The notes under the pieces: generated by a model | Seen by the model: the letters and a program-made list of their open reading frames with translations, nothing else | The model's database searches: none | What the model was told of the DNA's origin: nothing | Origin: a virus | Virus record (IMG/VR): IMGVR_UViG_3300045201_000011 | Location: 1-39,323 of that record | Reading direction: 5' to 3' (one strand) | DNA length: 39,323 bases | Shown here: positions 1-39,323 of the stretch, in pieces | How the letters are laid out: each line of letters starts with the position of its first letter | Numbering within the stretch: the first letter of the stretch is position 1 | Program-made: the position numbers and the translations under genes

Positions 1-127
1 AAGTGGGTAACTATGCATTAGTGGATAGATTAAAGCTGTAAGAAAAGGCCGGAGATTTACCATCCCGGCAACGTGGTAACTTCAATCTATTCACTAGTGG
101 AAATGTCGATGACGGTCTTTTAAGTCC
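1..127. repeat. Left copy of an exact 127-bp duplication of the window ends (identical to 39197-39323)
   Basis: Direct comparison: aagtgggtaactatgcattagtgg...gacggtcttttaagtcc occurs at 1-127 and at 39197-39323 with no mismatch. Confidence 0.95.
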
Positions 128-258
128 CCTTGGTGAGAACTACTTTGCCGTCATCGCATTGATTACAAAGGGTTTTTTAAAACGCCTTTATTCTTTACTT
201 GGTACGTTTGGAGGCAGTGTGCCACGTACCACGCCACAAAATACCCGCGAAGATATTT

Positions 259-1383
259 TTAAGCGGCGAACTTTTTAATCACGTCTAGCTCTTCCGGCGA
301 GAGGCTGGAAAGCATTTCTTTGAGGGCTTCCAAGCGGCTTGGCTGGGAAGGCTTAGGCTTATTTTCCATACGCTGAATTGCGCCGTCCAGATCATCACTG
401 AACAAGTGAATGTAGCGCTGGGTGACCGTCATAGTTGAGTGACCGGCAAGCTTCTGGATGACTGCCGCGTTCTCTCCCTTGGAAGCGAGACGTGAACAAA
501 ACTCGTGACGCATCACATGAGGAACGAATTGTTTGTCATGTTCCAGACCGAGAGTTTCGGACATGCGGCCCCAGTAGTGTGCAACCTGATTCTTGTTCAA
601 GTTTGGAAACACTTCACGACCGGCCAGCTCATCCCTACGGCGCACCAAGATTGCTTTAGCGCGTTCCGTGAGGGGCACTGTGCGGCTCTTCCCTGACTTG
701 CTGCGCTGACCGGCTGCACCAGCTCCCCAAACCGTCACACGACCATCTTGAGCATCGTCGTGATTAAGCGCTAGGACTTCCCCTTGGCGCATTCCGGTAT
801 CGACCGAGAGAATCACATAGTCCTGCATGTCCTGATGCGAAATTCGCTCAAAGAATGCCAAGACCAGTTTTTCTTCCTTATCGGTGAAGCGTCTAACGCG
901 ATGTTCGCTTTCCTTGTAACGCGCAAATTTAGGCTTGCGGTCAACAATTCCCAGCTCTTCGGCCTCCGTCATTGAACGCGAGAGCGCCGCAATCTTGCGG
1001 TTAACAGTGCCCGGAGCATTTCCATCAGCGAGCAAACGTGCCCTCGCCTTGTCAATGTCAGACTTAGTGAGCTTGGCGATAGGAAGGTTTGAGCCAATGA
1101 TCGAAATGATCGACTGGGCATTAATGAGCTGCTTGTCGCCTGACGGCATCGGTGCCCAGTGAGTATCGTAGACGTACTGCACAAGCTCAGCGAGAGTAAA
1201 CGGCAAATCGCCTTTCCTCTTCACAACGCGCTCACCCATATCGATAGGCTCGCCTTTAATAAGCTTGGTTTGTGTCTCCAGCTCCCACAGACTTGCTTCC
1301 TGCTCATTGGTGAAGCTTCGCCTGTATCTCTTCCCCTTAAAATTGACAGTCCCTTCCCAAGAAGAACCCCTTGGTTTTGCCAT
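259..1383 (-). CDS. int: Tyrosine recombinase / phage integrase
   Basis: 374-aa ORF. Catalytic signature is visible: TGMRQGE (Arg), HVMRHEF (H-x-x-R), GHSTMTVTQRYIH (His...Tyr). Lies next to a tRNA gene. Confidence 0.9.
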   Translation of the reverse strand: MAKPRGSSWEGTVNFKGKRYRRSFTNEQEASLWELETQTKLIKGEPIDMGERVVKRKGDLPFTLAELVQYVYDTHWAPMPSGDKQLINAQSIISIIGSNLPIAKLTKSDIDKARARLLADGNAPGTVNRKIAALSRSMTEAEELGIVDRKPKFARYKESEHRVRRFTDKEEKLVLAFFERISHQDMQDYVILSVDTGMRQGEVLALNHDDAQDGRVTVWGAGAAGQRSKSGKSRTVPLTERAKAILVRRRDELAGREVFPNLNKNQVAHYWGRMSETLGLEHDKQFVPHVMRHEFCSRLASKGENAAVIQKLAGHSTMTVTQRYIHLFSDDLDGAIQRMENKPKPSQPSRLEALKEMLSSLSPEELDVIKKFAA

Positions 1384-1429
1384 TGAAATAGCTCCTGTTT
1401 GTTGCTATGGACGCGGAAAGCCAATCACT

Positions 1430-1516
1430 GCCCGCATGGTGAAACTGGTAAACACTGCGGACTTAAAATCCGCCGCCCGTTTGGGCTTGCCGGTTCAAGT
1501 CCGGCTGCGGGCACCA
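1430..1516 (+). tRNA. tRNA-Leu (anticodon UAA), type II, 87 nt, CCA encoded
   Basis: Manual cloverleaf. Acceptor GCCCGCA/TGCGGGC; D stem GTG/CAC with a GG loop. Anticodon stem GCGGA/TCCGC with loop CTTAAAA (anticodon TAA). Long variable arm GCCC-GTTT-GGGC; T arm GCCGG-TTCAAGT-CCGGC. Discriminator A, then CCA. Confidence 0.85.
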
Positions 1517-1993
1517 TCAAACTGGCGATGTTTTCCCGCGTGTAGTCTTAGGTGCTTCGGATGCTGCCGCTGCTGCTTCCTCATGCATTCGCTCAATCTC
1601 AAGGCGAGCATCTGTTTCTTTATCGATTGAATAATCAGGATTGATTGTCCGCATCAGCTTCGTGATGAACGCCTTCCCCTCAGCGGTGAGAAAAACGAGA
1701 CGGCGTCGAGGTTCCCTAGGGTCAATAACCGCTTCCATAAGGTTTAACCCCGGCTTGCCCAAGCGGTGATATTTACTCATCGCCTGAACATTTCGAGAGA
1801 TTGACGATTGCGACAAGCCCGTGAGCTTTGACAGTTCATTCATCGTCAATCCCGGCTTACTGACAACACAGAGCAGAATATCTGCTTGCTGTATTGGCAT
1901 ATCAGGAGAGAGCTTGCGTAGAAGTCGAATAGCGTTCGCCATGACGAAAGTTACATCGTCACTTTTCCCTACCAAAAGTTCGCGCTTATCCAT
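1517..1993 (-). CDS. MarR-type winged-helix transcriptional regulator (candidate prophage repressor)
   Basis: ORF track gives 1517..2050. Start trimmed to ATG 1993 (MDKRELLV...) with GGAG 9 nt upstream. wHTH core LTMNELSKLTGLSQSSISRNVQAM...RRRLVFLTAEGKAF. The stop codon abuts the tRNA 3' end. Confidence 0.65.
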   Translation of the reverse strand: MDKRELLVGKSDDVTFVMANAIRLLRKLSPDMPIQQADILLCVVSKPGLTMNELSKLTGLSQSSISRNVQAMSKYHRLGKPGLNLMEAVIDPREPRRRLVFLTAEGKAFITKLMRTINPDYSIDKETDARLEIERMHEEAAAAASEAPKTTRGKTSPV

Positions 1994-2035
1994 GTTTACT
2001 CCATCTATTCGCCTATGAGGAATTTCCCACAGGTG

Positions 2036-2064
2036 GATATATGGCCGCAAGAAGGTAATGTCTA
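2036..2064 (-). promoter_or_regulatory. Sigma70-like promoter candidate for the MarR-type gene (TAGACA-N17-TATATC), overlapping a GTGGATA-box
   Basis: Minus strand reads TAGACA (2064-2059), a 17-nt spacer, then TATATC (2041-2036) followed by CACCTGTGG. Confidence 0.3.
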
Positions 2065-2107
2065 GCTACCTACTTACTTCCGCCCTCCTGATTGATAGAC
2101 CTCCCGA

Positions 2108-2413
2108 CTAATTCAAAATCTCTTCTAGCTGGACCGCTGATGTTGCGTCTGCAACTTCCTCCTGCTCCTGCATTAGTGGAAACCAGTGGGCAAGCAAGAC
2201 GATGAAAATCAGCGAGCCGAATACTGCTAAGCGCCCAAAAGGAAACGAGCGCTCAGATTCATTGTCACGGGAATTAGAAATGGTGAGCTGCAAGCGTCCG
2301 ATAAACACTTCGCAGTCGTTTTTATGTTTGATCAGGCCAAAACCTACCCATTCGCTGCGAATTTCAACGAAAATTTCCTTTTTGAAAGGAAGCTTGCACC
2401 AATAACCAAACAT
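2108..2413 (-). CDS. Hypothetical protein with one predicted transmembrane helix
   Basis: 101-aa ORF. ATG is preceded by TAGGGA. Hydrophobic segment LAVFGSLIFIVLLAHWF and an acidic C-terminus. Confidence 0.45.
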   Translation of the reverse strand: MFGYWCKLPFKKEIFVEIRSEWVGFGLIKHKNDCEVFIGRLQLTISNSRDNESERSFPFGRLAVFGSLIFIVLLAHWFPLMQEQEEVADATSAVQLEEILN

Positions 2414-2431
2414 TCGAAATAATCCCTAGAA

Positions 2432-2659
2432 CTAGTTCGCGCCCGTCCCGTAACCGTTGCGCGAGTGGATTGATTTGGGCACAAAATTCCCGGCCTGCCG
2501 CTCGCTTTCTGCAAACGGAAGTTGGGGAACCTCGTGCCCTTGTATGTGACCAGTCATCCTGTCCCGATAAAACACTAACGTTCGGGATTTCCGGTAACGT
2601 GTCCGAAGTTTCTCGAACCGCCCACTTTCTATTAACGGATTATTTGCTTTTGTTCCCAT
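2432..2659 (-). CDS. Hypothetical basic protein (weak call)
   Basis: 75-aa ORF with an ATG start. Competes with a plus-strand ORF at 2470..2739. No recognisable motif. Confidence 0.3.
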   Translation of the reverse strand: MGTKANNPLIESGRFEKLRTRYRKSRTLVFYRDRMTGHIQGHEVPQLPFAESERQAGNFVPKSIHSRNGYGTGAN

Positions 2660-2874
2660 TCTGTTCCACTCTTATCCACAGGAAATATGACAGTGATAAA
2701 CTGAAAACGTGGAAGCCCACGCTTATCAGCATGAATTGAGAAAAACTCATAACGTCAACATTTCCAATGAGTTACGATAAGCGAGGAATGCTTCCTCTGC
2801 ACAAACCAAAGGGCAGTTTGAGCGCCACCATGTCAGGAAACATGTCTGTTTCATCTGTTGAACTCCATCTTGCG

Positions 2875-2935
2875 CTGATCATCAGGCCACGGGCGCGACC
2901 CCATGGCGACCAAAGCAAAAACCTTGGTTTCACAG
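2875..2935 (-). ncRNA. Hammerhead ribozyme motif, type II, copy HH1 (stem II has a U-U at 10.1/11.1)
   Basis: Minus strand reads CUGU GAA ACCAAGG-UUUUUG-CUUUGGU C GCCAUGGG-GUCGCG-CCCGUGGC CUGAUGA UCAG. The core CUGAUGA, GAA, A15.1-U16.1 and GUC are all present. Confidence 0.55.
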
Positions 2936-2959
2936 TTGATTTTAATGGGTTTTCTTTCC

Positions 2960-2988
2960 TTGTCCGCTCAGTGATATGGGATTATGTT
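2960..2988 (+). promoter_or_regulatory. Sigma70-like promoter candidate for the plus-strand gene (TTGTCC-N17-TATGTT)
   Basis: TTGTCC at 2960-2965, a 17-nt spacer, TATGTT at 2983-2988, about 30 nt upstream of the AAGGA RBS and ATG 3021. Confidence 0.3.
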
Positions 2989-3020
2989 CCCACTGTCCGC
3001 TTACGCTAAGGAATTACGTC

Positions 3021-3299
3021 ATGAACCGAATCGAAGATGAGCTATGCTTCCGGGTAGACCAGTGGACGGATGATGGAAGCAGGATTGATTCCGTTCTATC
3101 GCTCTCAATGAATGCGCTGATTGCACAGGGGGCATTTTATGAGGCCGTTAAACTCCGTCCTCACAAGCGCTTGACCATGCGGCATAAGTCGCGAGTGATT
3201 AATGAGCATGTTCCTGAACGACTACGCTTAATAGACATTGAGAAACGCGCCGAGCTGGAGCGGATGATTGCGGAAGCAAAGAACGCCCGCAAGAAATAG
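3021..3299 (+). CDS. Hypothetical protein; the only plus-strand protein gene in the genome
   Basis: ORF track gives 2976..3299. Start trimmed to ATG 3021 (MNRIEDELCF...) with AAGGA 8 nt upstream. 92 aa. Confidence 0.55.
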   Translation: MNRIEDELCFRVDQWTDDGSRIDSVLSLSMNALIAQGAFYEAVKLRPHKRLTMRHKSRVINEHVPERLRLIDIEKRAELERMIAEAKNARKK

Positions 3300-3300
3300 C

Positions 3301-3358
3301 TGCTCATCAGGCCAAAGGCGCAACCCCATGGCGACCGGAGAAAGCCCCCGGTTTCGCA
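3301..3358 (-). ncRNA. Hammerhead ribozyme motif, type II, copy HH2
   Basis: Minus strand reads UGC GAA ACCGG-GGGCUUUCU-CCGGU C GCCAUGGG-GUUGCG-CCUUUGGC CUGAUGA GCA. Predicted cleavage is after C at 3333. Confidence 0.75.
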
Positions 3359-3380
3359 TTGTTCTGCATATGTGGATTAG

Positions 3381-4022
3381 TTAGTGCGAAAAAATTGCAA
3401 CGCCTGAGGGAACATCAATCACATTGTAATCGTGTTTAATGTCGCGGGCGTATGCTTCATAATCGAAATAATCGATTAGAAACTGGGGAATCTTGCCGTC
3501 TGATGAGTGGCAAGACATTTGTTCGTCTGCTGCATTATCTGCATACTCCCGGAAGCTCTCAGAGATGCAAATGAATTGGTTCTCCATAGCGTCCGAGGCG
3601 TCCTTGAGATTACCGAAGTCCTTGATGATCGCCTCTAAGTCTTCCGAGTCGTGGCTGTCATGCTCTTCTAGGAACTCGACATAATCAGCAATTGCTTGCA
3701 GGCCGGGATATTCCCCGAAGGTTGACGGCATGTCGTCATAATCATGAACTGCATATTCTTCCGCGCTCGCTACCCTACCAGAACCGATGCATTCGGGACA
3801 TTCGCAAAGTCTCGTGTCACCTGTTTCGCTGTTATGGTGAGTGACTTTACCCTCACCTTCACAACGGACACATTTCACGGTCACGTTAGGAAACTTGCTT
3901 TCTCTGAGCATGGCGTTGACTTCATCCTGCATTTCATCAACGTCACTAGATGCTTCAACCCAGCGGCCATGCAGAACGCCGTTGTTATAAGATGCGAGAC
4001 AGGCAACGTAAAACCGAGCCAT
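3381..4022 (-). CDS. ardA: ArdA-family anti-restriction protein with an inserted double CxxCxGxG zinc-finger segment
   Basis: 213 aa. N-terminus MARFYVACLASYNNGVLHGRWVEA and ...EEYAVHDYDD..., a very acidic body and C-terminal YFDYEAYARDIKHDY fit my memory of ArdA. The insert is CVRCEGEGKV...CPECIGSGRV. Confidence 0.7.
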   Translation of the reverse strand: MARFYVACLASYNNGVLHGRWVEASSDVDEMQDEVNAMLRESKFPNVTVKCVRCEGEGKVTHHNSETGDTRLCECPECIGSGRVASAEEYAVHDYDDMPSTFGEYPGLQAIADYVEFLEEHDSHDSEDLEAIIKDFGNLKDASDAMENQFICISESFREYADNAADEQMSCHSSDGKIPQFLIDYFDYEAYARDIKHDYNVIDVPSGVAIFSH

Positions 4023-4126
4023 GATTAACCCCTTTGCGCTTGAAAATATATGTGATGAGGATTAATTGTGGGGAAGCCTCCGGCCTTATGACCGGAAGCC
4101 CCCTTGCGCTAGAGGGTTAAGAAAAG

Positions 4127-4157
4127 GGTCACAGTGATCGAGACTGTGGCCTTTTTT
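4127..4157. terminator. Bidirectional intrinsic-terminator-like hairpin between HH3 and ardA
   Basis: GGTCACAGT-gatcgag-ACTGTGGCC followed by TTTTTT on the plus strand and preceded by GAAAAG (CUUUUC after the stem on the minus strand). Confidence 0.5.
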
Positions 4158-4239
4158 CGTTTCCAGCGAAGGGTGATTGACCATGTGAACATGTCAAACT
4201 CCCCACAATATGCCCCTGTAACGTCGAGGCGTTCCGCGC

Positions 4240-4301
4240 TTGCTCATCAGGTTCTAGCCGCGACACTAGAACGACCAGAGGGAAGCCCCCCGGTTTCGCA
4301 A
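4240..4301 (-). ncRNA. Hammerhead ribozyme motif, type II, copy HH3
   Basis: Minus strand reads UUGC GAA ACCGGGGGG-CUU-CCCUCUGGU C GUUCUAG-UGUCGCGG-CUAGAAC CUGAUGA GCAA. Predicted cleavage is after C at 4273. Confidence 0.75.
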
Positions 4302-4322
4302 TGGTATGCATTGGTGGATTGA

Positions 4323-4502
4323 TTAAGCCGTTTGAAGCTTGCCGGTCAGTGCCAGCGAGTGAAAGAGATTATGAGCGCCGTTGATATTGGCCTCAGTGGG
4401 TGACCGTTCTGCCTTATCACATGCAGCATTGTAGGCATCGGCTTGTTGTTTGGTGAAAACATAACCAGTGAATGCCCTGTAACCTTCCGCGATGCGTTCC
4501 AT
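4323..4502 (-). CDS. Hypothetical 59-aa protein (below the ORF-track cutoff)
   Basis: Hand translation: MERIAEGYRAFTGYVFTKQQADAYNAACDKAERSPTEANINGAHNLFHSLALTGKLQTA. Its ATG overlaps the upstream stop (TAATG), which suggests translational coupling. Confidence 0.5.
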   Translation of the reverse strand: MERIAEGYRAFTGYVFTKQQADAYNAACDKAERSPTEANINGAHNLFHSLALTGKLQTA

Positions 4503-4753
4503 TAAATCAGACCTTCCAGTTCGTTTAGAATTTCGTTTATTGAGGGTGCATCCTGTGGTTTCGCTTTGCGGACAATTAAGCCAGCCTTACGCAACTGAGC
4601 GAGAACGCTAGGAACTTGAGGCGATAAGAACGCCACTAGACCATTTGCATCAGCTTTCGCCATGGTACGCCATGCCTCTTCCCCGGCTTCCGTTTCGGGA
4701 TAGAACCGCGTCCACAATCCATCATGACAGGCGTATGTTAGATCGGCTTGCAT
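4502..4753 (-). CDS. Hypothetical protein (83 aa)
   Basis: ORF track gives 4502..4756 (GTG). ATG at 4753. Coupled to the upstream small ORF (TGAGTGATG) and to the downstream ORF. Confidence 0.55.
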   Translation of the reverse strand: MQADLTYACHDGLWTRFYPETEAGEEAWRTMAKADANGLVAFLSPQVPSVLAQLRKAGLIVRKAKPQDAPSINEILNELEGLI

Positions 4754-4756
4754 CAC

Positions 4757-4846
4757 TCAGCCTTCCATTACGATTATTGAGATGAGCATAATCAGGCAGA
4801 TGAAACCGCCCATTGAGGCGAAAGCTAATGCTTCATTGAATGTCAT
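4757..4846 (-). CDS. Small hydrophobic peptide (29 aa)
   Basis: Hand translation: MTFNEALAFASMGGFICLIMLISIIVMEG. AAGGGA RBS 7 nt upstream. The stop abuts the next start. Confidence 0.4.
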   Translation of the reverse strand: MTFNEALAFASMGGFICLIMLISIIVMEG

Positions 4847-4860
4847 TTTGTTTCCCTTGG

Positions 4861-4910
4861 TTAGCGTTTAGGATGCTCCACAGTTCCCCGTGAAGGCACC
4901 TAAGGGCTAA
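4861..4910 (-). repeat. Structured 50-nt repeat, copy A (hairpin with GGAA tetraloop on the minus strand)
   Basis: 46/50 identical to 5105-5154. Minus strand reads CUUCACGG-GGAA-CUGUGGAG, flanked by UUAGG...CCUAA. Confidence 0.7.
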
Positions 4911-5087
4911 TCAGTAACCGGCCCACGTTCTCAGCGATGCAAAGTCCCCATCCCATGTGCCTGTAGTTTCACAGTGTTTTCCGTCTGCATTTGTGTAAGC
5001 ATCCTTGACTGTGATTGTGCCGTCCGCGTTATCGCTAATGAACCAATCATGTTGAGCGGCCCATGCGATTTGCTTCGTGTTCAACAT
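4911..5087 (-). CDS. Hypothetical 58-aa protein (below the ORF-track cutoff)
   Basis: Hand translation: MLNTKQIAWAAQHDWFISDNADGTITVKDAYTNADGKHCETTGTWDGDFASLRTWAGY. GAGGA RBS 7 nt upstream. Confidence 0.55.
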   Translation of the reverse strand: MLNTKQIAWAAQHDWFISDNADGTITVKDAYTNADGKHCETTGTWDGDFASLRTWAGY

Positions 5088-5104
5088 TCCGTTTTCCTCA
5101 TCAG

Positions 5105-5154
5105 TTAGCGTTTAGGATGCTTCACGGTTTCCCATGAAGGCACCTAAGGGCTAA
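5105..5154 (-). repeat. Structured 50-nt repeat, copy B (hairpin with GAAA tetraloop on the minus strand)
   Basis: Minus strand reads CUUCAUGG-GAAA-CCGUGAAG, flanked by UUAGG...CCUAA. Sits directly upstream of the RBS of ORF 4911..5087. Confidence 0.7.
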
Positions 5155-5945
5155 GCCCTAACCTGCATTGATATGCAGTAGTGGATAGAATGTAGTCCTA
5201 TTCAATTGTCAAAGAACTCAGAGGCTTAGCCCCTGCCCTTCCCGGCGTTTGCCGTTCGGTGATTTGGTTTATATCCACTAGTGCATAGATACGCAATAGC
5301 GAAAATGAAAAAATAGACACGCTATCCATCTTTTTTGGATAAGTGCCTGAATTTATTGAAAAGGAAATGCCACAAGCCCGCCACATGGGAACATGAAGAC
5401 GGCTAATGTTAGCGCCTTGAGGTGGCTTGAGGGCGACCAGTGGCGGCATGAGGTGGCGAAAAGGGCAGACGTGGAGACACTGAGACACGCACAGAAAGCC
5501 ACAAGCCTGCCCGCCTGCATTGCATCGGAAGCACTAGCGGAAGCCTTGAGCCTGCCCCCCGGTGATGCTCAGTCTCTTTGAAGTCCAGCAAATGCAGGGC
5601 TTACGGGAAACGTGTGGCGGATTTAGTGGCAAACGTGTGTGCCCGCGAGCCTTTACCGCGCACAGTGAGCGCCTGCTCGTGCCTTTCACCGCGCCCCCAC
5701 GGGGGGTACGCGCGCTGCCCCTCTATCGATTGCCGCCTCGGATTTTTTCGGGGAAATAGCCGCTACCCTTAGGGCATCACAAAGCATCCCTCAGGTTGAC
5801 TCAGGGAAGCTCGTGGGAAGCGGAGAAGCTCTAGGGTGAAGGAATGTAATAGGTGAACCTCAAGGCTCTCTGTGAGTCTCTGAGGCTGATTGTAGGTATT
5901 GACTTTCCCTACGAAGGCGTAAGCCTGAGAAGGGAAAGGGCGATC
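5155..5945. other. Long non-coding, short-repeat-dense region (candidate genome-end / concatemer-junction and early control region)
   Basis: No convincing ORF. Short direct repeats: GCCACAAGCC(C/T)GCC x2, GAGGTGGC x2, AACGTGTG x2, CCTTT(A/C)ACCGCGC x2, GGGAAGC x2. GC hairpin CCCCCACGGGGG. Confidence 0.5.
5184..5212 (-). promoter_or_regulatory. Candidate host-type early promoter (TTGACA-N17-TCTATC), overlapping a GTGGATA-box
   Basis: Minus strand has a perfect TTGACA (5212-5207), a 17-nt spacer and TCTATC (5189-5184). It faces the early small ORFs and ardA. Confidence 0.4.
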
Positions 5946-6281
5946 TCATTTTCTGCAAGGAAACAGGTTCGAACTAGCAACTTGAATTGCCAACGTAACA
6001 TTGTCGCCACTTCGATTTTTCAACCAAGAAACAGCTTTGATAATCTTGTCGTACGAGGTCTGTGAACGTCCTAAAGCAGGAGGCGGGCAACCAACAAGGC
6101 TAGGCGAAGCGGTATCCAGCACACCGTCAATATATCCCCAGCATCGATCTGTTGAGGCGTTACTCTCGAATTTACAAATGGAAAGGAACTCACCAATCTT
6201 CATCTTGGCGTAAGCGGGGTTAGCAGGAATGGCTAACACGATGGAGACTGATAGGAGAAGGCTTGAAACTAAGCGAGACAA
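5946..6281 (-). CDS. Secreted/periplasmic protein resembling Rap1a/Tai-type T6SS amidase immunity proteins
   Basis: 111 aa with a TTG start (AAGG upstream). Signal peptide MSRLVSSLLLSVSIVLAIPANPAYA. Mature part has the remembered family pattern: GEFLSIC...C-W-GYIDGVLD...GCPP...WL...LFPC. Confidence 0.5.
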   Translation of the reverse strand: MSRLVSSLLLSVSIVLAIPANPAYAKMKIGEFLSICKFESNASTDRCWGYIDGVLDTASPSLVGCPPPALGRSQTSYDKIIKAVSWLKNRSGDNVTLAIQVASSNLFPCRK

Positions 6282-6386
6282 TTAATAGTACCTTATGATG
6301 ATGGTCTGCCATCCTTAGCCTCTCAGAAGTCGAGAGGAAAGCCATGGAAATGATCATATACATAAGTAATTGAACCGGGCCTCCTC

Positions 6387-6404
6387 CTATGGTGAGGGGT
6401 AATT
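6387..6404 (-). promoter_or_regulatory. Phage RNAP promoter P1 (AATTACCCCTCACCATAG)
   Basis: 18/18 to the in-window consensus. Lies between the large-terminase stop and the Rap1a-like gene. Confidence 0.85.
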
Positions 6405-6452
6405 GGTTTGGCGAAAAAATAGGCAGGAGCAATGAATGCTCCCACCTAAATG

Positions 6453-8141
6453 CTAGTTAAGCCAGCCGCTTTCGTCCTTGCTATCGTGCCCACGATTACG
6501 TTGTACGAGGTCCATGAACTCCTGCAAGGCTTGGTCCCTCAAGTTCTCCACATGCTCGTCATGGGCCTTCTCTGTGTCTCTCGCCATGCTTTCAGCCCAG
6601 TAGCCTACAGCCATCGCCAACACGTCAAGACGGTCATCCTTAGCTAGAGAGCCACGGTCACGGGTGATGCGAGAGAGCTGATACATGAGCTGACGCTGAG
6701 GTTCAGCGGTCATCTTATGGTCAACCTCAATGACCTTCTGATCGAACACAAGCCGGTGCTGATTCATGATCGGCTCAAGGGTGTCGCATATGCGGCGTTC
6801 TTTCTGCTGACTGTGCTTCACCTCCTCTATACCTACAGCATAGATTCGGGACACGATTGGCTTGAGAAGCTGCGTGAACATGCCATCACCGAAGTTAGCT
6901 TCGACAATGATCTTGTTAACGCTGTGCGTCTTAGCCAGGACTGCCAGCCCCTTGAGGGTTGCTTCGCTGTAACCTTCCTTGAAGCCGCCTGATGCGACAA
7001 CGAAGAGGAAGCCATTAAGCTGCTTTACGATAGCGTAAGCGGTTTCGTCCTTGCCACGTCCTGAGGGGTCAATTGCCATGACACAACCGGAATACTCGGT
7101 CATCTCGTTCGATACCCACATAGGACGGAAGTAGGCATCGCCATTCAAGCCGACCATTGGAAGGTCGAGACGCTTATCAATATCCGAGGTCCAGACAAGC
7201 TTCACAGGCGCCATACGAGGGTCAAGCGAGGTAACCATAAGGTCACGGAACTTGAGCGGGTAGCGGTCCTGATCTGAGAGAGAGGTATCAAGCATGAACT
7301 GGAGAGCGAAGCCTGATCGACCATACGATGCTTCACGTTCCTGCAAGTCGAGGTCATGGAAGCGCTTCGGGTCAACTGGAGTACCTGCCCCCGCACCGTT
7401 CATAATCAACTGACTAACGAACGGAGCCAAACGTCCAAGGTACTTATCGGGATTTTCAGGGATACGGGCAGGCCAGACACGGATTTCATAGCCACGTTCA
7501 GGAAGTCGGTTATAAATCGACATTTCCGTCTGAGGCGTTCCGAGATAGATCACTCGGCCTCCGGGCTTTAGAACCGCGTCGAACTCCTTAATTCGCTCGG
7601 CCAACAAATCTCGCATCGTCGCGGTCATCGCATTGTTCAAGCTTTCAACGTCATCAGCAATGATCACGTCCGCACGAGAGCCGGTTAGCTGGCCGGTAAT
7701 GCCCACAGACTTAACCGAGGGCGACTGCGAAGCGCCTGCCGGTCCTACGTCAAAAGCAATATTACTATCACGCTGGCCTTTCCCCGGCTTGAGGTGAGCC
7801 AATATAGGCATCTCGGCAATCAGTCGCTTCGTGAATGTCGAGAACGCATCAGCGCGGTCTTTTGCAGCCGATACGACCATAATGTTGAGCTGAGGATTAT
7901 TTAGGAGCAGCCAACAAACGAAGGCACTTGTTACCCAGCTCTTACCTACGCCACGGAAGGCTTGAATGACGGAGCGCTTTGGCCCCTTCTGGAGATACTG
8001 AGCCATGTCATATTGCGTATCGGTTGGCTCGGGGAGATTAAGGTGCTGCCAGACTAGGAAGAGGAAGTTCCTGAAATCACGGCGCACGGGGTCGATTGGC
8101 GTCAAGCTCGTACTTGAAGCGCCATTAGATTGTACGTTCAT
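6453..8141 (-). CDS. Terminase large subunit (T7 gp19-like)
   Basis: ORF track gives 6453..8198. Start trimmed to ATG 8141 (MNVQSNG...). Walker-A-like FRGVGKSW, plus position and size typical of T7-type maturase B. Confidence 0.85.
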   Translation of the reverse strand: MNVQSNGASSTSLTPIDPVRRDFRNFLFLVWQHLNLPEPTDTQYDMAQYLQKGPKRSVIQAFRGVGKSWVTSAFVCWLLLNNPQLNIMVVSAAKDRADAFSTFTKRLIAEMPILAHLKPGKGQRDSNIAFDVGPAGASQSPSVKSVGITGQLTGSRADVIIADDVESLNNAMTATMRDLLAERIKEFDAVLKPGGRVIYLGTPQTEMSIYNRLPERGYEIRVWPARIPENPDKYLGRLAPFVSQLIMNGAGAGTPVDPKRFHDLDLQEREASYGRSGFALQFMLDTSLSDQDRYPLKFRDLMVTSLDPRMAPVKLVWTSDIDKRLDLPMVGLNGDAYFRPMWVSNEMTEYSGCVMAIDPSGRGKDETAYAIVKQLNGFLFVVASGGFKEGYSEATLKGLAVLAKTHSVNKIIVEANFGDGMFTQLLKPIVSRIYAVGIEEVKHSQQKERRICDTLEPIMNQHRLVFDQKVIEVDHKMTAEPQRQLMYQLSRITRDRGSLAKDDRLDVLAMAVGYWAESMARDTEKAHDEHVENLRDQALQEFMDLVQRNRGHDSKDESGWLN

Positions 8142-8169
8142 ATCGGTGCCTAGGAGACTCCGTGGATAG

Positions 8170-8205
8170 CAAAAAAGGCCAGACAGGTGATTACCCATCT
8201 GGCCT
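8170..8205 (-). terminator. Intrinsic-terminator-like hairpin between the small and large terminase genes
   Basis: Minus strand reads AGGCCAGA-loop-UCUGGCCU followed by UUUUUUGC. Confidence 0.5.
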
Positions 8206-8233
8206 TATGAAAAGCGCTCACGGAGCCGCTATG

Positions 8234-8476
8234 TTAGTTCGGGAGATACCCTGCGGTTTCATCCACGGTGTCTTCGGTGAATGGAAGGTTTGCCGCATGG
8301 TTCAGTCGATCAAGCGGGTTGCCGTCCTTGGGAATACTGTCCACGCCATTGTCTTTAAGGAACTGACGCACCACCGAAAGGTCGGAGGCTGTAGCCTCTC
8401 CGCTTTTCACGCGGGTTAGAAGCTCCTCTGCAAGGGCAGAGTGGAGAGAATCCATGATTTCTTTCATGTTACTCAT
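8234..8476 (-). CDS. Terminase small subunit (T7 gp18-like)
   Basis: 80 aa, immediately upstream of the large subunit. The ...ATASDLSVVRQFLKDNGV... motif is recalled from T7-group small terminases. Confidence 0.6.
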   Translation of the reverse strand: MSNMKEIMDSLHSALAEELLTRVKSGEATASDLSVVRQFLKDNGVDSIPKDGNPLDRLNHAANLPFTEDTVDETAGYLPN

Positions 8477-8715
8477 CGGAATATGAAGCCTTTGATTTCA
8501 TCCGCGAACATTGTGAGACCGGCAGCGATGACTACCCAGCTCCAGCGTACGGAAGCAAAGAAGCCTGTCTGCTGCTGTTTAGCGTTCTCAAGTTGCGTAA
8601 TGCGTTCATCTTGCTCATCAAGACGATTGTTCATCGTCCCCTGCTGGGAGAGCAAAGTGTCAACCTTGCCCTCCAGTCTTCCGAACATGAGGTAGAAGTT
8701 CGGGTCTTTGTCCAT
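8473..8715 (-). CDS. Small membrane protein at the T7 gene-17.5 position (holin candidate)
   Basis: 80 aa with a coiled-coil-like N-half and a C-terminal TM segment WSWVVIAAGLTMFA. Overlaps the terS start by 4 nt. Confidence 0.45.
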   Translation of the reverse strand: MDKDPNFYLMFGRLEGKVDTLLSQQGTMNNRLDEQDERITQLENAKQQQTGFFASVRWSWVVIAAGLTMFADEIKGFIFR

Positions 8716-8723
8716 CAGTTATT

Positions 8724-8924
8724 CTACTGCTCTAAGTTGGCTGGTTGCACCCACTCATTGAGTTCGATGCTCCATTCCCAGTCGTTGCCTTCTATGGGTG
8801 GAGCTGTGACCTTAATAATATCAGGGTCAGTGTCATCAACAGGCTGATTTGCTCTTGCAGCCACAACTCGAATTGCACGTTTCTTTTTGTTCCAGAAGTA
8901 GTGATCTACTATTATATCTGTCAT
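8724..8924 (-). CDS. Hypothetical protein (67 aa)
   Basis: ORF track gives 8724..8969. Start trimmed to ATG 8924 (MTDIIVDHYF...), just after the tail-fiber stop. Confidence 0.45.
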   Translation of the reverse strand: MTDIIVDHYFWNKKKRAIRVVAARANQPVDDTDPDIIKVTAPPIEGNDWEWSIELNEWVQPANLEQ

Positions 8925-8928
8925 TACT

Positions 8929-10536
8929 TTAAATCCCGAAATACCGTCCGGTCCATGTGTAAGAGCCACTACCTGAACGCTCTAAGCGGACAGATTCCCA
9001 CGGTCGAACTTTCATGAAAGAACCCGTAGAAGCCTGCTCGCCAGTCGTGGTGTTCCAGACACGGAGGCCAATTGTGTTTGTGGTTGTCATTGTGCTCTGT
9101 ACGATCAATGTCGCGTTGGTGTTGTTTTGCCACTCGGCACCGTGACTATTCAGGCTCGTACTACCCGTAATAAATCCAGCAGGAGAACGATTGGTCGATT
9201 CCTGTACCGCCCAATCGCGGCACCGCATTTCAATCCAGTCGTAAAGATAGCCACCGCCCCAGCGCGCACCGCTCAAGTTTCCATCCTGATAGAAGGTAGC
9301 GCTTCCGCCGCCTGCCTGAACAACCTCACCCGCCTGAATACGCCCACCGGCATAAATCCAAGAACCAGCTCGAATATCACCATCAGCTCTAAATTCACCG
9401 CTTGGGGTAAATGTGAAATACTTCCCAGCTAAGCCGTCAGCGTTCATGTGGAAAATCTGGTAACTCGTAGCTTGAGAGTTGTTCCCGGTATTAATAATCC
9501 CCTGAGTCCAGAAGCCCGCCCAACTACCTGTGCTGTAGTAATTAATCAAAGCTGGCGCAAAAACATTCCCTGAGACGGACGCCTGCACACGAAACGGTGA
9601 GCCTCGCTTGATGGTATCAGCGTAGCTCCCGCCCCATACGTCACCCCAAAAACCACTCGTAGCAATATTGCCTCGACTGTCTGCGCCTTTAAGCGAGCCT
9701 GTGAGGGTGCCGCCTGCGTGATTAAGTTTGGTGTCTGCATATTCCTTAGTAGCAAACTTCTGGTCTGCATCGGGTTTCTTGTAGTAACTATTAGGGTCGA
9801 AGTTGCCTACACGTTCAGCACTAGCGGCTGCGGCATCTGCCCACTCTTTCGCTTTGTCCTCATGACCTTTTGCAGCAGTCAAAGATGCTTTTGCTGATAC
9901 ATCGCTCGCGGTTGCACTTGTCGCTTTTTCCGAAGCAATCTTTTCGTGGCCCTCGGCTTTATTTGCCATGAGTGTGGCTCGACTATCTGAGCCGTCCGCC
10001 CGATTTGCGGCTGCAATTGCGCCAGCCTCTCTTTGTCCTGCAACCGTTGCGGAAGAATTGGCAGCAGCGGCTTTCTGTGTTGCCTGCTGTAATTGAGAGG
10101 ACATTGCTGTTTCGGCCCAGCGTTTTGTAACGGCGTCTTGGCCGTTCACTGGGTCGGCTAGAAGAGTAATACGGCGGTTCAAGGCACTAAATTGCCCGTC
10201 TTCCGTGACCGCCATAGATGCCGCGCCTTGGTCGAATGCTTCCTGAGAGAGGAAGAAGGATTGTAGTGTGGAGACATTCAGGTCCGTCTCTACGAGTGTA
10301 GAGCCGTCTCGAAAGGTGACCAGTCTTTGAACTCTCGGTGTTGTTCGTCGGACCTCGACAACTGAACCCATTGGAGGGGCAGTCACCGTCTGAACGCGGT
10401 ACGTATCAATCCAATTGAACGACACGTCCACGCCATCAACCTTCACCTTGACATGTGTTCGAGAGAGGTAGTCACAAGGAACGTCAAAGTTCTTATTGAC
10501 GCCATCGCCTTGCGAGTGTGCGTAAGAAAGAGGCAT
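8929..10536 (-). CDS. Tail fiber protein (T7 gp17-like N-terminal adaptor domain)
   Basis: 535 aa. The N-terminus MPLSYAHSQGDGVNKNFDVPCDYLSRTHVKVKVDG... fits the T7 tail-fiber N-domain pattern. Located after the internal core genes. Confidence 0.8.
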   Translation of the reverse strand: MPLSYAHSQGDGVNKNFDVPCDYLSRTHVKVKVDGVDVSFNWIDTYRVQTVTAPPMGSVVEVRRTTPRVQRLVTFRDGSTLVETDLNVSTLQSFFLSQEAFDQGAASMAVTEDGQFSALNRRITLLADPVNGQDAVTKRWAETAMSSQLQQATQKAAAANSSATVAGQREAGAIAAANRADGSDSRATLMANKAEGHEKIASEKATSATASDVSAKASLTAAKGHEDKAKEWADAAAASAERVGNFDPNSYYKKPDADQKFATKEYADTKLNHAGGTLTGSLKGADSRGNIATSGFWGDVWGGSYADTIKRGSPFRVQASVSGNVFAPALINYYSTGSWAGFWTQGIINTGNNSQATSYQIFHMNADGLAGKYFTFTPSGEFRADGDIRAGSWIYAGGRIQAGEVVQAGGGSATFYQDGNLSGARWGGGYLYDWIEMRCRDWAVQESTNRSPAGFITGSTSLNSHGAEWQNNTNATLIVQSTMTTTNTIGLRVWNTTTGEQASTGSFMKVRPWESVRLERSGSGSYTWTGRYFGI

Positions 10537-10547
10537 TTAATTTTCCA

Positions 10548-10584
10548 TAAAGAAAAGCCCCTGTCACCAGTGATGACAAGGGCT
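10548..10584 (-). terminator. Terminator-like hairpin upstream of the tail fiber gene
   Basis: Minus strand reads AGCCCUUGUCA-UCACUGG-UGACAGGGGCU followed by UUUUCUUUAU. Confidence 0.45.
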
Positions 10585-10606
10585 GGGATATTGTGAGTGC
10601 TGAAAA

Positions 10607-13600
10607 TCAGCGTTTACGTGACCACTCCGGTAAGGGACTGATCATCAATGAGGTTAGCTGTGCGATACCGCTGAGGTTATTGAACGGGAGCAAACGAAGG
10701 TAATTTCGGGCGTCTGCCTGCGAGAACTCTTTACCACGGGCAACATTCTGGCCGAACGTGTCGAGGGCTTTAAAACCGCCCGCCAATAGATCAGCAGAAG
10801 GGTTCCCTGTGATCACGTCAGAACCAAGCTGACTTGAGCGATTATCAAAGAATGGTCCGAAGCCTAACGGAGGAGCAATCGTAGAATCCCAAACAGCAGG
10901 CAATATGCTTGCCCATGATGAATATTGTACCCCGGCAGCAGCCATTCTTCCTAAGGTGAGTTGTTTTTCCAGATACTCGTCACGGTCACTTCGCCCCATA
11001 GCGTTAACGTGGGTTCGAGCTATGTAAACCAAGCTTGCCGCTACAGTCGTGCCGAGGAATGACATTGCAGTACTACTGTCTCGGAAGTTCAAGCCCTGCA
11101 TAAGTTGCTTTGAATAAGCGGAGAGTGTGAATGAGCGGAACTGGAGAAACGTACGCGCAAGCGGCTTACTCATCCACATCGCCATCTGGCCTATATCGTT
11201 TTCTTGAATGATCGTTCGACCAAGCCGGAAAGCTGCCGCTTCAAACTTTGCTACGGCATCCCGATCTGTCCACTTATTGAAGTTCATGGCTTTTAGCCGG
11301 GAGCCGTCGAACGAAGCATTTTCCCGGATACTCTTAAAGATCGCCTCACTGTCTGCCGAAGTCAGCCCAAGAGCTTCTAAACGGCGTGTGGTCATTTTCT
11401 GACCGCCTTGAGCCATCTGTGCGAACCTGTTGAAGATCGCCCGCCCTGTCCAACGCTGGAGAACCGTGTTGATTGGTGCCATCCCGGAGAGAGCGCTTAC
11501 TCCCCGCTTGCCCTTCTGCAACGCATCATCCAAACCTTTCACATACTTGTTCTGAATTTGATCAAGCGGGTTGTCGAAGAGGTCTGTTCGGCGGTGCGTG
11601 TCATGGCGAACCCAGTCAGTTCCGAGGGACGTTATGTCCTCAATCTCCTGAGCGAGTGCATCATCAAGCTTCCCTGTACGTGCATTGCGCCACATAGAAC
11701 GAAGCGAAGGCATGTTCGTGAATGCTGCTTTCAACCCAAGGTGTGAAACCGTATTTGCACTTTCGGAAAGCATTGACCAACCAACTTGCCCCATGACACG
11801 GATAAAGTTGTAATCGCGTGTCATTCGAAGAAACTGGTTCCATTTACCGCCCTCTTCCCAATGAGGCTTACCTACAACCGTGTCGTAAACCCAGTCGAGT
11901 TGTTTCAATGCATGAGCGGTTTCCGCTTGGTGGCCTCGTGCATCGCCAACATCACGCATCTGGTCTTTAAGCTTCGTCCATTCTCCGTCTGAGGTGATGC
12001 CGTCAACGAAGAACTCATCCGCTAGGTCGCCCTCTTTCCACTTCGGGTTCCTGATCTGCATACGAGCCATCGCCACGCGCCCGGACATTTGCCGATTATA
12101 GCCGCGCATGAGGCTGTCTGCGTCATTCACAAACAAGTCTGAGATACGGAAGAAATCATGGCCTGTGCCATCAGTGCGGGGAATATTCATCCCGAAGTCT
12201 TCATCAAACAATGCGCGGGCTTTACCGTGGCGGCTTGCACCGTCCTTCTTCCCCGGCTTCATGTGATGGATGACAGCATCAATATCTACGTCCGAAAGGT
12301 CCGTATCTTTCCTGAGGTTTTCTTTAAGCAGTTCAAGGTCTTCCCCTGAGAAAGCACGGGAGTTCGTCTGTAGCTCGCCCGCTGAAACCGAATGAACTTT
12401 CTTGACATAACCGTAAGCAAACTTCTCAGCCGCTTCCGCACTAATGTCCTTGTTCACTTCCCGGATGCCTGCACCGATGAGCTTTGACAATGTTCGATGC
12501 CCATAAGTTGATAGAGCATTCTGGACGCCGCCCATGTCGAATATGCGGGGAACATAGAAGTCATTTCGAGTTTGTCCCTCGAAACCCCTGACAGCTCGTA
12601 AGGTGCGCCCATCGATTGCGCCGGGATTAGCTGCGACTTCTGCCCAGTCACCCAGCACTTCTCGCATCATGGAACCCTGAGCTTTCACCGCTGGGTCATA
12701 TTCAACCATGACTTCCCGATCACGAACGAAAGCTGTCACGTCACGGTTGAAGTCGTCGCGGGTCTTGTTCGGGTTGCGCTTGGCATACTGTTTCCAGTTC
12801 GCTTGCGATGATGCCGACCATTTTGCATCAGCCCTGAGCTGGAGACGCTGCTGGACCTCAGATGCACCGATAGGTGTGATACCCTTTGCGTTTCGTGCGC
12901 CATCCTCGACAATATGCTCACCCACCATAGCAACCAAGTCGTTTGGATTTGTTTTCAGTGCGGATGCAACATCGAAGCGCATCTTGCCGCCAAACGTCTC
13001 AGGCCGTACCGCATCACGTAAGAAGTCAGCCGTATCATTGCGAAGGGTTTCTCTTGCACTGACCTGTGCCGCACCCGCTGTTGAACCGCCGTTCGGCATT
13101 GCTACACCATCACGGAGCTGCTTGCCGATTTCCTCAAAGCGGTTGGCTTCTATAGCAGTGGAAGGATTCTTGCGGAGCGCGCCAAAGGCACCGCCCATTC
13201 CCATGCCCATGCCGACCGCCCAGTAGAAATCACTAAGCTCAGCCGTGGGTTTACCAGCTTGGAGAAGGGCTTCCGATGCAGCCGTACCAGCCGCGCCCTC
13301 AACTGCCGTAAGGCCGATCATACCAACACGACCGAACCTTGCGCCGATAGCTGCGGGCGCTCCAAGGCCACCTGATGCCAGCGAAACACCAGCAGCAGCA
13401 GCCCATGCGAGCGGGTCAGTCAATCCAGCACCCATTCGAAGAGCCGTGCCGTAACCACCGAGAGACGCTAGGCGCTGCTCGGCTGCAACATGCTTTTCGA
13501 GGTTAGCCCTAATCTGCTGAGCATGTTCATCCGAAAGTGCATCCTCAAAGCGATTCCAGTATTGCTCCGGGATGCCCTTGGTCAAATCGTCAAAGCGTTG

Positions 13601-14344
13601 CTGGTCCATCATGAATTCAGGGTTTTCCTTAGGTCCGCCCTGATATTTCCAAACGGTCGAGAGTGACCATTCGGTATTCACCGCATCCTTAGCAGCCTGC
13701 CAGATGCCCACGTCTTCCTGATCAGCCTTGCGCTGAGCTTCTTGCTCCCGAAGTTCTGAGTTGGAAAACGGAATGCTTGGCTGGGTTGTGTCTGAGGTTG
13801 TGACGCTACCACCCGAACCACCCACGACATAATCAGTCTGAGGTTGCCCCTCGCCCGCATTAGAGAACGTGAGGCGTTCGGGAGATTGTGGTGTAACTCC
13901 GTTCAGAAGGCCGAAGACATTGTTTGCATGGGACAAGCGACCGGAATAGTTATGTCCGCCACGAGGGTTTGACCATGTGAAGCCGAAGGGACGCTCATAG
14001 CCGATCATTGCGGCTGTCGCTTCGTCAACAGTCTTGGCCTTCATTAGGTTTGCTAAAGGCCGCGTTTCTTTATTGCGAAGCTCCCAGTCAACCATCTGGA
14101 GCTGCACACGGAAATCATTCGGGTCTCCCCAGCCAGCGCTTCGGGCCTTAGCCGCGAGCGGTTGCCATCTATCAGGATGCCATTGCGCTATGCCCCAAGC
14201 CTTACCTCCATCTCCGGCAATGGTTGGGTTCAAGCTAGATTCACCCATTAGGTTGCCGATAATGCCAGCGGCTTGCGCTGAGGAGTAGCCGCGACCTGTA
14301 AAAAAGTCGTATGCAATCCTTACGTTGGGATTGTTCTTTGCCAT
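10607..14344 (-). CDS. Internal virion/core protein (T7 gp16-like) with an N-terminal peptidoglycan hydrolase domain
   Basis: 1245 aa. The N-terminus ...AQAAGIIGNLMGESSLNP...WGIAQWHPDRW is a phage tail-lysozyme-type motif. Size and position match gp16. Confidence 0.8.
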   Translation of the reverse strand: MAKNNPNVRIAYDFFTGRGYSSAQAAGIIGNLMGESSLNPTIAGDGGKAWGIAQWHPDRWQPLAAKARSAGWGDPNDFRVQLQMVDWELRNKETRPLANLMKAKTVDEATAAMIGYERPFGFTWSNPRGGHNYSGRLSHANNVFGLLNGVTPQSPERLTFSNAGEGQPQTDYVVGGSGGSVTTSDTTQPSIPFSNSELREQEAQRKADQEDVGIWQAAKDAVNTEWSLSTVWKYQGGPKENPEFMMDQQRFDDLTKGIPEQYWNRFEDALSDEHAQQIRANLEKHVAAEQRLASLGGYGTALRMGAGLTDPLAWAAAAGVSLASGGLGAPAAIGARFGRVGMIGLTAVEGAAGTAASEALLQAGKPTAELSDFYWAVGMGMGMGGAFGALRKNPSTAIEANRFEEIGKQLRDGVAMPNGGSTAGAAQVSARETLRNDTADFLRDAVRPETFGGKMRFDVASALKTNPNDLVAMVGEHIVEDGARNAKGITPIGASEVQQRLQLRADAKWSASSQANWKQYAKRNPNKTRDDFNRDVTAFVRDREVMVEYDPAVKAQGSMMREVLGDWAEVAANPGAIDGRTLRAVRGFEGQTRNDFYVPRIFDMGGVQNALSTYGHRTLSKLIGAGIREVNKDISAEAAEKFAYGYVKKVHSVSAGELQTNSRAFSGEDLELLKENLRKDTDLSDVDIDAVIHHMKPGKKDGASRHGKARALFDEDFGMNIPRTDGTGHDFFRISDLFVNDADSLMRGYNRQMSGRVAMARMQIRNPKWKEGDLADEFFVDGITSDGEWTKLKDQMRDVGDARGHQAETAHALKQLDWVYDTVVGKPHWEEGGKWNQFLRMTRDYNFIRVMGQVGWSMLSESANTVSHLGLKAAFTNMPSLRSMWRNARTGKLDDALAQEIEDITSLGTDWVRHDTHRRTDLFDNPLDQIQNKYVKGLDDALQKGKRGVSALSGMAPINTVLQRWTGRAIFNRFAQMAQGGQKMTTRRLEALGLTSADSEAIFKSIRENASFDGSRLKAMNFNKWTDRDAVAKFEAAAFRLGRTIIQENDIGQMAMWMSKPLARTFLQFRSFTLSAYSKQLMQGLNFRDSSTAMSFLGTTVAASLVYIARTHVNAMGRSDRDEYLEKQLTLGRMAAAGVQYSSWASILPAVWDSTIAPPLGFGPFFDNRSSQLGSDVITGNPSADLLAGGFKALDTFGQNVARGKEFSQADARNYLRLLPFNNLSGIAQLTSLMISPLPEWSRKR

Positions 14345-14365
14345 TTGGGTGTCCTTAAAAGAGAA

Positions 14366-14385
14366 AGGCCACCCGAAGGTGACCT
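14366..14385 (-). other. Stable UUCG-tetraloop hairpin between the core-protein genes
   Basis: Minus strand reads AGGUCACC-UUCG-GGUGGCCU, then UUCUCUUUU. Confidence 0.4.
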
Positions 14386-14387
14386 AG

Positions 14388-16766
14388 TTATTTCTTTGGT
14401 TTTTGCTTGAGGTAGCCTTCAAATGTCTTCTTCCGGGCGTCTGCTGCGTCCTTGCCCTTACTCGCCGCATAAGCGGTGTAGGCACCGGGATTAGACAGCC
14501 AGCGCTCAGCAAGCTCGACGCGTTCCGCAAGCTTGAGATTTTGAAGCTCATTCTGCTGTTCGATAATGCCTTCCTTCTTCTCCTGTATTCGCTGCTGGTC
14601 GATTTCATACATCGAGCGGAGAGTGAGGTTAGACCGTTCAGAGTTTTCCACGGGGAGCTGAGTGGTTTTATCTACGATAATCCAGCCGTTTCCGTTGGTT
14701 GCCTGTCTGATTGTGAGGTCCGAGGCATCTAAGCCTTCGTCGGTTCCGAAGTCTTTGGTGTAGTTTTCAATTGCGTGTGAAGCAATCTCGGCAAAGTTCT
14801 TAGGAATGTCTCTGCCAGCAGTGTAGATCATACTGCCATTGACCTCAGTGTGAGTTGCCTTGAAGCGTTTCGTCGCTTCCTCAAGTGACTTCTCAGTATT
14901 CAAACCATTGCGGGCGTAGAATTGACCAAGACGCGCAATCTCTCCAGCGGCATAACCTGAATTATCAGGCGTACTTCCAAAGAAGTTAATTCCAAACGGA
15001 CTTATGCCGCCTAGCTTTACCGAGTTGGCTCGCTGCTGAATATCATCGTAGCGCTGCTGCATTGCAGCCGAAGGTGCCTTCTCAATTTCAGAAGTCGCCA
15101 TCATCGCGGTTTGGACAGCTTGTTCATGATCTAAGCCCGCATACTGCGTTGCTATGCGATAGCTTTCGTAGAACTCTCGTTCCTTGGTGTCTTTGATATG
15201 ATGATCTAGCAGCGCTGGGTTGGCCGCGTGTAAACGCATATAGAGGTCTGTTCCGTCCTTGAGCTGCGCTGGCGGTTTCCCCCCGGAAGTCGTGACTTGT
15301 GTTGCCGCCACCTGACCACCTTGAAGGACATTTTCCCACTTTGGGTTAGTCAGGTTGTTTGACGAAAAAGATTCAACCTGCATATCGAACGCTTGATCTG
15401 GATTGGCTTTCCCATTTTTTACAAGCCACTCAGTCCGATCAATCGTTTCCTTCGCAATGGCCTTCTTCTGGTCATCGACCGAAACAGTCTTCGTCTCGCC
15501 GGTTTTGGTGAACACAGTTGCCTCCTCTAGGTACGGAACCATGCCTTTAGACGCGGTTTCCATATTCTTTGTGAGAAGGTCTGTTTCGGACTTCTTTGCC
15601 TGTTCAGCCAACGCGAGCTTCTGGTTAGCATCGCTGGCTTCCTTAGCGATGTGTGCATTGAAGGTGTCGCTTTGATTAATGAGCGACTGAACCTGAGCTT
15701 CCGAAAACGCTCCGGGGTTAGCCTTATGCCAGCCTGTCAGTTCATCACGGTCGAGCTTGCCCTGTCTCGCTGCGTCCCAAAAGTTGAAACGCCGGTCGCG
15801 TGTGGCCTCCTCGTTATTGTTCTCCATGCGGCTCTTAGCAGAGAGAAGAATACGATTGGCATCATTCTGGAACTCTCGGTTCGACGCAAGGGAACCCAGC
15901 TTCGTGCCATCATCACCCGTTCGCTCGCTGTTCAGGATAGCTTCGGCCATCTTGACGTTACCTTCGTTCGCGAAGGATTCAGCGAGGCGAACCATTTCCC
16001 GGTCTTGGTCCTTGTAGTCAATCTTGAGGAGTTCGCGGTTGCCGGAGTATTCAGCTCGCAAAGCTGCAACAACTTCGGCTTCCGACTTGCCCTCTCCAAG
16101 CATCGTTCGGGCTTTGCCGGAGAACACATCATAGACGCCTGAGATTGTGTCCTGTTTGACTTGCTCGGTTTGATGCTGAGCTTGGATAGTGTTAGCCTTT
16201 GAACCAAAGTTATTCATGATCGTATTGTATGACTTCACGAAATGCGGACTATCTCCGTACTTCTCCAAGTCATCTTTCATACGTTCACGGATGAAGCTCT
16301 CAAGGTCGCCCTTATCCTTGTCGAAGTTAGTTTCGTATTCCTTCGTGAGTTCATTCACGCGGTCATAGGCAAGGCGCTCGCCGTACTGCTTCATGAAAGC
16401 AGCCTTGAACCATGGATTATCCATTTCGGAAATAGAGCCATCATTTACAGCACTGCGGGCCTCTTCAAAGCTCATACCACCAATGCGGCGATTGGCTTTA
16501 TCTTCGGCTTCCTGCTGGGCAGTATCCGCACGGTCCTTGAGGAAGCCTTGTAAATTCGGGCTTATCTGAGCAAGCGCCTCGGATAGCTGCATGAGACCAC
16601 TGCCACCCGTTGCGGGTGCCTGAGGACGGCTATAGGTATCCACGGGTCTGGCCTGAGGCTGGAGCTGGACCGAGGGCATTTTGAAGGGCGCTTGGCTGCG
16701 CCCTCGGTTAGCCCCTCCAATGGAAGGGCGATCATCTTGACGGGTCAGTCCGGGAAGTTTCGCCAT
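14388..16766 (-). CDS. Internal virion/core protein (T7 gp15-like)
   Basis: 792 aa, between the gp14-like and gp16-like genes. Called from position and size. Confidence 0.7.
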   Translation of the reverse strand: MAKLPGLTRQDDRPSIGGANRGRSQAPFKMPSVQLQPQARPVDTYSRPQAPATGGSGLMQLSEALAQISPNLQGFLKDRADTAQQEAEDKANRRIGGMSFEEARSAVNDGSISEMDNPWFKAAFMKQYGERLAYDRVNELTKEYETNFDKDKGDLESFIRERMKDDLEKYGDSPHFVKSYNTIMNNFGSKANTIQAQHQTEQVKQDTISGVYDVFSGKARTMLGEGKSEAEVVAALRAEYSGNRELLKIDYKDQDREMVRLAESFANEGNVKMAEAILNSERTGDDGTKLGSLASNREFQNDANRILLSAKSRMENNNEEATRDRRFNFWDAARQGKLDRDELTGWHKANPGAFSEAQVQSLINQSDTFNAHIAKEASDANQKLALAEQAKKSETDLLTKNMETASKGMVPYLEEATVFTKTGETKTVSVDDQKKAIAKETIDRTEWLVKNGKANPDQAFDMQVESFSSNNLTNPKWENVLQGGQVAATQVTTSGGKPPAQLKDGTDLYMRLHAANPALLDHHIKDTKEREFYESYRIATQYAGLDHEQAVQTAMMATSEIEKAPSAAMQQRYDDIQQRANSVKLGGISPFGINFFGSTPDNSGYAAGEIARLGQFYARNGLNTEKSLEEATKRFKATHTEVNGSMIYTAGRDIPKNFAEIASHAIENYTKDFGTDEGLDASDLTIRQATNGNGWIIVDKTTQLPVENSERSNLTLRSMYEIDQQRIQEKKEGIIEQQNELQNLKLAERVELAERWLSNPGAYTAYAASKGKDAADARKKTFEGYLKQKPKK

Positions 16767-16767
16767 A

Positions 16768-17307
16768 TCAAGCAGTCCTATTCTTGTACTTGTCGTATTG
16801 CTGATAAGTGCCCAAGGCGTTACCGCCGATCTTTAGGGCTGCTGCGAACGGGCTTGGTCCCTGGCTCCACGGCATAGAGTTGATACGGTCCTGAGCTTTC
16901 GCCTTAAGGCCACGCATTTCGTATTTCAGATTGTCCGACATGAAGCCGGTATTCTGATCAATACGGTCATAGGAAGTCGATTCCTGCTGATATACATCGG
17001 CTAGGAGGTTATCGACGGAGAGGCCAGACACGCCACCCTCACCCGCTGCGACGAGTGTAGTTGCACGAGCTGCGCGAGCTTCACGAGCAATATCCTGCTT
17101 CTGGACGGCTGCGGCTTCCTTCTCCTGAATTTCACGGGTCTGAGCCTGTTCGTATTCGCGTCGAAGGCTTTCCTGTGCAGCCTCTTGGTTTTGCTCAACC
17201 ATCTTATTCTGAGCGTCTGCCTGCTGCTGAGCGCCTACGAAGCTGGTCACGGTCTGGACCGCGCCAATGGCGAACGAAGCCGCCATCATTGTAACGGGGT
17301 CACACAT
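16768..17307 (-). CDS. Internal virion protein (T7 gp14-like)
   Basis: 179 aa. Begins MC... with an Ala/Gln-rich helical region, like T7 gp14. Position is conserved. Confidence 0.65.
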   Translation of the reverse strand: MCDPVTMMAASFAIGAVQTVTSFVGAQQQADAQNKMVEQNQEAAQESLRREYEQAQTREIQEKEAAAVQKQDIAREARAARATTLVAAGEGGVSGLSVDNLLADVYQQESTSYDRIDQNTGFMSDNLKYEMRGLKAKAQDRINSMPWSQGPSPFAAALKIGGNALGTYQQYDKYKNRTA

Positions 17308-17774
17308 TAGTCTTTCCTTATTCTGACCACCTCATAGAATGGGTGACCTTCGGGGCCGAAACCCTTGACTTTGTTGATAAAGAAGAAGCCGCACCACCTG
17401 AGCCATTTGTGATGAACATCATTTCGGCAGTCGGTAAAGTTCATGAGGATTGGATATTTATCCTGCATGAGTTCGACGTACGGCTTACACCTTTTGAGAA
17501 ACTCAAGACGGTAGTTGACAATCTCATCTGTCGCTAAAAGCCAGACGGCACCAACCATTTCATCCGCTGGGTGCGGACAGGTTCCGAACATGATGATCGG
17601 AAGTCCGGCTTCTGTAGTCACCGTGTAGGAGCCATCTGGAGAAGTGAAACCTTCCATAATGCTGTCTGCAACGGATATACCACCCGCCGCCAAGACTTCC
17701 TCACGGTCCTCCTTGCGGAGCCTTGCCGCCACGTTACTTACGTCTTCGATCACTGAGGGACGGACAATCAGCAT
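17307..17774 (-). CDS. T7 gp13-like internal virion/assembly protein
   Basis: ORF track gives 17307..17834. Start trimmed to ATG 17774 (MLIVRPSVIEDV...), overlapping the tail-tube B stop (ATGA). Called from position and N-terminal pattern. Confidence 0.5.
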   Translation of the reverse strand: MLIVRPSVIEDVSNVAARLRKEDREEVLAAGGISVADSIMEGFTSPDGSYTVTTEAGLPIIMFGTCPHPADEMVGAVWLLATDEIVNYRLEFLKRCKPYVELMQDKYPILMNFTDCRNDVHHKWLRWCGFFFINKVKGFGPEGHPFYEVVRIRKD

Positions 17775-20143
17775 CACGTTCTCCTCGAACGGATGATGAA
17801 AGTCGCTTCCCATTCGGCGGACAAGAGTGCGCAAGGTAACGGGCTGTCATTGATAATCTCGATTTCGGTTTCTTCGGATTTACCGGAGATTGGGAACCGG
17901 AAACGACCAGACTCAAGCGAAGGCTCGCCAATGATGTTTCTGCCGCCACCTGTTACACGCCCTGAGAATACACTCGTGTAGACTTCCCTTCGGAAGGGCG
18001 TAACCTCAGCACGGAAATAACCGCTGTCGTTGTAGGTCAACGTCATGCGACGAAGCTGCATTCGACCGGCACCGACCGCCATTTGCCCCCCGCCAACAGC
18101 CTCCTCTTTAATAACTAGCTTTGAGAGACGGTATCGGAATGTGTACTTCTGCCCAGCGATGAAGTCTGTGACACGGCCCGCAATGATGAATGTATTGCTG
18201 CTATCCCATTTAAGCGGAATGAGCTGGCCCATACGATAAGGACCGTTATCTACACCAATGATCTGGAACTGTGCGGGACGAGTGACCTTGTAAGGCAGCT
18301 TGATCTGAGTTTGATCATTCGTTGCATCATAAACAACGGAACACTGAGAGGCATTCACACGCTGATCGAGATGAAAGGCAAAGTTGATACCGGGGTCAGT
18401 ACGGCCTGCCTCAAGACTGATCACTTCGAATAGAACTTGTCCATGGCGTTCAACCAGCATCCATAAGTCGCTTTCAATGAAATCCACATAAAGAACGGTT
18501 GTGTCCTCATCGAATATCCATTTCGACCAACTTGATTGAAGCTTCTCAAGCTCCTGCCAATAGTATTTGTAAACGTATAGTGCGTTCTTCTCTTTTGGCG
18601 AAAGCGCTACTAGAACGTCTTCATTCGAACTTGCGGCAAGCTTAGTCACACTTCCGGGGATATACTTGGGAACATGTGCGGTAACATCGGCGGCGTCATT
18701 CGTCTTCGTTTGTCCGTCAACATAATATTCCCGGATGCCGGAGTAAGCACCCTTGTTCATAGCAAAGTAGATATTTCGGCCAGCGCCTACAGGCTTCGCT
18801 AGGAGTGATGCCTGAAACTCAGTCGTTTGATTGATTGAGATTGTGTAAGGTGTCAGCGTATCGGCTGCCCCAAGCATGAACTGCGTCTGATCTGAGAATA
18901 GCAGAAGCGTTTCATTGAACGGTATAGCATGGCGTATGATGGAAACTTTAGTGTGACTGACGGCAACGTCGATCATGTCCGTATCGAGCGTTTGGGTCGC
19001 TGAGCTTCTCCAGAACGTAAAGAACTCACCTGCACGGGAGAATATCACATTCTCATCTGCAACCAGTCCTAAGCGGTTTCTGTGGAAGAAAATGTCATTA
19101 ATCTGTTTACCAATGAACGAAGGCTCAGGTACGCTTTCCGTGTCACCGACCTTGCGCTCATCCCATGGAATTTGCTCGAATGAAAACGTCCCGTCCGAGA
19201 GGCGTTTCAGCGCGTGAGGCATTGTTGCGCCATTGATACGGTATAGCTCACCGCCTTTGCACGATTCTTTCCAGATGCCAGTTGAGCTTCCGCCCGTAGG
19301 GTTGGAGAACTCTACCCAGTAGTTATCGAATGCTGATGACTGGTCACCGCCTATTTCGATCTGGAAGCCATGGAATGCCCTAGCCGGTAACTCAGAGAAG
19401 CGCTGAGCTGTATCCTTACAAACCTTGATTGCCTGATCACCGAGACCATCAGCGCTCGACACTGCGAAGTCTGCCCCATCCCATCTAGTGACGCGGATAG
19501 TCGAACCAAGTTGATTCAACGTGAACTGCGAAGTGAATGTCTGGTCAGCATTGAATAGGTTAACGAGCTTGCCCATAATGGCATCCGTAGCAATCTGCTC
19601 GGTGTGCGATTTATCTGAGCCATCCGGGGTCTTGAATGTCTTCTGAATGCCGCCAATGTTGACTGTGTAGTTTTGAGCATAAGCGCCTTGTCGTATCCAG
19701 ACTAACGCTTCCTTTGGTCTGCTAGGCGTAAGCTCATTCGTCATTCCAGCAGTGCGCGTGCTGTTTAGTATGAACGTATAATCGGCAATCGTTACAGCGG
19801 TGAAATCCTTGTCTGCTGCGGAGGTAGCGAGATAATTCTTACCGTTAGGAAACGACACGGGAACTTCGGTGCCGTTCATTCGAAAAACCCTAAGGTTTCC
19901 GTTGGTTATCACCACCGCATATCGTTCAACAGAATCTCGGTTGATCATGTGGACGAATGCAGTCCCGAAGCTGGTATCACTGATCTTTGCGACAAACCGA
20001 GATGGAGGCCGTTTCTTTAAGCCCTCGACAACAGAGCTATGGCCGTTCTCTTGAAGTTCACACTGAGAAGCCAGACGAAGCGAAGACGGCTGCTGCGATA
20101 CGCCATTGACGAGGTTCGGAATTGTTGAGCTAATCAGGGTCAT
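17774..20143 (-). CDS. Tail tubular protein B (T7 gp12-like)
   Basis: 789 aa. N-terminus MTLISSTIPNLVNGVSQQPSSLRL...EGLKKRPPS parallels T7 gp12 MALISQSIKNLKGGISQQP...EGLQKRPP. Confidence 0.9.
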   Translation of the reverse strand: MTLISSTIPNLVNGVSQQPSSLRLASQCELQENGHSSVVEGLKKRPPSRFVAKISDTSFGTAFVHMINRDSVERYAVVITNGNLRVFRMNGTEVPVSFPNGKNYLATSAADKDFTAVTIADYTFILNSTRTAGMTNELTPSRPKEALVWIRQGAYAQNYTVNIGGIQKTFKTPDGSDKSHTEQIATDAIMGKLVNLFNADQTFTSQFTLNQLGSTIRVTRWDGADFAVSSADGLGDQAIKVCKDTAQRFSELPARAFHGFQIEIGGDQSSAFDNYWVEFSNPTGGSSTGIWKESCKGGELYRINGATMPHALKRLSDGTFSFEQIPWDERKVGDTESVPEPSFIGKQINDIFFHRNRLGLVADENVIFSRAGEFFTFWRSSATQTLDTDMIDVAVSHTKVSIIRHAIPFNETLLLFSDQTQFMLGAADTLTPYTISINQTTEFQASLLAKPVGAGRNIYFAMNKGAYSGIREYYVDGQTKTNDAADVTAHVPKYIPGSVTKLAASSNEDVLVALSPKEKNALYVYKYYWQELEKLQSSWSKWIFDEDTTVLYVDFIESDLWMLVERHGQVLFEVISLEAGRTDPGINFAFHLDQRVNASQCSVVYDATNDQTQIKLPYKVTRPAQFQIIGVDNGPYRMGQLIPLKWDSSNTFIIAGRVTDFIAGQKYTFRYRLSKLVIKEEAVGGGQMAVGAGRMQLRRMTLTYNDSGYFRAEVTPFRREVYTSVFSGRVTGGGRNIIGEPSLESGRFRFPISGKSEETEIEIINDSPLPCALLSAEWEATFIIRSRRT

Positions 20144-20721
20144 CTTGAAGTGACCTCTTGAATGAACTCGTGACCAAGAATGTTGAGGTTAGACGTTTCG
20201 CCTTCTGCGTCCTCAAGGGCGAACCTTGCTTCCATTTCGTCACGCTGAGAAAACGTGGATAGAAGATCAGAACCGATCTGCCCTTCATTGAACCGACGAC
20301 CAGATTTAATCGTGATATAGGTTCGCGCCGCTTCCGGGAGTTCATCGAAGGGTAGAAGAAAAACTACGTCTGCCTTAATCGATTGGCCTACAGAGAACGT
20401 GTGGGATTTGCGGTCATAGAGGCGGTCGCCACGCAGAACTAAGTCAAGATGCGCAAAGTCCCGCGAGGGTGAAATCCGTAGGGTATTCCTCGGAACCCGA
20501 AGCTCGCCATCAGGATAAGTTGCGGCAATCGGATAATTAGTCTCAGTGTTCCAATGCCAGCCCTTAAGCTGAACCTGACGGTTTACAGCGGATAGCGCTT
20601 GAAGTGCCATCACTGCATCAAGAACACCGTTGTCCTCAACACTGCTTACGGGAGGTTCGCCAATCGTGGCAATAATCGCGTTAACAGCTTCGAGGACTGT
20701 GGTGGGTGTAGTAGCCAGCAT
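20140..20721 (-). CDS. Tail tubular protein A (T7 gp11-like)
   Basis: AVNAIIATIGEPPVSS matches T7 gp11 AVNDILASIGEPPVS. Start placed at ATG 20721 (GAGGGAAGG RBS); the ORF-track start is 20739. Confidence 0.85.
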   Translation of the reverse strand: MLATTPTTVLEAVNAIIATIGEPPVSSVEDNGVLDAVMALQALSAVNRQVQLKGWHWNTETNYPIAATYPDGELRVPRNTLRISPSRDFAHLDLVLRGDRLYDRKSHTFSVGQSIKADVVFLLPFDELPEAARTYITIKSGRRFNEGQIGSDLLSTFSQRDEMEARFALEDAEGETSNLNILGHEFIQEVTSR

Positions 20722-20744
20722 GGGCCTTCCCTCAGTCATGAAAT

Positions 20745-20779
20745 GAAAAAAAGGGGAGCAAGCCGAAGCTCACTCCCCA
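20745..20779 (-). terminator. Intrinsic terminator after the major capsid gene (T-phi position)
   Basis: Minus strand reads GGGGAG-UGAGCUUCGGCUUG-CUCCCC followed by UUUUUUUU. Confidence 0.7.
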
Positions 20780-20787
20780 GTGGGTAG

Positions 20788-20806
20788 TTATCCACAAGTG
20801 GATTAG
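20788..20806. promoter_or_regulatory. Palindromic GTGGAT-box pair containing a perfect DnaA-box sequence (TTATCCACA)
   Basis: TTATCCAC-AA-GTGGATTAG read directly. Lies between the capsid stop and the terminator. Confidence 0.4.
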
Positions 20807-20809
20807 TTT

Positions 20810-21787
20810 TTAGCCACCAGAAGCGGCATCGCTGATTTCGATTGCAGCAGGTGGGCACAGAACACCATGACCAACTGCGTACTTGCTGATCACGAAGTGA
20901 GCCTGACGGCGTGGGTCGTAGCCAGCATCAAGGCCGAGGTCGAGGAGCTTCACAGTACCTACGGCGCGCTTCTGCATTACGAGAGCAACCGTGTTCGAGA
21001 AGTCGCCAGCATAACGCTTAGCGGTTCCGGCTTCGGTGCCTTCGGAAATGTTGGTTGCAGGGAGGTTGTTCGTCTTGACGATTTCGATACCAGCAACACG
21101 ATAGACCTTGCCGTCCGAGTATGCACCCGAACCACCGAAGTCGCGGTTAATGGTCTTCTCAGCCTGTACCAGCTTATAATACTGAGCAGGCTTGACGAAG
21201 CAGTATCGGTCTTCCTCCGGTACGTCCTTCTCATCAAATCGAGCAGCAGCCGCAAAGAGTGCAGCCGCCAGATGATCACCGTTACCTCGGAAGTTTGCCG
21301 CATTTGGCATATCCGATTCAGAAGGCTTGATCACCGAACCGCCCGGTAGTTCCGGGATAGCATTGTTGGAACGTGCTGCGAGTACGCCAACCTGTAGGAT
21401 ATGACGGTCCATGACCTTTGCGAGCTTGCGGCCCTGCTCAGTCGTCACAATGGAGCGCATATCATAATGGTTCTTCGCTTCATCGATATTAGCGAAGTAA
21501 GCGTCCGAGACGAGGAGGTCATCAATATGAATGAGAACTTCATTCTGGTTGACCTTCTGGCCCAGCAGCTCACGGCCCGGAGTGTGGTAGTACGCATCGA
21601 TAAGACCTGTTGCAGGGAAGGCTGCGGACTTACCATGGTCGATGCTGCGGGTTACGTGACGATCACCCATGACGGTTGCCGTCTCGAAAGCGGTTAGAAC
21701 TTCGCCTGCATAGATCTTGGCGAAGGTTGCATCAACTTCACCCGAACCGTTGATCTGGCCTAGGCGAGTTACATTTGCATCAGACAT
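20810..21787 (-). CDS. Major capsid protein (T7 gp10-like)
   Basis: 325 aa. ...IYAGEVLTAFETATVMGDRHVTRSIDHGKSAAFPATG... fits the T7-group capsid N-region pattern. Position is conserved. Confidence 0.85.
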   Translation of the reverse strand: MSDANVTRLGQINGSGEVDATFAKIYAGEVLTAFETATVMGDRHVTRSIDHGKSAAFPATGLIDAYYHTPGRELLGQKVNQNEVLIHIDDLLVSDAYFANIDEAKNHYDMRSIVTTEQGRKLAKVMDRHILQVGVLAARSNNAIPELPGGSVIKPSESDMPNAANFRGNGDHLAAALFAAAARFDEKDVPEEDRYCFVKPAQYYKLVQAEKTINRDFGGSGAYSDGKVYRVAGIEIVKTNNLPATNISEGTEAGTAKRYAGDFSNTVALVMQKRAVGTVKLLDLGLDAGYDPRRQAHFVISKYAVGHGVLCPPAAIEISDAASGG

Positions 21788-22033
21788 ATTATATTTTCCT
21801 GTGATGAGTTTGGAAGTTGATCAGGCTTCCCGAAAGCTCACCGCAAGCAAAACCAAGGTTATCCCCCTCAGGGGGCAATGGTCCGCTTATGATTTGTTTT
21901 GGGATTACCTTTGCGTCACCGCGCATGAACTGTTGGCGCAGTGTGACTGACTTCATCATCAGGAAAGAGGCTCCCCAGTTACGCTTCATTGAGAGGCGTG
22001 GGGAGCATTTTTATTGACAGGAATAACCTGTGA

Positions 22034-22273
22034 TTATTTGAGTTGCTTCATAGCCTCTTCGGCTCGCTGCAACTCAGGAGTAGTTCGGGCATTCGGGACG
22101 ATATTCGCCAACGTGACGAGTACCTTGTGGACAGCCTTGAGAACGCGATTGTCCACAGTGGTGGGCGTGAGATTGACCACCGTTACGGCTGTCACTTCCA
22201 AAGCGAAGAGAACGCCGAACACTACGTCCACATGCGACCAAAGCCACATGAGAAAGTCGAGTAAGGTTTGCAT
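22034..22273 (-). CDS. Hypothetical small membrane-associated protein between scaffold and capsid
   Basis: 79 aa. AAGGAA RBS. Hydrophobic N-half FLMWLWSHVDVVFGVLFALEVTAV. Confidence 0.5.
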   Translation of the reverse strand: MQTLLDFLMWLWSHVDVVFGVLFALEVTAVTVVNLTPTTVDNRVLKAVHKVLVTLANIVPNARTTPELQRAEEAMKQLK

Positions 22274-22282
22274 GATGTTTCC

Positions 22283-23059
22283 TTAGAACACGTTTGACCG
22301 CGCAGCCTTGGATTGGACCTCAGCGCGATAGGCTGGGTCTTTTGCATAGCGCGGGTCTTTCATTGCAGTGGTCATCTCAGCGGTCGAACGGAACACGTCT
22401 TCCTGAGCGTCTGAGTTTCCACCATTCAGCAACTTAGGCTCACTGCCATTAGCTGCCGTATATTTTGCTTGAAGCCCTGTGATAGCCAAGCGGATGCTAT
22501 CCATGTCACCGCTATCCATTGTTCGGTTGAAAGCTTGGATAGCTGCGGGGTCGAGATTAGCTGATGCCCACCCGACCATCAGGCCGTAGCCCTCATCACC
22601 ACCGAACTCGGACTTCATGCTGGAAATGTTCGACTGTGCAATTGCCTCCTGACCAGCAATGAACTGATCAACAGCTTCCTTCGGGAAACCGGCCTTAGCA
22701 ATTGCTGCATACGAAGCCTCAGAGAGCGCACCTGTCTGTGCGTACTCTACAGAGAGAGCGTTGAAGTCGAGGCCAGCGGATTCGGCAAGCTGCTGGGCTT
22801 CGGTAGTGGTTGCCGGAAGTTCAACTTCCGTGGCAGGAGGAGTAACCTGAGACTGCTTGCGTTCAAGCTCGCTGTAAGCCTTTGCCATATCTTCCCAAGA
22901 GCCGAATTTCTCAGGGAGACCGGCAGGGCGCTCACTCGGAACCGTTTTCGATTCCGTGGTCTGCTGGCCCTGCGTTTTATCAAAGGCGTCAATCATCGCC
23001 TGATCATGACCTTCGGGAGCGCTGACTGGTGTAGCGTTAGAGGTAGACTGGTCGCTCAT
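22283..23059 (-). CDS. Scaffolding protein (T7 gp9 position)
   Basis: 258 aa, acidic and Ala/Glu-rich, between portal and capsid. Confidence 0.65.
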   Translation of the reverse strand: MSDQSTSNATPVSAPEGHDQAMIDAFDKTQGQQTTESKTVPSERPAGLPEKFGSWEDMAKAYSELERKQSQVTPPATEVELPATTTEAQQLAESAGLDFNALSVEYAQTGALSEASYAAIAKAGFPKEAVDQFIAGQEAIAQSNISSMKSEFGGDEGYGLMVGWASANLDPAAIQAFNRTMDSGDMDSIRLAITGLQAKYTAANGSEPKLLNGGNSDAQEDVFRSTAEMTTAMKDPRYAKDPAYRAEVQSKAARSNVF

Positions 23060-23063
23060 AGGT

Positions 23064-23264
23064 TCAATAATCCACGATAACGAAACCGAGTTCGTCCGAA
23101 TTAACCGGCTCGGCTTTGGTTTGAGGTTGCTTTTTCTTGGAGGTGCGAGGAGCCGCGACTGATGGAGCCTCAGTGGTTACGACTGTAACTTCACTGGTTT
23201 CCGCAACCGTGGCATCCGTGACAACCTCCTGAGTTCCCGCGCTTGCGGTCTCAGTGGTTTCCAT
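23064..23264 (-). CDS. Small acidic Thr/Val/Glu-rich protein
   Basis: 66 aa. AGGAA RBS. Lies between portal and scaffold. Confidence 0.45.
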   Translation of the reverse strand: METTETASAGTQEVVTDATVAETSEVTVVTTEAPSVAAPRTSKKKQPQTKAEPVNSDELGFVIVDY

Positions 23265-23267
23265 TGG

Positions 23268-24812
23268 TTATTCCTGCTGGGCTTCTGGTTTAAGATTGTC
23301 TCTGACAGCTCCGGCTAGTTCAGGAATGAACTGCTGGCCCATTGCCTGCATCATCTTCTGCTGTCTGGATTGCTGGACTTCTTCCTCACTTCGGACGAGG
23401 CCGTTAGCTTCAATACCGATAGCTGTAGCGGTGCGTTTGATGTAATCGCCAACATTCAGATATTCAGCGATTGCTTCGGGACCGAGAGGGGCAAGCCTCT
23501 GTAAGAGACTGTCGAGTTTGATCTGGTCATGTCCACGACCAAGGGCTTCTAGGCCAGTCGTGATTGTTGGTTTCACAACCTTCTCAGGCAATGGCGGGAG
23601 CTTCCGGGCGCGTTCAAGAGAGAACATGACGCGGCTTACAAGGGGAAGCTGTAGTTCCTGAGAGAGAATTGAATAAACACCACCTAGGGCATCTTCCAGT
23701 TCCCCGGCCATATAGCGGATTTCCTCCGCCGTTACCCGCTCACCCGCCCGTTGAATTGCAGAGTTGAGAAGGAAGGCCATTGCTAGACGCTGGGTAATTT
23801 CACCCATTGTCTCTTTTGCAATTCGGAAGTCTGCATATTTATCGAGTTGCAGAACGGAAACGTCATCCGCACTACCTGATCGAACAGCTCCGTTGGGAGC
23901 CTCAGCAATCACCCGCTTGTTCGTCGTTCCATTCGGATTGACGAGAATGAGGATTTTTGCTGCTGCGGCTGAGCCTTCGACAATCGCCTTAGTCAGCGTT
24001 TCGAGAGACTTGAGGTCACCGTAGTATTCCTCGACGTAACCCCGGCCATAGTCCTCGCCATCCACTTTCGTGAATCGTAGAGGAATCCAAGCTGATTTAT
24101 CCTTAGGATAAGAGCCTTCGGTTCCCGGAACCTTTTCGCCTAAAACCTCCTGATAAACTTGCCACATGCCCTTCACGAGCCTGACGTGGGTATAGAGGTC
24201 TAAGGTTTTGTCGGACGATAAGGCATTCTGGAAATGAGACTTAGCCCGTTCACCTAGCTTCTTAACGAAAGCCTCAGGCAGCGTATCGGGCGCAACCGTC
24301 TCTTTCGTTATGTGTTCCAGTACGTTACCCATTGGGTCGCGTTTGATAACGAACCTGTCTAGGCGGTAGGATTTCATCCCGCCATCAGGAGGGAGATAGA
24401 GAAGGCCATTACCGGAAACGATCAATAGCTTGAGAGCTTCGAAGACCGTGACGCGAATTGCGGCCCCTTCTATTTCGGTCATCACCGCACGTTCAACCTT
24501 GCCCAAGGCTTCTTCGATAACCGCCTTCATGCCTTCCTGCTGGGTGATTTCTTCAATTGTGAAATCGTCAATCAGGAGCCGGAAGATCGGAGTGTTCGGA
24601 GGGAACAGTGTGAGAAGAAGCTTTGAGGCCAGATTGTTGACGCCCCTTGCACCTACTCCTTGGAACGGAGTTGGCAGTGAGGCGTCACCATTATGGCCTT
24701 CGGCAGGGAGCAACGCGGGGATGGTAAGTTTGGCGGCTGCTCTTGCTCGTGTAAGGAACGGAAGGCGCAGCCGCTCAAGCTGCGAATATCGCGCAGCAGC
24801 GGTTTTAGCCAT
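23268..24812 (-). CDS. Portal / head-tail connector protein (T7 gp8-like)
   Basis: 514 aa. Size, position and overall composition match the T7 connector. Confidence 0.85.
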   Translation of the reverse strand: MAKTAAARYSQLERLRLPFLTRARAAAKLTIPALLPAEGHNGDASLPTPFQGVGARGVNNLASKLLLTLFPPNTPIFRLLIDDFTIEEITQQEGMKAVIEEALGKVERAVMTEIEGAAIRVTVFEALKLLIVSGNGLLYLPPDGGMKSYRLDRFVIKRDPMGNVLEHITKETVAPDTLPEAFVKKLGERAKSHFQNALSSDKTLDLYTHVRLVKGMWQVYQEVLGEKVPGTEGSYPKDKSAWIPLRFTKVDGEDYGRGYVEEYYGDLKSLETLTKAIVEGSAAAAKILILVNPNGTTNKRVIAEAPNGAVRSGSADDVSVLQLDKYADFRIAKETMGEITQRLAMAFLLNSAIQRAGERVTAEEIRYMAGELEDALGGVYSILSQELQLPLVSRVMFSLERARKLPPLPEKVVKPTITTGLEALGRGHDQIKLDSLLQRLAPLGPEAIAEYLNVGDYIKRTATAIGIEANGLVRSEEEVQQSRQQKMMQAMGQQFIPELAGAVRDNLKPEAQQE

Positions 24813-24824
24813 TCGAGGTTGTCC

Positions 24825-25043
24825 TTACGCCTGTGGAATATTCAAGCCGGTTGAGCCGCCTGTATTCCCAGCGTCGAGCTTAATACGGAGAGAGTTGCGT
24901 CCCTTGCGTCGAGAACGCTGGACTGCATTTTCATTGTCACCTTCATCGCGAACCACATCACCCTGAGAGGTCGATGCGGATTCAGCAGGAGGTGGAGGAG
25001 CTTGTGCGGGTGTCTGTGTTTTAGGCACCTTAGGTTTACACAT
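24825..25043 (-). CDS. T7 gp6.7-like small virion protein
   Basis: N-terminus MCKPKVPKTQTP parallels T7 gp6.7 MCFSPKIKTPK. Basic C-terminus. Position is just before the portal. Confidence 0.55.
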   Translation of the reverse strand: MCKPKVPKTQTPAQAPPPPAESASTSQGDVVRDEGDNENAVQRSRRKGRNSLRIKLDAGNTGGSTGLNIPQA

Positions 25044-25233
25044 CGGGTTTCCTTCGGATGCGGCTACCCTGCTGCTCTTTGAACTGGCATCGAAGAAATT
25101 GAATAATTCGCCCTTCCCCGCCCTTCATCCAAAGGTCTCGTTCATTCTGAGCTAGACTTGGATAAATTGGGGGAAATCGCTTTTCGAGTTCAGTAATCAA
25201 AGCCTCAGGGATTGGAGGGAATTGATCATTCAT
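25036..25233 (-). CDS. Hypothetical protein (65 aa)
   Basis: First ORF downstream of promoter P2. Overlaps the next gene by 8 nt. Confidence 0.45.
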   Translation of the reverse strand: MNDQFPPIPEALITELEKRFPPIYPSLAQNERDLWMKGGEGRIIQFLRCQFKEQQGSRIRRKPDV

Positions 25234-25248
25234 GGAAAACTAAATTTC

Positions 25249-25266
25249 CTATGGTGAGGGGTAATT
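25249..25266 (-). promoter_or_regulatory. Phage RNAP promoter P2 (AATTACCCCTCACCATAG)
   Basis: 18/18 to consensus. Heads the structural (late) gene block. Confidence 0.85.
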
Positions 25267-25846
25267 AGAAGCGGGTAACAGCTTCGGAGACGGAAGCTTC
25301 AAGATCATCGATAGTCCCGTCATTGATTAGCGCCTTGTCAAAGGCATGATTTGAAAGGAGACCTTCCGAGGGGTGACCTGATACTGAGATTTCCACGCGT
25401 GGGTTGTAGATGCACCAAGCTTCTCCACCCATGGATTTAACAAGGTCGTACTCATTCGGGAAACGAAGGTCGTCAATGACCACTCGCTTGCCCTGCTCCA
25501 CAATCTTGCGGGCTTTACGGGCTGCTATGGTCGTCCAAAGGTTCGGGTCGATATTGGCCCGTCCCCATTCAACGCCAAGCGTCTGCATGATTTTACGGGT
25601 GGTGAGGTTATCAAAGCCAAACTCAGTGAGGGGTTCTTCCTTCCGGTGCCCCTCAACAAAATCTTCGAGCTGGTCTTTCGGTACGCCGATCTGTTCAAGG
25701 AAGCAGCGTGTCATGGCCTTCAATGGGTCAGCGAACTTCACGTTCTGAAAACCCAGCCCCTTGGTGAGGAACTGGGTTGCCGTTGACTTTCCCATCTGTG
25801 CCGCTGGTGAGTAAAAGGCAATCAGACTGGGGTTTTTGGTGTCCAT
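25265..25846 (-). CDS. P-loop dNMP-kinase-like protein
   Basis: 193 aa. P-loop SPAAQMGKST and the VIDDLRFPNE motif are recalled from phage deoxynucleoside-monophosphate kinases. Confidence 0.5.
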   Translation of the reverse strand: MDTKNPSLIAFYSPAAQMGKSTATQFLTKGLGFQNVKFADPLKAMTRCFLEQIGVPKDQLEDFVEGHRKEEPLTEFGFDNLTTRKIMQTLGVEWGRANIDPNLWTTIAARKARKIVEQGKRVVIDDLRFPNEYDLVKSMGGEAWCIYNPRVEISVSGHPSEGLLSNHAFDKALINDGTIDDLEASVSEAVTRF

Positions 25847-26655
25847 AGGATTGGTTTCTTATTCTTGAAATCGTAGTCGGATGCACGGAGGATGCGAGCG
25901 ACACGGGCTTGCTGGAGGGCGTCTTGTTCTGAGAGACCGGCTGCATTGAAGTGTGAAACGACTACGGACCAGAAGTCACCCATTTCGACTTCCTGCCAGC
26001 GCGTCTCGGTCTGTCCCTTCCGAGGCCCGCTTTTAAGGGTATGCTCGTAAGGCTCCACGCCTAGAAGGTTTTTGAGCGCCTTCTCTGCTGCCATAGGACC
26101 ACTGCCCGGACAGCCTGCATAACCGTCCGTAGTATCACCGATGAGCGTTTGATAGAGATGCCAGTAATCAGCCTCGGCTTCTGTGATTTCCATAATGCCG
26201 TCTTCGAGACGGTGACAGAAAAGGCCGGGAATGGTCTTCATGTCTTTATCAATTGACACGATAACCTTTTCACCCTTGATCACATTGGCTGTCGCAAGGA
26301 TGCCCATGCAGTCGTCACCTTCGAGGCCAGGTCGAAAGTAAGCTTCATGCTCATCAATTAGCCACTGCTTAATTGCCTTTAAAACCAATGGCTTCTTAAT
26401 GCTCTTTCGATTTCCTTTGTAAGAAGGGAGAACATCGAAGCGGAAATTACCTTCACTATCGGTAAGACAGAGTTTCATCGCGGTGCCCTTAAGCTCGTCC
26501 ATATAACGGTCGAGTATTTCAAGCACGGATGCCTTCACTGCGTTTTCATCACAGTGCCAAGTCCAATAACCATCTCCCCAGTTCGTTGCCACTTCGTTAG
26601 ACGCGGCAGCGTTGTAGGCCACCACGTCAGCATCAATAAGGAGAGTACGCTCCAT
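25822..26655 (-). CDS. 5'-3' exonuclease (T7 gp6-like)
   Basis: Blocks YKGNRKSIKKPL, LEGDDCMGILA, VSIDKDMKTIPG, ADYWHLYQTLIGDTTDGYAG and ARILRASDYDF parallel T7 gp6. Confidence 0.9.
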   Translation of the reverse strand: MERTLLIDADVVAYNAAASNEVATNWGDGYWTWHCDENAVKASVLEILDRYMDELKGTAMKLCLTDSEGNFRFDVLPSYKGNRKSIKKPLVLKAIKQWLIDEHEAYFRPGLEGDDCMGILATANVIKGEKVIVSIDKDMKTIPGLFCHRLEDGIMEITEAEADYWHLYQTLIGDTTDGYAGCPGSGPMAAEKALKNLLGVEPYEHTLKSGPRKGQTETRWQEVEMGDFWSVVVSHFNAAGLSEQDALQQARVARILRASDYDFKNKKPILWTPKTPV

Positions 26656-26843
26656 CAGGCAAACCAGCCAAGATATGCGCCGATGATCGGGATGATTACA
26701 CCGAGAACTCGGAGGATGAACAAGGCAGTGACTTCGCCTGCTGCACTATAAAATAGATCGATGATGTTCATCACCCAGCCGATCAAAAGAAGGACGACAA
26801 AGATTACCCATACGCTGACAGCAGCGATGCTTGCATTTTTCAT
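26655..26843 (-). CDS. Small two-TM membrane protein
   Basis: 62 aa, almost entirely hydrophobic. Its stop overlaps the exonuclease start (ATGA). Confidence 0.5.
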   Translation of the reverse strand: MKNASIAAVSVWVIFVVLLLIGWVMNIIDLFYSAAGEVTALFILRVLGVIIPIIGAYLGWFA

Positions 26844-26858
26844 GATTTTTCCAGTGAG

Positions 26859-27236
26859 TTAGCGCCGAAGGAGTGAAGGATACAGTGAGCGTAGAACTTC
26901 TGCTGTGACCGCCTCGGCAATTTCTTTGTAAATTATTTCGTCCAGTTGCTTTGCTTCACTCGCACTAACCGAAACACGCGCCTCACAAGCCTTGCCATTA
27001 AGCTTAAAGAATATGAGGTATGTATCTTTCCATTCGAGGGGAGAGCGAACTAGTTGGGCTGTAACGAATTGTGCCTGAATGCCTTCGATCTGTTGGCATA
27101 CAGTCTCTTTGAACTTCTCAAGAGCTTTCGCTTCAATTTCACCATATAGCCTCGCTGCGTCAGCGGCATCGTTCGGCTGCTGGTAAACCTCGGTTGAATT
27201 GTAAGTGTTACCACCGCGATAATACCGATTGAGCAT
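26859..27236 (-). CDS. Hypothetical protein
   Basis: ORF track gives 26859..27239 (TTG). ATG at 27236 overlaps the upstream stop. Confidence 0.5.
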   Translation of the reverse strand: MLNRYYRGGNTYNSTEVYQQPNDAADAARLYGEIEAKALEKFKETVCQQIEGIQAQFVTAQLVRSPLEWKDTYLIFFKLNGKACEARVSVSASEAKQLDEIIYKEIAEAVTAEVLRSLYPSLLRR

Positions 27237-27472
27237 CAACTCTCACCGCGTAAGAGATGAAGATGCTGGATACCGGCAGCAGTCACCCGCCACTCTCGAC
27301 CGTAGAGGCCGGTAGCAATGCGTGTAGTAATAAAGCCATCCGAAGCAGCCATAGCTACGGAGTCCGCATGTTCCCTTGCAAAGTCGCTTTTGGTCTTGAA
27401 TGGGGAATGCCAAGCGCGGCTGAGAACGTCAGTGAGTTTCTTTCCAGTTGTTGCCAATCTTGTATTCTCCAT
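27236..27472 (-). CDS. Hypothetical protein (78 aa), 5' end overlapping the DNA polymerase 3' end
   Basis: ORF track gives 27236..27745 in another frame of the polymerase gene. Trimmed to ATG 27472 (MENTRLATTG...). No clear RBS. Confidence 0.35.
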   Translation of the reverse strand: MENTRLATTGKKLTDVLSRAWHSPFKTKSDFAREHADSVAMAASDGFITTRIATGLYGREWRVTAAGIQHLHLLRGES

Positions 27473-29426
27473 CAATCGGGCAGCGGAAGTTGAAGTGTTC
27501 GGTGCAAGCCCGCATGGAATTGACGAGGACTTCGCCAACTTCATCTGAAATCGCCTCTCGGCAATCGACCTGCATTTCGTCGTGGACGTGCGCCACGAAA
27601 GCAAAATCACGTCCGAATACATATCCACGTCTGCATAGTTCTTGATAAGCAAAGACAGTCGCCTGCTTTGCGATGAGCGCTCCAGCGGATTGCAGGAGAG
27701 TATTGAGGGCAGCATGAGCCGACCGTATGTGGAGCCTTCGACCATCTAAGCCGATCAAATAACCACGTTCAGCCGCCTTAGCGACCGCTTCACGAAGCTT
27801 CTTGATAGCAGGGGTTTTGTCTAGGAAGGTCTTCTTGAGCTTCTTACCTACCCGTTTGAGGTCGTCCTCATCAGGGTTTGGTTTGTAGCCAAGCTCAGTA
27901 CCTTTTGCCGGGAAGTATTTTTTGAATACCGAACAACCTAGACCGTCTCGGACTTCACGCATTGCAATGTCGAGAACGATGCTTCCGGCTTTCGCATCAC
28001 CGGCTCCATAAAGGAAACCGTAGATGAATGTCTTCGCACCGTTTCGGAATAGCTTATGGATTGGGTATCGGTCTTCATCTCGCTCTGTGCCGTGAGAAAC
28101 AAAACCAAGAGCAACCACGTTCGCCCAGTGAATATCGCCCTCAAGCAGGACGCGGCCATATTCCCCATCATCATAGCGAGCCATGAAGTGAGCAAGACAG
28201 CGTAATTCCAAGCCTGAAAGATCAGCACCTACGAGCTTCCTTCCTTTTGCTACGCCAAACAGTGCGCGGCAATCTTCACCATAGGGGGAGCCAACGGAGG
28301 GCACTTGCGCCACGTTAGGCCGTGAGTGTGTGCATCTCCCGGTAACAGCACCGTTCGTATTGACTCCTCCATGGATGCGACCTCGTCTAACAAGACGTAG
28401 CCATGCTTGGTCCCCCTCAGCGAGTTGGCCGATACGCTTTTCGATGAGGAAGTGCTGAGCGAGAACCTTGGCTTCGGGCCACGGGAGTTTCGATAGAATT
28501 GTTTCGTCAACTTTGGGCTGTCCATTTGGCGTAAACTCTTCTGGCTTCCAGCCAAAATCGATGAGGCGTTTCGCAATCATCTGACGTGAGCTGGGATTGA
28601 ACTCGACCACCTTTTCCTTGTAGGTCGGGACGCCCTTCACGTACCCCTTGGCCTTATTGTTGACCTTGGGAATGAATGGGATGCGTTCTGTTACGGGTGG
28701 GAAGCTGGTCTTAAGCTTCTCAGCTATCTCCTGCCGCTTCGCGATGAGGACGGCATAGAGACGAGCTGCTGCTTCTTCATTGAAGCCGAAGCCATAGCGT
28801 TCCTGCTGAGCAATAATATCCGCGAACTGATGTTCGAGCTTGATTGCCTGAGGAGAATAGTTCTTGTCACAGATGCGTTCGAACAGTTTGCGAGTAACTA
28901 CAATGTCCTGTTCGCAATAGGTCTGCATCTCCGGGTTCCAGTTGGCCCAAGGGTCCAGCCCTTGTTCCTGCATCGACTTCGAATAGTCACCCTTCCACTC
29001 ACCGAGGCGTAAGCCCCAAGCTTCAAGACCGTGTGAGCCGATAAGCTTTCCGGGAAACTTTCCCTTACGTGACTGCTTAGTGTCGAAGTCGCCAATAGCC
29101 GGGAAGATCAAGCGAGAAAGCACAAGAGTATCAATGATTTCACCCTGAGGCTTAAACCATTTGAATAGCTTTTGGATTGCCGGAATATCGAACTTGATGA
29201 TGTTGTGACCGATGAGTTCTTCCGCTTCCATAAGTTTGCGGACGGCCTCTTCGATAGAAATAGTGATCACGATACCCGCCTCTTCTGCGGGATTCTTCCA
29301 GTTGTCGGCGTGATCATGGGCTGAGTAAATCAGTGCTGTATCCAAGTCCTCAAAGCAAAGGCTATGGATGCACGAGGTTTGTTCCAGCAGCCCATTAGTC
29401 TCAATGTCAAAACAAAGACGAGACAT
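27429..29426 (-). CDS. Family A DNA polymerase (T7 gp5-like)
   Basis: Start trimmed to ATG 29426 (MSRLCFDIETNG = ExoI motif; GAGAGG RBS). Pol motifs include ...DLSGLELR... and ...HDEMQV.... Confidence 0.9.
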   Translation of the reverse strand: MSRLCFDIETNGLLEQTSCIHSLCFEDLDTALIYSAHDHADNWKNPAEEAGIVITISIEEAVRKLMEAEELIGHNIIKFDIPAIQKLFKWFKPQGEIIDTLVLSRLIFPAIGDFDTKQSRKGKFPGKLIGSHGLEAWGLRLGEWKGDYSKSMQEQGLDPWANWNPEMQTYCEQDIVVTRKLFERICDKNYSPQAIKLEHQFADIIAQQERYGFGFNEEAAARLYAVLIAKRQEIAEKLKTSFPPVTERIPFIPKVNNKAKGYVKGVPTYKEKVVEFNPSSRQMIAKRLIDFGWKPEEFTPNGQPKVDETILSKLPWPEAKVLAQHFLIEKRIGQLAEGDQAWLRLVRRGRIHGGVNTNGAVTGRCTHSRPNVAQVPSVGSPYGEDCRALFGVAKGRKLVGADLSGLELRCLAHFMARYDDGEYGRVLLEGDIHWANVVALGFVSHGTERDEDRYPIHKLFRNGAKTFIYGFLYGAGDAKAGSIVLDIAMREVRDGLGCSVFKKYFPAKGTELGYKPNPDEDDLKRVGKKLKKTFLDKTPAIKKLREAVAKAAERGYLIGLDGRRLHIRSAHAALNTLLQSAGALIAKQATVFAYQELCRRGYVFGRDFAFVAHVHDEMQVDCREAISDEVGEVLVNSMRACTEHFNFRCPIDGEYKIGNNWKETH

Positions 29427-29496
29427 GGTGCTGTCCTCTCTCAGGAGTGACGCCTCACAGGAATGCACCTGTGAAGCTATATGCATTAGTGGATGA

Positions 29497-29949
29497 TTAC
29501 AGGCGGAAAGCGTTCATCAGTTCCGCATGAGTTGCAGGGCGAGCGCTGGAGCCATATTGAAAGGCAAGGAGTTGGTCCTTGAGCTTCTTTTTCTCAGCAC
29601 GTAGAACCACAATTTCAGAGCGCATAAAGAACGTCGCAGTCTGAACTTCTTCCAAAGAGAAGCGTTTGTCAGTTCGGACCTCAGCCTTTGCAGCCTTCAA
29701 CGACTTCCTGAGTTCCCTCGTCTTCGCACGGGTCTTGCGCCCCTGCTGTTTCAGAAACTCGACATTGTATTTTTCAAGATTGACCTCGGCTTCCAGATTG
29801 GAAACTAGCTCACGGAGCTTCCGAATAGTCGCAGCCTGAGAAGCAGTTCCTTCGACCAACATCTTGTTTTCGCGTTCGAGCTTTGCATGTTCAGATGCAA
29901 CCTCAGTAAGAGCGTTCATCGCTGGCAGAAGCTTTTCATATGCGTTCAT
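29497..29949 (-). CDS. Coiled-coil hypothetical protein, flanked on both sides by GTGGATA-box motifs
   Basis: 150 aa with heptad-rich Lys/Glu/Leu composition. Confidence 0.55.
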   Translation of the reverse strand: MNAYEKLLPAMNALTEVASEHAKLERENKMLVEGTASQAATIRKLRELVSNLEAEVNLEKYNVEFLKQQGRKTRAKTRELRKSLKAAKAEVRTDKRFSLEEVQTATFFMRSEIVVLRAEKKKLKDQLLAFQYGSSARPATHAELMNAFRL

Positions 29950-29979
29950 GAGTTTGTTTCCATATGTGGATAGATTAAA

Positions 29980-31626
29980 TCAAAACGGAATTTCATCGTC
30001 CCCGGACGTGGTTTCGTCCTTGAACGGTATATTTTCTTCATCTTCGGGAGGTGTGGTTTCGAAGAGCTTTCCACTGTCTCGGTCATAACCAAGATGGATG
30101 ACCTCGCCTGTAGCGCGGCCTGTGTATCGGTCCTTGAGAACGCGGAAGGTAGTGATTGAACGCCACCGTTCATCCTCATGCTGCTGGTCCCGTTCGAGGC
30201 CGAACATGAAGAATGACCAAAAGCCGATAGACCGGGAGCCTTTGAAGTGCCTGATCATAACGCGGCCACCCTCTTCGTGAGGTTTGCCTTCCGGGGTCGC
30301 AAGGTGTGAGATGAAGTGAATGATGATGTTCAGCTCTTGGGCCAACATCGCCATGTCCTTCATGACAACTTCCAAGCTTTCCTTTTCCTTCTCAGGGTCA
30401 GCAAGAGCGGTCAGGTGGTCAAGATAGAAGATGCGTACGCCTTCACTGTGCGCCATGAAGCGGATAGCTCCAGCGATAACGTCCCAGTCTGCGGAGCCGA
30501 AGCTGTCATAGAATGAGAGACGGTCATCCTGATCAAGCTTTTCAATGACTTCGGACAACTCGTCCTTGGTCCAGCTCCCATCAGGAATGTGGAAGGTTTT
30601 GCCAGCGAACTTACCAGCAACGCGCTTGGCTGTTTCGGCGGGTTTCTGTTCGAGGAAGAAAAGCCCTACCTTCTGGCTAAGCTCCAGCACATCGAACTGG
30701 ATTTGCTGGGTAAATAAATCGGTCTTTCCTATCCCCGTCCCGGCACCGAAGCCATAAACTTCACCCCAGCGGCGACCATAGGTAATCTCGGTCAGTCTTG
30801 GTATGAACCACGGTAATCCCATTTCAGGGTCGCGAAGGACTTCATCCATAATGTCCGAAAGTTTCACAATGCCGTCTGGTCTGTGAACCTTTGCGTTCCA
30901 AATGGCTTGAACAATCTGGTCAGCTTCTCCAGCCTTCAGGTGTTCATTGGCATCCTTGCGAGAAAGTGAGGCGACCTTAGCCTTGCCAGCCGGGAAAAGC
31001 GCCAAGCAATCAAGTGTCGCCGCCCTCCCCGGTTCATCGCCATCAAACATTAGGACGACTTCCTGAAAGGTGTTAAGCCATTCGAGATGCTTAGACAGGG
31101 ACTTCTTTGCGCCCTGCGCTCCGTTTGGGATGGAAACGACCGGCCACTTATTCCCTTGAGCCTGAGAGACTGACATTGCATCAATCTCCCCCTCGGTGAT
31201 TACCACGCGGCGACCACCTGACGGCCAAAGCTGTTGCCCGAAGAGCAAGGCTTCTTTCATTGAGCCGATAACCGAGAAGTTCTTATCGGCATCTCGTGTC
31301 TTTTGCGCTACGAGATTTCCATCTGTGTCAAAGTAAGGTGCCGCCTGTACGAGCTTTTCGTCCCGGTTGCGGCCCACGATATAACCGAATTTTCGGCACG
31401 TCTCTTCTGTGATGCCGCGAGCTTTTAGCTGCGAGGCTTCTCCCCGAATTGGGTCAAACATTTTTGTTGCCTTGGATTTTGGAGACGGGGTGTCAGAGCC
31501 TTCCCCCGGCTCGTAATGTTCACAGCCGAAACAAAAGGCGTGACCGTCCGAGTAGCGGGCAAGGTTATCCTTGGAACCGCATGAGGGGCATGGCTCCTTG
31601 CGAATGAAGGAGCTGTCGTCTGTCAT
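29980..31626 (-). CDS. Primase-helicase (T7 gp4-like)
   Basis: Zn ribbon CPSCGSKDNL...CFGCEHY, a TOPRIM region (EGEIDAMS) and a helicase Walker A GFGAGTGIGKT. Confidence 0.9.
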   Translation of the reverse strand: MTDDSSFIRKEPCPSCGSKDNLARYSDGHAFCFGCEHYEPGEGSDTPSPKSKATKMFDPIRGEASQLKARGITEETCRKFGYIVGRNRDEKLVQAAPYFDTDGNLVAQKTRDADKNFSVIGSMKEALLFGQQLWPSGGRRVVITEGEIDAMSVSQAQGNKWPVVSIPNGAQGAKKSLSKHLEWLNTFQEVVLMFDGDEPGRAATLDCLALFPAGKAKVASLSRKDANEHLKAGEADQIVQAIWNAKVHRPDGIVKLSDIMDEVLRDPEMGLPWFIPRLTEITYGRRWGEVYGFGAGTGIGKTDLFTQQIQFDVLELSQKVGLFFLEQKPAETAKRVAGKFAGKTFHIPDGSWTKDELSEVIEKLDQDDRLSFYDSFGSADWDVIAGAIRFMAHSEGVRIFYLDHLTALADPEKEKESLEVVMKDMAMLAQELNIIIHFISHLATPEGKPHEEGGRVMIRHFKGSRSIGFWSFFMFGLERDQQHEDERWRSITTFRVLKDRYTGRATGEVIHLGYDRDSGKLFETTPPEDEENIPFKDETTSGDDEIPF

Positions 31627-31635
31627 GATTGAAGA

Positions 31636-31806
31636 TCACTCGTTCGGAAGGCTCTTGATGCCCTCCTCAATCAAACCTAGCGCCTCATCTTGAATGCTGG
31701 CGGCTTCGCTCATGTCCATGACACCGCGAGAGCAAGCTTTGAGAAGAGCCTTCTGATAAGATTGATTAATTAAGTCGAGAAGGTTCCTCAGAGCTGAACG
31801 CTTCAT
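31636..31806 (-). CDS. Hypothetical protein (start uncertain; the ORF track extends to a TTG at 31890)
   Basis: ATG at 31806 gives 56 aa (MKRSALRNLL...). No clear RBS. Confidence 0.3.
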   Translation of the reverse strand: MKRSALRNLLDLINQSYQKALLKACSRGVMDMSEAASIQDEALGLIEEGIKSLPNE

Positions 31807-31832
31807 GCGAACCAATGGCGGTTTCTGATCAA

Positions 31833-31949
31833 TCACAGTTGCCTCACTGTGAGCCAGAGGCCACTCCCCGGAGGTTGCGAAGTGCCACAACCGGAGAGAA
31901 TGATGAACAACGTGGTGAGGACGACCGCCGCGAATACGAAGCGGGCCAT
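31833..31949 (-). CDS. Candidate small lipoprotein (38 aa)
   Basis: Hand translation: MARFVFAAVVLTTLFIILSGCGTSQPPGSGLWLTVRQL. Has a basic N-region, a hydrophobic core and lipobox LSGC. Below the ORF-track cutoff. Confidence 0.35.
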   Translation of the reverse strand: MARFVFAAVVLTTLFIILSGCGTSQPPGSGLWLTVRQL

Positions 31950-31951
31950 TG

Positions 31952-32419
31952 TTAAACTCGGCGCGAACGAAGCTTGTATTCAGCGTAAGGACTACCCAGC
32001 GGGTCTTCCTTGATCACGGTGTCAAACTTAAAGCCTTCGGCCTTGAGGTCATGGACACGAGCTGCAAGACGGTAAGCACCATAAAGACCAATTGCTTCGA
32101 GCTGAGTTAGGCTGCGACCTGAGAGGAAATGAGCGCGGAGCTTTGCGATCTTGGTGTTTGTTTCCTTGATGCGCACCTTGCGCTTCTTAGGTGCTGGCTT
32201 TGGTTCAAAGTAAAGTTCGAAATTCTCAACATCGTAAGTACCGTTCATCTGTGAAGCCGCCTTGCCATCGGCGCGGTCCCACTCAACTCGAATGTCTGGT
32301 CCGGCAACGGCAATGACTTTTGCCTTAGCACCCGTTTCCGCTGCAAACAGCTTACGGCTACGAAGCTCCTCGGCTTTAAGGGTTACGGTATCGCCAACTT
32401 TAATGGTCTGCATTTTCAT
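31952..32419 (-). CDS. DNA-binding protein with a C-terminal winged-helix domain
   Basis: 155 aa. The C-terminal LTQLEAIGLYGAYRLAARVHDLKAEGFKF pattern is recalled from phage HTH proteins. Confidence 0.45.
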   Translation of the reverse strand: MKMQTIKVGDTVTLKAEELRSRKLFAAETGAKAKVIAVAGPDIRVEWDRADGKAASQMNGTYDVENFELYFEPKPAPKKRKVRIKETNTKIAKLRAHFLSGRSLTQLEAIGLYGAYRLAARVHDLKAEGFKFDTVIKEDPLGSPYAEYKLRSRRV

Positions 32420-32459
32420 TCCTATCGATTGTTGATTGCGTAATGACGCTGGAAAGAGA

Positions 32460-32486
32460 AAACCCCCGGCTGGATACCGAGGGTTT
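32460..32486 (-). other. Promoter-proximal hairpin plus U-tract downstream of P3
   Basis: Minus strand reads AAACCCUCGG-UAUCCAG-CCGGGGGUUU, then UCUCUUUCC. Shares GCCGGGGGUUUUCUC with the P4 module. Confidence 0.5.
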
Positions 32487-32494
32487 GTGAGCTG

Positions 32495-32512
32495 CTATGG
32501 TGAGGGGTAATT
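32495..32512 (-). promoter_or_regulatory. Phage RNAP promoter P3
   Basis: 18/18 to consensus. Overlaps the stop codon of ORF 32511..32834. Confidence 0.85.
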
Positions 32513-32834
32513 AGTCGTTCAGTTTATTACGCTGGACGAAACGCCTCGCTCTTCGAACGAAGTGATACTTTCGAGTATCAATACGTCGGACATGCTTTCG
32601 AATGAGCGGAAGAGGAGGAAGCTCGTGGGTAACGCGACTGAGCGCTTCAAGTGAGTCAGCAATAAACTGAGCCAGACATTGAATGAGCGCTATGATGATC
32701 AACGGAAAGAAGATCAAAGCACATGTCACTGTCAATGCTATGATGCTCAACCGCAAAGCAATGTAGGGTAATATGGCGCGTCTTAGATGACGGTACTTCC
32801 TCATTACTTGCACGTCCTTGAAGAGGTTACTCAT
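32511..32834 (-). CDS. Membrane protein translationally coupled to the amidase (holin-like candidate)
   Basis: 107 aa. Hydrophobic stretch ILPYIALRLSIIALTVTCALIFFPLIIIALIQCL and a highly basic C-terminus. Its ATG overlaps the amidase stop. Confidence 0.45.
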   Translation of the reverse strand: MSNLFKDVQVMRKYRHLRRAILPYIALRLSIIALTVTCALIFFPLIIIALIQCLAQFIADSLEALSRVTHELPPLPLIRKHVRRIDTRKYHFVRRARRFVQRNKLND

Positions 32835-33484
32835 CAGCGTACACGTATCGTCTGACCGACCTTCAACGCCTTTACTTTAATGCCCGGATTGAGGGCTGCG
32901 ATCTGGTCCGAGGAGGTTCCGAACTTGCGACCTAGTGCGAAGAGTGTGTCGCCCTTAGCAATCGTATGGTACGCCCAGCCGTTATCCTTAGGCGTTGCCT
33001 TTGGAGTTTCATCAACTGGCTTTGGGTTGACGTGCGGTTGCTTTGTGAGGAACACGCCGGTCTGGTTAATCCAGTTGCGAACGTCAAAGCATGGGCAGTC
33101 CTTTGCCACCTTCGGGAAGTCGCGGTGTCCCTGAATGGTTGCCTTCGGGTATTTCTTTCGAAGCTCGATCAAGAGTTCGGCAAGAGCTGCAAACTGTGCT
33201 GATGTGAAGTTGTCTTCGCTTTTGCCCTTGGCATCAACACCACCGACTAGGCAGATGCCTACGGAATTACTGTTGTAACCCTGAACATGAGAGCCGATAG
33301 CTTCGAGCGGGCGTCCAGTTTCGACACGACCATCACGGCGAATGACGAAGTGATAGCCGATCATCAACCAACCGAGGGCACGATGCCAGCGGTCGATTTC
33401 TGCACGGCCTACGTCCATTGTTGGAGGCGTGGCCGCACAATGCACGGCGATGTAGTCCGTGCTGGTACGGGATTTCAATGACAT
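32834..33484 (-). CDS. N-acetylmuramoyl-L-alanine amidase (T7 gp3.5 lysozyme-like) fused to a C-terminal LysM domain
   Basis: STDYIAVHCAATPP...GYHFVIRRDGRVETGR...GSHVQGYNSNSVGICLVGG parallels T7 lysozyme. C-terminal YHTIAKGDTLFALGRKFGTSSDQIAALNP...VGQTIRV is LysM-like. Start set at ATG 33484 (AAGGA RBS). Confidence 0.85.
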   Translation of the reverse strand: MSLKSRTSTDYIAVHCAATPPTMDVGRAEIDRWHRALGWLMIGYHFVIRRDGRVETGRPLEAIGSHVQGYNSNSVGICLVGGVDAKGKSEDNFTSAQFAALAELLIELRKKYPKATIQGHRDFPKVAKDCPCFDVRNWINQTGVFLTKQPHVNPKPVDETPKATPKDNGWAYHTIAKGDTLFALGRKFGTSSDQIAALNPGIKVKALKVGQTIRVR

Positions 33485-33897
33485 GGAGATTCCTTTGTCC
33501 ACGCCACGGGGATGAGCTTATCGGCATATTGAAAGCCGTGCTTCTGGCACCAGTCGGCGTAGGTAGTCTTGGAGGTCTTGCTGATCTTCGCCTTGCTGTT
33601 AGAAAAGACGAACCGAACGTCAGCGTCCGGGTACTGAGCCTTGATCAGAATGTGCTTCTGTCGATCAGCGGTTACAAAGCGGCCTTTGGTTTCAATGATG
33701 ATACCGTTAGGCAGCTCAAAATCTGGAGTGTAGGTGGCGACACGAGCGGGTTTCGTGTACTTGAATTTCTTCTCTTCGAATTTCACTTCGATGCCCAAGG
33801 CTCGGAGCTGGTCTGCGACCTTCTCTTCAAGCCCTGAGCGGAATCCTTCACGGATACCTACTTCCTCCAGCTTGGAAGCCGGAGTGCGGTAACCCAT
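33475..33897 (-). CDS. Endonuclease I / Holliday junction resolvase (T7 gp3-like)
   Basis: SGLEEKVADQL..., YTPDFELPNGIIIETKG and ...ADKLIPVAW parallel T7 gp3 (YTPDFLLPNGIFVETKG, ADKLIPAEW). Confidence 0.9.
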   Translation of the reverse strand: MGYRTPASKLEEVGIREGFRSGLEEKVADQLRALGIEVKFEEKKFKYTKPARVATYTPDFELPNGIIIETKGRFVTADRQKHILIKAQYPDADVRFVFSNSKAKISKTSKTTYADWCQKHGFQYADKLIPVAWTKESPCH

Positions 33898-34580
33898 TAG
33901 AACTCTACCGTTTCTTCAACCGCGCTGTTCGAGCTTGCACCTTCTTCCGAAGAGTCGAACGGGCTTTCGTTGCTTTCTTCCTCGGCGTACTCGTAGCCTT
34001 CTTCTGCGCCAAAACCATACGAGGAAGCAGACTGCTCACCGAATGAACGCAGCTCAAGAATCTGGACGGCTTCAAGGGCCAGTTTGACCGAAGCACCTAC
34101 GGTCGTTGTCGGTGCGTATGGAATAATCTGGTAGCTTAGCTTACCAACCGTACCACCACCGATAGCGACTTCGCCCTTGATCGGAGCGCCCTTGGCATCA
34201 AACAATGCAGGCTTACGGGTCCAAGGCTTGCCGGTCTTCTTCGACACGCCGCTTGCCTTCATTGTGAACTTGAGTTCGACTTCACCTGTTTCTTCGCCGG
34301 TCTCTTCATCTTCGAGACGGGCATAAGGAAGGTACTTCGTTTCCCACTTCTTCTCCTCGGCCTTGTTCTTTGCATTGGCCTTTGCATTGGCAAGACTTTC
34401 CGCTGCTGCATCATCCAGCTTGTCGAGGAGTTCACCCACGCCCGGAGCATTCAAATCAACCACGAGCTTGACTGAGTATTCACCCTCGGCCTTGAACTTT
34501 GTGTCTGGTTCAATGAGCTTCGGGAATTTGAAGGTGCCCTTAGGCGAAGTGAAGGTTGGGTTCTTCTTTGGCTGAGCCAT
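33897..34580 (-). CDS. Single-stranded DNA-binding protein (T7 gp2.5-like)
   Basis: Start trimmed to ATG 34580 (MAQPKKNPTFTSPKGTFKFPKL...). Acidic C-terminal tail ending ...EETVEF, like the gp2.5 acidic tail ending in F. Confidence 0.75.
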   Translation of the reverse strand: MAQPKKNPTFTSPKGTFKFPKLIEPDTKFKAEGEYSVKLVVDLNAPGVGELLDKLDDAAAESLANAKANAKNKAEEKKWETKYLPYARLEDEETGEETGEVELKFTMKASGVSKKTGKPWTRKPALFDAKGAPIKGEVAIGGGTVGKLSYQIIPYAPTTTVGASVKLALEAVQILELRSFGEQSASSYGFGAEEGYEYAEEESNESPFDSSEEGASSNSAVEETVEF

Positions 34581-34613
34581 TTGATTTCCATGAGGTTGGC
34601 CCAAACGAGAAAA

Positions 34614-34638
34614 CCCCCGGCCAATTAAGGCGCGGGGG
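34614..34638 (-). other. Promoter-proximal hairpin plus U-tract downstream of P4
   Basis: Minus strand reads CCCCCG-CGCCUUAAUUGGC-CGGGGG followed by UUUUCUC. Lies in the SSB leader. Confidence 0.5.
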
Positions 34639-34665
34639 CTTCGGATGAGCTGAGTTTATAGGTTG

Positions 34666-34683
34666 CTATGGTGAGGGGTAATT
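34666..34683 (-). promoter_or_regulatory. Phage RNAP promoter P4
   Basis: 18/18 to consensus. Overlaps the stop codon of ORF 34682..35128. Confidence 0.85.
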
Positions 34684-35128
34684 AGACGCTTGCGCTCTCA
34701 CCAAAGGATTGATTTGCGATAGTGACCACATCAAGTGGGTCAGAGAATTGGTTTCCCTTCCGACCTGCCATGAGGCTCCTGACCACGATGGAGAATGCCC
34801 ATACTTGAGAGCTGACTGAGCGGTGCTTTTTGAGCTGGTAATCGTGCCCCCGGAAATCCTTATTTGTGATTAGGTCGAAGGCTAGTTCGTCGTTAACGTC
34901 CACTTCAAAAGCGGTTCCGCCAACCAGCTTGAAACCGATCGAAGTAATCTCACCGATCACTGCGCCTCCACCTCCTCGGTAGGAAGTACCCCAAGCCACC
35001 TTCGTACCTACCTTGAGCGGCTGGCCGGTACGGTCGAGGATGGATGAGTTGTCAGGAGTGTATACATGCTTATCCGTTGCGGCCACGCGATAGCGCTTGC
35101 CGTCAATTTCAGTGATCTTGAATGACAT
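34682..35128 (-). CDS. Hypothetical protein
   Basis: 148-aa ORF in the class II region. No motif recognised. Confidence 0.5.
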   Translation of the reverse strand: MSFKITEIDGKRYRVAATDKHVYTPDNSSILDRTGQPLKVGTKVAWGTSYRGGGGAVIGEITSIGFKLVGGTAFEVDVNDELAFDLITNKDFRGHDYQLKKHRSVSSQVWAFSIVVRSLMAGRKGNQFSDPLDVVTIANQSFGESASV

Positions 35129-35143
35129 ATTTTTTCCGTGAGT

Positions 35144-35800
35144 TTAGTACTGGCCTTGCGGACAGTTGCGCTCAGTTAGTCGCTCTTGCGAGGGCAGAAC
35201 ATGCATGAGGCCGTGGTTAATTGAATTGCCTTTGAGGGCATAAGGCTTGTCTGAAATGGACAGCTTGAGGAATGTGCGGACGCCTGCCTGTGCGTTCGGG
35301 TCAACCTTGTGCAACACCGTCTGGTCCATTCGCAGAATGTTCTTCACAGGGTAGCGGACGTGATAATCCCGCGCTCCTTCAAGCATGGCGTCCATAACAG
35401 AAAGGGAACTTGTATGGTCTTCCGGCAGCGCCAGTAGTCCCGGACCTTCGAAGATCACAGTTGGGTTCAGGTTGTACCAGAGGTAGTTCACGTCATCCGT
35501 TAAGAAGCCATCCGAGTGCCAGCCGGGACGATTACCGGGACTAGCCTTCGAGACGTGCATAGTTTTCGCTGAGAGATAGACGTAGCTCCGAGTCCAGCGG
35601 TCAATCCCGTATTCATTCAACACATCTTCCGCACATGCCTGGACGAACTGATCAAACTTCTTAAGGTTATCAGGGAGATTTCTCCGACCGAACGGAAGCT
35701 TGATCGGGCAATACAGCCAGAACATCATCTCGCTTGTGTCAAATTCGAACTCGCCTAGTAGCTTCGGGGCAGCACCGTAAATTGCAGGTGTATGTTTCAT
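35144..35800 (-). CDS. Possible 2OG-Fe(II) oxygenase / cupin-fold protein
   Basis: 218 aa. HxD-type motif PGWHSDGF and a distal His (VLHKV). Weak motif-level call only. Confidence 0.3.
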   Translation of the reverse strand: MKHTPAIYGAAPKLLGEFEFDTSEMMFWLYCPIKLPFGRRNLPDNLKKFDQFVQACAEDVLNEYGIDRWTRSYVYLSAKTMHVSKASPGNRPGWHSDGFLTDDVNYLWYNLNPTVIFEGPGLLALPEDHTSSLSVMDAMLEGARDYHVRYPVKNILRMDQTVLHKVDPNAQAGVRTFLKLSISDKPYALKGNSINHGLMHVLPSQERLTERNCPQGQY

Positions 35801-35854
35801 TGTCGCTAATTCCTAGTTGTCAGATGCGAATAGATTTGCTGGATTTGCTGGAGG

Positions 35855-36010
35855 TTATTGCTTCGGTCGATGAGCCTGAGCGAGCGCGGGCACGTCATAG
35901 CCCTGCTCAATGAGTTCACGGGCCTGCCAGAACGAAATGTTACGGCCCGCTTGCCACGTCTTGATTGCGCGACCGAGGGTGGACTGAGGTTCTTGTGCGT
36001 GATTTTCCAT
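35855..36010 (-). CDS. Small hypothetical protein (51 aa) at the T7 gene-1.1 position
   Basis: ORF track gives 35855..36097. Trimmed to ATG 36010 (AAGGAA RBS), downstream of promoter P5. Confidence 0.45.
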   Translation of the reverse strand: MENHAQEPQSTLGRAIKTWQAGRNISFWQARELIEQGYDVPALAQAHRPKQ

Positions 36011-36039
36011 GGTGATTTCCTTGCTCGAAATGAGAACTT

Positions 36040-36057
36040 CTATGGTGAGGGGTAATT
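36040..36057 (-). promoter_or_regulatory. Phage RNAP promoter P5
   Basis: 18/18 to consensus, just downstream of the RNAP gene (the phi-1.1 position in T7). Confidence 0.85.
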
Positions 36058-36089
36058 CACCAGCGCAATTAAATGCACTGGTGGATAGA

Positions 36090-38669
36090 TCAGGCAAAAA
36101 AGAACGGACTCTCTAGGACCAACTGCAAATCCAGTGAGCCTTTTCGTGGGAGACTTGGAAGCTTTGTACCTTCCGGGAGCATTGCTGAGATTTCATCAGC
36201 GAACTCCCGCAACACATCATGATCAGAATACATTCGGACGAACTCTTCCCGGAGGAATTGAGCGAGCGCCCAGCTATTCCCAGCATGTGTGCCGTAGCTG
36301 TCGTGGATAAGGGAGAAAGACCGGATGCCTTCGTCGTGGCAGCGGGCTACCGTGAGCTGCATGTGAGCGGCGTCCATTGAGTGAACCCAGTTAGGTGCGA
36401 TGCCGCTGCCCTGCTTACGCTTATCGATCTTTCGAGTTGCCGTATCGATGGAAAGCTGGAGGCGGACCTTCTGGAATGTCAGCTCTAACCGCTTCTGTTC
36501 GCTGGTCGTGTACTCCTGCATGACCTTGAGGCCATTAGGAGCTGTCCAAATTACAGGAAGCCCCTCGCCTGATGCAATCTTGGCAACTTTCTGTAGCCAG
36601 TCCATCGCCGCACGAGCTGCGACCACGACTTCACCTACGCAATCCCAAATGAGCTGACCGAGGAATGAAGCAGCAGGATAGCCAGAGCCTTCGAATGGAA
36701 AAGCCTCGCCTGCTTCACGCTTCCAAGGGGTGACGGTATCAGTGAAGACCTGTTCACGGAAGCCGTACTCCTTAGCGCCATAGGCTAGTGTCATGACTGG
36801 ACGCTTGGTCACCTTTCGGGTGATGTTATATGCCAGCCACTTGCGAGCCATGGAGCCATCGCTCTCGACGGTTTTCATCTGACCGTCCTTGCCCATTTTC
36901 TCGGACGTATCCTCCGGGCAAGCCTGCGAGATTTCCTTAAGCTTCCCGATGAGAACATCAGCAACCGTCTGGTAAATATCGTTTGGCTTGTCTCCCGGTA
37001 CGAGGTTGACTGCCCTGCCCCCGATTTCATCCTTCAACATGGCAGAGAAATTCTGTAGGCCGTTGCATGTGCCATCCATCTGGATAGGCAAATGGCTTTC
37101 ATAAGAGTAGCCATCCTCACGGTATCCAGCCCACTCGAAACAGAATGCGAGAGCCTGCCATGGCTTATCGGCGGTCATCCAGAAGCGGTTGTCGTAAGGG
37201 TCGTGAGCAGAAGCAAGAATCTCCTGTTCGTTTTCCTTCACCCAAGAGACACGCTCCTCCAGCGAAACCTTATCGACGCCCCACAAGCCAGCCCCATGGA
37301 TAGCAAGCCAGTTCGCTCCTTCCTCATCACCAATCGGAACGGAGTTGGCAAACTGCAAGAGGCCATGATTCGCATCGTCCCCCTGAGGATTGAGGAACAA
37401 AGGGACAGCATAGACACGACCACGGAAATCCATCTGATGAGGGAAGAAGAACTCTTCGGTATCCTTGAAGCGGTTAGCTACCCAAAGCATTCGGGAAAAC
37501 TGGAGGCGCTTCGAAACAGCACGGGCGTTCTCGTCGTAGATAACAGTGCATTCAGACTTCCATCGACCAAACTCTTCGAGCTGCTCAAGAGACATGTCCT
37601 CCTTTGTGATCTTTCCTTCGAGCCAAGTAGGTTTGACAGGAAGCGGCATGTCATCAGCTTGGGGAACTATTGCGAGGGTGGATTGATTATCCCAAAGCTG
37701 GGTCATCACGTCCAAGACGCGCTGGTTGATCGACCACGCGGTCTCCTGCATTGCATTCAACGCCTTGAAGACGATAGGCATCTCGACCGACTCAAGGTCC
37801 GAGAGGTAAGCCCTATTGCTGGTCTTAACCAGCCGAAGGCCACGCACTCGGTTTGTCCAGTAGCCGCCTGAGGTTGGAGTTGTCCAAGGACGCGGAGGGA
37901 TAATCGTAGGCATGTAGACTGGGGCAAGCGGTGAGAGCCTAGCGTTCTCCGTGGCAAGCCACTTCATCGTTTCAGCAGTGGCGGAAACGTAGATATTCGT
38001 ATTGTTCTTGCCCTCAGTCTGACGAACAATTTCAAACAGGCCAGTGCTTTCCACAACTAACTCGACCAACTTAAGTCCAACCTTGATACGAACATCAGCG
38101 GACCATTCGTTCCAGTCTTCACCCTTGTTCTTGGCGTGTTTGATCATTGCACGGTTGCGATGATTTGCGTGCTGGGTCTGTCTTGTGATCTTTTTCCGGG
38201 CATTGTTAAAAGCGTCTTTGTCAAATTCCTCGAAAGCACGGAAGCGAAGCTCATCTTCGATCATCCCCGCCACGCGGTTTGCAACTGCCGTAAGCTTCAT
38301 GCGTTGAGAGACGCAATCGAAGAGTGTGCGCAGTGTGATGTGCGCAACCATGTCGTAATCAACACCTTCGAGATACTTGATTGCAGTATGGGCACGGCCA
38401 GCAGTCCGCTTCCCGGTCTCCTCAAAGAACTTTTCCAGCCCTTCGATGACTTGAGCATGTGCATGAATGATCATCCGGCGAGAGGAAAGGTTATTTGCTT
38501 CCGTTCCTTTAGTCTGATTTTTCTCAAGTGCCTTCTCAAAGCGGGCTATACCAGAACTTCTCATCTCCTCTTCAAGTTTTAGCTGGTCTTCCCATAGAGG
38601 ATGATCAGTAGGGAGATAACCATGAGTGTTAAGGAATACTTGGTTAGTTAGTTCATAGGTATTATTCAT
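36090..38669 (-). CDS. Single-subunit DNA-dependent RNA polymerase (T7 gp1-like)
   Basis: Start trimmed to ATG 38669 (MNNTYELTNQ...). C-terminus LIHDSYGTH...LESPFFFA parallels T7 RNAP IHDSFGT...SDFAFA. 859 aa. Confidence 0.95.
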   Translation of the reverse strand: MNNTYELTNQVFLNTHGYLPTDHPLWEDQLKLEEEMRSSGIARFEKALEKNQTKGTEANNLSSRRMIIHAHAQVIEGLEKFFEETGKRTAGRAHTAIKYLEGVDYDMVAHITLRTLFDCVSQRMKLTAVANRVAGMIEDELRFRAFEEFDKDAFNNARKKITRQTQHANHRNRAMIKHAKNKGEDWNEWSADVRIKVGLKLVELVVESTGLFEIVRQTEGKNNTNIYVSATAETMKWLATENARLSPLAPVYMPTIIPPRPWTTPTSGGYWTNRVRGLRLVKTSNRAYLSDLESVEMPIVFKALNAMQETAWSINQRVLDVMTQLWDNQSTLAIVPQADDMPLPVKPTWLEGKITKEDMSLEQLEEFGRWKSECTVIYDENARAVSKRLQFSRMLWVANRFKDTEEFFFPHQMDFRGRVYAVPLFLNPQGDDANHGLLQFANSVPIGDEEGANWLAIHGAGLWGVDKVSLEERVSWVKENEQEILASAHDPYDNRFWMTADKPWQALAFCFEWAGYREDGYSYESHLPIQMDGTCNGLQNFSAMLKDEIGGRAVNLVPGDKPNDIYQTVADVLIGKLKEISQACPEDTSEKMGKDGQMKTVESDGSMARKWLAYNITRKVTKRPVMTLAYGAKEYGFREQVFTDTVTPWKREAGEAFPFEGSGYPAASFLGQLIWDCVGEVVVAARAAMDWLQKVAKIASGEGLPVIWTAPNGLKVMQEYTTSEQKRLELTFQKVRLQLSIDTATRKIDKRKQGSGIAPNWVHSMDAAHMQLTVARCHDEGIRSFSLIHDSYGTHAGNSWALAQFLREEFVRMYSDHDVLREFADEISAMLPEGTKLPSLPRKGSLDLQLVLESPFFFA

Positions 38670-38728
38670 GGGAGATAACCTTCTGAAAGGCATAGGAAGT
38701 CCTTTAGGGAGACCTAAGGGGGCCATTC

Positions 38729-38746
38729 CTATGGAGAGGGGTAATC
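38729..38746 (-). promoter_or_regulatory. Phage RNAP promoter-like site P6 (16/18), 60 nt upstream of the RNAP start codon
   Basis: Minus strand reads GATTACCCCTCTCCATAG, with two mismatches to consensus. Confidence 0.55.
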
Positions 38747-38768
38747 AGGCAGCGCGTTTTGAGAGCTG

Positions 38769-38786
38769 CTATGGTGAGGGGTAATT
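38769..38786 (-). promoter_or_regulatory. Phage RNAP promoter P7, upstream of the RNAP gene
   Basis: 18/18 to consensus. Starts 2 nt after the stop of ORF 38789..39142. Confidence 0.8.
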
Positions 38787-38788
38787 GG

Positions 38789-39142
38789 TCAGTTGACCGT
38801 CAAAGCGCGTGTAATCTCGGCCTGTTTGCCGATCACATCACAGGCCCATGCGACTGCTTGAAAGCGTTCATCATTGGTGAAGGCTACTGCGTAACCTGTT
38901 CCTGCTTCGAGGTCGCTCCGAGTGACACGAGCGGTAAACCAATCAGGCAACCTATCGTAACGGTCGAGGAGGTATTTGCAGTGATGATCGAAGGTGTCGT
39001 CACGCCAGACTGACACGTCCAATTCGTAATAGAGATACGAGGTCCAGAGGAACATTTCGCATTGGCTTTTGAGGACTTTCTCCTCTGACCATCTATCGCT
39101 GTGGCGGAAGTATCCCTTCCCGTCCTTAATCCATTCCGTCAT
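38789..39142 (-). CDS. Hypothetical early protein (117 aa)
   Basis: ORF track gives 38789..39259. Trimmed to ATG 39142 (MTEWIKDGKG..., GGAG 9 nt upstream). The extended N-terminus would read through the GTGGATA-box and the end repeat. Confidence 0.5.
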   Translation of the reverse strand: MTEWIKDGKGYFRHSDRWSEEKVLKSQCEMFLWTSYLYYELDVSVWRDDTFDHHCKYLLDRYDRLPDWFTARVTRSDLEAGTGYAVAFTNDERFQAVAWACDVIGKQAEITRALTVN

Positions 39143-39196
39143 TTTCGACTCCGAGTGCCACAACTCATGCCACTCGCCACTTCCGGCGCAATGTAT

Positions 39197-39323
39197 AAGT
39201 GGGTAACTATGCATTAGTGGATAGATTAAAGCTGTAAGAAAAGGCCGGAGATTTACCATCCCGGCAACGTGGTAACTTCAATCTATTCACTAGTGGAAAT
39301 GTCGATGACGGTCTTTTAAGTCC
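39197..39323. repeat. Right copy of the exact 127-bp end duplication
   Basis: Identical to 1-127. Indicates a circularly closed assembly or terminal redundancy. Confidence 0.95.

Follow-up and report, generated by a model that had tools for sequence, protein, structure and literature searches.

How a T7-like phage stays silent as a prophage, when its own RNA polymerase is expected to amplify its expression from a phage promoter, is a puzzle. The question of T7-like prophage silencing was raised in the study of the Pseudomonas phage LUZ100, where control of lysogeny by a MarR-type protein stands as a published hypothesis, the MarR binding sites are left unidentified and are considered possibly even defective, and three host promoters (P1 to P3) and eight phage promoters were mapped experimentally (PMC10134795). 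In the version of Boeckman et al. (2022), as cited in that paper, MarR sites flank the polymerase promoter, and as far as the model is set out there, it has sites around that promoter only (PMC10134795). MarR proteins bind palindromes as dimers (PMC9692554); a paper on a cyanophage MarR protein gives no binding motif.

Repression from many sites at once has been described in the cluster A mycobacteriophages. The repressor of L5 and its relatives binds more than 20 asymmetric sites, called operators where they lie in promoters and stoperators where they lie in short gaps between genes; the orientation of the stoperators follows transcription and their function is lost on inversion, the site being a fully asymmetric 13 bp and the polarity coming from a repressor monomer with two DNA-binding domains (PMC9283540). 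At the level of gene arrangement, hammerhead, ardA, marR and integrase have been described together in an Agrobacterium prophage, where self-cleavage was shown (PMC3088659).

We analyzed a stretch of 39,323 nucleotides of viral DNA, hereafter the window, that carries a short box in many copies. A genome-wide network of co-oriented boxes in Autographiviridae is not described in the literature that was searched (Boeckman et al. 2022 excluded), and the motif itself is absent from the LUZ100 paper (PMC10134795). Judged from comparisons between genomes, there is a slightly better than even chance that the box is the DNA site of a dimeric regulator encoded by the phage, with the MarR-type protein from 1517..1993 as the most probable candidate. 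A defined candidate site of 18 bp, common to LUZ100, the Rhizobium phage RHEph01 and many prophages, makes the question of prophage silencing directly testable.

The phage and its lysogeny module

The window belongs to a temperate, T7-like, circularly assembled phage. Its ends share an exact 127 bp (1-127 = 39197-39323) and so point to a circular assembly, 39,196 bp long; an exact overlap of this length is what a circular path typically leaves in an assembly with k=127, and features inside it are consequently counted twice. All long ORFs lie on the minus strand, and the gene order is of the T7 type. The list includes the single-subunit RNA polymerase (36090..38726), primase/helicase (29980..31626), an SSB placed between these two, the DNA polymerase (27429..29486), the capsid (20810..21787) and the large terminase (6453..8198), with portal, tail tube, internal virion proteins and tail fibre following the same T7-type order, all on the minus strand. 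Upstream of the polymerase, the lysogeny module consists of the MarR-type regulator (1517..1993, minus) and a tyrosine integrase (259..1383, minus), between which a full-length tRNA-Leu(TAA) runs antisense on the plus strand (1430-1516); the tRNA is likely the attachment site. The early region contains ardA (3381..4022, minus) together with three type II hammerhead ribozymes.

The nearest characterized relative is the temperate-like LUZ100, whose polymerase is 50% identical and whose gene order (MarR, tRNA-Leu, integrase, promoter, polymerase) matches that of the window; the antisense tRNA-Leu between MarR and integrase is found in LUZ100, RHEph01 and Pasto alike. The same set of MarR, antisense tRNA-Leu, integrase, phage promoter and RNA polymerase characterizes the phages for which the MarR model of lysogeny was proposed, Pasto (Boeckman 2022, to the extent that it is reported in the LUZ100 paper) and LUZ100. 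Prophages in a Rhizobiales isolate and in a Devosia MAG have polymerases 68-75% identical to that of the window.

Two smaller ORFs deserve mention. One of 117 aa (39142..38789, minus), between the integrase and polymerase genes, probably starts at 39142 (GGAG, then ATG) and not at 39259; it shows a weak match to a DNA ligase N-terminal domain and is without a phage promoter of its own. The other, of 107 aa (2976-3299, plus) and at most a candidate gene, lies between two hammerheads and opposite to all other genes, and a PHROG search gave no match for it.

The box and its copies

Read on the gene (minus) strand, the box is an 18-bp near-palindrome, CTATCCAC-NN-GTGCATAG, and in a fuller reading TTAAT-CTATCCAC-NN-(A/G)TGCATAG. 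It is made of two 7-bp half-sites about 10 bp apart, the left half ATCCAC facing GTGCAT. In the best copies, 14 to 16 of the 16 positions of CTATCCAC-NN-GTGCATAG are self-complementary, and the departure from perfect symmetry falls at one mirrored position. This asymmetry is itself conserved, the left half being ATCCAC and the right half ATGCAC or ATTCAC. With each place counted once, the window holds about 13 box sites.

The frequency of the motif is far above that in shuffled controls. The 14-bp core ATCCACNNRTGSAT, allowing at most one mismatch, gave 15 matches against 0.61 expected, a number that no shuffle reached, and the consensus TATGCAYTRGTGGATWGATTAA, allowing at most three, gave 4 against 0.00 expected. 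A position weight matrix built from eight copies scores those copies at 24-36 bits, and the best score of the same matrix on 100 first-order Markov simulated sequences was 18 bits. The motif that an earlier, sequence-only reading of this DNA had listed is confirmed: its seven full copies are all present, as are one inverted copy (5269-5290) and two palindromic forms (91-110 and 20788-20806). The copies at 12-33 and 39208-39229 both exist, but they are one site duplicated by the 127-bp overlap. Among its partial copies, 2027-2042 is a near-palindrome and 2465-2476 a plausible variant (AATCCAC-TCGC-GCAAC), but 4046-4068, with GAGGAT in place of GTGGAT, is doubtful. It had missed a weak site at 37668-37690 and the box ATATCCACGTCTGCATAG (27621..27638, plus), an opposite-strand copy within the DNA polymerase gene that may be a chance match.

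Around the integrase, the box CTATCCACTAATGCATAG (11..28, = 39207-39224, minus) lies between the terminator-like hairpin of the integrase gene and the 117-aa ORF, with the RNA polymerase promoter about 420 bp further downstream, and the near-palindromic CTATTCACTAGTGGAAAT (87..104, plus) is inverted relative to it; the two flank the hairpin 3' of the integrase gene. Another near-palindrome, ATATCCACCTGTGGGAAA (2023..2040, minus), stands 30 nt upstream of the MarR ATG (1993) and, by this position, is a candidate autoregulatory operator; in the relatives L073 and L074, TATCCATGAGCGGATA occupies the corresponding place before the MarR start. The variant CAATCCACTCGCGCAACG (2455..2472, minus) has a GCAAC-type right half, which is also seen in LUZ100 and L014. 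In the early region, TAATCCACATATGCAGAA (3362..3379, minus) begins at the ardA stop codon and CAATCCACCAATGCATAC (4304..4321, minus) at the stop codon of a 58-aa ORF, a hammerhead coming next in both cases. At the head of this region, CTATCCACTACTGCATAT (5171..5188, minus) sits 18 nt downstream of a TTGACA (5212..5207) and forms an inverted pair around a terminator-like hairpin with ATATCCACTAGTGCATAG (5271..5288, plus), the only good opposite-strand copy.

The remaining sites are spread over the rest of the genome. The perfect palindrome TTATCCACAAGTGGATTA (20788..20805, to which no strand can be assigned) comes 7 nt beyond the capsid stop, ahead of a GC-rich hairpin; TCATCCACTAATGCATAT (29479..29496, minus) overlaps the stop of ORF 29497..29949, directly before the DNA polymerase gene; CTATCCACATATGGAAAC (29956..29973, minus) is found just past the primase/helicase stop codon; and CTATCCACCAGTGCATTT (36071..36088, minus) overlaps the stop codon of the RNA polymerase.

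Orientation and placement at gene ends

The boxes run with the genes. Counted with the asymmetric form of the box, 31 copies in four independent genomes are oriented with the genes and 3 against them (p = 8e-7), and this polarity of a near-palindromic site is the odd property of the network. Seven of the window sites begin within 10 nt of the upstream stop codon, and the flanking TAATC or TGATC often includes that codon. Boxes are located at or just after the stops of the RNA polymerase, the primase/helicase, ORF 29497..29949, ardA, the 58-aa ORF ending at 4324 and the capsid; the boxes of LUZ100 and RHEph01, checked against the annotation, likewise sit at stop codons. The copies had earlier been described as lying 30-85 nt upstream of gene starts. 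This is correct for the MarR site, at 30 nt, but the placement at stop codons is the more consistent pattern.

Such a layout recalls the cluster A mycobacteriophages (L5 gp71 and the TipsytheTRex repressor): in both cases, a temperate phage carries many copies of one short site over its genome, some in promoters and most at gene ends, with the orientation following transcription, and the window too has many sites in short intergenic gaps that are oriented with transcription. The differences are equally clear, however. Against more than 20 asymmetric 13-bp sites bound by a monomer, the window has about 13 near-palindromic sites of 18 bp and a candidate MarR dimer; a stoperator is an asymmetric site of a monomeric two-domain repressor, whereas the candidate here is a MarR-type protein of 158 aa. 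Moreover, the polymerase blocked in cluster A is that of the host, while the window phage has its own single-subunit polymerase. At most, the box network resembles stoperators in function; it does not belong to their family.

Conservation in related phages

LUZ100 carries the box in the form CTATCCAC-N4-GCATA(G/A), at 371, 572, 3938, 3995, 6684 (polymerase stop), 6960, 11564 (primase stop), 22145 (capsid stop) and 34506, with palindromic forms at 13190, 14659 and 35000; boxes at 3846, 3938 and 3995 cluster between integrase and polymerase promoter. RHEph01 has ATCCAC-NN-GTGAAT at 551, 713, 2057, 7744, 10296, 14713, 19029, 24677 and 38963, and its boxes, too, follow the polymerase, primase and capsid genes. 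The window boxes 36071-36088, 29956-29973 and 20788-20805 thereby occupy the same addresses as boxes in both phages: the primase-end position is shared with LUZ100 11564 and RHEph01 14706, the capsid-end position with LUZ100 22145 and RHEph01 24670, and the position at the polymerase stop is kept in those of the scanned IMG/VR relatives that have a polymerase about 50% identical or more. Judged by these shared positions, the box is an old conserved element with fixed genomic addresses.

In LUZ100, all three mapped host promoters have a box inside or just downstream. In P1 and P2, it is located between the -35 and -10 hexamers (TTGACA-nn-CTATCCACCAGCGCA-TAAGAT), filling the spacer and part of the -10, and the RHEph01 box at 551 repeats the layout of P1 (TTTACA-tt-box-TATATG). 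In P3, which serves the MarR-integrase operon, a box variant TTCCACATCGTCATAT is found 5-22 nt after the start.

Temperate T7-like phages that are more distantly related have no ATCCAC boxes, and each of these lineages has a palindromic multi-copy box of its own. That of Pasto (L071), AGTCAC-N6-GTGAC, occurs at 392, 551, 8767, 8867, 11855 and 12369, and its copies include two that precede the polymerase gene and one that follows it by 15 nt; the GenBank record of Pasto has no operator annotation. L032 and L030 share GGTGCAG-N3-CTGCACC, with at least 12 copies in L032, L045 has GTGCAG-N4-CTACAC, and L046 has GATCCCAC-NT-CTG, of which twelve plus-strand copies are counted by eye and nine by a strict pattern. 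In Pasto, L030 and L046, a copy of the phage's own box is found just past the polymerase stop codon. When the Limnohabitans phage and L042 were checked for a box, no clear one was seen. Some of the L032 copies lie within the integrase gene.

The box and the phage promoter

The phage-polymerase promoter of the window is AATTACCCCTCACCATAG, and the box is something else. The motif AATTACCCCTCACCATAG(G/C/A)A has six near-identical copies, all on the minus strand (38786..38766, 36057..36037, 34683..34663, 32512..32492, 25266..25246 and 6404..6384), against 0 expected, and a weaker minus-strand copy at about 38727-38746; we take it to be a close likeness of the T3 promoter. Upstream of the polymerase gene, the motif stands twice in tandem, which implies that polymerase expression is self-amplifying, as has also been proposed for LUZ100. 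That the box itself might be the phage-polymerase promoter was a first hypothesis, rejected because AATTACCCCTCACCATAG fills that role in six copies; in relatives, too, the polymerase stop is followed by both the box and a distinct promoter. In the window, the box at the polymerase stop is followed by AATTACCCCTCACCATAG, and in LUZ100-like contigs, it is followed 20-30 nt later by ATTACCACACAGGTATGG, which is an experimentally mapped LUZ100 promoter (PMC10134795). The promoter motif differs in all three phages (ATTACCACACAGG in LUZ100 and ATTACCCCTCCCTTAAG in RHEph01), but the box is kept, and it therefore does not track the polymerase.

A promoter role could still be sought in a second class of phage-polymerase promoters or in a contribution to host sigma70 promoters. 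Like T7 and T3 promoters, the boxes are short, co-oriented, intergenic and present in many copies; their CAC-N4-G aligns with positions -7..+1 of the T7 core, T7 phi1.1A follows the polymerase gene as one box copy does here, and in P1 and P2 of LUZ100 and at 551 in RHEph01, the box adds to the -10 in addition to filling the spacer. On the other hand, the box is palindromic, a start at it would truncate the hammerhead that begins 3-4 nt downstream, most boxes are without a -35 and the consensus scan gave no promoter at boxes. More importantly, LUZ100 has both motifs, and there all eight mapped phage promoters carry the non-box motif, whereas the stand-alone boxes at 6684, 6960, 11564, 22145 and 34506 are without an annotated start. 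We consider a promoter role of either kind very improbable, and with the T3-like motif in place and no LUZ100 starts at stand-alone boxes, the unusual promoter element offered as an alternative by the sequence-only reading loses its ground. Of the two sigma70-like promoters proposed there (5184-5212 and 2036-2064), the consensus scan returned neither, but the TTGACA at 5212..5207 does exist. Readings of the box and the downstream TTGCG as sigma54, extended -10 or IHF elements were compared by eye and rejected for misfitting spacings.

DnaA and other proteins

The box has a certain likeness to the DnaA box. Its heptamer TATCCAC corresponds to positions 2-8 of TTATCCACA, its right half matches TTATNCACA when taken from the opposite strand (TATGCAC or TATTCAC), and two perfect DnaA boxes are present in the window. 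The core of the motif had been placed one mismatch from a DnaA box, but that alignment is out of register; in register, CTATCCACT differs from TTATCCACA at two positions. Both perfect copies of TTATCCACA that had been pointed out exist, but their number is not significant: the strict TTATNCACA occurs 2 times where 0.75 would be expected, a count also attained by 15 of 100 shuffles. DnaA reads positions 1, 2 and 9 and ignores position 5. In the box, it is the positions corresponding to 1, 2 and 9 that vary and position 5 that is fixed, and the pattern of a DnaA box, a match to TTATNCACA with positions 1, 2, 4 and 6-9 conserved, is not seen. With counts at chance, these positions not conserved and a box that differs between lineages, the earlier suggestion of DnaA binding is not upheld, and as far as sequence comparison goes, DnaA is unlikely to be the protein that binds the box.

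The same comparison bears on the wider proposal that the box is bound by some protein other than the MarR-type one, be it host DnaA, another host factor or a different phage protein. A universal host protein would fit the conservation of the box among phages whose hosts belong to different bacterial classes. Sister lineages, however, place different boxes at the same genomic spots, and the lineage-specific boxes together with the differing MarR helices argue against a host-universal protein such as DnaA. Other DNA-binding candidates were sought among the ORFs scanned and none turned up. We think it quite unlikely that the binding protein is to be found here.

Hairpins and hammerheads

After the polymerase gene, the box is the 5' arm of a hairpin, CACCAGTGCA-TTTAAT-TGCGCTGGTG (36058..36083, minus), whose 3' arm abuts the promoter at 36057..36037. 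The hairpin has a folding energy of -18.5 kcal/mol and contains U-G pairs on the sense strand. It persists in ten lineages, where 5 of 9 base pairs have changed in a compensatory way; some structure is thus selected there on top of the box. Its place is, we presume, roughly that of the R1.1 RNase III site and the primary origin of T7. A hairpin is seen at the same place in L001, L010, L013, L017, L022, L026, L028 and L057.

The type II hammerheads (3294-3359, 4234-4301 and 2869-2935, all minus) flank ardA and neighboring small genes. The box had been said to form the 5' flank of two of them, and it does precede two of the three; boxes also precede hammerheads in L003, L072 and L074. The hammerheads of these relatives lie at 7388-7454 and 8318-8393 (L003), 3700-3767 and 4303-4378 (L072), and 3537-3602 and 4508-4574 (L074), and most of the hammerheads, those of the window included, have a box before them. 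The spacing is identical in at least six cases (CCAC, 14 nt, GCGAAAC), and the box and the ribozyme may have been copied as one cassette. The early regions of L072 (3150-3195) and L074 (3075-3115) hold further hammerhead-like sequences, CTGATGAGGCC...GGCCGAAAC, that fall below the Rfam gathering threshold.

Hairpin and hammerheads together raise the possibility that the box acts in RNA, as a hairpin arm that marks processing or stability sites along with hammerheads and terminators, in a role like that of the T7 RNase III sites. The strict co-orientation with transcription, the covarying hairpin at the polymerase end (5 of 9 pairs compensatory) and the spacing to the hammerhead, fixed in at least six cases, all point in this direction, and the inverted pairs 104..82/33..11 and 5288..5266/5193..5171 could form stems of 16-20 bp. 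Single boxes, however, are without a stable fold (0 to -0.6 kcal/mol, the same as shuffles), and both half-sites are conserved in sequence rather than covarying. In LUZ100, furthermore, the P1 box is upstream of its own mapped start and thus outside that transcript, transcript 3' ends do not map to stand-alone boxes, and the integrase terminator is flanked by two direct boxes, so that the long-range stem is not conserved. We regard an RNA-level role as unlikely. Two of its specific forms were rejected. One is a self-folding hairpin for single boxes (energies about 0, equaled by shuffles); the other is a set of RNase III-like stems formed over a distance by inverted boxes, which are possible in the window, but LUZ100 has direct repeats there. 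The class II T7 terminator signal ATCTGTT was also considered; the resemblance is only partial and is not conserved in LUZ100.

The MarR-type regulator as candidate binding protein

The explanation that we favor, a phage-encoded dimeric regulator, has a candidate in the MarR-type winged-helix protein at 1517..1993 (158 aa, recognition helix SQSSISRNVQAMS). Pfam MarR_2 and HTH_24 match 1517..2050, and the best solved homologue is the MarR-family regulator PcaV, at an E-value (1e-3) that is weak. With its two half-sites, the 18-bp near-palindrome fits a winged-helix dimer such as this protein would form. Like a MarR operator, the box is a pseudopalindrome whose length falls in the range of about 16-20 bp and whose half-sites are separated by one helical turn; the genome has a MarR gene, and a site lies in the promoter region of that gene. 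In addition, boxes cluster between the integrase and the polymerase promoter (87-104 and 11-28), which matches the hypothesis of Boeckman (2022) of MarR sites there, in the form in which the LUZ100 paper cites it. The window departs from that published model in that its boxes extend to early promoters, to that of MarR and, over the whole genome, to gene ends.

The box and the regulator seem to change together between lineages. Lineages with ATCCAC boxes have a MarR helix of the form [S/A]Q[S/A][S/T]xSRN, while those with other boxes have SK.., TK.. or SS..; the Q-type helix is found in eleven ATCCAC lineages and other helices in four other-box lineages, a sample that is small and phylogenetically nested. 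The pairing has its exceptions: L042 has a Q-type helix but only one degenerate box, and the helix of Pasto is fairly similar to the Q-type, yet its box differs. A single-protein scan for relatives of the MarR-type protein found only 3 close ones. The sites and their statistics, their placement and conservation and this apparent co-variation with the regulator can be read off the genomes; we infer from them which protein binds the box and that its binding would repress initiation or elongation.

The operator of a phage repressor, which had been proposed as the most economical reading, remains the best-supported explanation by comparative reasoning from the geometry of the site, the LUZ100 promoters, the site next to MarR and the lineage-specific boxes. 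That reading had missed the co-orientation, the placement at stop codons and the true promoter; with these, the picture shifts from that of a classical operator to that of a genome-wide, stoperator-like set. Several observations sit uneasily with a MarR operator. A symmetric dimer gives no obvious reason for the asymmetry or the co-orientation of the sites; ATCCAC is kept across phages of alpha- and gammaproteobacteria, while phage repressor-operator pairs usually diverge fast; and the covarying hairpin after the polymerase gene and the fixed hammerhead spacing hint at a role in RNA.

If the MarR-type protein is the repressor, it would in the prophage occupy the boxes overlapping the promoters that the host polymerase uses for the early region and for the repressor gene itself, and block initiation there. 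It would also occupy the gene-end boxes across the genome, including the one beside the phage promoter after the RNA polymerase gene, and there might stop leaky transcription from spreading, in the manner of the stoperators of cluster A mycobacteriophages. More speculatively, and by analogy, the temperate T7-like phages that infect alpha- and gammaproteobacteria may keep the entire prophage silent through distributed, co-oriented MarR sites acting as polar roadblocks, an independent invention of the stoperator; we offer this tentatively and would not be surprised to see it fail. The sites would then block both initiation at host promoters and, at gene ends, the phage's processive single-subunit polymerase, and the conserved single-position asymmetry of the box could supply the polarity despite a dimeric repressor. 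Were the boxes to block elongation, they would provide compact orthogonal repressor-operator parts for T7-style expression in non-model hosts.

The stretch before the early genes

Between the last phage promoter, which follows the terminase gene, and the early genes lies a stretch of about 1.1 kb (5290-6384), in which we found no convincing ORF and, when looking for tandem repeats, none of these either. The physical ends of the genome probably lie here. At the equivalent place, the Limnohabitans phage has an array of CCACCAGGCAC repeats (L070 14970-15154).

Follow-up and report, generated by a model that had tools for sequence, protein, structure and literature searches.

A type II hammerhead with a U10.1·U11.1 mismatch, probably the third ribozyme of an ardA module in a metagenomic phage genome

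Type II hammerhead ribozymes, in which loop I forms a pseudoknot with the 3' tail, occur in prophages as clusters that flank genes (Perreault et al., 2011, PLoS Comput Biol, PMC3088659). In the prophage of A. tumefaciens C58, three of them surround ardA and one further gene without a known function, in a neighbourhood that runs from tail genes through ardA and marR to the integrase (PMC3088659, Figs 3, S2, S3). The products of this triple in vitro were those expected if all three ribozymes are active, the triple arrangement self-cleaved upon expression in E. coli, and the identities of the hammerhead-flanked genes are reported not to be constant (Perreault et al., 2011, PMC3088659). Prophage type II hammerheads also cleave in vivo in D. 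vulgaris (PMC8782182). In the hammerhead reaction G12 acts as the general base and the 2'-OH of G8 as the general acid, and the products carry a 2',3'-cyclic phosphate and a 5'-OH (PMC11300833, PMC8782182). As for the pair that closes stem II, a natural hammerhead with U10.1-U11.1 has been documented, and of the mispairs U·U is described as tolerated best (Perreault et al., 2011, PMC3088659, Fig 5), while in the same study a 10.1/11.1 mispair serves as a filter for rejecting candidates unless activity is shown. The ribozyme that carries the natural U10.1-U11.1 and its rate are not given in the text of the supplement to that study (PMC3088659), and nothing usable in the way of quantitative data on 10.1/11.1 mismatches was found in the literature.

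The stretch of DNA analysed here, called the window in the following, is a metagenomic phage genome of about 39.3 kb (39,323 nt; JGI 3300045228) with almost all of its genes on the minus strand, among them those for a T7-type RNA polymerase, a DNA polymerase, structural proteins and the terminase (6453-8198). After the terminase follow small ORFs, a hammerhead termed HH3 (4234-4301, minus strand, C17 at 4273), ardA with a zinc-ribbon insert (3381-4022, minus strand; Pfam PF07275, 9e-32), HH2 (3294-3359, minus strand, C17 at 3333), a 92-aa gene on the plus strand (3021-3299), HH1 (2869-2935, minus strand), further small ORFs, the gene marR for a MarR-type regulator (1517-2050), a tRNA-Leu on the plus strand and the integrase gene int (259-1383). 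The window thus has the layout of the published module, namely three type II hammerheads around ardA and one gene, between the terminase and the marR-integrase end, and it shares with the A. tumefaciens C58 triple the gene order tail genes, hammerhead, ardA, hammerhead, gene, hammerhead, marR and integrase. Judged by its homologues, which are 63-75% identical, the 92-aa plus-strand gene can be taken as real; searches of Pfam, PHROGs, NCBIfam and PADLOC gave no family for this protein or for the 35-aa, 75-aa, 101-aa and 59-aa proteins. HH1 itself sits in a region of 166 nt between the divergent genes that begin at 3021(+) and 2854(-). Sibling contigs are circular permutations of the window genome, and the relatives L001 and L002/L063 (Brucella pseudintermedia) are found integrated, as prophages; the phage would be a temperate, T7-like phage of Rhizobiales.

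On the minus strand, positions 2935 to 2875 read CUGU/GAA/ACCAAGG-UUUUUG-CUUUGGU/C/GCCAUGGG-GUCGCG-CCCGUGGC/CUGAUGA/UCAG (61 nt), and these letters are exactly those given in the first-pass annotation, which had proposed a third, slightly degenerate hammerhead at this place. The topology is that of type II, with stems I and III capped by loops and stem II open to the flanks, and the elements follow one another as 5' strand of stem II, GAAA, stem III hairpin, GUC, stem I hairpin, CUGAUGA and 3' strand of stem II. Stem II is formed by CUGU (2932-2935) and UCAG (2875-2878) through the pairs C2935-G2875, U2934-A2876 and G2933-C2877, with U2932 (U11.1) opposite U2878 (U10.1), which agrees with the U·U noted before at 10.1/11.1. 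The core and the GUC site are intact, as had also been claimed: G12, A13 and A14 (GAA) lie at 2929-2931, C17 at 2908 and CUGAUGA, from C3 to A9, at 2879-2885, so that the consensus is present at all 13 core positions and U10.1·U11.1 is the sole departure from it. The stem III hairpin (2909-2928, ACCAAGGU-UUUU-GCUUUGGU) runs from A15.1 to U16.1, the pair A2928-U2909, and comprises eight pairs, seven Watson-Crick and one G·U; compared with HH2, two of its G-C pairs have become A-U, a compensatory change that bears out the covariation already proposed for this stem. The stem I hairpin (2886-2907), recovered by a grammar scan, by alignment and by folding, has eight Watson-Crick pairs and the loop GUCGCG at 2894-2899. 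The 3' tail, GCGCAAG (2869-2875), can pair with loop I in two ways, either GCGC (2872-2875) with G2896-C2893 (4 bp) or GCG (2873-2875) with C2897-C2895 (3 bp). By the hammerhead consensus, the scissile bond is predicted between C17 (2908) and G1.1 (2907).

A cmscan of the whole window with all Rfam families assigned 2869-2935(-) to RF02276, Hammerhead_II, with 37.3 bits and E 3.5e-4, a score that passes narrowly the gathering score of 37.0 and is 6-8 bits below those of HH2 (45.7 bits) and HH3 (43.4 bits), which are likewise matched; the Rfam covariance models found no further hammerheads in the window at E<=1. A model-free grammar that disregards positions 10.1/11.1 (GAAA; stems III and I, each of 4 bp or more, with UH between them; then CUGANGA) returned exactly HH1, HH2 and HH3 from the window; in the controls it gave 0 matches over 503 kb of reversed decoys and, for shuffled windows, 0.04 matches each. 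The feature at HH1 is real, far beyond chance, and both searches uphold its description as the third hammerhead of the type II family in this genome. With RF02276 it shares the topology, the 13-nt core, GUC, the pseudoknot and the phage or prophage intergenic context of type II hammerheads (Perreault et al., 2011), and differs in having U10.1·U11.1 in place of the near-invariant G-C; G10.1-C11.1 is a strong expectation and not an absolute criterion for RF02276 membership, and from its sequence HH1 is filed by class as a type II member, as a variant. In the printed structure line of RF02276, stem II pairs model positions 2-58 and 3-57 and leaves the C at position 4 (C11.1) unpaired, with G opposite G. 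This stem II annotation looks like an off-by-one error, which alters the penalty for U·U and not the detection of HH1.

For comparison, 35 further loci obtained by pattern scans of viral and genome collections were added to the loci already fetched, and the grammar scan identified 57 distinct type II hammerheads in these related loci. G10.1-C11.1 is found in 42 of them, another 14 have an extra U after A9 and then G-C, and HH1 alone has U·U; the pair is therefore under strong selection, being retained in 56/57 distinct relatives and in 26/27 rows of the alignment, with HH1 as the outlier. An assignment of U10.1 in HH1 to the subtype with the extra U after A9 was considered and rejected, because the next pair would be C-G and not G-C and U11.1 would still be unpaired. 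No alternative register of stem II restores a G-C by the core, the nearest C being 4 nt 5' of G12. Pattern scans of the viral_contigs and metagenome_contigs sets returned no second U10.1/U11.1 copy with the stem I type of HH1, and no more HH1 orthologues by the stem I pattern GCCAUGGGGU...; the metagenome_contigs set evidently lacks the window's own contig, which makes its zero weaker than it appears. HH1 is identical in all 19 copies, and the sibling contigs that carry the window's proteins give no information on polymorphism.

In a non-redundant alignment of 27 sequences, 94.7% of the stem cells are paired and compensatory changes are present in 14 of the 19 pairs, a level of covariation reached by 0/500 shuffles and nowhere approached by slid registers; stems I and III were recovered independently from the same alignment by RNAalifold. 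Furthermore, in a permutation test on the family, loop I and tail pair over 3.82 bp with their own partners and over 3.21±0.10 bp with permuted ones (0/2000), and HH1 keeps a loop I-tail pairing of 4 bp. The relative L001, whose 92-aa protein is 68% identical to that of the window, carries four hammerheads, one of which (5856-5929, 44.2 bits) lies at the HH1 position and has the canonical G10.1-C11.1. Stem I of this orthologue is nearly the same as that of HH1, the letters of stem III are wholly different yet paired, and loop I and tail read UAGC/GCUA in L001 and UCGC/GCG in HH1, which is a compensatory change of the pseudoknot. The intergenic DNA around HH1 is otherwise not alignable between the window and L001, and since the ribozyme is kept where its flanks are not alignable, it has been constrained since the split of the two.

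The published module provides a second comparison through the locus L040, in which the order is tail fibre, hammerhead, ArdA, hammerhead, a 105-aa ORF, hammerhead, MarR, tRNA and integrase, syntenic with the window. A primer of Table S1 of Perreault et al. maps beside the first hammerhead of L040 with a 14-nt match, which L058 has as well; from this match and the synteny we infer that L040 is of the A. tumefaciens type. Compared with the A. tumefaciens triple, the window has another gene between its second and third ribozymes, and this gene lies on the plus strand; the ORF of L040 (8406-8723) is co-oriented with the ribozymes, whereas that of the window (3021-3299) is opposite to them. The third ribozymes differ too: stem I of HH1 is HH2-like and not of the GUGGGGCUUGGCAUGCCCCGC type, and its U·U stands in the place of a G-C that, in the A. 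tumefaciens-type copy, comes after an extra U behind A9.

What follows the third ribozyme is conserved. A 35-codon ORF (MKQTCFLTWWRSNCPLVCAEEAFLAYRNSLEMLTL), unannotated and conserved, starts 26 nt past the HH1 core (ATG at 2854, stop at 2747, minus strand) and is preceded by GGAG (2863-2866) and the spacer UUCAACAG. A homologous small ORF with the same Shine-Dalgarno sequence and spacer lies directly 3' of a hammerhead in L001, L040, L035 and L048. Behind the third hammerhead of L040, L035 and L048 come GGAG, nUCAACA and the start codon of a small ORF with the motif xxQTPFLAWWRxxCP, which across the window and the four loci becomes xxQTxFLxWWRxxCP. In five lineages (the window, L001, L040, L035 and L048), a hammerhead thus directly precedes a conserved small ORF of the type GGAG-nUCAACA-start. 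This tie between the third ribozyme and the small ORF is a new observation of the present analysis, and it is not stated in PMC3088659. The shared synteny and the shared small ORF make HH1 and the third ribozyme of the published module positional orthologues. The subtype at this position varies: the window and L001 have an HH2-like stem I, the Agrobacterium-type loci the GUGGGGCUUGGCAUGCCCCGC type with its extra U. The spot is nevertheless occupied by a ribozyme every time, and it can therefore be argued that cleavage there is under selection.

Taking these comparisons together with the sequence of HH1, we consider it likely that HH1 belongs to the ardA module as its third ribozyme and is a true type II hammerhead, stabilised by a pseudoknot, active but attenuated. 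At the ardA-marR-integrase end of the genome, HH1, HH2 and HH3 would process polycistronic RNA of minus-strand (phage) sense. By the mechanism described in the literature, the 2'-OH of C17 (2908) would attack its own 3' phosphate and the RNA would be cut between 2908 and 2907, with a predicted 2',3'-cyclic phosphate on C17 and a predicted 5'-OH on G1.1 (2907) (chemistry from PMC11300833, PMC8782182). The upstream fragment would end in the stem III hairpin with its cyclic phosphate, and the downstream fragment would begin with the 5'-OH at the stem I hairpin and continue through the Shine-Dalgarno sequence and the 35-codon ORF to the 75-aa and 101-aa genes, marR and int. In a phage-sense read-through RNA, the cut of HH1 would fall just upstream of the Shine-Dalgarno sequence of the small ORF, and cleavage by both HH1 and HH2 would free a stretch of about 425 nt that is antisense to the 92-aa plus-strand gene.

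A comparable arrangement exists in phage T7, where RNase III sites cut the polycistronic transcript of the early genes into gene-length mRNAs ending in hairpins. By analogy, the likeness may extend to the gene that comes first, an anti-restriction gene in both cases (ocr in T7 and ardA in the window); the difference is that hammerheads would cleave themselves, with no host enzyme, and leave 5'-OH and 2',3'-cyclic phosphate instead of 5'-phosphate and 3'-OH ends.

The sequences upstream of the three ribozymes are not alike. A GTGGAT/ATCCAC box is present upstream of HH2 and HH3 (3351-3378 and 4293-4320; 0 expected by chance), and an ATCCAC-containing motif (AATCCACnnATGCAnAnCAnUGC-GAAAC) precedes HH2, HH3 and three of the L001 copies. 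The box as such is missing before HH1, as the first-pass annotation had seen. An interpretation of this as decay is not supported, because the orthologue of HH1 in L001 lacks the box as well and shares with HH1 another upstream motif (GGAACATAnTCCCAT ... CAAGGAAA), located where the divergent 92-aa gene has its leader or promoter, so that the missing box reflects a different conserved context. ATCAAC, which abuts stem II of HH1, is reminiscent of the ATCCAAC before the third ribozyme of L040, and it is possible that it is a remnant of the box. As an observation in its own right, the box of about 28 nt (AATCCACnnAUGCAnAnCAnUGCGAAAC, 3351-3378 and 4293-4320, minus strand) begins just behind the stop codon of the upstream gene and continues into HH2 and HH3 respectively; possible roles are those of a promoter, of a signal for processing or of an extension of the ribozyme at its 5' side.

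The motif shared with L001 upstream of HH1, together with the position between divergent genes and a weak sigma-70-like match, 2966->2939(-), that ends just upstream of HH1, raises the question of whether these 67 nt act mainly as DNA, as a promoter or operator of the 92-aa gene or of the small-ORF operon, the likeness to a hammerhead being incidental or vestigial. We regard this as very improbable: the conserved DNA motif lies outside HH1, what the window and L001 conserve within it is the RNA structure, through compensatory changes, and not the primary sequence, and promoter-like matches are no commoner than in shuffles. In fact, sigma-70 and terminator scans of 2000-5200 gave no more sites than shuffled sequences (promoter-like 4 vs 3.8).

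The more serious questions about the HH1 ribozyme concern the U·U. The near-invariant G10.1-C11.1 pair that closes stem II is absent, U2878 facing U2932. In the minimum free energy structure of HH1, which makes up 45% of the ensemble, U10.1 lets CUGA (2885-2882) pair with UCAG (2878-2875), sequestering C3-A6, and UGUG pairs with CGCA of the tail. In nearest-neighbour energies, which omit the pseudoknot and the tertiary contacts of the core and are to be read for direction only, the hammerhead fold lies 4.1 kcal/mol above the minimum in HH1, 1.0 in HH1 with G10.1/C11.1 restored in silico and 0.9 in HH3. In the mutational series of Ruffner, Stormo and Uhlenbeck from 1990, U·U is said to be the mispair at 10.1/11.1 that supports most cleavage. 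The natural U10.1-U11.1 variant has the same mismatch at the same position, in a context that may differ (Perreault et al., 2011, Fig 5). With the pseudoknot hammerhead crystallised as PDB 8YDC (Zhan et al., 2024, PMC11300833) HH1 would have in common the A9·G12 sheared pair, a 10.1-11.1 pair and the pseudoknot helix; the RNA of 8YDC has the standard G10.1-C11.1, unlike the U·U of HH1, and no structure exists for a U·U hammerhead variant. HH1 probably cleaves, and because G10.1 is absent and U10.1 creates the CUGA/UCAG hairpin, it is probably slower than HH2 and HH3; complete inactivity is less likely, since U·U is documented as natural and as the best-tolerated mispair (PMC3088659). Of the earlier suggestion that HH1 may be weaker or inactive, the first half is thus retained, in the sense of a slower ribozyme, and the second is disfavoured. 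As to its low score, the syntenic third hammerhead of L040 reaches only 32.2 bits in Rfam, and the products of the published arrangement that this locus appears to match fit three active ribozymes, so that a marginal Rfam score is not diagnostic.

The isolation of HH1, which alone among 57 distinct relatives lacks G10.1-C11.1, and the G-C retained by its L001 orthologue would also suit a recently inactivated relic, in which the pair and the A9/G10.1 metal site have been lost and the rest has not yet decayed; however, both changes fall on one pair and give the best-tolerated mismatch, and a natural U·U hammerhead has already been reported (PMC3088659). The competing hairpin with its penalty of 4 kcal/mol and an Rfam score barely at the threshold point in the same direction, but nothing else in HH1 is damaged, the core being complete, both stems having their eight pairs and the pseudoknot being kept, and its position and flanks are conserved across lineages. 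We therefore judge a relic to be unlikely, while giving it more weight than any of the other alternatives to an active HH1. The idea of HH1 as a decaying copy of the repeat is not supported, on similar grounds: its stems are the best among the three copies of the window (stem I of HH2 has a U·U and a G·U), the pseudoknot is kept and the position is conserved in relatives.

The fact that the alternative structure is the minimum free energy one could instead mean that HH1 is deliberately attenuated or conditional, with U·U and the CUGA/UCAG and UGUG/CGCA pairings slowing cleavage or tying it to co-transcriptional folding, and thereby setting the ratio between read-through RNA, in which the antisense of the 92-aa gene is fused to the small-ORF mRNA, and processed RNA. 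The concerted nature of the two mutations and the location of HH1 within the 166-nt divergent intergenic region would agree with such a design, but scans of the viral and metagenome collections gave no second lineage with it, a canonical ribozyme occupies the same position in L001, the alternative hairpin has just 4 bp with a 3-nt loop, and no ligand or protein partner is indicated. It is accordingly improbable, by our estimate, that HH1 was built in this way, and the same low weight is given to the wider proposal that a slow or conditional HH1 evolved, in which the change from G-C to U·U and the core-sequestering hairpin tune the fused read-through RNA and ribozyme kinetics form part of a phage switch. 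If this were true, the released antisense RNA of about 425 nt would have 5'-OH and 2',3'-cyclic phosphate ends, which RtcB could ligate or circularise.

Returning to HH1 as a probably active, slower ribozyme, some information comes from the ends of contigs. The contig L013 (identical to L019; JGI 3300047599, Ga0485954_04108) has 2280 nt and consists of window positions 2877-4272 joined directly to 18592-19475, a segment inside the nozzle gene. Its junction is without microhomology and lies exactly at the predicted scissile bond of HH3, 4272/4273, where C17 is 4273 and the first base of the product 4272. It would look like an RNA-derived chimera formed at a ribozyme 5'-OH end, by template switching of reverse transcriptase or by RtcB-type ligation; a DNA rearrangement is the alternative. 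Both L013 and L014 (Logan SRR35920865) end at window position 2877, in the 3' strand of stem II of HH1 and 30 nt 3' of its cleavage site, and thus read through the predicted site, as a relic would allow. The k-mers shared with HH2 were considered as the cause of the break at 2877 and are too short to explain it. A search for contigs with an end at 2907/2908, where the predicted products of HH1 would begin or finish, gave none. Read-through at HH1 in two contigs against a break at HH3 in one is weak evidence against an active HH1, as its meaning depends on the type of sample.

Within an ordinary family HH1 is slightly unusual, the module and the U·U having both been published already, and general knowledge of hammerheads is unchanged by it. 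What it adds is a natural U10.1·U11.1 hammerhead, a rare variant, whose surroundings are well defined, the two sister ribozymes of the genome and the orthologue of a relative, all canonical, being internal controls, and hence a clean system for gauging the most conserved pair of stem II in pseudoknot-type hammerheads. The picture of the module is also sharpened, its third ribozyme being tied to a conserved, unannotated small ORF; that the ribozyme is kept although subtype and neighbouring gene have been exchanged argues for selection on processing at this exact point.

Some further features were observed in the window and in the related loci. The locus L044 (IMGVR_UViG_3300047320_000035) has 13 type II hammerheads within about 8 kb (3017-11119, minus strand; grammar scan), roughly one per gene, many of them of the subtype with an extra U after A9 and several with CUGACGA cores. 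Two prophage loci of the Agrobacterium type, L034 (8381-8438, plus strand) and L035 (4553-4610, minus strand), show a weak type III hammerhead match (RF00008) a short way upstream of the type II triple; at 30-35 bits, these matches stay below the gathering score of 48.5. In the window, a match to the abiF RNA (RF03085) at 21970-22005 on the minus strand (36.7 bits, E 0.0033) is just under the gathering score of 37. The tRNA-Leu(UAA) between marR and int is complete (1430-1516, plus strand) and lies on the strand opposite to all its neighbours. L001 has tRNA-like matches at 3065-3142 and 4421-4504, one of which is a second, partial copy at the junction with the host and probably the att site. 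Finally, the gap between HH3 and ardA includes the only stretch in 2600-4500 with DNA similarity to deposited phages (4097-4236, minus strand; 80-85% to the Rhizobium phages RHEph01 and RHph_I20). This stretch is non-coding in the window, holds a terminator-like hairpin (4148-4130) and a GC-rich hairpin (GGGGGCUUCCGG...CCGGAGGCUUCCCC), and perhaps represents a small RNA or a terminator/promoter that has been conserved.

Follow-up and report, generated by a model that had tools for sequence, protein, structure and literature searches.

The early region and its phage

The window analysed here, a stretch of 39,323 nt (IMG/VR record IMGVR_UViG_3300045201_000011), comes from a complete 39.2-kb temperate T7-like phage (Autographiviridae, Paadamvirus-like) with a rhizobial host. 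The early region at its left end, transcribed from the minus strand, holds an array of three hammerhead ribozymes, named HH1, HH2 and HH3 in the order of transcription, with an ardA gene between the first two and an inverted gene, orf92, between the last two. All protein genes of this genome except orf92 are located on the minus strand. The initial annotation had described orf92 as the sole plus-strand gene: this gene is real and conserved, with four homologues, but it is not alone on its strand, as a tRNA-Leu gene (1430-1516) is also encoded there. The genome is T7-like: besides the minus-strand orientation of its protein genes, it shows six repeats resembling phage promoters and, 3' of the terminase gene, a strong terminator. 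In the phage RHEph01, a homologous leader is found 0.9 kb from the left genome end. In a blastn search of the region against GenBank phages, the only match was this leader, over 140 nt, in two Rhizobium phages, and a contig search with a single ArdA protein retrieved only distant ArdA loci from Firmicutes (~25% identity).

Three type II hammerheads

At the gathering threshold of Hammerhead_II (RF02276), which corresponds to a score of 37 bits, Rfam cmscan returned exactly three matches to this family, all on the minus strand and within 1.4 kb: HH1 (4234..4301; 43.4 bits, E 9e-6), HH2 (3294..3359; 45.7 bits, E 2e-6) and HH3 (2869..2935; 37.3 bits, E 3.5e-4), the last one barely over the threshold. 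The presence of three hammerheads in the sense of the early transcript, as initially annotated, is thus confirmed. A more lenient Rfam search of positions 2400-5200 retrieved no fourth ribozyme and no family for the leader.

In every copy the core reads CUGAUGA and GAAA, stem III is closed by the A15.1-U16.1 pair and the cleavage site is GUC, and the structure lines of cmscan correspond to the type II topology, in which loops close stem I and stem III while stem II is open. This open stem is formed by UUGC/GCAA in HH1 and UGC/GCA in HH2, where the N10.1-N11.1 pair is G-C, whereas in HH3 a U10.1-U11.1 mispair precedes CAG/CUG. Natural U10.1-U11.1 variants have been reported to be active, this being the best-tolerated mispair (Perreault et al., 2011; PMC3088659). 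The minimum-free-energy fold of HH1 is the canonical three-way junction, whereas part of the core is sequestered in that of HH3. The HH3 sequence is identical in other samples, and its counterpart in the related locus L130 has G-C at the 10.1/11.1 position. The ribozymes of the window are genuine type II hammerheads, for which self-cleavage is predicted from the sequence. The position of C17, obtained twice independently from the cmscan alignments and from a model-based alignment, is 4273 in HH1, 3333 in HH2 and 2908 in HH3. The predicted cleavages at 4273|4272, 3333|3332 and 2908|2907, which would release units of 940 and 425 nt, agree with those proposed originally.

The 940-nt unit

The first predicted unit (3333..4272, minus strand) is composed of the stem I hairpin, a small-ORF leader, ardA and the stem III hairpin. 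The ardA gene (3381..4022, minus strand) encodes a protein of 213 aa that matches PF07275 in Pfam over its full length (residues 5-208; 9e-32, 111 bits vs a cut-off of 27) and the anti-restriction protein in PHROG. The protein carries an inserted CXXCXGXG zinc-finger segment, and its homologues in Rhizobiales and Rhodobacterales are 50-66% identical. The unit had been described as carrying only ardA; the gene itself stands, but the word "only" does not, as the same unit also contains two covarying hairpins and a small ORF of 27 codons that is conserved.

This small ORF (4109..4192, minus strand; MFTWSITLRWKRKKATVSITVTLFLTL, followed by the stop codon) is preceded by a GGGGAG Shine-Dalgarno sequence. 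In 11 loci its ATG and TAG are invariant, many of the changes fall at third codon positions, and a 3-nt indel is in frame. Hairpin 1 lies within the small ORF (4127..4151, minus strand; GGCCACAGU...ACUGUGACC, then CUUUUCUU) and shows compensatory changes in relatives. It was scored as terminator-like at 4148..4130, and the idea of an intrinsic terminator was rejected because the U-tract is not conserved in three related loci (L054, L134 and L137). Hairpin 2 (4070..4103, minus strand) is situated just 3' of the small-ORF stop codon; RNAalifold recovered 15 pairs, many of them changed on both sides, and no Rfam family matched it.

Two copies of another motif are found on the minus strand immediately before HH1 and HH2. 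The first one, AATCCACCAATGCAT (4306..4320), directly follows the stop codon of a 59-aa gene, 7 nt upstream of HH1, and the second, AATCCACATATGCAG (3364..3378; repeat D8), directly follows the ardA stop codon, just upstream of HH2. The pattern TATCCAC-N3-TGCAT gave 19 matches vs 2.4 expected, and in relatives it precedes most of the hammerhead copies in first and second position. We considered that its 5' ATCCAC could pair with the 3' flank, extending stem II or masking the Shine-Dalgarno sequence of the small ORF, and discarded this idea, since the copies do not conserve such pairing.

The 425-nt unit and orf92

The second predicted unit (2908..3332, minus strand) would be antisense to the entire orf92 transcription unit. 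The orf92 gene (3021..3299, plus strand), whose stop codon overlaps the 3' tail of HH2, encodes a conserved 92-aa protein; its four homologues (P0122-P0125) present 63-75% identity, with 41 invariant residues. Profile searches of Pfam, PHROG and PDB sequences retrieved no match for this protein, and its AlphaFold model is poor (pLDDT 62). Upstream of the gene, on the plus strand, are a promoter-like element (CTTGTC-N18-TATGTT, 2959..2988) and an AAGGA Shine-Dalgarno sequence (3008-3012). Blocks of this region are conserved between the window and L130 amid otherwise diverged DNA, and we infer that they probably correspond to a promoter.

In L130, the order HH, ardA, HH, inverted orf92, HH is kept, with spacings of 936 and 418 nt, and its ArdA and orf92 proteins are ~66-68% identical to those of the window. 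The retention of this hammerhead-flanked inverted layout despite a protein divergence of ~32%, together with the conservation of orf92, its orientation opposite to the early genes in all three loci fetched (L129-L131), and the conserved promoter-like element and Shine-Dalgarno sequence inside the cassette, would be compatible with an alternative in which HH2 and HH3 serve to free a hairpin-capped 425-nt antisense RNA. This RNA would silence orf92, expressed from its own promoter and perhaps in the lysogen, at the onset of early lytic transcription. However, the layout is found in only two loci: orf92 is devoid of flanking hammerheads in L129 and L131, and the same slot is filled by sense-strand genes in L051, L054, L134 and L138. 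The ribozymes are therefore not tied to an antisense function, and we consider this explanation unlikely. Any role of the 425-nt antisense unit itself would be a further supposition.

An orthologous array in Agrobacterium

The arrangement described here has a precedent. Triple type II hammerheads flanking ardA and a second gene were described in a prophage of Agrobacterium tumefaciens C58 (Perreault et al., 2011, PLoS Comput Biol, PMC3088659), where the array was shown to cleave at all three sites both in vitro and in E. coli, and where the ideas of RNA processing and of circular RNAs were both raised. One of our related loci, L054, is this C58 locus, as the primers of that study match it exactly. 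The window locus is thus a further example of an arrangement published in 2011, and neither the processing nor the circularisation idea is new.

The two loci are orthologous, that of C58 lying in a T7-like prophage, and both run from the tail/terminase and small genes through the first HH, the leader and ardA to the second HH, the second cassette and the third HH, followed by small genes, marR and integrase; the HH1-HH2 spacing of 940 nt is also shared. Their HH1 and HH2 also belong to the same sequence subclass, with the GUCGCGCC loop and the AGCG tail. In contrast, their ArdA proteins are only ~54% identical, and the second cassette is the inverted orf92 in the window and a sense-strand ORF in C58. 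The third ribozymes also differ: the window HH3 is of the HH1/HH2 subclass with U-U at 10.1/11.1, whereas that of C58 carries an additional U following A9 and forms a UGGCA/UGCC pseudoknot.

Conserved fold and variable cassettes

Among the rhizobial T7-like relatives, arrays of 2 to 5 ribozymes surround variable small early genes. Three-hammerhead arrays are found around other cassette genes in L051, L054, L134 and L138, and L142 contains five hammerheads. The first slot between hammerheads is occupied by either ardA or a gene for a DUF7249 protein, and the second one has five different contents. Many close ArdA loci have a single hammerhead or none, showing that the array is dispensable.

This variation of the cassette content between conserved hammerheads, and the 84% identity over 45 nt observed between HH2 and HH3 in the repeat analysis of the window genome, are in line with another explanation, in which these ~70-nt ribozymes are chiefly homologous linkers for swapping or duplicating early accessory or anti-defence cassettes, their cleavage being secondary or neutral. 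The pattern of substitutions points elsewhere. In 22 related copies, 91% of the cells are paired compared to 67% in shuffles, 14 of the 20 pairs vary on both sides, and none of 500 shuffles reached the observed score. Stem III is 100% paired, with 4/6 pairs changed on both sides, and stem I is 97% paired, with 7/7 pairs changed on both sides. The alignment of these copies was fitted to the model for its nested pairs, and the pseudoknot between loop I and the 3' tail lies outside the search model. The pseudoknot pair 78-105 is CG in nine copies, GC in five, AU in three and UA in one, while 79-104 and 80-103 are preserved in 19-20 of the 22 copies; in HH2 the variable pair is U-U. No copy departs from the catalytic core. 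The substitutions, with compensation in stem I, stem III and the pseudoknot, thus preserve the RNA fold rather than the sequence, which matches selection on catalysis and not selection for DNA homology. We regard the linker explanation as improbable, and as less likely than the silencing of orf92.

Probable processing and insulation of the early RNA

The explanation that we favour, to which we give a probability of roughly two in three, is that the early RNA is cut co-transcriptionally into hairpin-capped and mutually insulated RNAs. The ribozymes would act during the synthesis of this RNA, freeing a 940-nt RNA with the small-ORF leader and ardA and a 425-nt RNA antisense to orf92. In a type II hammerhead, the scissile bond lies between two closed hairpins: the upstream product terminates in stem III and the downstream one begins with stem I, so that each new end, carrying a 2',3'-cyclic phosphate or a 5'-OH, would be hairpin-capped. 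Each cassette would then yield a stable RNA, with a fate independent of that of its neighbours, and the ardA mRNA would be uncoupled both from the upstream small genes and from the downstream segment able to form double-stranded RNA with the orf92 mRNA. The analysis shows that the ribozyme motifs are present, conserved and covarying and that they lie at cassette borders, and cleavage is shown in the orthologous Agrobacterium array. Cleavage in the window phage itself is expected, and stabilisation or insulation would presumably be the function for which the array was selected.

In phage T7, this task falls to two RNase III sites of the early mRNA, R0.3 and R0.5, which surround gene 0.3 (ocr). 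As in T7, the gene concerned is a first-expressed anti-restriction gene, at the same genome position, that is excised, here by prediction, from a polycistronic early RNA as a product with hairpin ends. The difference lies in the agent, since T7 relies on a host enzyme leaving 5'-P/3'-OH ends, whereas the window RNA is predicted to cut itself and to leave 5'-OH/2',3'-cyclic-phosphate ends. The initial suggestion that self-cleaving ribozymes take the place of the T7 RNase III sites is supported by the location of the array, at the borders of cassettes within the early region at the left end, and by the cleavage of the C58 orthologue at its three sites. In synthetic biology, RiboJ is an engineered type III ribozyme used as an insulator; the insulator concept fits the function proposed here, although RiboJ is of type III and the window ribozymes are of type II. 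The role of bacterial hammerheads is considered an open question in reviews (PMC6155905). Type II hammerheads near phage genes of Desulfovibrio vulgaris cleave in their native host, as detected by cyPhyRNA-seq (PMC8782182). Those bacterial copies are of the same type, but they are single ribozymes at separate loci, in contrast to the array of the window.

A contig other than the window, L004, from a sample that may be DNA or RNA, hints at cleavage in nature. In this contig, another phage RNA-sense segment is joined exactly at G4272, the predicted 5' end of the 3' product of HH1; against cleavage, the contig is continuous through the HH2 and HH3 sites. Around 25 further contigs of the window phage, obtained by look-ups of neighbouring proteins, contained no other end or junction at a cleavage site, and a metagenome scan for ribozyme 3' halves retrieved three unrelated contigs, none of them from the window's own project.

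The junction in L004 could also be a ligation product, and it bears on the last explanation to be considered, that the 5'-OH and 2',3'-cyclic-phosphate ends are joined, through the reverse reaction of the ribozyme or by a host RtcB-type ligase, into circles, one of the ardA mRNA and one of the antisense RNA. Such end chemistry suits RtcB, and the chimeric hammerheads made of a 3' half and the next 5' half can still form stem II (GCA/UGC in unit 1, and GCAG/CUGU with one G-U in unit 2). However, any two copies would be compatible in this way, as GC/GC is common to all of them, and stem II, the sole contact left after cleavage, has only 2-4 bp. The pairing between the ends of each unit, measured as the duplex energy of its first vs last 120 nt, is within the range of shuffled sequences (z -0.18 and -1.55), a Pfam scan of 30 phage proteins revealed no RNA ligase, and circular or spliced products were sought for the C58 array and none was detected (Perreault et al., 2011; PMC3088659). 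Moreover, the L004 junction is intermolecular and equally explained by template switching of the reverse transcriptase. The circular RNA put forward initially is thus not supported by these observations, and we deem it very improbable.

Hammerhead-flanked circular RNAs are known from viroids, satellite RNAs and retrozymes (PMC6155905, PMC7229834). These resemble the window in their two bounding hammerheads, which leave half a ribozyme at each product end. In contrast, they use type I or III ribozymes with long helices that hold the ends together, whereas the window has type II ribozymes with an open stem II of 2-4 bp and no end pairing; besides, they are non-coding replicons or retroelements closed by a host tRNA ligase, while the window units are protein-coding. 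There is only a slight chance that the 5'-OH ends of phage hammerheads are ligated in the native host, in which case the junction at G4272 would be a natural ligation product instead of a cDNA artefact and the ardA and antisense units could circularise too. If this were true, the ligated units would be a natural counterpart of the circular RNA expression systems that combine ribozymes with RtcB.

Implications for bacterial and phage hammerheads

This locus provides comparative material on the purpose of bacterial and phage hammerheads rather than a new category of them. Rhizobial T7-like phages that have diverged from one another retain the ardA array, and its ribozymes mark the limits of early-gene cassettes that are exchangeable. 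A conserved leader formed by a small ORF and hairpins is coupled to the first ribozyme, and one of the cassettes is an inverted gene, independently expressed from a putative promoter, which is predicted to result in a ribozyme-bounded antisense RNA. These features offer handles for testing whether such arrays act as natural RNA insulators or stabilisers of anti-defence genes.

Three selected hammerhead ribozymes around ardA

The comparison of the window with Rfam at the gathering threshold returned, apart from a tRNA, only Hammerhead_II matches, three in number and each on the minus strand, which confirms the three early-strand ribozymes of the initial annotation. HH1 (4301..4234, 43.4 bits), HH2 (3359..3294, 45.7 bits) and HH3 (2935..2869, 37.3 bits) present their C17 at 4273, 3333 and 2908, respectively, in the cmscan alignments as well as in an independent model-based alignment. 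The predicted cleavages between 4273 and 4272, 3333 and 3332, and 2908 and 2907, delimiting units of 940 and 425 nt, are thus the same as those first proposed. CUGAUGA, GAAA, the A15.1-U16.1 pair and the GUC site are present in all three ribozymes. HH3 displays a U10.1-U11.1 mispair followed by three Watson-Crick pairs, and this mispair is fixed among the contigs of other samples; natural U10.1-U11.1 hammerheads exist, this mispair being the best tolerated (Perreault et al., 2011; PMC3088659).

A covariance model was built from nine hammerhead copies, and 22 copies from the window and its relatives were collected and aligned. In this alignment, standard pairs occupy 91% of the cells versus 67% in shuffles, 14 of the 20 pairs have changed in both partners, and pairing falls to 29-40% when the partner is shifted by one to three columns. 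The pseudoknot between loop I and the 3' tail, left out of the model, shows covariation at its variable pair, which is CG in 9 copies, GC in 5, AU in 3 and UA in 1. Therefore, the pairing excess, the two-sided changes and the pseudoknot covariation indicate that the hammerhead fold is under selection.

Relationship to a published array and to other loci

Prophage genes flanked by clustered hammerheads have been described previously, including a triple arrangement around ardA plus a functionally uncharacterized gene in A. tumefaciens, which is cleaved at all sites both in vitro and in E. coli and for which processing into single-gene mRNAs was suggested as a possibility (Perreault et al., 2011; PMC3088659). 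The oligonucleotides published for its HH1, HH2 and HH3 match base for base the three hammerheads of the A. tumefaciens C58 prophage locus (L054), and the construct note "940->384" agrees with the 940-nt HH1-HH2 spacing that we computed for L054. This makes the window an uncultured relative of a published and experimentally tested locus, sharing with it the triple hammerheads, ardA and the 940-nt spacing, but its second slot contains an inverted orf92 (plus strand, 3021..3299, encoding 92 amino acids) where L054 has sense-strand ORF content. The arrangement was therefore already known, and the window is a further member with a variant second cassette. What hammerheads do in prokaryotes was still listed as an open question in a 2017 review (PMC6155905), and our literature search found no later paper tying hammerheads to ardA or to phage circular RNAs.

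Array size and slot content differ among the related loci. The spacings between cleavage sites, in nt and 5' to 3' on the hammerhead strand, are 940/425 in the window, 940/486 in L054, 474/936/418 in the integrated prophage L130, 973/781 in L051, 612/867 in L134 and 808/1042 in L138. Five type II hammerheads lie on one strand within 2.8 kb in L142 (1340-4110) and four within 1.9 kb in L130 (4847-6756), while several close ArdA loci have one or none. The first slot contains ardA or a DUF7249 protein gene, and the second either unrelated sense-strand ORFs (one or two) or, in the window and L130, the inverted orf92. With about 66-68% identity to the window in ArdA and orf92, prophage L130 still has the same layout (HH, ardA, HH, inverted orf92, HH), its third ribozyme having a canonical G-C instead of the U10.1-U11.1 of HH3.

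Content of the two predicted units

Pfam confirmed the identity of ardA (9e-32) in the 940-nt unit. However, the unit does not carry only ardA as had been proposed, since a conserved leader with a small ORF and hairpins lies between HH1 and ardA (4192..4070, minus strand). This leader is found in 11 loci (window, L130, L051, L054, L043, L044, L129, L131, L134, L137 and L138) and is also kept ahead of genes other than ardA. Its ORF of 27-28 codons (4192..4109, minus strand), preceded by a Shine-Dalgarno sequence, has invariant start and stop codons, one in-frame indel and many synonymous changes, with the consensus M-x-x-W-S/T-I/F-T-L-R-W-K-x-K-K-A-T-V-x-I-T-V-T-L-F-L-T-L. A hairpin within the ORF presents compensatory changes, and a second one, directly 3' of the stop codon, shows strong covariation. 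The leader matches no Rfam family, and the related Rhizobium phage RHEph01 (Autographiviridae, Paadamvirus) carries it and lacks a strong hammerhead 5' of it. It could act as a leader-peptide regulatory element, or else encode a small protein. In ArdA itself (3381-4022), residues of about 50-85 form an insertion with a pair of CXXCXGXG motifs, a zinc finger of the DnaJ/Anti-TRAP-like kind (Pfam PF15777, 1.6e-4); the insertion is common to the rhizobial clade of ArdA homologs, some of them being flagged PF00684.

The 425-nt unit is indeed antisense to a plus-strand gene. orf92 has four homologs with 41 invariant residues and lies opposite to the early-gene strand in all three fetched homolog loci, two of which lack the flanking hammerheads. 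Profile searches of orf92 against Pfam, PHROG and PDB sequences gave no match that would assign it a function. On the plus strand 5' of orf92, a promoter-like CTTGnn-N18-TATGTT block and a Shine-Dalgarno sequence are common to the window and L130. Therefore, the unit is antisense to a complete gene, putatively independently promoted. Its description as the sole plus-strand gene holds among the credible protein genes, which otherwise all lie on the minus strand, but not for a tRNA-Leu(UAA) gene (1430-1516, plus strand), located between marR and the integrase gene and opposite to the minus-strand protein genes. This tRNA occupies the same place in L130 and so appears to be phage-borne.

Genomic position of the array

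The window corresponds to JGI metagenome contig 3300045228 Ga0485444_00566. Its positions 1-127 and 39197-39323 are identical in the repeat analysis, indicating a circular assembly of ~39.2 kb, and the same genome occurs as different circular permutations in other samples. Pfam scans recovered a T7-like gene set (T7-type RNA polymerase, single-stranded DNA-binding protein, endonuclease I, amidase, primase-helicase, family A DNA polymerase, 5'-3' exonuclease, portal, scaffold, capsid, tail fiber and T7-type large terminase); a tyrosine integrase and a MarR-type regulator are also encoded, together with the tRNA-Leu. The hammerhead/ardA region is located between the terminase and marR/integrase genes. 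In the linear RHEph01 genome, 0.9 kb separates the homologous leader from the left end, so that this region would be the first-entering, early one. T7 carries gene 0.3 in its first-entering early region, and gene order suggests that the two positions are equivalent.

The T7-promoter-like sequence AATTACCCCTCACCATAG occurs in six minus-strand copies (6376-6408, 25238-25270, 32484-32516, 34655-34687, 36029-36061 and 38758-38790). The copy at 6408..6376 follows a strong terminator (6448..6420, minus strand) 3' of the terminase gene and is directed into the ardA region; therefore, the phage RNA polymerase may also read the hammerhead array late in infection. Directly downstream of this last copy, a minus-strand gene (5946-6281) encodes a 111-aa protein with a signal-peptide-like N-terminus and a weak, sub-cut-off match to Rap1a immunity proteins (Pfam PF18602, 4.7e-5). 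A 63-nt repeat (4860-4922 and 5104-5166, 87% identical), 3' of two small early genes, forms long minus-strand hairpins (z -1.9 and -3.3) that are possibly RNase III-type sites or terminators, so the early RNA may also contain non-ribozyme processing sites.

The motif TATCCAC-N3-TGCAT has 19 hits at up to 2 mismatches (2.4 expected), among them 13-27, 2168-2182, 3364-3378, 4306-4320, 5173-5187, 5272-5286, 20789-20803, 29481-29495, 29958-29972 and 36073-36087. The hits are mainly intergenic, on the minus strand and directly 3' of stop codons, and some are palindromic. The motif lies 7 nt 5' of HH1 and HH2 and, in relatives, precedes most first- and second-position hammerheads; it is also present at sites without a hammerhead. 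Candidate roles are a protein operator (perhaps for MarR), a DnaA-box-like site and an RNA signal.

Predicted self-cleavage and the fate of the units

A 2280-nt contig (L004 = L150, JGI 3300047599 Ga0485954_04108) joins two window segments in mRNA sense, 19475..18592 within the nozzle gene directly to 4272..2877. The junction is unambiguous, with zero shared bases, and its right side starts at G4272, exactly where the 3' product of HH1 is predicted to begin; the 8-mer GTTCTAGT is found where the right part starts and again 24 nt ahead of the left breakpoint. Over the roughly 60 ends and junctions of contigs that were examined, one would fall on any of the three sites by chance with a probability of about 0.005. 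An observation of this kind, cattle ESTs that fuse the 3' product of a hammerhead to snRNAs, was previously taken to hint at activity in vivo (Perreault et al., 2011; PMC3088659). If the sample is a metatranscriptome, the junction would represent a natural 5' end at G4272 captured via template switching or ligation. The contig is continuous across the HH2 and HH3 sites and so shows no cleavage there.

The initial annotation had also considered that the excised units circularize. This is unsupported: stem II (2-4 bp) is the only contact remaining after cleavage, the ends of the units do not pair above chance, and their compatibility as chimeric ribozymes is only apparent, being automatic because the first two stem II pairs are identical in all copies. 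No RNA ligase was found by Pfam among 30 phage proteins scanned. Spliced or circular products were also raised for the ortholog, but the authors "were unable to detect" them (PMC3088659). Ribozyme processing of the early transcript, the other proposal, is reasonable in light of the published experiments on the ortholog, and co-transcriptional self-cleavage into units is the best-supported reading.

As the type II cut falls between stems III and I, the upstream product would terminate one nucleotide 3' of a hairpin and carry a cyclic phosphate there, and the downstream product would start with a hairpin bearing a 5'-OH. In bacterial RNA decay, such ends should slow 3' exonucleases and the 5'-end-dependent entry of RNase E, and this slowed decay may be the selected benefit of cleavage. 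The hairpin ends of T7 early mRNAs are made by RNase III, and the predicted products parallel them. In this phage, cleavage would in addition part the ardA mRNA from a segment able to pair as double-stranded RNA with the orf92 mRNA.

What the first reader, a model, noticed from the sequence alone, without database searches (positions are those of the whole stretch)
3301..3358. HH2: second type II hammerhead motif immediately downstream of ardA
The minus strand from 3358 to 3301 reads UGC / GAA / ACCGG-GGGCUUUCU-CCGGU / C / GCCAUGGG-GUUGCG-CCUUUGGC / CUGAUGA / GCA. The core nucleotides are identical to HH3, but stems I and III have completely different sequences that still pair (ACCGG/CCGGU versus ACCGGGGGG/CCCUCUGGU; GCCA.../...UGGC versus GUUCUAG/CUAGAAC). 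That is covariation between copies.

The motif sits between the convergent stops of ardA (3381) and the plus-strand ORF (3299).
Basis: partly seen in the sequence, partly recalled or inferred. Interest (0 to 1): 0.85.

Follow-up and report, generated by a model that had tools for sequence, protein, structure and literature searches.

The report
Known-type hammerhead ribozyme after ardA
The motif is a genuine self-cleaving type II hammerhead RNA just after a phage anti-restriction gene, but hammerheads flanking ardA in a related Agrobacterium prophage were already published and shown to cleave in 2011, so this is a new example of a known thing.

Summary
Window 3358..3296 (minus strand) is a complete type II hammerhead. 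It scores 45.7 bits against Rfam Hammerhead_II (gathering score 37, E 2.2e-6). The core is fully canonical and the predicted cut lies between C3333 and G3332.

Two sister copies lie on the same strand, at 4301..4234 and 2935..2869.

The host is a circular 39.2-kb T7-like temperate phage related to Rhizobium phage RHEph01.

Orthologous hammerheads sit directly after ardA in at least five other distinct prophage and metagenome lineages. Across 50 distinct family members the three helices are 95.6% paired, and 16 of 18 pairs show changes on both sides.

The convergent plus-strand ORF is a real, conserved 92-aa gene.

The kind is not new. Perreault et al. 2011 described three type II hammerheads flanking ardA plus an unknown gene, next to marR and integrase, in an Agrobacterium tumefaciens prophage. 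They showed cleavage in vitro and in E. coli.

Most likely role: cutting the polycistronic phage transcript into defined mRNAs, here forming the 3' end of a 940-nt ardA mRNA. This parallels RNase III processing of T7 early RNA.

Caveat: this copy has the weakest loop I/tail pseudoknot and stem I of its family, so it may cleave slowly.

Interest is low to moderate.

The parts
3296..3358 (-). HH2, the complete type II hammerhead. Stem II 3' strand 3358-3356; G12A13A14 3355-3353; stem III 3352-3334 (loop 3345-3341); C17 = C3333, cut between 3333 and 3332; stem I 3332-3311 (loop I 3324-3319); CUGAUGA 3310-3304; stem II 5' strand 3303-3301; 3' tail / pseudoknot partner 3300-3296.
   Evidence: Rfam RF02276 45.7 bits, E 2.2e-6. 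Own model R1 78.1 bits. Sequence read. Helix covariation.
3381..4022 (-). ardA, an anti-restriction protein of 213 aa. Its stop codon lies 22 nt upstream of HH2.
   Evidence: Pfam PF07275 E 9e-32 and PHROG 2059 anti-restriction. 276 homologues with E <= 1e-20, the closest named ones in Brucella/Ochrobactrum, Neorhizobium, Mesorhizobium and Agrobacterium pusense.
3021..3299 (+). orf92, a conserved 92-aa gene of unknown function, convergent with ardA. Its TAG stop (3297-3299) is the complement of the CUA in the HH2 tail. An AAGGA ribosome-binding site lies 8 nt before the ATG at 3021.
   Evidence: Homologues at 63-75% identity and 92-99 aa. Always antisense to the ardA direction in L058, L057, L038, L039, L047 and L050. 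No Pfam, PHROG, NCBIfam or PDB match.
4234..4301 (-). HH3, a sister type II hammerhead upstream of ardA. Cut between 4273 and 4272.
   Evidence: Rfam 43.4 bits; R1 77.5 bits.
2869..2935 (-). HH1, a sister type II hammerhead beyond orf92. Cut between 2908 and 2907. It has a U.U mismatch at 10.1/11.1 next to the core.
   Evidence: Rfam 37.3 bits, just above the gathering score of 37. The L058 orthologue has a canonical G-C at that position.
3363..3378 (-). Copy of a semi-palindromic motif, AAUCCACAUAUGCAGA (family consensus TATCCACTAATGCATA), that directly precedes HH2. A second copy precedes HH3 at 4320..4305.
   Evidence: Repeat families D4 and D9. The motif lies at fixed spacing before the HH2/HH3/HH4 orthologues in L058 and before both hammerheads in L054.
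4109..4192 (-). Conserved 27-aa ORF (MFTWSITLRWKRKKATVSITVTLFLTL, ribosome-binding site GGGGAG) in the 210-nt spacer between HH3 and ardA. It lies on the same 940-nt ribozyme-delimited RNA as ardA.
   Evidence: The spacer is 77-92% conserved at DNA level in 10 other loci. The peptide is conserved through conservative substitutions in L048.
6387..6448 (-). Strong intrinsic terminator after the terminase gene (6448..6420), followed by a phage-RNA-polymerase promoter-like site (AATTACCCCTCACCATAG, 6404..6387) pointing into the HH3-ardA-HH2-HH1 region.
   Evidence: Terminator scan, promoter repeat family D1/D3 with 7 copies, sequence read.

Best explanation
HH2 is a genuine type II hammerhead ribozyme encoded on the gene strand of a T7-like temperate phage.

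Proposed mechanism (cleavage and its consequences are inferred, not shown):
1. The long phage transcript through ardA is made. It could start from host promoters or from the phage-polymerase promoter at 6404..6387.
2. The RNA folds into stems I, II and III around the CUGAUGA/GAA core.
3. It cuts itself after C3333.

Together with HH3 (cut 4273/4272), this releases a 940-nt RNA carrying a 27-aa ORF plus ardA.
- Its 5' end would be a 5'-OH buried in the HH3 stem I hairpin.
- Its 3' end would be a 2',3'-cyclic phosphate right after the 7-bp HH2 stem III hairpin.
- Such ends should resist 5'-monophosphate-dependent RNase E entry, and 3' polyadenylation and exonuclease attack.

The cut also separates ardA from the next 425 nt, which run antisense to the convergent gene orf92 and end at HH1.

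Functionally this is the self-contained equivalent of the RNase III cuts that divide T7 early RNA into mono- and dicistronic mRNAs.

Shown here: the motif, its conservation, its covariation and its context. Inferred: cleavage in this copy, and the effect on RNA stability and expression.
For: Motif:
- Canonical core and type II topology.
- Rfam score above the gathering threshold, with two sister copies on the same strand.

Selection:
- In the closest relative, L058, TerL is 94.6% identical but ArdA only 59%.
- There, HH2 is an 87-90% identity island between flanks of about 50-55% identity.
- Stem I changes in L058 are compensatory: U.U to U-A, G.U to A-U, C-G to U.G.
- Family-wide covariation: 95.6% paired, 16 of 18 pairs changed on both sides, slid controls 36-42%.

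Recurrent position:
- A hammerhead lies directly after ardA in the window, L058, L054, L050, L074 and the L048/L049 and L052/L053 pairs.
- In N. galegae (L054) and in L062, the hammerhead tail runs straight into the ribosome-binding site of the next gene. That fits an intercistronic processing role.

Experimental precedent:
- The A. tumefaciens C58 triple hammerhead around ardA cleaves during in vitro transcription and in E. coli (PMC3088659).
- A primer for its first hammerhead shows the same stem I/loop I type as the copies here.

Against: - No cleavage data exist for this sequence.
- This copy has the poorest loop I/tail pseudoknot in the family: GC:GC, then U.U, then U-A and G.U, against 4-6 contiguous pairs in most members. 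Perreault et al. found that weakening this pseudoknot lowers the rate 20- to more than 100-fold at 0.5 mM Mg2+.
- Stem I carries a U.U and a G.U. A competing fold that breaks stem I and the core is 1 kcal/mol more stable than the hammerhead fold (-22.7 against -21.7). The orthologues keep stems I and III in their minimum-energy fold.
- No same-strand gene follows HH2 here, so the '5' UTR standardising' role seen elsewhere does not apply.
- The biological purpose of bacterial and phage hammerheads was still called unresolved in 2019 (PMC6765202).
Confidence: 0.75

Rival explanations
1. HH2 is a decaying or only conditionally active copy. It keeps the hammerhead sequence by descent from a duplicated HH1/HH2-type unit, but it cleaves poorly. 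Whatever it does (perhaps nothing) is not efficient RNA processing.
For: - Weakest pseudoknot class in the family.
- Weakened stem I and a slightly more stable competing fold.
- No downstream same-strand cistron to serve.
- The neighbouring HH1 already has a U.U mismatch next to its core.
- HH1 and HH2 share 84% identity over 45 nt, suggesting duplication (family D5).
Against: - Every core nucleotide and every core-adjacent pair is intact.
- The L058 orthologue, in the same arrangement, has a perfect 8-bp stem I and a 5-bp (one-bulge) pseudoknot. The differences between the two are compensatory, so selection on folding is ongoing.
- HH2 is a conservation island between diverged flanks.
Confidence: 0.12
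2. The hammerhead copies matter mainly as about 70-nt repeated boundary sequences. They would give homology for recombination, letting early-gene cassettes such as ardA be swapped between related phages. RNA cleavage would be secondary.
For: - The window and L058 are about 91-95% identical in integrase and terminase proteins but only 59% in ArdA.
- Nucleotide identity drops abruptly inside ardA, near 3873, and rises again at HH2.
- Genes between hammerheads differ from phage to phage. Perreault et al. made the same remark.
Against: - Recombination homology does not need a conserved catalytic core or compensatory base-pair changes, yet both are seen.
- The copies within one genome differ strongly in stem sequences, which lowers their use as recombination substrates.
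- Relatives cleave in experiments.
Confidence: 0.06
3. HH2 and HH1 work as a pair. They release a discrete 425-nt RNA (3332..2908) that is exactly antisense to orf92. It would silence orf92 during lytic transcription, or keep duplex RNA formed with orf92 mRNA from dragging the ardA and downstream mRNAs into RNase III decay.
For: - orf92 is real, and HH2 and HH1 flank it in both the window and L058.
- The HH2 tail overlaps the orf92 stop codon in both.
- The two half-ribozymes left on the fragment could pair through stem II (GCAG with CUGU; read).
Against: - In L057, L038, L039, L047 and L050, orf92 homologues are not flanked by hammerheads.
- Hammerheads follow ardA in loci where the next gene is on the same strand: L054, L048 and L052.
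- So HH2 tracks the ardA 3' end, not orf92.
Confidence: 0.06
4. A chance resemblance: two GC-rich hairpins between convergent genes that act as a bidirectional terminator and are not a ribozyme.
For: - The element lies between convergent stops.
- On the plus strand, the complement of stem III is followed by UUCGCAUUGUU, which is weakly terminator-like (read).
Against: - E 2.2e-6 against the Rfam model.
- All 13 core positions are correct.
- The same motif occurs three times on one strand.
- Orthologues with covariation exist.
- The terminator scan finds nothing at 3296-3360 on either strand.
Confidence: 0.01

Closest known systems
Triple type II hammerhead arrangement around ardA in the Agrobacterium tumefaciens C58 prophage (Perreault et al. 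2011, PLoS Comput Biol 7:e1002031, Figs 3, S2, S3)
   Same: - Three type II hammerheads on the gene strand flank ardA and a neighbouring gene of unknown function.
- marR and integrase lie downstream, and phage structural genes upstream.
- The host group is the same (Rhizobiales).
- The stem I/loop I type matches, judged from the published primer CTCGGTCGTCCTAGGGTC.
- The proposed role is the same: processing long phage transcripts.
   Different: - This is a different phage, a metagenomic circular contig. The primer sequence is absent from every locus fetched.
- Here the 'unknown gene' is shown to be convergent (antisense) and conserved.
- This HH2 copy has a weakened pseudoknot.
- I could not fetch the C58 locus to align it copy by copy.
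Rfam RF02276 Hammerhead_II (clan CL00010)
   Same: - Canonical core.
- Stems I and III capped, stem II open and only 2-3 bp.
- Conserved tail after stem II that pairs with loop I.
- Score above the gathering threshold.
   Different: - The local subfamily uses loop GUYGCG with tail GCGA or GCUA, instead of the Rfam consensus UGG loop with GCCA tail.
- Both types occur in ardA-linked prophages.
RNase III processing sites of the T7 early region (R0.3, R0.5 and others)
   Same: - The phage architecture is T7-like (single-subunit RNA polymerase, T7-type primase-helicase, capsid, tail fibre, terminase).
- Cuts lie between cistrons of a long transcript.
- The anti-restriction gene (0.3/ocr in T7, ardA here) is released as its own mRNA, ending in a hairpin.
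   Different: - The mechanism is RNA self-cleavage rather than a host protein enzyme.
- The products carry 5'-OH and 2',3'-cyclic phosphate rather than 5'-phosphate and 3'-OH.
- This is an analogy of function only, with no homology.
Synthetic ribozyme insulators (for example RiboJ) and natural 3'-UTR twister or hammerhead ribozymes
   Same: A self-cleaving RNA placed between transcription-unit parts gives each cistron a defined end, independent of its neighbours.
   Different: Those are engineered or reporter contexts (my own knowledge, and PMC6765202). Here the element is natural, and its effect on expression is untested.

Membership tests
Hammerhead ribozyme, type II (Rfam RF02276) | Conserved catalytic core: C3 U4 G5 A6 N7 G8 A9, G12 A13 A14, A15.1-U16.1, H17 | tested here: met
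   CUGAUGA at 3310-3304, GAA at 3355-3353, A3352-U3334, C3333.
Hammerhead ribozyme, type II (Rfam RF02276) | Standard base pairs directly next to the core in all three stems (10.1-11.1, 1.1-2.1, 15.1-16.1) | tested here: met
   G3303-C3356, G3332-C3311, A3352-U3334. These are the acceptance criteria stated by Perreault et al..
Hammerhead ribozyme, type II (Rfam RF02276) | Type II topology: stems I and III closed by loops, stem II open-ended | tested here: met
   Order along the RNA is II(3')-GAA-III hairpin-C17-I hairpin-CUGAUGA-II(5').
Hammerhead ribozyme, type II (Rfam RF02276) | Covariance-model score at or above the curated gathering score | tested here: met
   45.7 bits against 37; E 2.2e-6.
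Hammerhead ribozyme, type II (Rfam RF02276) | Helices supported by compensatory changes in relatives | tested here: met
   MAFFT alignment A2: 95.7% paired, 13 of 18 pairs changed on both sides, 0 of 500 shuffles as high, slid controls 33-48%. Alignment A5, 50 distinct sequences: 95.6% paired, 16 of 18. A5 is fitted to the model, so it leans towards the structure.
Hammerhead ribozyme, type II (Rfam RF02276) | Pseudoknot of 4 or more pairs between loop I and the tail after stem II. This is a majority feature, needed for fast cleavage at low Mg2+. | tested here: inconclusive
   The family covaries here: UCGC:GCGA, UAGC:GCUA, GUUGU:GCAAU, UGGU:GCCA. Mean best run is 4.18 against 3.75 +/- 0.11 for swapped partners. 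The window copy has only GC:GC, then U.U, then U-A and G.U. The L058 orthologue has 5 pairs with one bulge.
Hammerhead ribozyme, type II (Rfam RF02276) | Site-specific self-cleavage giving 2',3'-cyclic phosphate and 5'-OH ends | not testable with these tools
   Demonstrated only for relatives, the A. tumefaciens C58 triple arrangement, in vitro and in E. coli (PMC3088659).
ardA-linked multi-hammerhead cassette of Rhizobiales prophages (Perreault 2011) | Several hammerheads on the coding strand flanking ardA and a neighbouring gene | tested here: met
   HH3, ardA, HH2, orf92, HH1 in that order. The same order occurs in L058. ardA is flanked on both sides in L054, L074, L083 and L090.
ardA-linked multi-hammerhead cassette of Rhizobiales prophages (Perreault 2011) | Prophage context: structural genes, ardA, marR, integrase | tested here: met
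   Terminase 6453..8198, ArdA, MarR-type 1517..2050, integrase 259..1383. Integrated relatives lie next to host genes.
ardA-linked multi-hammerhead cassette of Rhizobiales prophages (Perreault 2011) | Sequence-level orthology with the published C58 hammerheads | tested here: inconclusive
   Only an 18-nt primer is available. It shows the same GUCCUAGG-GUC stem I/loop type but has no exact match in the fetched loci.

The most novel reading that the evidence does not exclude
HH2 and HH1 together excise a 425-nt RNA (3332..2908) that is precisely antisense to the conserved convergent gene orf92.

- It would carry a 5'-OH and a 2',3'-cyclic phosphate.
- Each end keeps half a hammerhead, and the halves can re-pair through stem II (GCAG with CUGU).
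- It could therefore persist as a stable antisense regulator, or even be ligated into a circle.
- That would switch off a lysogeny-expressed gene during lytic growth, or shield neighbouring mRNAs from duplex-triggered decay.
Probability: 0.06. Interest if true: 0.6.

Novelty: new member of a known kind. Interest (0 to 1): 0.25.

Why it matters
It adds a well-supported natural example to a class whose biological purpose in phages is still unsettled.

The example has three useful properties:
- The phage is clearly T7-like, and T7 early-RNA processing by RNase III is well characterised (PMC4858673). The hammerheads can therefore be read as a host-independent replacement for those cuts. This is directly testable by swapping the two.
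- The ardA cassette is a defined unit of 940 nt, bounded by two ribozymes.
- The copy itself has a naturally weakened pseudoknot, and its orthologue keeps it. This gives a ready-made pair for asking whether cleavage speed is tuned.

The finding does not change what is known about hammerheads.

Tried and rejected
- **Genome-collection scan with ArdA.** It returned only distant (23-32% identity) ArdA relatives, nearly all from gut Clostridia.
- **Near-identity search of 25 kb against the phage collection.** No related phage at DNA level. Identity had to come from protein searches.
- **Function of orf92.** Pfam, PHROGs, NCBIfam and a PDB profile search all came back empty. The AlphaFold model had mean pLDDT 61.8 from 6 sequences, too poor for a fold search, so none was run.
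- **A 20-aa ORF (3369..3307) and a 60-aa ORF (4311..4129) that start at the upstream motif's AUG and read through HH2 and HH3.** Rejected as regulators. The AUG is absent before the orthologues in L058 and L054, and the shared 'AKPG(A/G)F' is just the translated hammerhead.
- **A GCA...UGC mini-hairpin in the 5' flank that could sequester stem II (seen in the fold).** No covariation among copies. Dropped.
- **Promoter and terminator scan.** Nothing at HH2 on either strand.
- **Single-sequence folding z-score.** Uninformative (z 0.45), as expected for a three-way junction held by tertiary contacts.
- **Flanking by hammerheads as a general property of orf92.** Rejected. Five loci carry orf92 without flanking hammerheads.
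- **Metagenome pattern scan.** Most of the 31 hits were chance matches. Only 8 loci had model-confirmed hammerheads.

Full report
**1. The observation**

In standard hammerhead numbering:
- Core: C3-A9 = 3310-3304, and G12 A13 A14 = 3355-3353.
- Core-adjacent pairs: A15.1-U16.1 = A3352-U3334, G10.1-C11.1 = G3303-C3356, and 1.1-2.1 = G3332-C3311.

Stem III can extend to 7 pairs (3352-3346 with 3340-3334). Stem I has 8 positions, one of them a U.U mismatch and one a G.U pair.

A whole-window Rfam scan gives Hammerhead_II (RF02276) at 3359..3294 with 45.7 bits (gathering score 37, E 2.2e-6). Two more hits lie on the same strand, at 4301..4234 (43.4 bits) and 2935..2869 (37.3 bits). There is also one tRNA, which ARAGORN calls tRNA-Leu.

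The match is far beyond chance.

**2. Context**

The window is a circular or terminally redundant contig: bases 1-127 equal 39197-39323. A JGI metagenome contig spans that junction.

Every long gene lies on the minus strand, and the set is T7-like:
- single-subunit RNA polymerase
- T7-type primase-helicase
- family A DNA polymerase
- head-tail connector
- Gp10A-like capsid protein
- T7 tail fibre
- T7-type terminase

The nearest isolates are Rhizobium phages of the RHEph01 group, with TerL about 71% identical.

Downstream of the terminase come, in order:
1. a strong terminator (6448..6420) and a phage-polymerase promoter-like site AATTACCCCTCACCATAG (6404..6387), one of seven copies
2. small ORFs
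3. HH3
4. a 210-nt spacer
5. ardA (3381..4022; Pfam ArdA E 9e-32)
6. HH2
7. the plus-strand ORF
8. HH1
9. two small ORFs, a MarR-type regulator, a tRNA-Leu on the opposite strand, and an integrase

In integrated relatives the same order, from terminase through ardA and marR to integrase, ends at host genes. In the isolated phage RHEph01, this block is the left-end early region.

**3. The convergent ORF is real**

The plus-strand ORF has homologues at 63-75% identity and 92-99 aa.
- The likely start is the ATG at 3021, preceded by AAGGA.
- In L058, L057, L038, L039, L047 and L050 the gene always lies antisense to the ardA direction.
- No function could be assigned.
- Its TAG stop (3297-3299) is the complement of the CUA in the HH2 tail.

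**4. Relatives and covariation**

ArdA homologues at 54-66% identity lie in T7-like prophages of Brucella/Ochrobactrum, Neorhizobium and Agrobacterium pusense, and also in a Mesorhizobium MAG, Paracoccus and metagenomes.

Rfam and a model built here (R1) find hammerheads around ardA in many of these loci. Directly after the ardA stop, which is the HH2 position, a hammerhead is present in:
- the window
- L058
- L054 (N. galegae)
- L050
- L074
- the L048/L049 and L052/L053 pairs

L058 is the closest relative (TerL 94.6%, integrase 91%, but ArdA only 59%).
- It has the same order: HH3, ardA, HH2, orf92, HH1.
- In a nucleotide alignment, HH2 is an island of 87-90% identity between the ardA 3' half (about 50-55%) and orf92.
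- The stem I differences between the two HH2 copies keep or improve pairing: C-G to U.G, U.U to U-A, G.U to A-U.

Pair counts:

| Alignment | Sequences | Cells paired | Pairs changed on both sides | Slid controls |
|---|---|---|---|---|
| A2 (MAFFT) | 13 | 95.7% | 13 of 18 | 33-48% |
| A5 (model-fitted) | 50 distinct | 95.6% | 16 of 18 | 36-42% |

In both, no shuffle out of 500 reached the observed values. A5 is fitted to the model, so it leans towards the structure. The third stem II pair forms in only about half of the sequences, so stem II is effectively 2-3 bp, as in the Rfam consensus.

**5. The tertiary contact**

Perreault et al. showed that type II hammerheads use a pseudoknot between loop I and the tail after stem II. 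Weakening it slows cleavage 20- to more than 100-fold at 0.5 mM Mg2+.

In this family, loop and tail covary by type:
- UCGC with GCGA
- UAGC with GCUA
- GUUGU with GCAAU
- UGGU with GCCA
- GUUGC with GC-U-AAC

The mean best run is 4.18 pairs, against 3.75 +/- 0.11 when loops and tails are swapped between sequences.

The window HH2 falls in the weakest class. Its loop GUUGC against tail GCUAU gives C-G, G-C, U.U, U-A, G.U. The L058 orthologue (tail GCUAAC) can form five pairs with one bulge.

Nearest-neighbour folding adds to the caveat. For the window copy, a competing fold that breaks stem I and the core is 1 kcal/mol more stable than the hammerhead fold. HH3 and the orthologues keep stems I and III in their minimum-energy fold.

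I therefore expect HH2 to be active but slower than HH3. This is a prediction, not a result.

**6. Mechanism**

The hammerhead is on the sense strand of ardA, 22 nt after its stop, so it is part of the ardA transcript.
- Cuts at 4273/4272 and 3333/3332 would release a 940-nt RNA. It holds a conserved 27-aa ORF (4192..4109) and ardA.
- Cuts at 3333/3332 and 2908/2907 would release a 425-nt RNA antisense to orf92. Both spacings match repeat family D5.
- After cleavage, the ardA RNA would start with a 5'-OH inside the HH3 stem I hairpin. It would end with a 2',3'-cyclic phosphate one base after the HH2 stem III hairpin.

From established enzymology (my own knowledge):
- RNase E entry is stimulated by a 5' monophosphate on an unpaired end.
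- Poly(A) polymerase needs a 3'-OH.
- 3' exonucleases stall at terminal hairpins.

Such ends should therefore stabilise and insulate the message. That step is inference.

In loci where a same-strand gene follows (L054, L062), the hammerhead tail runs straight into the next ribosome-binding site. That supports a general intercistronic processing role.

The closest functional parallel is T7 itself. Its early precursor is cut by host RNase III at five sites into mono- and dicistronic mRNAs (PMC4858673). By my own knowledge, the 0.3 anti-restriction message is one of them. Here a T7-like phage uses self-cleaving RNA at equivalent boundaries.

**7. What is already known**

Perreault et al. 2011 (PMC3088659) reported the first natural type II hammerheads and their frequent linkage to prophages and integrases. 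They described a triple arrangement in A. tumefaciens C58 that flanks ardA and a gene of unknown function, with marR and integrase nearby.
- It cleaved during in vitro transcription and in E. coli.
- They also noted hammerheads upstream of ardA in Legionella.
- A primer for the first C58 hammerhead (CTCGGTCGTCCTAGGGTC) shows the same stem I/loop type as the copies here.
- No later paper in the searchable library links hammerheads with ardA.
- A 2019 review still calls the purpose of these bacterial and phage ribozymes unsettled (PMC6765202).

HH2 is therefore a new member of a known kind, found by the standard Rfam model.

**8. Rivals**

- **Relic or slow copy.** This cannot be excluded given the weak pseudoknot and stem I. 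The intact core, the compensatory changes against L058 and the conservation island argue for function.
- **Recombination boundary.** This is compatible with the mosaic ardA cassette, but it does not explain core conservation or covariation.
- **Dedicated antisense module for orf92.** This is weakened because five loci carry orf92 without flanking hammerheads, and because hammerheads follow ardA regardless of the next gene's strand.
- **Chance or terminator.** Excluded.

**9. Verdict**

Novelty is low: a new member of a known kind. Interest is 0.25. The by-products listed separately may be more interesting than the finding itself: a contig with 22 hammerheads, the motif that precedes the hammerheads, and the conserved 27-aa ORF.

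Noticed in passing
L062 (metagenome contig VFSW01021964.1) 1297-8159, minus strand: 22 Hammerhead_II hits above the Rfam gathering score (47.5-65.9 bits) in one 8.5-kb contig, one every 170-520 nt. Minus-strand ORFs of 60-155 aa fit exactly between successive ribozymes, and the ribozyme tails run into GAGG-type ribosome-binding sites. Essentially every intergenic spacer is a hammerhead. None of 10 ORFs tested has a Pfam match. This is far denser than the published double and triple arrangements. L083 has 5 copies and L081 has 3.
   Followed up: partly
window 3378..3363, 4320..4305, 5187..5172, 5287..5272, 2182..2167, 103..88, 27..12 (= 39223..39208), 20804..20789, 29495..29480, 29972..29957, 36087..36072 (minus strand): A semi-palindromic 16-21-nt motif, (UAAUC)UAUCCACUAAUGCAUA, with 11 or more copies, all in intergenic positions. 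It usually begins 2-10 nt after a stop codon. At 29495 its AUG is the DNA polymerase start. It directly precedes HH2 and HH3 here. The same AUCCAC-N3/4-GCAUA lies at fixed spacing before the HH2/HH3/HH4 orthologues in L058 and before both N. galegae hammerheads, but not before HH1-type copies. It could be an operator for the phage MarR or winged-helix protein, or an RNA-level signal. Unresolved.
   Followed up: partly
window 4233..4023 (minus strand), ORF 4192..4109: The 210-nt spacer between HH3 and ardA is the most conserved DNA in the region. It is 92% identical to L058 and 77-85% to L057 (which lacks ardA), L039, L047, L038, L052/L053, L054, L048/L049 and Rhizobium phage RHEph01, while ArdA itself is only 54-66% identical. 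It encodes a 27-aa basic/hydrophobic peptide, MFTWSITLRWKRKKATVSITVTLFLTL, with a strong ribosome-binding site. The peptide is conserved through conservative substitutions in the A. pusense-type prophage and is followed by a GC-rich hairpin. RHEph01 annotates a longer gp003 there.
   Followed up: partly
window 2935..2869 (HH1): HH1 has U10.1 opposite U11.1 (CUGAUGA-U... / ...U-GAAAC), a mispair next to the core that Perreault et al. used as a rejection criterion. It scores only 37.3 bits. Its L058 orthologue has the canonical G-C and a 5-bp pseudoknot (44.2 bits). The window copy may be impaired.
   Followed up: partly
window 38795..38769, 38755..38729, 36066..36040, 34692..34666, 32521..32495, 25275..25249, 6413..6387 (minus strand): Seven copies of AATTACCCCTCACCATAG, a T7-promoter-like sequence (compare TAATACGACTCACTATAG) and presumably the promoter of the phage's own RNA polymerase. 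The copy at 6404..6387 follows the terminase terminator and points into the hammerhead/ardA region. That region may therefore also be read by the phage polymerase, like T7 phiOR.
   Followed up: partly
window 1-127 and 39197-39323: An exact 127-bp repeat at the two ends of the window, so the true unit is 39,196 bp (an assembly overlap of a circular contig, or terminal redundancy). A 4.4-kb JGI contig (L046) spans the junction.
   Followed up: yes
window 1430..1516 (+), between the MarR-type gene and the integrase: A complete tRNA-Leu (anticodon UAA) on the strand opposite all phage genes. A tRNA lies at the same place in RHEph01 (L001), L046, L048, L052, L054, L058 and L074. It is likely tied to the integration site, but this was not examined.
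   Followed up: no
window 4860-4922 and 5104-5166: A 63-nt direct repeat (87% identical) in the small-ORF region upstream of HH3. Nature unknown (family D6).
   Followed up: no
L048 5731-5804 and 6261-6328; L052 4743-4816 and 5271-5338; L054 5427-5499; L001 (RHEph01) 2883..2806: A second hammerhead subfamily occurs in ardA-linked prophages. It has loop I UUGGCAUG pairing with a UGCC tail, and an extra U between CUGAUGA and stem II (CUGAUGA-U-GGC). The RHEph01 copy has CUGACGA and scores below the Rfam threshold (28.4 bits). RHEph01 also has two sub-threshold type III-like hits.
   Followed up: partly
L039 1765-1881 (minus strand): An ALIL pseudoknot (RF01497, 112 bits), the frameshift element of IS3-family insertion sequences, lies in the early region of one related viral contig. 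This indicates an IS insertion. L054 likewise has a DDE transposase between terminase and ardA.
   Followed up: no

Follow-up and report, generated by a model that had tools for sequence, protein, structure and literature searches.

The question raised by this locus is whether a short RNA motif in front of an anti-restriction gene of a phage genome is a genuine self-cleaving ribozyme and, if so, which part of the transcript it serves. The window, i.e., the whole stretch of DNA analysed (39,323 nt; IMG/VR record IMGVR_UViG_3300045201_000011, JGI metagenome contig Ga0485444_00566), bears the motif, HH3, on the minus strand at 4234..4301, where a covariance-model match, the minimum free energy (MFE) fold, and covariation in seven orthologues all point to a type II hammerhead. 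The reading that we prefer, with a probability of roughly 0.7, is that HH3 is a functional type II hammerhead that processes and insulates an early polycistronic ardA message.

Read on the minus strand from 4301 to 4240, the motif has the sequence UUGC/GAA/ACCGGGGGG-CUU-CCCUCUGGU/C/GUUCUAG-UGUCGCGG-CUAGAAC/CUGAUGA/GCAA, which is identical to the string given in the original prediction. The order of its elements (5′ strand of stem II, GAA, hairpin III, C17, hairpin I, CUGAUGA, 3′ strand of stem II) is that of the type II permutation. Stem II comprises four base pairs between 4301-4298 and 4243-4240, with G10.1-C11.1 represented by G4243-C4298. G12A13A14 occupies 4297-4295, and the 9-bp stem III hairpin (4294-4274) is closed by A15.1-U16.1 (A4294-U4274). 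These are followed by C17 (C4273), after which cleavage is predicted, by the stem I hairpin at 4272-4251 (8 bp, i.e., 7 plus a U.G, with G1.1-C2.1 being G4272-C4251), and by the CUGAUGA box at 4250-4244. All positions of the hammerhead core definition are present (C3 U4 G5 A6 N7 G8 A9, G12 A13 A14, A15.1-U16.1, and H17), and Watson-Crick pairs of the three helices flank the core at 10.1-11.1, 1.1-2.1, and 15.1-16.1. The core, the GUC site, and the flanking pairs agree with what Perreault et al. 2011 (PMC3088659) required for acceptance. Stem III had been described as reaching 9 bp only with wobbles, hence as pointing to RNA of this strand, and it indeed contains two G.U pairs (G4291.U4277 and G4289.U4279); as these would be C-A mismatches on the opposite strand, the structure belongs to minus-strand RNA. 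The minus strand is the coding strand for essentially all genes of the window.

For the 77-nt segment 4305..4229, the MFE prediction reproduces the three-way junction of HH3, with an unremarkable folding energy (z = -0.86). When the MFE is computed for a 146-nt context, stems I and III are kept and the 4-bp stem II is lost to competing pairing, which is expected for a motif whose active fold needs tertiary contacts. A search with the Rfam covariance models had been proposed as a check, and its outcome agrees with the prediction: RF02276 (Hammerhead_II) matches minus 4301..4234 at 43.4 bits, above the curated gathering score of 37 and on the predicted strand, with an E-value of 9.3e-6 for the whole window against all 4227 Rfam families. 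The alignment flags zero non-canonical pairs and shows no core mismatch to the consensus, while the Rfam models find no type III hammerhead in the window. A strict type II descriptor (core present, a minimum of 6 bp in stems I and III and of 3 bp in stem II) has HH3 as its sole match in the window and yields none in 200 dinucleotide-preserving shuffles.

The original prediction had treated the 4-bp stem II as a caveat, which proves unfounded, since stem II measures 2-5 bp across 95 distinct type II hammerheads from viral contigs (2 bp in 30, 3 bp in 49, 4 bp in 14, and 5 bp in two). Moreover, a hammerhead with a single-pair stem II has been characterised by Perreault et al. (PMC3088659). According to the same work, most type II hammerheads pair loop I, over at least 4 bp, with the nucleotides just 3′ of stem II (Perreault 2011, PMC3088659). 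HH3 offers a candidate pseudoknot of this kind with five pairs, U4263.G4234, C4262-G4235, G4261-C4236, C4260-G4237, and G4259-C4238. At the family level, the loop I/tail signal is real: in the 95 hammerheads, pairing of a loop I with its own tail averages 4.37 bp, versus 3.60 ± 0.08 bp for mismatched combinations (maximum 3.86 in 500 permutations). For HH3 itself, a 5-bp pairing is also reached by 26% of shuffled tails, and its register is shifted relative to the orthologues. It is thus plausible that a loop I/3′-tail pseudoknot extends the functional element to 4234.

Orthologues were gathered by means of a conserved element downstream and not through the hammerhead itself. A type II hammerhead occupies the same position in seven loci (the window, L071, L064, L061, L051, L104, and L086). 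In an alignment of five orthologues over the full structure, 97% of the cells are paired and seven pairs are compensatory; none of 500 shuffles matches any of the measures, and at most 54% of the cells are paired when the partners are slid. With all seven orthologues, for which stem III was included only in its alignable outer part beside stems I and II, 95.5% of the cells are paired and eight of 16 pairs are compensatory (0/500 shuffles). In stem I, pair 1.1-2.1 changes from G-C to A-U or C-G and UAG/CUA changes to AUG/CAU, while position 10.3-11.3 of stem II appears as U-A, A-U, G-C, and G-U. Such covariation shows that the pairing of the RNA is under selection, so that HH3 cannot be read as purely a DNA-level or protein-coding feature. 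With a complete core, a score above the gathering threshold, and compensatory changes in all three stems, the proposed type II identity stands: by motif, score, covariation, and orthology, HH3 is a genuine type II hammerhead self-cleaving RNA, with its cleavage being predicted.

The genome that carries HH3 is that of a temperate T7-like phage closest to Rhizobium phages. Positions 1-127 of the window are identical to 39197-39323 (127 nt), so the assembly is a circle of some 39,196 bp; what lies near one end is therefore present at the other as well, e.g., a box at 12-26 considered below. The terminase is of the T7 type and 71% identical to that of Rhizobium phage RHEph01, and in the A. tumefaciens C58 locus (L071), the single-subunit RNA polymerase finds a match of 73.5% identity. 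The genome also has genes for an integrase, a MarR-like regulator, and a tRNA-Leu. Phages of this temperate, T7-like kind are known for Agrobacterium, Rhizobium, Pelagibacter, and Pseudomonas (LUZ100) (PMC10134795). Along the coding strand come terminase, terminator, phage promoter, a Rap1a-like gene, about 0.8 kb of non-coding DNA, small ORFs, and HH3, after which follow a leader, ardA, HH2, a 425-nt cassette, HH1, orf101, marR, tRNA-Leu (on the opposite strand), and the integrase; the RNA polymerase gene comes after the integrase, across the circular junction. In the linear genome of RHEph01, the module homologous to the HH3 region lies within 1 kb of the left genome end, so the HH3 region is an early region, as had been proposed.

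Several further features of this part of the genome deserve mention. The complete tRNA-Leu (anticodon TAA; plus strand, 1430-1516) lies between marR (2050..1517) and the integrase gene (1383..259). A tRNA-Leu upstream of the integrase is also found in L061, L064, L071, RHEph01, and Pasto, and one by the integrase has been reported for LUZ100 and pelagiphages as well; it is likely a remnant of an attP/integration site. At 5946..6281 (minus), a 111-aa product resembling a secreted protein or lipoprotein has a weak Pfam match to Rap1a (type VI secretion immunity), and its gene, which has the terminase terminator and a phage promoter before it, has the appearance of a moron gene. A 63-nt direct repeat (minus 5166..5104 and 4922..4860, 87% identical) stands just upstream of a small early ORF in each case; within it, an 8-bp hairpin, CUUCAUGG-GAAA-CCGUGAAG, whose second copy differs in a compensatory manner, precedes CAUCCUAAACGCUAAC, and the repeat may represent a repeated 5′-UTR or processing module. 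A megablast search with 2500-5200 gave no match among phages.

HH3 is one of three hammerheads in the window, in an arrangement published in 2011. HH2 (minus 3294..3359) lies directly 3′ of ardA, scores 45.7 bits with RF02276, resembles HH2 of A. tumefaciens, and is predicted to cleave after C3333. HH1 (minus 2869..2935; predicted cleavage after C2908) has a CUGAUGAU variant at stem II and scores 37.3 bits (gathering score 37), while its A. tumefaciens counterpart, named HH3 there, reaches only 32.2 bits. The latter is nevertheless active according to Perreault et al. (PMC3088659). Within the window, the three share 62-84% identity over 45 nt; all are on the minus strand with spacings of 940 and 425 nt, and they bracket ardA and a cassette, with marR, tRNA-Leu, and the integrase downstream. 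The window thus fits the pattern of clustered prophage hammerheads of Perreault 2011 (Fig. 3/S2).

The first of the bracketed units contains ardA (minus 3381..4022), between HH3 and HH2. It encodes a 213-aa anti-restriction protein (PF07275 ArdA, E 9e-32; PHROG 2059, anti-restriction), and the predicted HH3-HH2 product has 940 nt (4272..3333). Residues ~42-88 of this ArdA form a Cys-rich insertion (CVRCEGEGK...CECPECIGSG) in an otherwise standard ArdA domain, with a weak Anti-TRAP/zinc-ribbon-like Pfam match (E 1.6e-4); a search of genome contigs with ArdA as the query found distant Firmicutes ArdA genes only. The second unit, between HH2 and HH1 (3332..2908, 425 nt), is interrupted by stops in each of the three sense frames. 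On the opposite (plus) strand (3021..3299), there is an ORF of 92 aa, which JGI also called, so that a ribozyme-bounded 425-nt RNA would run antisense to this ORF. The cassette shows no relation to those found in the same place in A. tumefaciens (a 105-aa forward ORF) and L061 (two ORFs).

Upstream of HH3 lies an early ORF of 59 aa (minus 4323..4502; in the ORF list and called by JGI, no family match), whose TAA stop (4325-4323) is 21 nt ahead of the 5′ strand of stem II. Between this stop and the ribozyme, at minus 4305..4319, there is a ATCCACCAATGCATA box. The pseudo-palindromic sequence (TAATCT)ATCCACTAATGCATA has 14 matches in the window versus 0.67 expected, and about eight copies of the box lie on the minus strand, at 39222 (=26), 36086, 29494, 20803, 5286, 5186, 4319, and 3377, with a weaker one at 39298 (=102). 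The box mostly starts 3-7 nt past a stop codon, and the copy at 3377..3363 precedes HH2. It is located upstream of the hammerhead in four of the seven orthologues and occurs in L071, L061, L064, and L086, while it is absent from RHEph01. It may be a candidate operator of the MarR-like repressor, an idea that has been proposed for temperate T7-like phages. The box, as ATCCAC-N3-TGCATA, has also been considered as a promoter of the phage RNA polymerase that would place the ribozyme at +9. This was rejected, since the genome has a separate promoter, AATTACCCCTCACCATAG, and the box is missing upstream of three of the seven orthologous hammerheads.

Seven T3-like copies of AATTACCCCTCACCATAG are present on the coding strand (38786, 38746, 36057, 34683, 32512, 25266, and 6404), and presumably serve as promoters of the phage RNA polymerase. 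The sequence closely resembles the T3 promoter, AATTAACCCTCACTAAAG, and RHEph01 has its own variant, ATTACCCCTCCCTTAAG. None of the seven copies adjoins a hammerhead, and these promoters lie elsewhere than the HH3 early region. Among them, the 6404 copy comes after the terminase terminator and is directed at the early region.

The original prediction had placed HH3 between the 59-aa ORF and ardA. The order is correct, but a structured leader with a 27-codon ORF intervenes before ardA. Alignments of relatives define this conserved element of about 160 nt at minus 4071..4230, directly 3′ of HH3. It begins with a hairpin, P1 (4230-4226/4216-4212; 5 bp, loop GACGUUACA), whose loop is invariant across the loci as GACGAWACA. 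The Shine–Dalgarno (SD) sequence GGGAG (4203-4199) is paired with a downstream CUUCC, and the ORF (MFTWSITLRWKRKKATVSITVTLFLTL) runs from ATG at 4192 to TAG at 4109. Further parts are a start-codon hairpin, a 12-bp helix, and two covarying hairpins; a P4 hairpin and an internal hairpin at 4148-4130, which covaries, also belong to the leader. The internal hairpin, with CCCUUUUCUU after it, has been considered as an intrinsic terminator between HH3 and ardA and rejected, as the U-tract is not kept in the relatives and the hairpin covaries within the leader. RNAalifold applied to seven loci gives 49 pairs with 95% of the cells paired and 15 compensatory pairs; none of 500 shuffles matches this pairing, and at most 56% is reached with the partners slid. 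In three relatives, the BLAST-aligned portions of the leader are 79-85% identical at the DNA level, and several leader-bearing relatives otherwise share almost no early-region DNA similarity with the window. Rfam contains no match to the leader, and neither Pfam nor PHROG contains a match to the 27-codon peptide.

Ten complete modules have been collected, namely window 4230..4071, L071 7486-7661, L064 3949-3772, L061 8957-9132, L051 266-439, L002 4003-4176, L001 823-995, L156 1908-2080, L086 2594-2420, and L104 9456-9631. A loose leader pattern run on viral contigs gave mostly chance matches, from which an nhmmer filter kept L156, L086, and L104, and a metagenome scan returned only two partial loci comprising the 3′ half without the ORF and without a hammerhead. 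All ten modules keep the 27-codon ORF intact, apart from one in-frame insertion; its codon statistics are ambiguous (94 synonymous versus 235 non-synonymous differences; 14, 7, and 14 variable columns at codon positions 1, 2, and 3). A type II hammerhead is situated ~30-65 nt 5′ of the module in seven of the ten loci; in two others, a type III-like hammerhead below the threshold is located 100-150 nt upstream, and the remaining locus is without any. More generally, sub-threshold type III-like motifs (24-35 bits; gathering score 48.5) occur in relatives, situated in the early region and upstream of either the type II copies or the leader (L001/L091 658-715 and 2544-2605, L061 8381-8438, L064 4610-4553, and L156 1750-1807), so that the hammerhead arrays of the relatives may mix hammerhead types. 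The new element is this association, seen in seven of the ten loci, of a hammerhead with a leader immediately 3′ of it that is conserved, covaries, and includes a 27-codon ORF. It is conceivable, though on balance rather doubtful, that hammerhead and leader are one composite unit, in which a ribozyme-trimmed leader or small RNA controls the first early (anti-defence) expression burst in temperate T7-like rhizobiophages; such an RNA, if real, would be previously undescribed.

The leader also gives rise to an alternative view of what an active ribozyme is for: it might serve the structured RNA or its 27-codon ORF, and not ardA, with cleavage making the 5′ end of the ~160-nt element, which could be a translation-controlling leader, a small RNA, or an anti-defence decoy. 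The frequent presence of a type II hammerhead 5′ of the module (seven of ten loci, with type III-like motifs in two more) agrees with this, as do the strong covariation of the module, its SD/anti-SD helix, and the fact that the module is kept where the downstream gene is not ardA (RHEph01 and RHph_I20). Yet in RHph_I20, L089, and L090, the module or its core is present while no hammerhead can be detected, no such module is found downstream of HH2 or HH1, and the element has no evident small-RNA 3′ end, there being no U-tract after P4. All in all, we regard this view as unlikely. The role of the hammerheads might instead be sought in the borders of exchangeable cassettes, either as DNA repeats for recombination or as paired ribozymes that excise or circularise RNA. 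The resemblance among the three copies (62-84% over 45 nt) and the variable contents of the cassette (in A. tumefaciens a forward ORF of 105 aa, in L061 two ORFs, and in the window only an ORF on the opposite strand) would fit, but the covariation testifies to selection on RNA pairing and not on DNA identity alone, and Perreault et al. sought spliced or circular products and found none (PMC3088659), which makes such a role very improbable.

The least probable proposal, with hardly any weight left to it, is that HH3 is not a working ribozyme at all but a decayed relic, a chance match, or part of a 60-aa ORF (4311..4129). Although this ORF does span HH3 and the thermodynamic z-scores are unremarkable, the core is intact, no shuffle matches, the E-value is 9e-6, and indels of 1-3 nt in the stem III loop between orthologues would break the reading frame. 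As a gene, the 60-aa ORF was rejected in its own right: its matches in relatives are fragmentary, go along with conservation of the DNA, and lie over the 27-codon ORF in a different frame, and the Pfam and PHROG protein families contain no match to it.

Processing and insulation of the early ardA message by HH3 thus remains the preferred reading, and the course of events can be outlined on the basis of established hammerhead chemistry and the A. tumefaciens experiments. The early polycistronic RNA would fold co-transcriptionally into the HH3 junction, probably aided by the candidate 5-bp pseudoknot, and would cleave itself after C4273. The upstream RNA (orf58 to orf59) would then end in the stem III hairpin with a 2′,3′-cyclic phosphate, while the downstream RNA would begin with a 5′-OH at the base of the stem I hairpin. 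HH3 together with HH2, cutting after C3333, would release a 940-nt RNA with the leader and ardA, and HH1 (C2908) would separate the 425-nt cassette RNA from the marR-integrase RNA, so that four products are expected: the upstream small-ORF RNA, the 940-nt leader-ardA RNA, the 425-nt cassette RNA, and the marR-integrase RNA. The HH3 cut would also let the leader fold independently of upstream sequence. Terminal hairpins, a 5′-OH, and a cyclic phosphate make poor substrates for 5′-end-dependent RNase E/J and for 3′ exonucleases; with ends protected in this way, the ardA message would gain in stability and become separate from its neighbours. Such a stabilising and insulating role, independent of the host, is likely by analogy with what is generally known of RNA decay and with RNase III processing in T7. 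Processing of polycistronic mRNA has been suggested, without proof, as a role of bacterial hammerheads (2019 review, PMC6765202). Pasto has an early ardA with no hammerhead at the gathering score, and RHEph01 has only sub-threshold hammerhead-like matches, which speaks against an essential role.

As a ribozyme, HH3 is one more well-supported example, since a cleaving hammerhead before ardA in an Agrobacterium T7-like prophage was published in 2011. The triple-hammerhead arrangement is now placed in a complete temperate T7-like phage genome, in its left-end early region. The question of what bacterial and phage hammerheads are for, whose biological purpose was left unestablished by Perreault et al. 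(PMC3088659), thereby gains a concrete form that can be tested, i.e., a self-contained substitute for RNase III combined with insulation of an anti-restriction message. The tie to an undescribed structured leader is the feature of the locus that most merits further study.

The closest known system is the group of three hammerheads in A. tumefaciens C58 that flanks ardA and a further gene (Perreault et al. 2011, PLoS Comput Biol 7:e1002031; PMC3088659). The context given in Figure S2 of that paper includes a phage tail gene, ardA, marR, and an integrase, and RNAs of the triple locus cleaved both during in vitro transcription and in E. coli (PMC3088659). L071 is this published locus: nine of the 11 primers in Table S1 of Perreault et al. 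match it exactly and match no other locus. It is collinear with the window over 4323 to 3299 and again over marR and the integrase, and the order hammerhead, leader, ardA, hammerhead, cassette, hammerhead, marR, tRNA-Leu, integrase is common to the window and the C58 prophage. HH3 of the window corresponds to HH1 of C58, being of the same type II and having a small ORF before it and the leader and ardA after it. The two are 68% identical over 73 columns, with an identical core, GUCGCG loop I, and AGCG tail; stem II has 4 bp in HH3 and 3 bp in C58 HH1, and stem I differs by compensatory substitutions. The C17-to-C17 distance is 940 nt both in the window (4273 to 3333) and in L071 (7414 to 8354), which is probably a coincidence, given an ArdA identity of 54% and lengths of 213 versus 196 aa. 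Unlike the prophage, the window represents a complete ~39.2-kb metagenome phage, with an ArdA only 54% identical; it is without ~34 nt found in C58 between the ribozyme and leader P1, and its second cassette is unrelated. Cleavage has been shown for the C58 ribozymes, and by analogy with these, HH3 of the window would be expected to cleave as well.

Compared with the RF02276 class as a whole, HH3 has the same core, open stem II, closed stems I and III, and prophage/integrase neighbourhood, along with a candidate for the loop I/3′-tail pseudoknot of the class. Nothing essential differs; stem III is long (9 bp, with a class mode of 6), and the candidate pseudoknot is CG-rich, UCGCG:CGCGG versus the consensus UGGC:GCCA.

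A functional parallel is provided by the early transcript of T7, in which RNase III sites flank gene 0.3 (ocr) (Dunn and Studier). In both cases, an early polycistronic RNA from the left end would be cut on both sides of an anti-restriction gene, leaving hairpins at the new ends. In contrast to T7, the cut in the window would be made by the RNA itself and not by a host enzyme, and the predicted ends are a 5′-OH and a 2′,3′-cyclic phosphate instead of a 5′-phosphate and a 3′-OH; the proposed likeness is one of function and not of homology. Finally, the locus recalls RiboJ, a synthetic ribozyme insulator derived from a satellite-RNA hammerhead. In both, a 5′ leader is set apart from the upstream sequence by a hammerhead, which would allow independent folding of leader and ribosome-binding site, but the arrangement in the window, from which we infer an insulating role, is a natural one.

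Follow-up and report, generated by a model that had tools for sequence, protein, structure and literature searches.

Two lineage-specific hairpins in the early operon of a temperate T7-like phage, candidate RNase III-type sites alongside hammerhead ribozymes

The phage genome and its early operon

The window analysed here, 39,323 nt long, is the whole of a complete IMG/VR virus record (IMGVR_UViG_3300045201_000011) that originates from ant metagenomes and carries terminal direct repeats, which point to a circularly permuted assembly. Its genes, nearly all of which lie on the minus strand, encode a single-subunit RNA polymerase, a family A DNA polymerase, and a T7-type portal and terminase, together with a tyrosine integrase, a MarR-type regulator and ArdA; the genome is that of a complete temperate T7-like phage. 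The closest terminases were those of prophages of a ‘Rhizobiales bacterium’ (85%), Devosia, Rhizobium and Agrobacterium.

The phage's own promoter, the T3/K11-like AATTACCCCTCACCATAG, is present in seven copies in minus-strand sense (6387–6404, 25249–25266, 32495–32512, 34666–34683, 36040–36057, 38729–38746 and 38769–38786), one of which sits after the terminase, driving a 111-aa ORF. The region 3′ of the terminase consists of a phage promoter, a small ORF and approximately 800 nt of non-coding sequence with T7-style CCTnAGG short repeats. Arrays of such repeats at 5930–5780 and 5560–5400 on the minus strand (CCTTGAGG, CCCTGAG, CCTGAGGG, CCCTAAGGG; GCCACCTCAnG) recall the left end of T7, with its terminal and short repeats, and it is probably at these arrays that the virion ends are located.

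The early operon extends from approximately position 5200 down to the integrase. Read along the minus strand, it opens with a leader motif common to sister phages (TTCTTTGACAATTGAATAGG, 5216–5197), followed by a GTGGATA box (5189–5172), a small hairpin and then the first of the two elements studied here, hairpin A (5154–5105). Next come a Shine–Dalgarno sequence (GAGGA, 5099–5095) and the ATG (5087) of a 58-aa orphan ORF (4911–5087), which ends in TGA (4913–4911) and is directly adjoined by the first base of hairpin B (4910–4861). Beyond hairpin B lie a second Shine–Dalgarno sequence (AAGGGA, 4858–4853) and the ATG (4846) of a 29-aa hydrophobic ORF (4757–4846), whose stop overlaps the start of an 84-aa ORF (4502–4756); a 59-aa ORF, a type II hammerhead, ardA and two more hammerheads follow. 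Hairpin A would thus stand in the 5′ leader of the operon, and hairpin B occupies its first intercistronic gap. An earlier reading made from the sequence alone (the sequence-only reading) had placed each element just before a small ORF, and this layout bears it out: hairpin A ends 17 nt and hairpin B 14 nt before the respective ATG, and both ORFs have a Shine–Dalgarno sequence.

The GTGGATA box (minus-strand TCTATCCACTACTGCATA), which lies between the leader motif and hairpin A and has an inverted partner at 5272–5289, is probably an operator. Near-palindromic 18-nt boxes of this type (TATCCAC-N3-TGCATA) were seen at 12–29, 4305–4322, 5172–5189, 5272–5289, 29480–29497, 29957–29974 and 36072–36089, so placed that an inverted pair brackets the early control region, and relatives carry ATCCAC-N3-GTGAAT at matching positions.

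The three type II hammerheads, all recovered by an Rfam scan on the minus strand of the same operon (4301–4234, 3294–3359 and 2869–2935), are located downstream of the hairpins. Such ribozymes are general in the early operons of this phage group, and their presence indicates that the early transcript is processed; type II hammerhead cleavage has been demonstrated in an Agrobacterium prophage (PMC3088659). A conserved module was also observed 3′ of the first of them (4192–4065 on the minus strand; L057:10969–11053, L059:12207–12287 and L065:10686–10793 in related phages), in which a 27-aa ORF (MFTWSITLRWKRKKATV...) overlaps a hairpin of the form AAAAGGCCACrGU...ACyGUGACCCUUUU and is followed by a strong GC hairpin.

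Sequence, fold and divergence of the two hairpins

The two hairpins belong to a 63-nt direct repeat (4860–4922 versus 5104–5166, 87% identity), and comparison of its cores, 4861–4910 and 5105–5154, gave the 46 identities over 50 positions that the sequence-only reading had counted. A degenerate 40-mer of the hairpin core occurs twice in the 39.3-kb genome, both times on the minus strand, where shuffled sequences would yield no occurrence, and a covariance model built from both copies (R1), run with filters off, detected no third copy in the window. The hairpins are thus confined to the transcribed (minus) strand of the early operon.

On this strand, hairpin A (5105–5154) reads UUAGC-CC-UUAGG-UGC-CUUCAUGG-GAAA-CCGUGAAG-CAU-CCUAA-AC-GCUAA, and hairpin B (4861–4910) carries GGAA as its loop; the consensus of both is UUAGC-CC-UUAGG-UGC-CUUCAYGG-GNAA-CYGUGRAG-CAU-CCUAA-AC-GCUAA. 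The fold first proposed comprised two helices separated by a 3 × 3 internal loop. The minus-strand hairpin and its GNRA loop stand, but an outer helix (UUAGC/GCUAA) had been missed, which lies beyond a 2 × 2 loop (CC/AC) and makes the element one of 5 + 5 + 8 bp. The 3 × 3 loop itself (UGC/CAU) is only one of two ways to draw the centre of the structure, as RNAfold instead pairs U13–A37, G14–C36 and C15–G35 and bulges C16 and U38, giving approximately 20 bp. Either way, the interruptions (2 × 2 and 3 × 3 loops, or the opposed bulges C16/U38) are the same in copies A and B, and all 18 proposed pairs are standard in each copy (36 of 36 pair cells).

Minus-strand folding energies were moderately better than those of shuffled sequences (RNAfold, z of −1.9 and −3.3) and those of the plus strand were similar (z of −2.75 and −2.5), and since the plus strand folds about as well, energy alone does not permit a choice of strand. 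A crude census of hairpins in the genome (at least 16 pairs, at most six mismatches) returned approximately 200 matches over both strands and had no discriminating power. A third long hairpin, at 2537–2479, lies inside a conserved small ORF and is not conserved in relatives. The repeat and the fold of hairpins A and B are real.

The four differences between the copies all fall within the apical 20 nt (p = 0.02, simulation), in agreement with the initial claim that they are confined to the inner helix and the loop, and the basal 30 nt, i.e. two helices plus loops, are identical. Three of the differences alter apical-helix pairs on one side (U-A/U-G, C-G/U-G and G-C/G-U), and pairing is kept on the minus strand only, as had been noted from the sequence: on the plus strand, the corresponding positions yield one non-standard pair for copy A and two for copy B. 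The fourth exchanges GGAA for GAAA and leaves both loops GNRA, again as read initially. The probability that four random changes would all be tolerated ranges from 0.03 to 0.19 with the share of transitions assumed in simulation, for a comparison of two copies only, and the pairing argument from substitutions is a weak one.

The 12-nt 5′ flank of hairpin A (5155–5166, minus strand) matches the hairpin B flank (4911–4922; GCnGGUUAnnGn) at eight of 12 positions, and the latter is overlapped by the final four codons of the 58-aa ORF. Divergence is thereby 33% in the flank versus 8% in the hairpin, which suggests selection on the hairpin, or else that the hairpin simply is the repeat unit. The distribution of changes within the element suggests a base under sequence constraint and an apex under pairing constraint, a combination that fits a helix read by a protein.

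Searches for relatives and the leader slot of sister phages

No homologue of the hairpin region (4300–5700) was found by blastn among 50,697 phage records. IUPAC patterns of the hairpin gave no homologue either, with three patterns in viral contigs and one in metagenome contigs, and a pattern search of 185,579 species genomes yielded no match. The covariance model R1 detected no homologue in 80 terminase-anchored viral loci, in 69 further loci (55 of them prophage loci from named genomes), in five whole host genomes or in seven contexts of 84-aa ORF homologues; its best non-self matches (L018, L157, L087 and L081, E-values of 0.03–0.8) proved to be CCTTAGG repeats from genome ends or else unrelated hairpins. 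For the 58-aa ORF there is no homologue, the ORFs adjacent to the hairpins are orphans among relatives, and the relatives with an 85% identical terminase are devoid of both flanking ORFs and of the hairpins. All contigs encoding the 58-aa or the 84-aa ORF come from this one phage; over 700 nt their identity is 100%, and they offer no usable population variation. The hairpin pair represents real, lineage-specific structured RNA elements.

Comparison with Rfam families (hammerhead, twister, pistol, hatchet, nut/put-like and others) gave no match in 4800–5200, at the gathering threshold or at E-values up to 10. Several known identities were examined and rejected. The hairpins are absent from the terminator scan and end without a U-tract (3′ tails CUGAUGAGG and CCAAGGGAA), which argues against intrinsic terminators. 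A promoter for the phage RNA polymerase was set aside, as the 18-nt motif AATTACCCCTCACCATAG that precedes class II and class III genes differs from the hairpin and shows no likeness to it. For a λ-type nut or HK022 put site, there was no Rfam match and no boxA-like partner was seen; against a CRISPR-repeat mimic or mini-array stand the 194-nt ‘spacer’, which is itself a gene, and the lack of such a repeat among the 185,579 species genomes; for a tandem antitoxin RNA, copies A and B are not in tandem.

The leader motif that precedes hairpin A is found in sister phages as a 17–20-nt sequence (L057:10298, L065:10015, L118:5619 and L199:10246). In all four, a minimal hammerhead lies directly after the motif and is followed by the first Shine–Dalgarno sequence; its layout is a stem I hairpin, CUGAUGAG, a stem II hairpin and GAAAC, and in Rfam it attains a sub-threshold type III score only. 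A similar leader hammerhead is present in L143. Stem III of this minimal ribozyme would be only approximately 3 bp long (GGU/ACC), and, if transcription starts at GG, self-cleavage would remove a 4-nt triphosphate end. In the phage studied here, the Rfam scan found no hammerhead after the leader motif; hairpin A is there instead, before the first ribosome-binding site.

Other structured RNAs are found in the early regions of this group. The leader of L064 carries an unrelated 21-bp irregular hairpin. In L065, an unrelated 22-bp irregular hairpin (10551–10600; 5 + 7 + 8 bp with 1 × 1 mismatches), situated between two GC hairpins, lies in a 96-nt stretch that folds at −57 kcal/mol; it takes the place held in the present phage by the type II hammerhead at 4301–4234, and no hammerhead core is detectable within it. 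Furthermore, L047 (3972–4060) and L061 (4740–4786) share, after a variant of the leader motif, a different, conserved structured stretch (AGGnnACCGUGnGnACGnnAAAACGGArCC) that may be another leader RNA device.

Contigs assembled from RNA libraries also cover the locus, at low depth and with possible DNA contamination, and bear on no reading of the hairpins. One of them (X16, 4814–5131) spans hairpin B and another (X18, 4888–5196) spans hairpin A. A single contig of a third library (X19, 4310–4856) runs into Illumina adapter at 4856, a position 5 nt beyond the 3′ edge of hairpin B with 10 nt left to the AUG; this may mark a genuine 5′ end of RNA or have arisen by chance. One X16 contig ends exactly at G4272, where the 3′ product of the 4301–4234 hammerhead is predicted to begin (cleavage at 4272/4273), and beyond this base a further 29 nt map to 18592–18620; such a chimera is expected if the reverse transcriptase ran off a real 5′ end, in what is a single low-depth contig.

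RNase III-type processing and its alternatives

Hairpins A and B are probably cis-acting RNA hairpins on the early mRNA, all readings of that kind taken together. More specifically, and tentatively, their likeness to known sites suggests RNase III-type processing or stabilising sites. Each hairpin is predicted to form a quasi-continuous helix of approximately two turns, in which 18–20 pairs span 23 stacked positions, capped by a GNRA loop and interrupted by small internal loops or bulges. Host RNase III would bind this helix and cut at or beside the internal loops; the cut would release the leader from the message and split off the first cistron, leave the upstream RNA with an exonuclease-resistant 3′ hairpin and expose the next ribosome-binding site. 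We infer the cleavage, the enzyme and the effect on stability or translation.

In T7, cleavage at R0.3 and R0.5 detaches the leader and the first cistron, leaves a 3′ hairpin and exposes the next ribosome-binding site. The position is the same here, in that the early polycistronic transcript of a T7-like phage has a hairpin in its leader and another behind its first cistron, and so is the general architecture of irregular hairpins of about two turns, with internal loops, shortly 5′ of ribosome-binding sites. On coordinates reported by Dunn and Studier (1983), the T7 sites lie 27–35 nt before their AUGs, and a hypothetical cut in the 3′ side of the inner loop would fall approximately 27–30 nt before the AUG. 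When folded, the T7 early sites R0.3, R0.5, R1, R1.1 and R1.3 likewise gave irregular hairpins that form a repeated family, placed in the leader and in the gaps between early cistrons. However, their consensus (ACUCAAGGUC...GGCCUUUAUGAUU) is unlike hairpins A and B, although function does not require homology. The T7 sites also have an upper stem of approximately 10 bp and a larger asymmetric loop, as opposed to three short helices with 2 × 2 and 3 × 3 (or bulged) interruptions; they number ten genome-wide as opposed to two copies; and the operon described here contains hammerhead ribozymes in addition. The resemblance to T7 RNase III sites put forward by the sequence-only reading therefore holds for genome type, position, helix length, internal loops and the presence of the enzyme in prophage hosts, but not for the T7 R-site sequence.

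As regards the enzyme, RNase III (rnc) is encoded in all five genomes carrying related prophages. Published reactivity epitopes of the enzyme include a helix length of approximately two turns and internal loops or bulges, which confine the cut to one strand so that a protective 3′ hairpin is left (PMC1540722). With coaxial stacking allowed, a helix of about 20 bp is what both copies are predicted to form (18 pairs over 23 positions, or 20 pairs with RNAfold), and the predicted structure of each has internal loops or bulges. The inhibitory base-pair rules for the proximal and distal boxes are those of the Escherichia coli enzyme (PMC1540722); RNase III of Sinorhizobium meliloti has been assayed on the T7 R1.1 substrate (PMC6121014). 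As this operon already uses ribozymes, an RNase III site is unnecessary to explain its processing.

The positional and structural evidence for RNase III sites applies equally to a structural mRNA element that stays uncleaved, which we hold to be possible but rather doubtful. Such an element would shield the leader and the first cistron's 3′ end from RNase E or exonucleases, or would be an operator through which an RNA-binding protein, conceivably RNase III in a purely binding role, tunes translation of the downstream ORF. Indeed, a loop–helix–loop (bulge–helix–bulge) arrangement is documented to permit RNase III binding while cleavage is blocked (PMC1540722), and the identical basal 30 nt fit a sequence-specific reader. 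Since hairpin B adjoins the stop codon directly, terminating ribosomes would melt its base, and coupling would be allowed. In the fold of the 116-nt leader, moreover, hairpin A clamps a pairing between GGAAUG at the start codon and an upstream CAUUCU; this pairing is nevertheless seen for copy A only, in a single minimum free energy prediction, and no candidate RNA-binding protein was found, the neighbouring ORFs being orphans.

It is unlikely, though compatible with a simultaneous RNA function, that the repeats act at the DNA level, either as recombination joints around the 58-aa ORF cassette or as a long palindromic protein-binding site. The genome is at its most variable here, where one orphan ORF lies between the direct repeats; relatives whose terminase is 85% identical lack both the ORFs and the hairpins; and the arm words CCTTAGG and CCTAAAC resemble the CCTnAGG short repeats of T7-type genome ends. 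The PeSL cassettes of T4-type phages, repeated stem-loop elements that likewise flank small orphan early genes in the most plastic region, provide a precedent for repeated regulatory cassettes driving modular shuffling (PMC2839356). A PeSL, however, combines a strong σ70 promoter with an effective terminator (PMC2839356, PMC4122927) and occurs in dozens of copies in another phage family; here there are two copies only, without a credible promoter, a U-tract or any promoter or terminator call at the hairpins, and a PeSL identity was rejected. As for a binding site, the three-part palindrome, at 50 bp, far exceeds the length of a dimer site, and only the mRNA strand tolerates the stem differences. 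Neither a deletion nor a mini-circle joint was found in four runs, and every contig with the flanking genes is identical.

The rhizobial promoter consensus is CTTGAC-N17-CTATAT. The sequence-only reading had also entertained a weak promoter (CTTCAC-N18-CTAAAC), and a host-type promoter in each repeat (CTTCAY-N18-CTAAAC), arranged in tandem like T7 A1–A3 with the palindrome incidental or an operator, appears quite improbable. The hexamers match the rhizobial consensus at nine of 12 positions in copy B and at eight of 12 in copy A, and the predicted start, at approximately 4859–4856, lies just 5′ of the Shine–Dalgarno sequence; a σ70 scan, on the other hand, lists nothing at the hairpins. The −10 hexamer is missing its last T and the spacer measures 18 nt; three of the four differences between copies fall in this ‘spacer’ and yet preserve RNA pairing, the fourth weakening the −35, and the palindrome with its 18-pair symmetry would be left unexplained. 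A much better −35 (TTGACA, 5212–5207) is located upstream, within the motif conserved across relatives, although it may not be one, as the position of a downstream −10 is not conserved.

Finally, a new functional RNA (a small self-cleaving motif in place of the leader hammerhead of the sisters, or a decoy RNA) would suit the position of the relatives' ribozyme in a ribozyme-rich operon and the lack of any Rfam match even at E-values up to 10, but is very improbable for a plain hairpin with tiny internal loops, without the junction or pseudoknot of known small ribozymes, conserved unpaired nucleotides beyond 10 loop bases, relatives, or a match to CRISPR repeats or repeated host elements in the pattern search of 185,579 species genomes.

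On its own, the RNase III-type hairpin would be another lineage-specific intercistronic hairpin of a type long known from T7, with no relatives supporting a family. The main interest lies in the apparent exchange with the leader hammerhead of sister phages. Hairpin A shares its operon, its phage group and the leader slot after the TTTGACAATTGAATAGG motif with the hammerheads of Rhizobiales prophages (Perreault et al. 2011, PMC3088659), and either device would divide the early message into units; unlike them, it has no hammerhead core and is predicted to depend on a host enzyme and to yield a 5′-phosphate instead of a 5′-OH end. It is conceivable, as a speculation to which we attach low probability, that a host-enzyme-dependent hairpin replaced the self-cleaving leader hammerhead of the sister phages, ribozymes and RNase III sites being interchangeable modules that trim early phage mRNA at its 5′ end, or, less likely still, that the hairpin itself is a minimal RNA of a new type, self-cleaving or a protein decoy. 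Should the hairpins be RNase III sites, two processing systems would act on one early transcript, with host RNase III at the leader and first cistron and three hammerheads beyond them, and the phage would offer a natural system in which to ask why phages trim the 5′ ends of early messages and what advantages ribozymes have over host nucleases.
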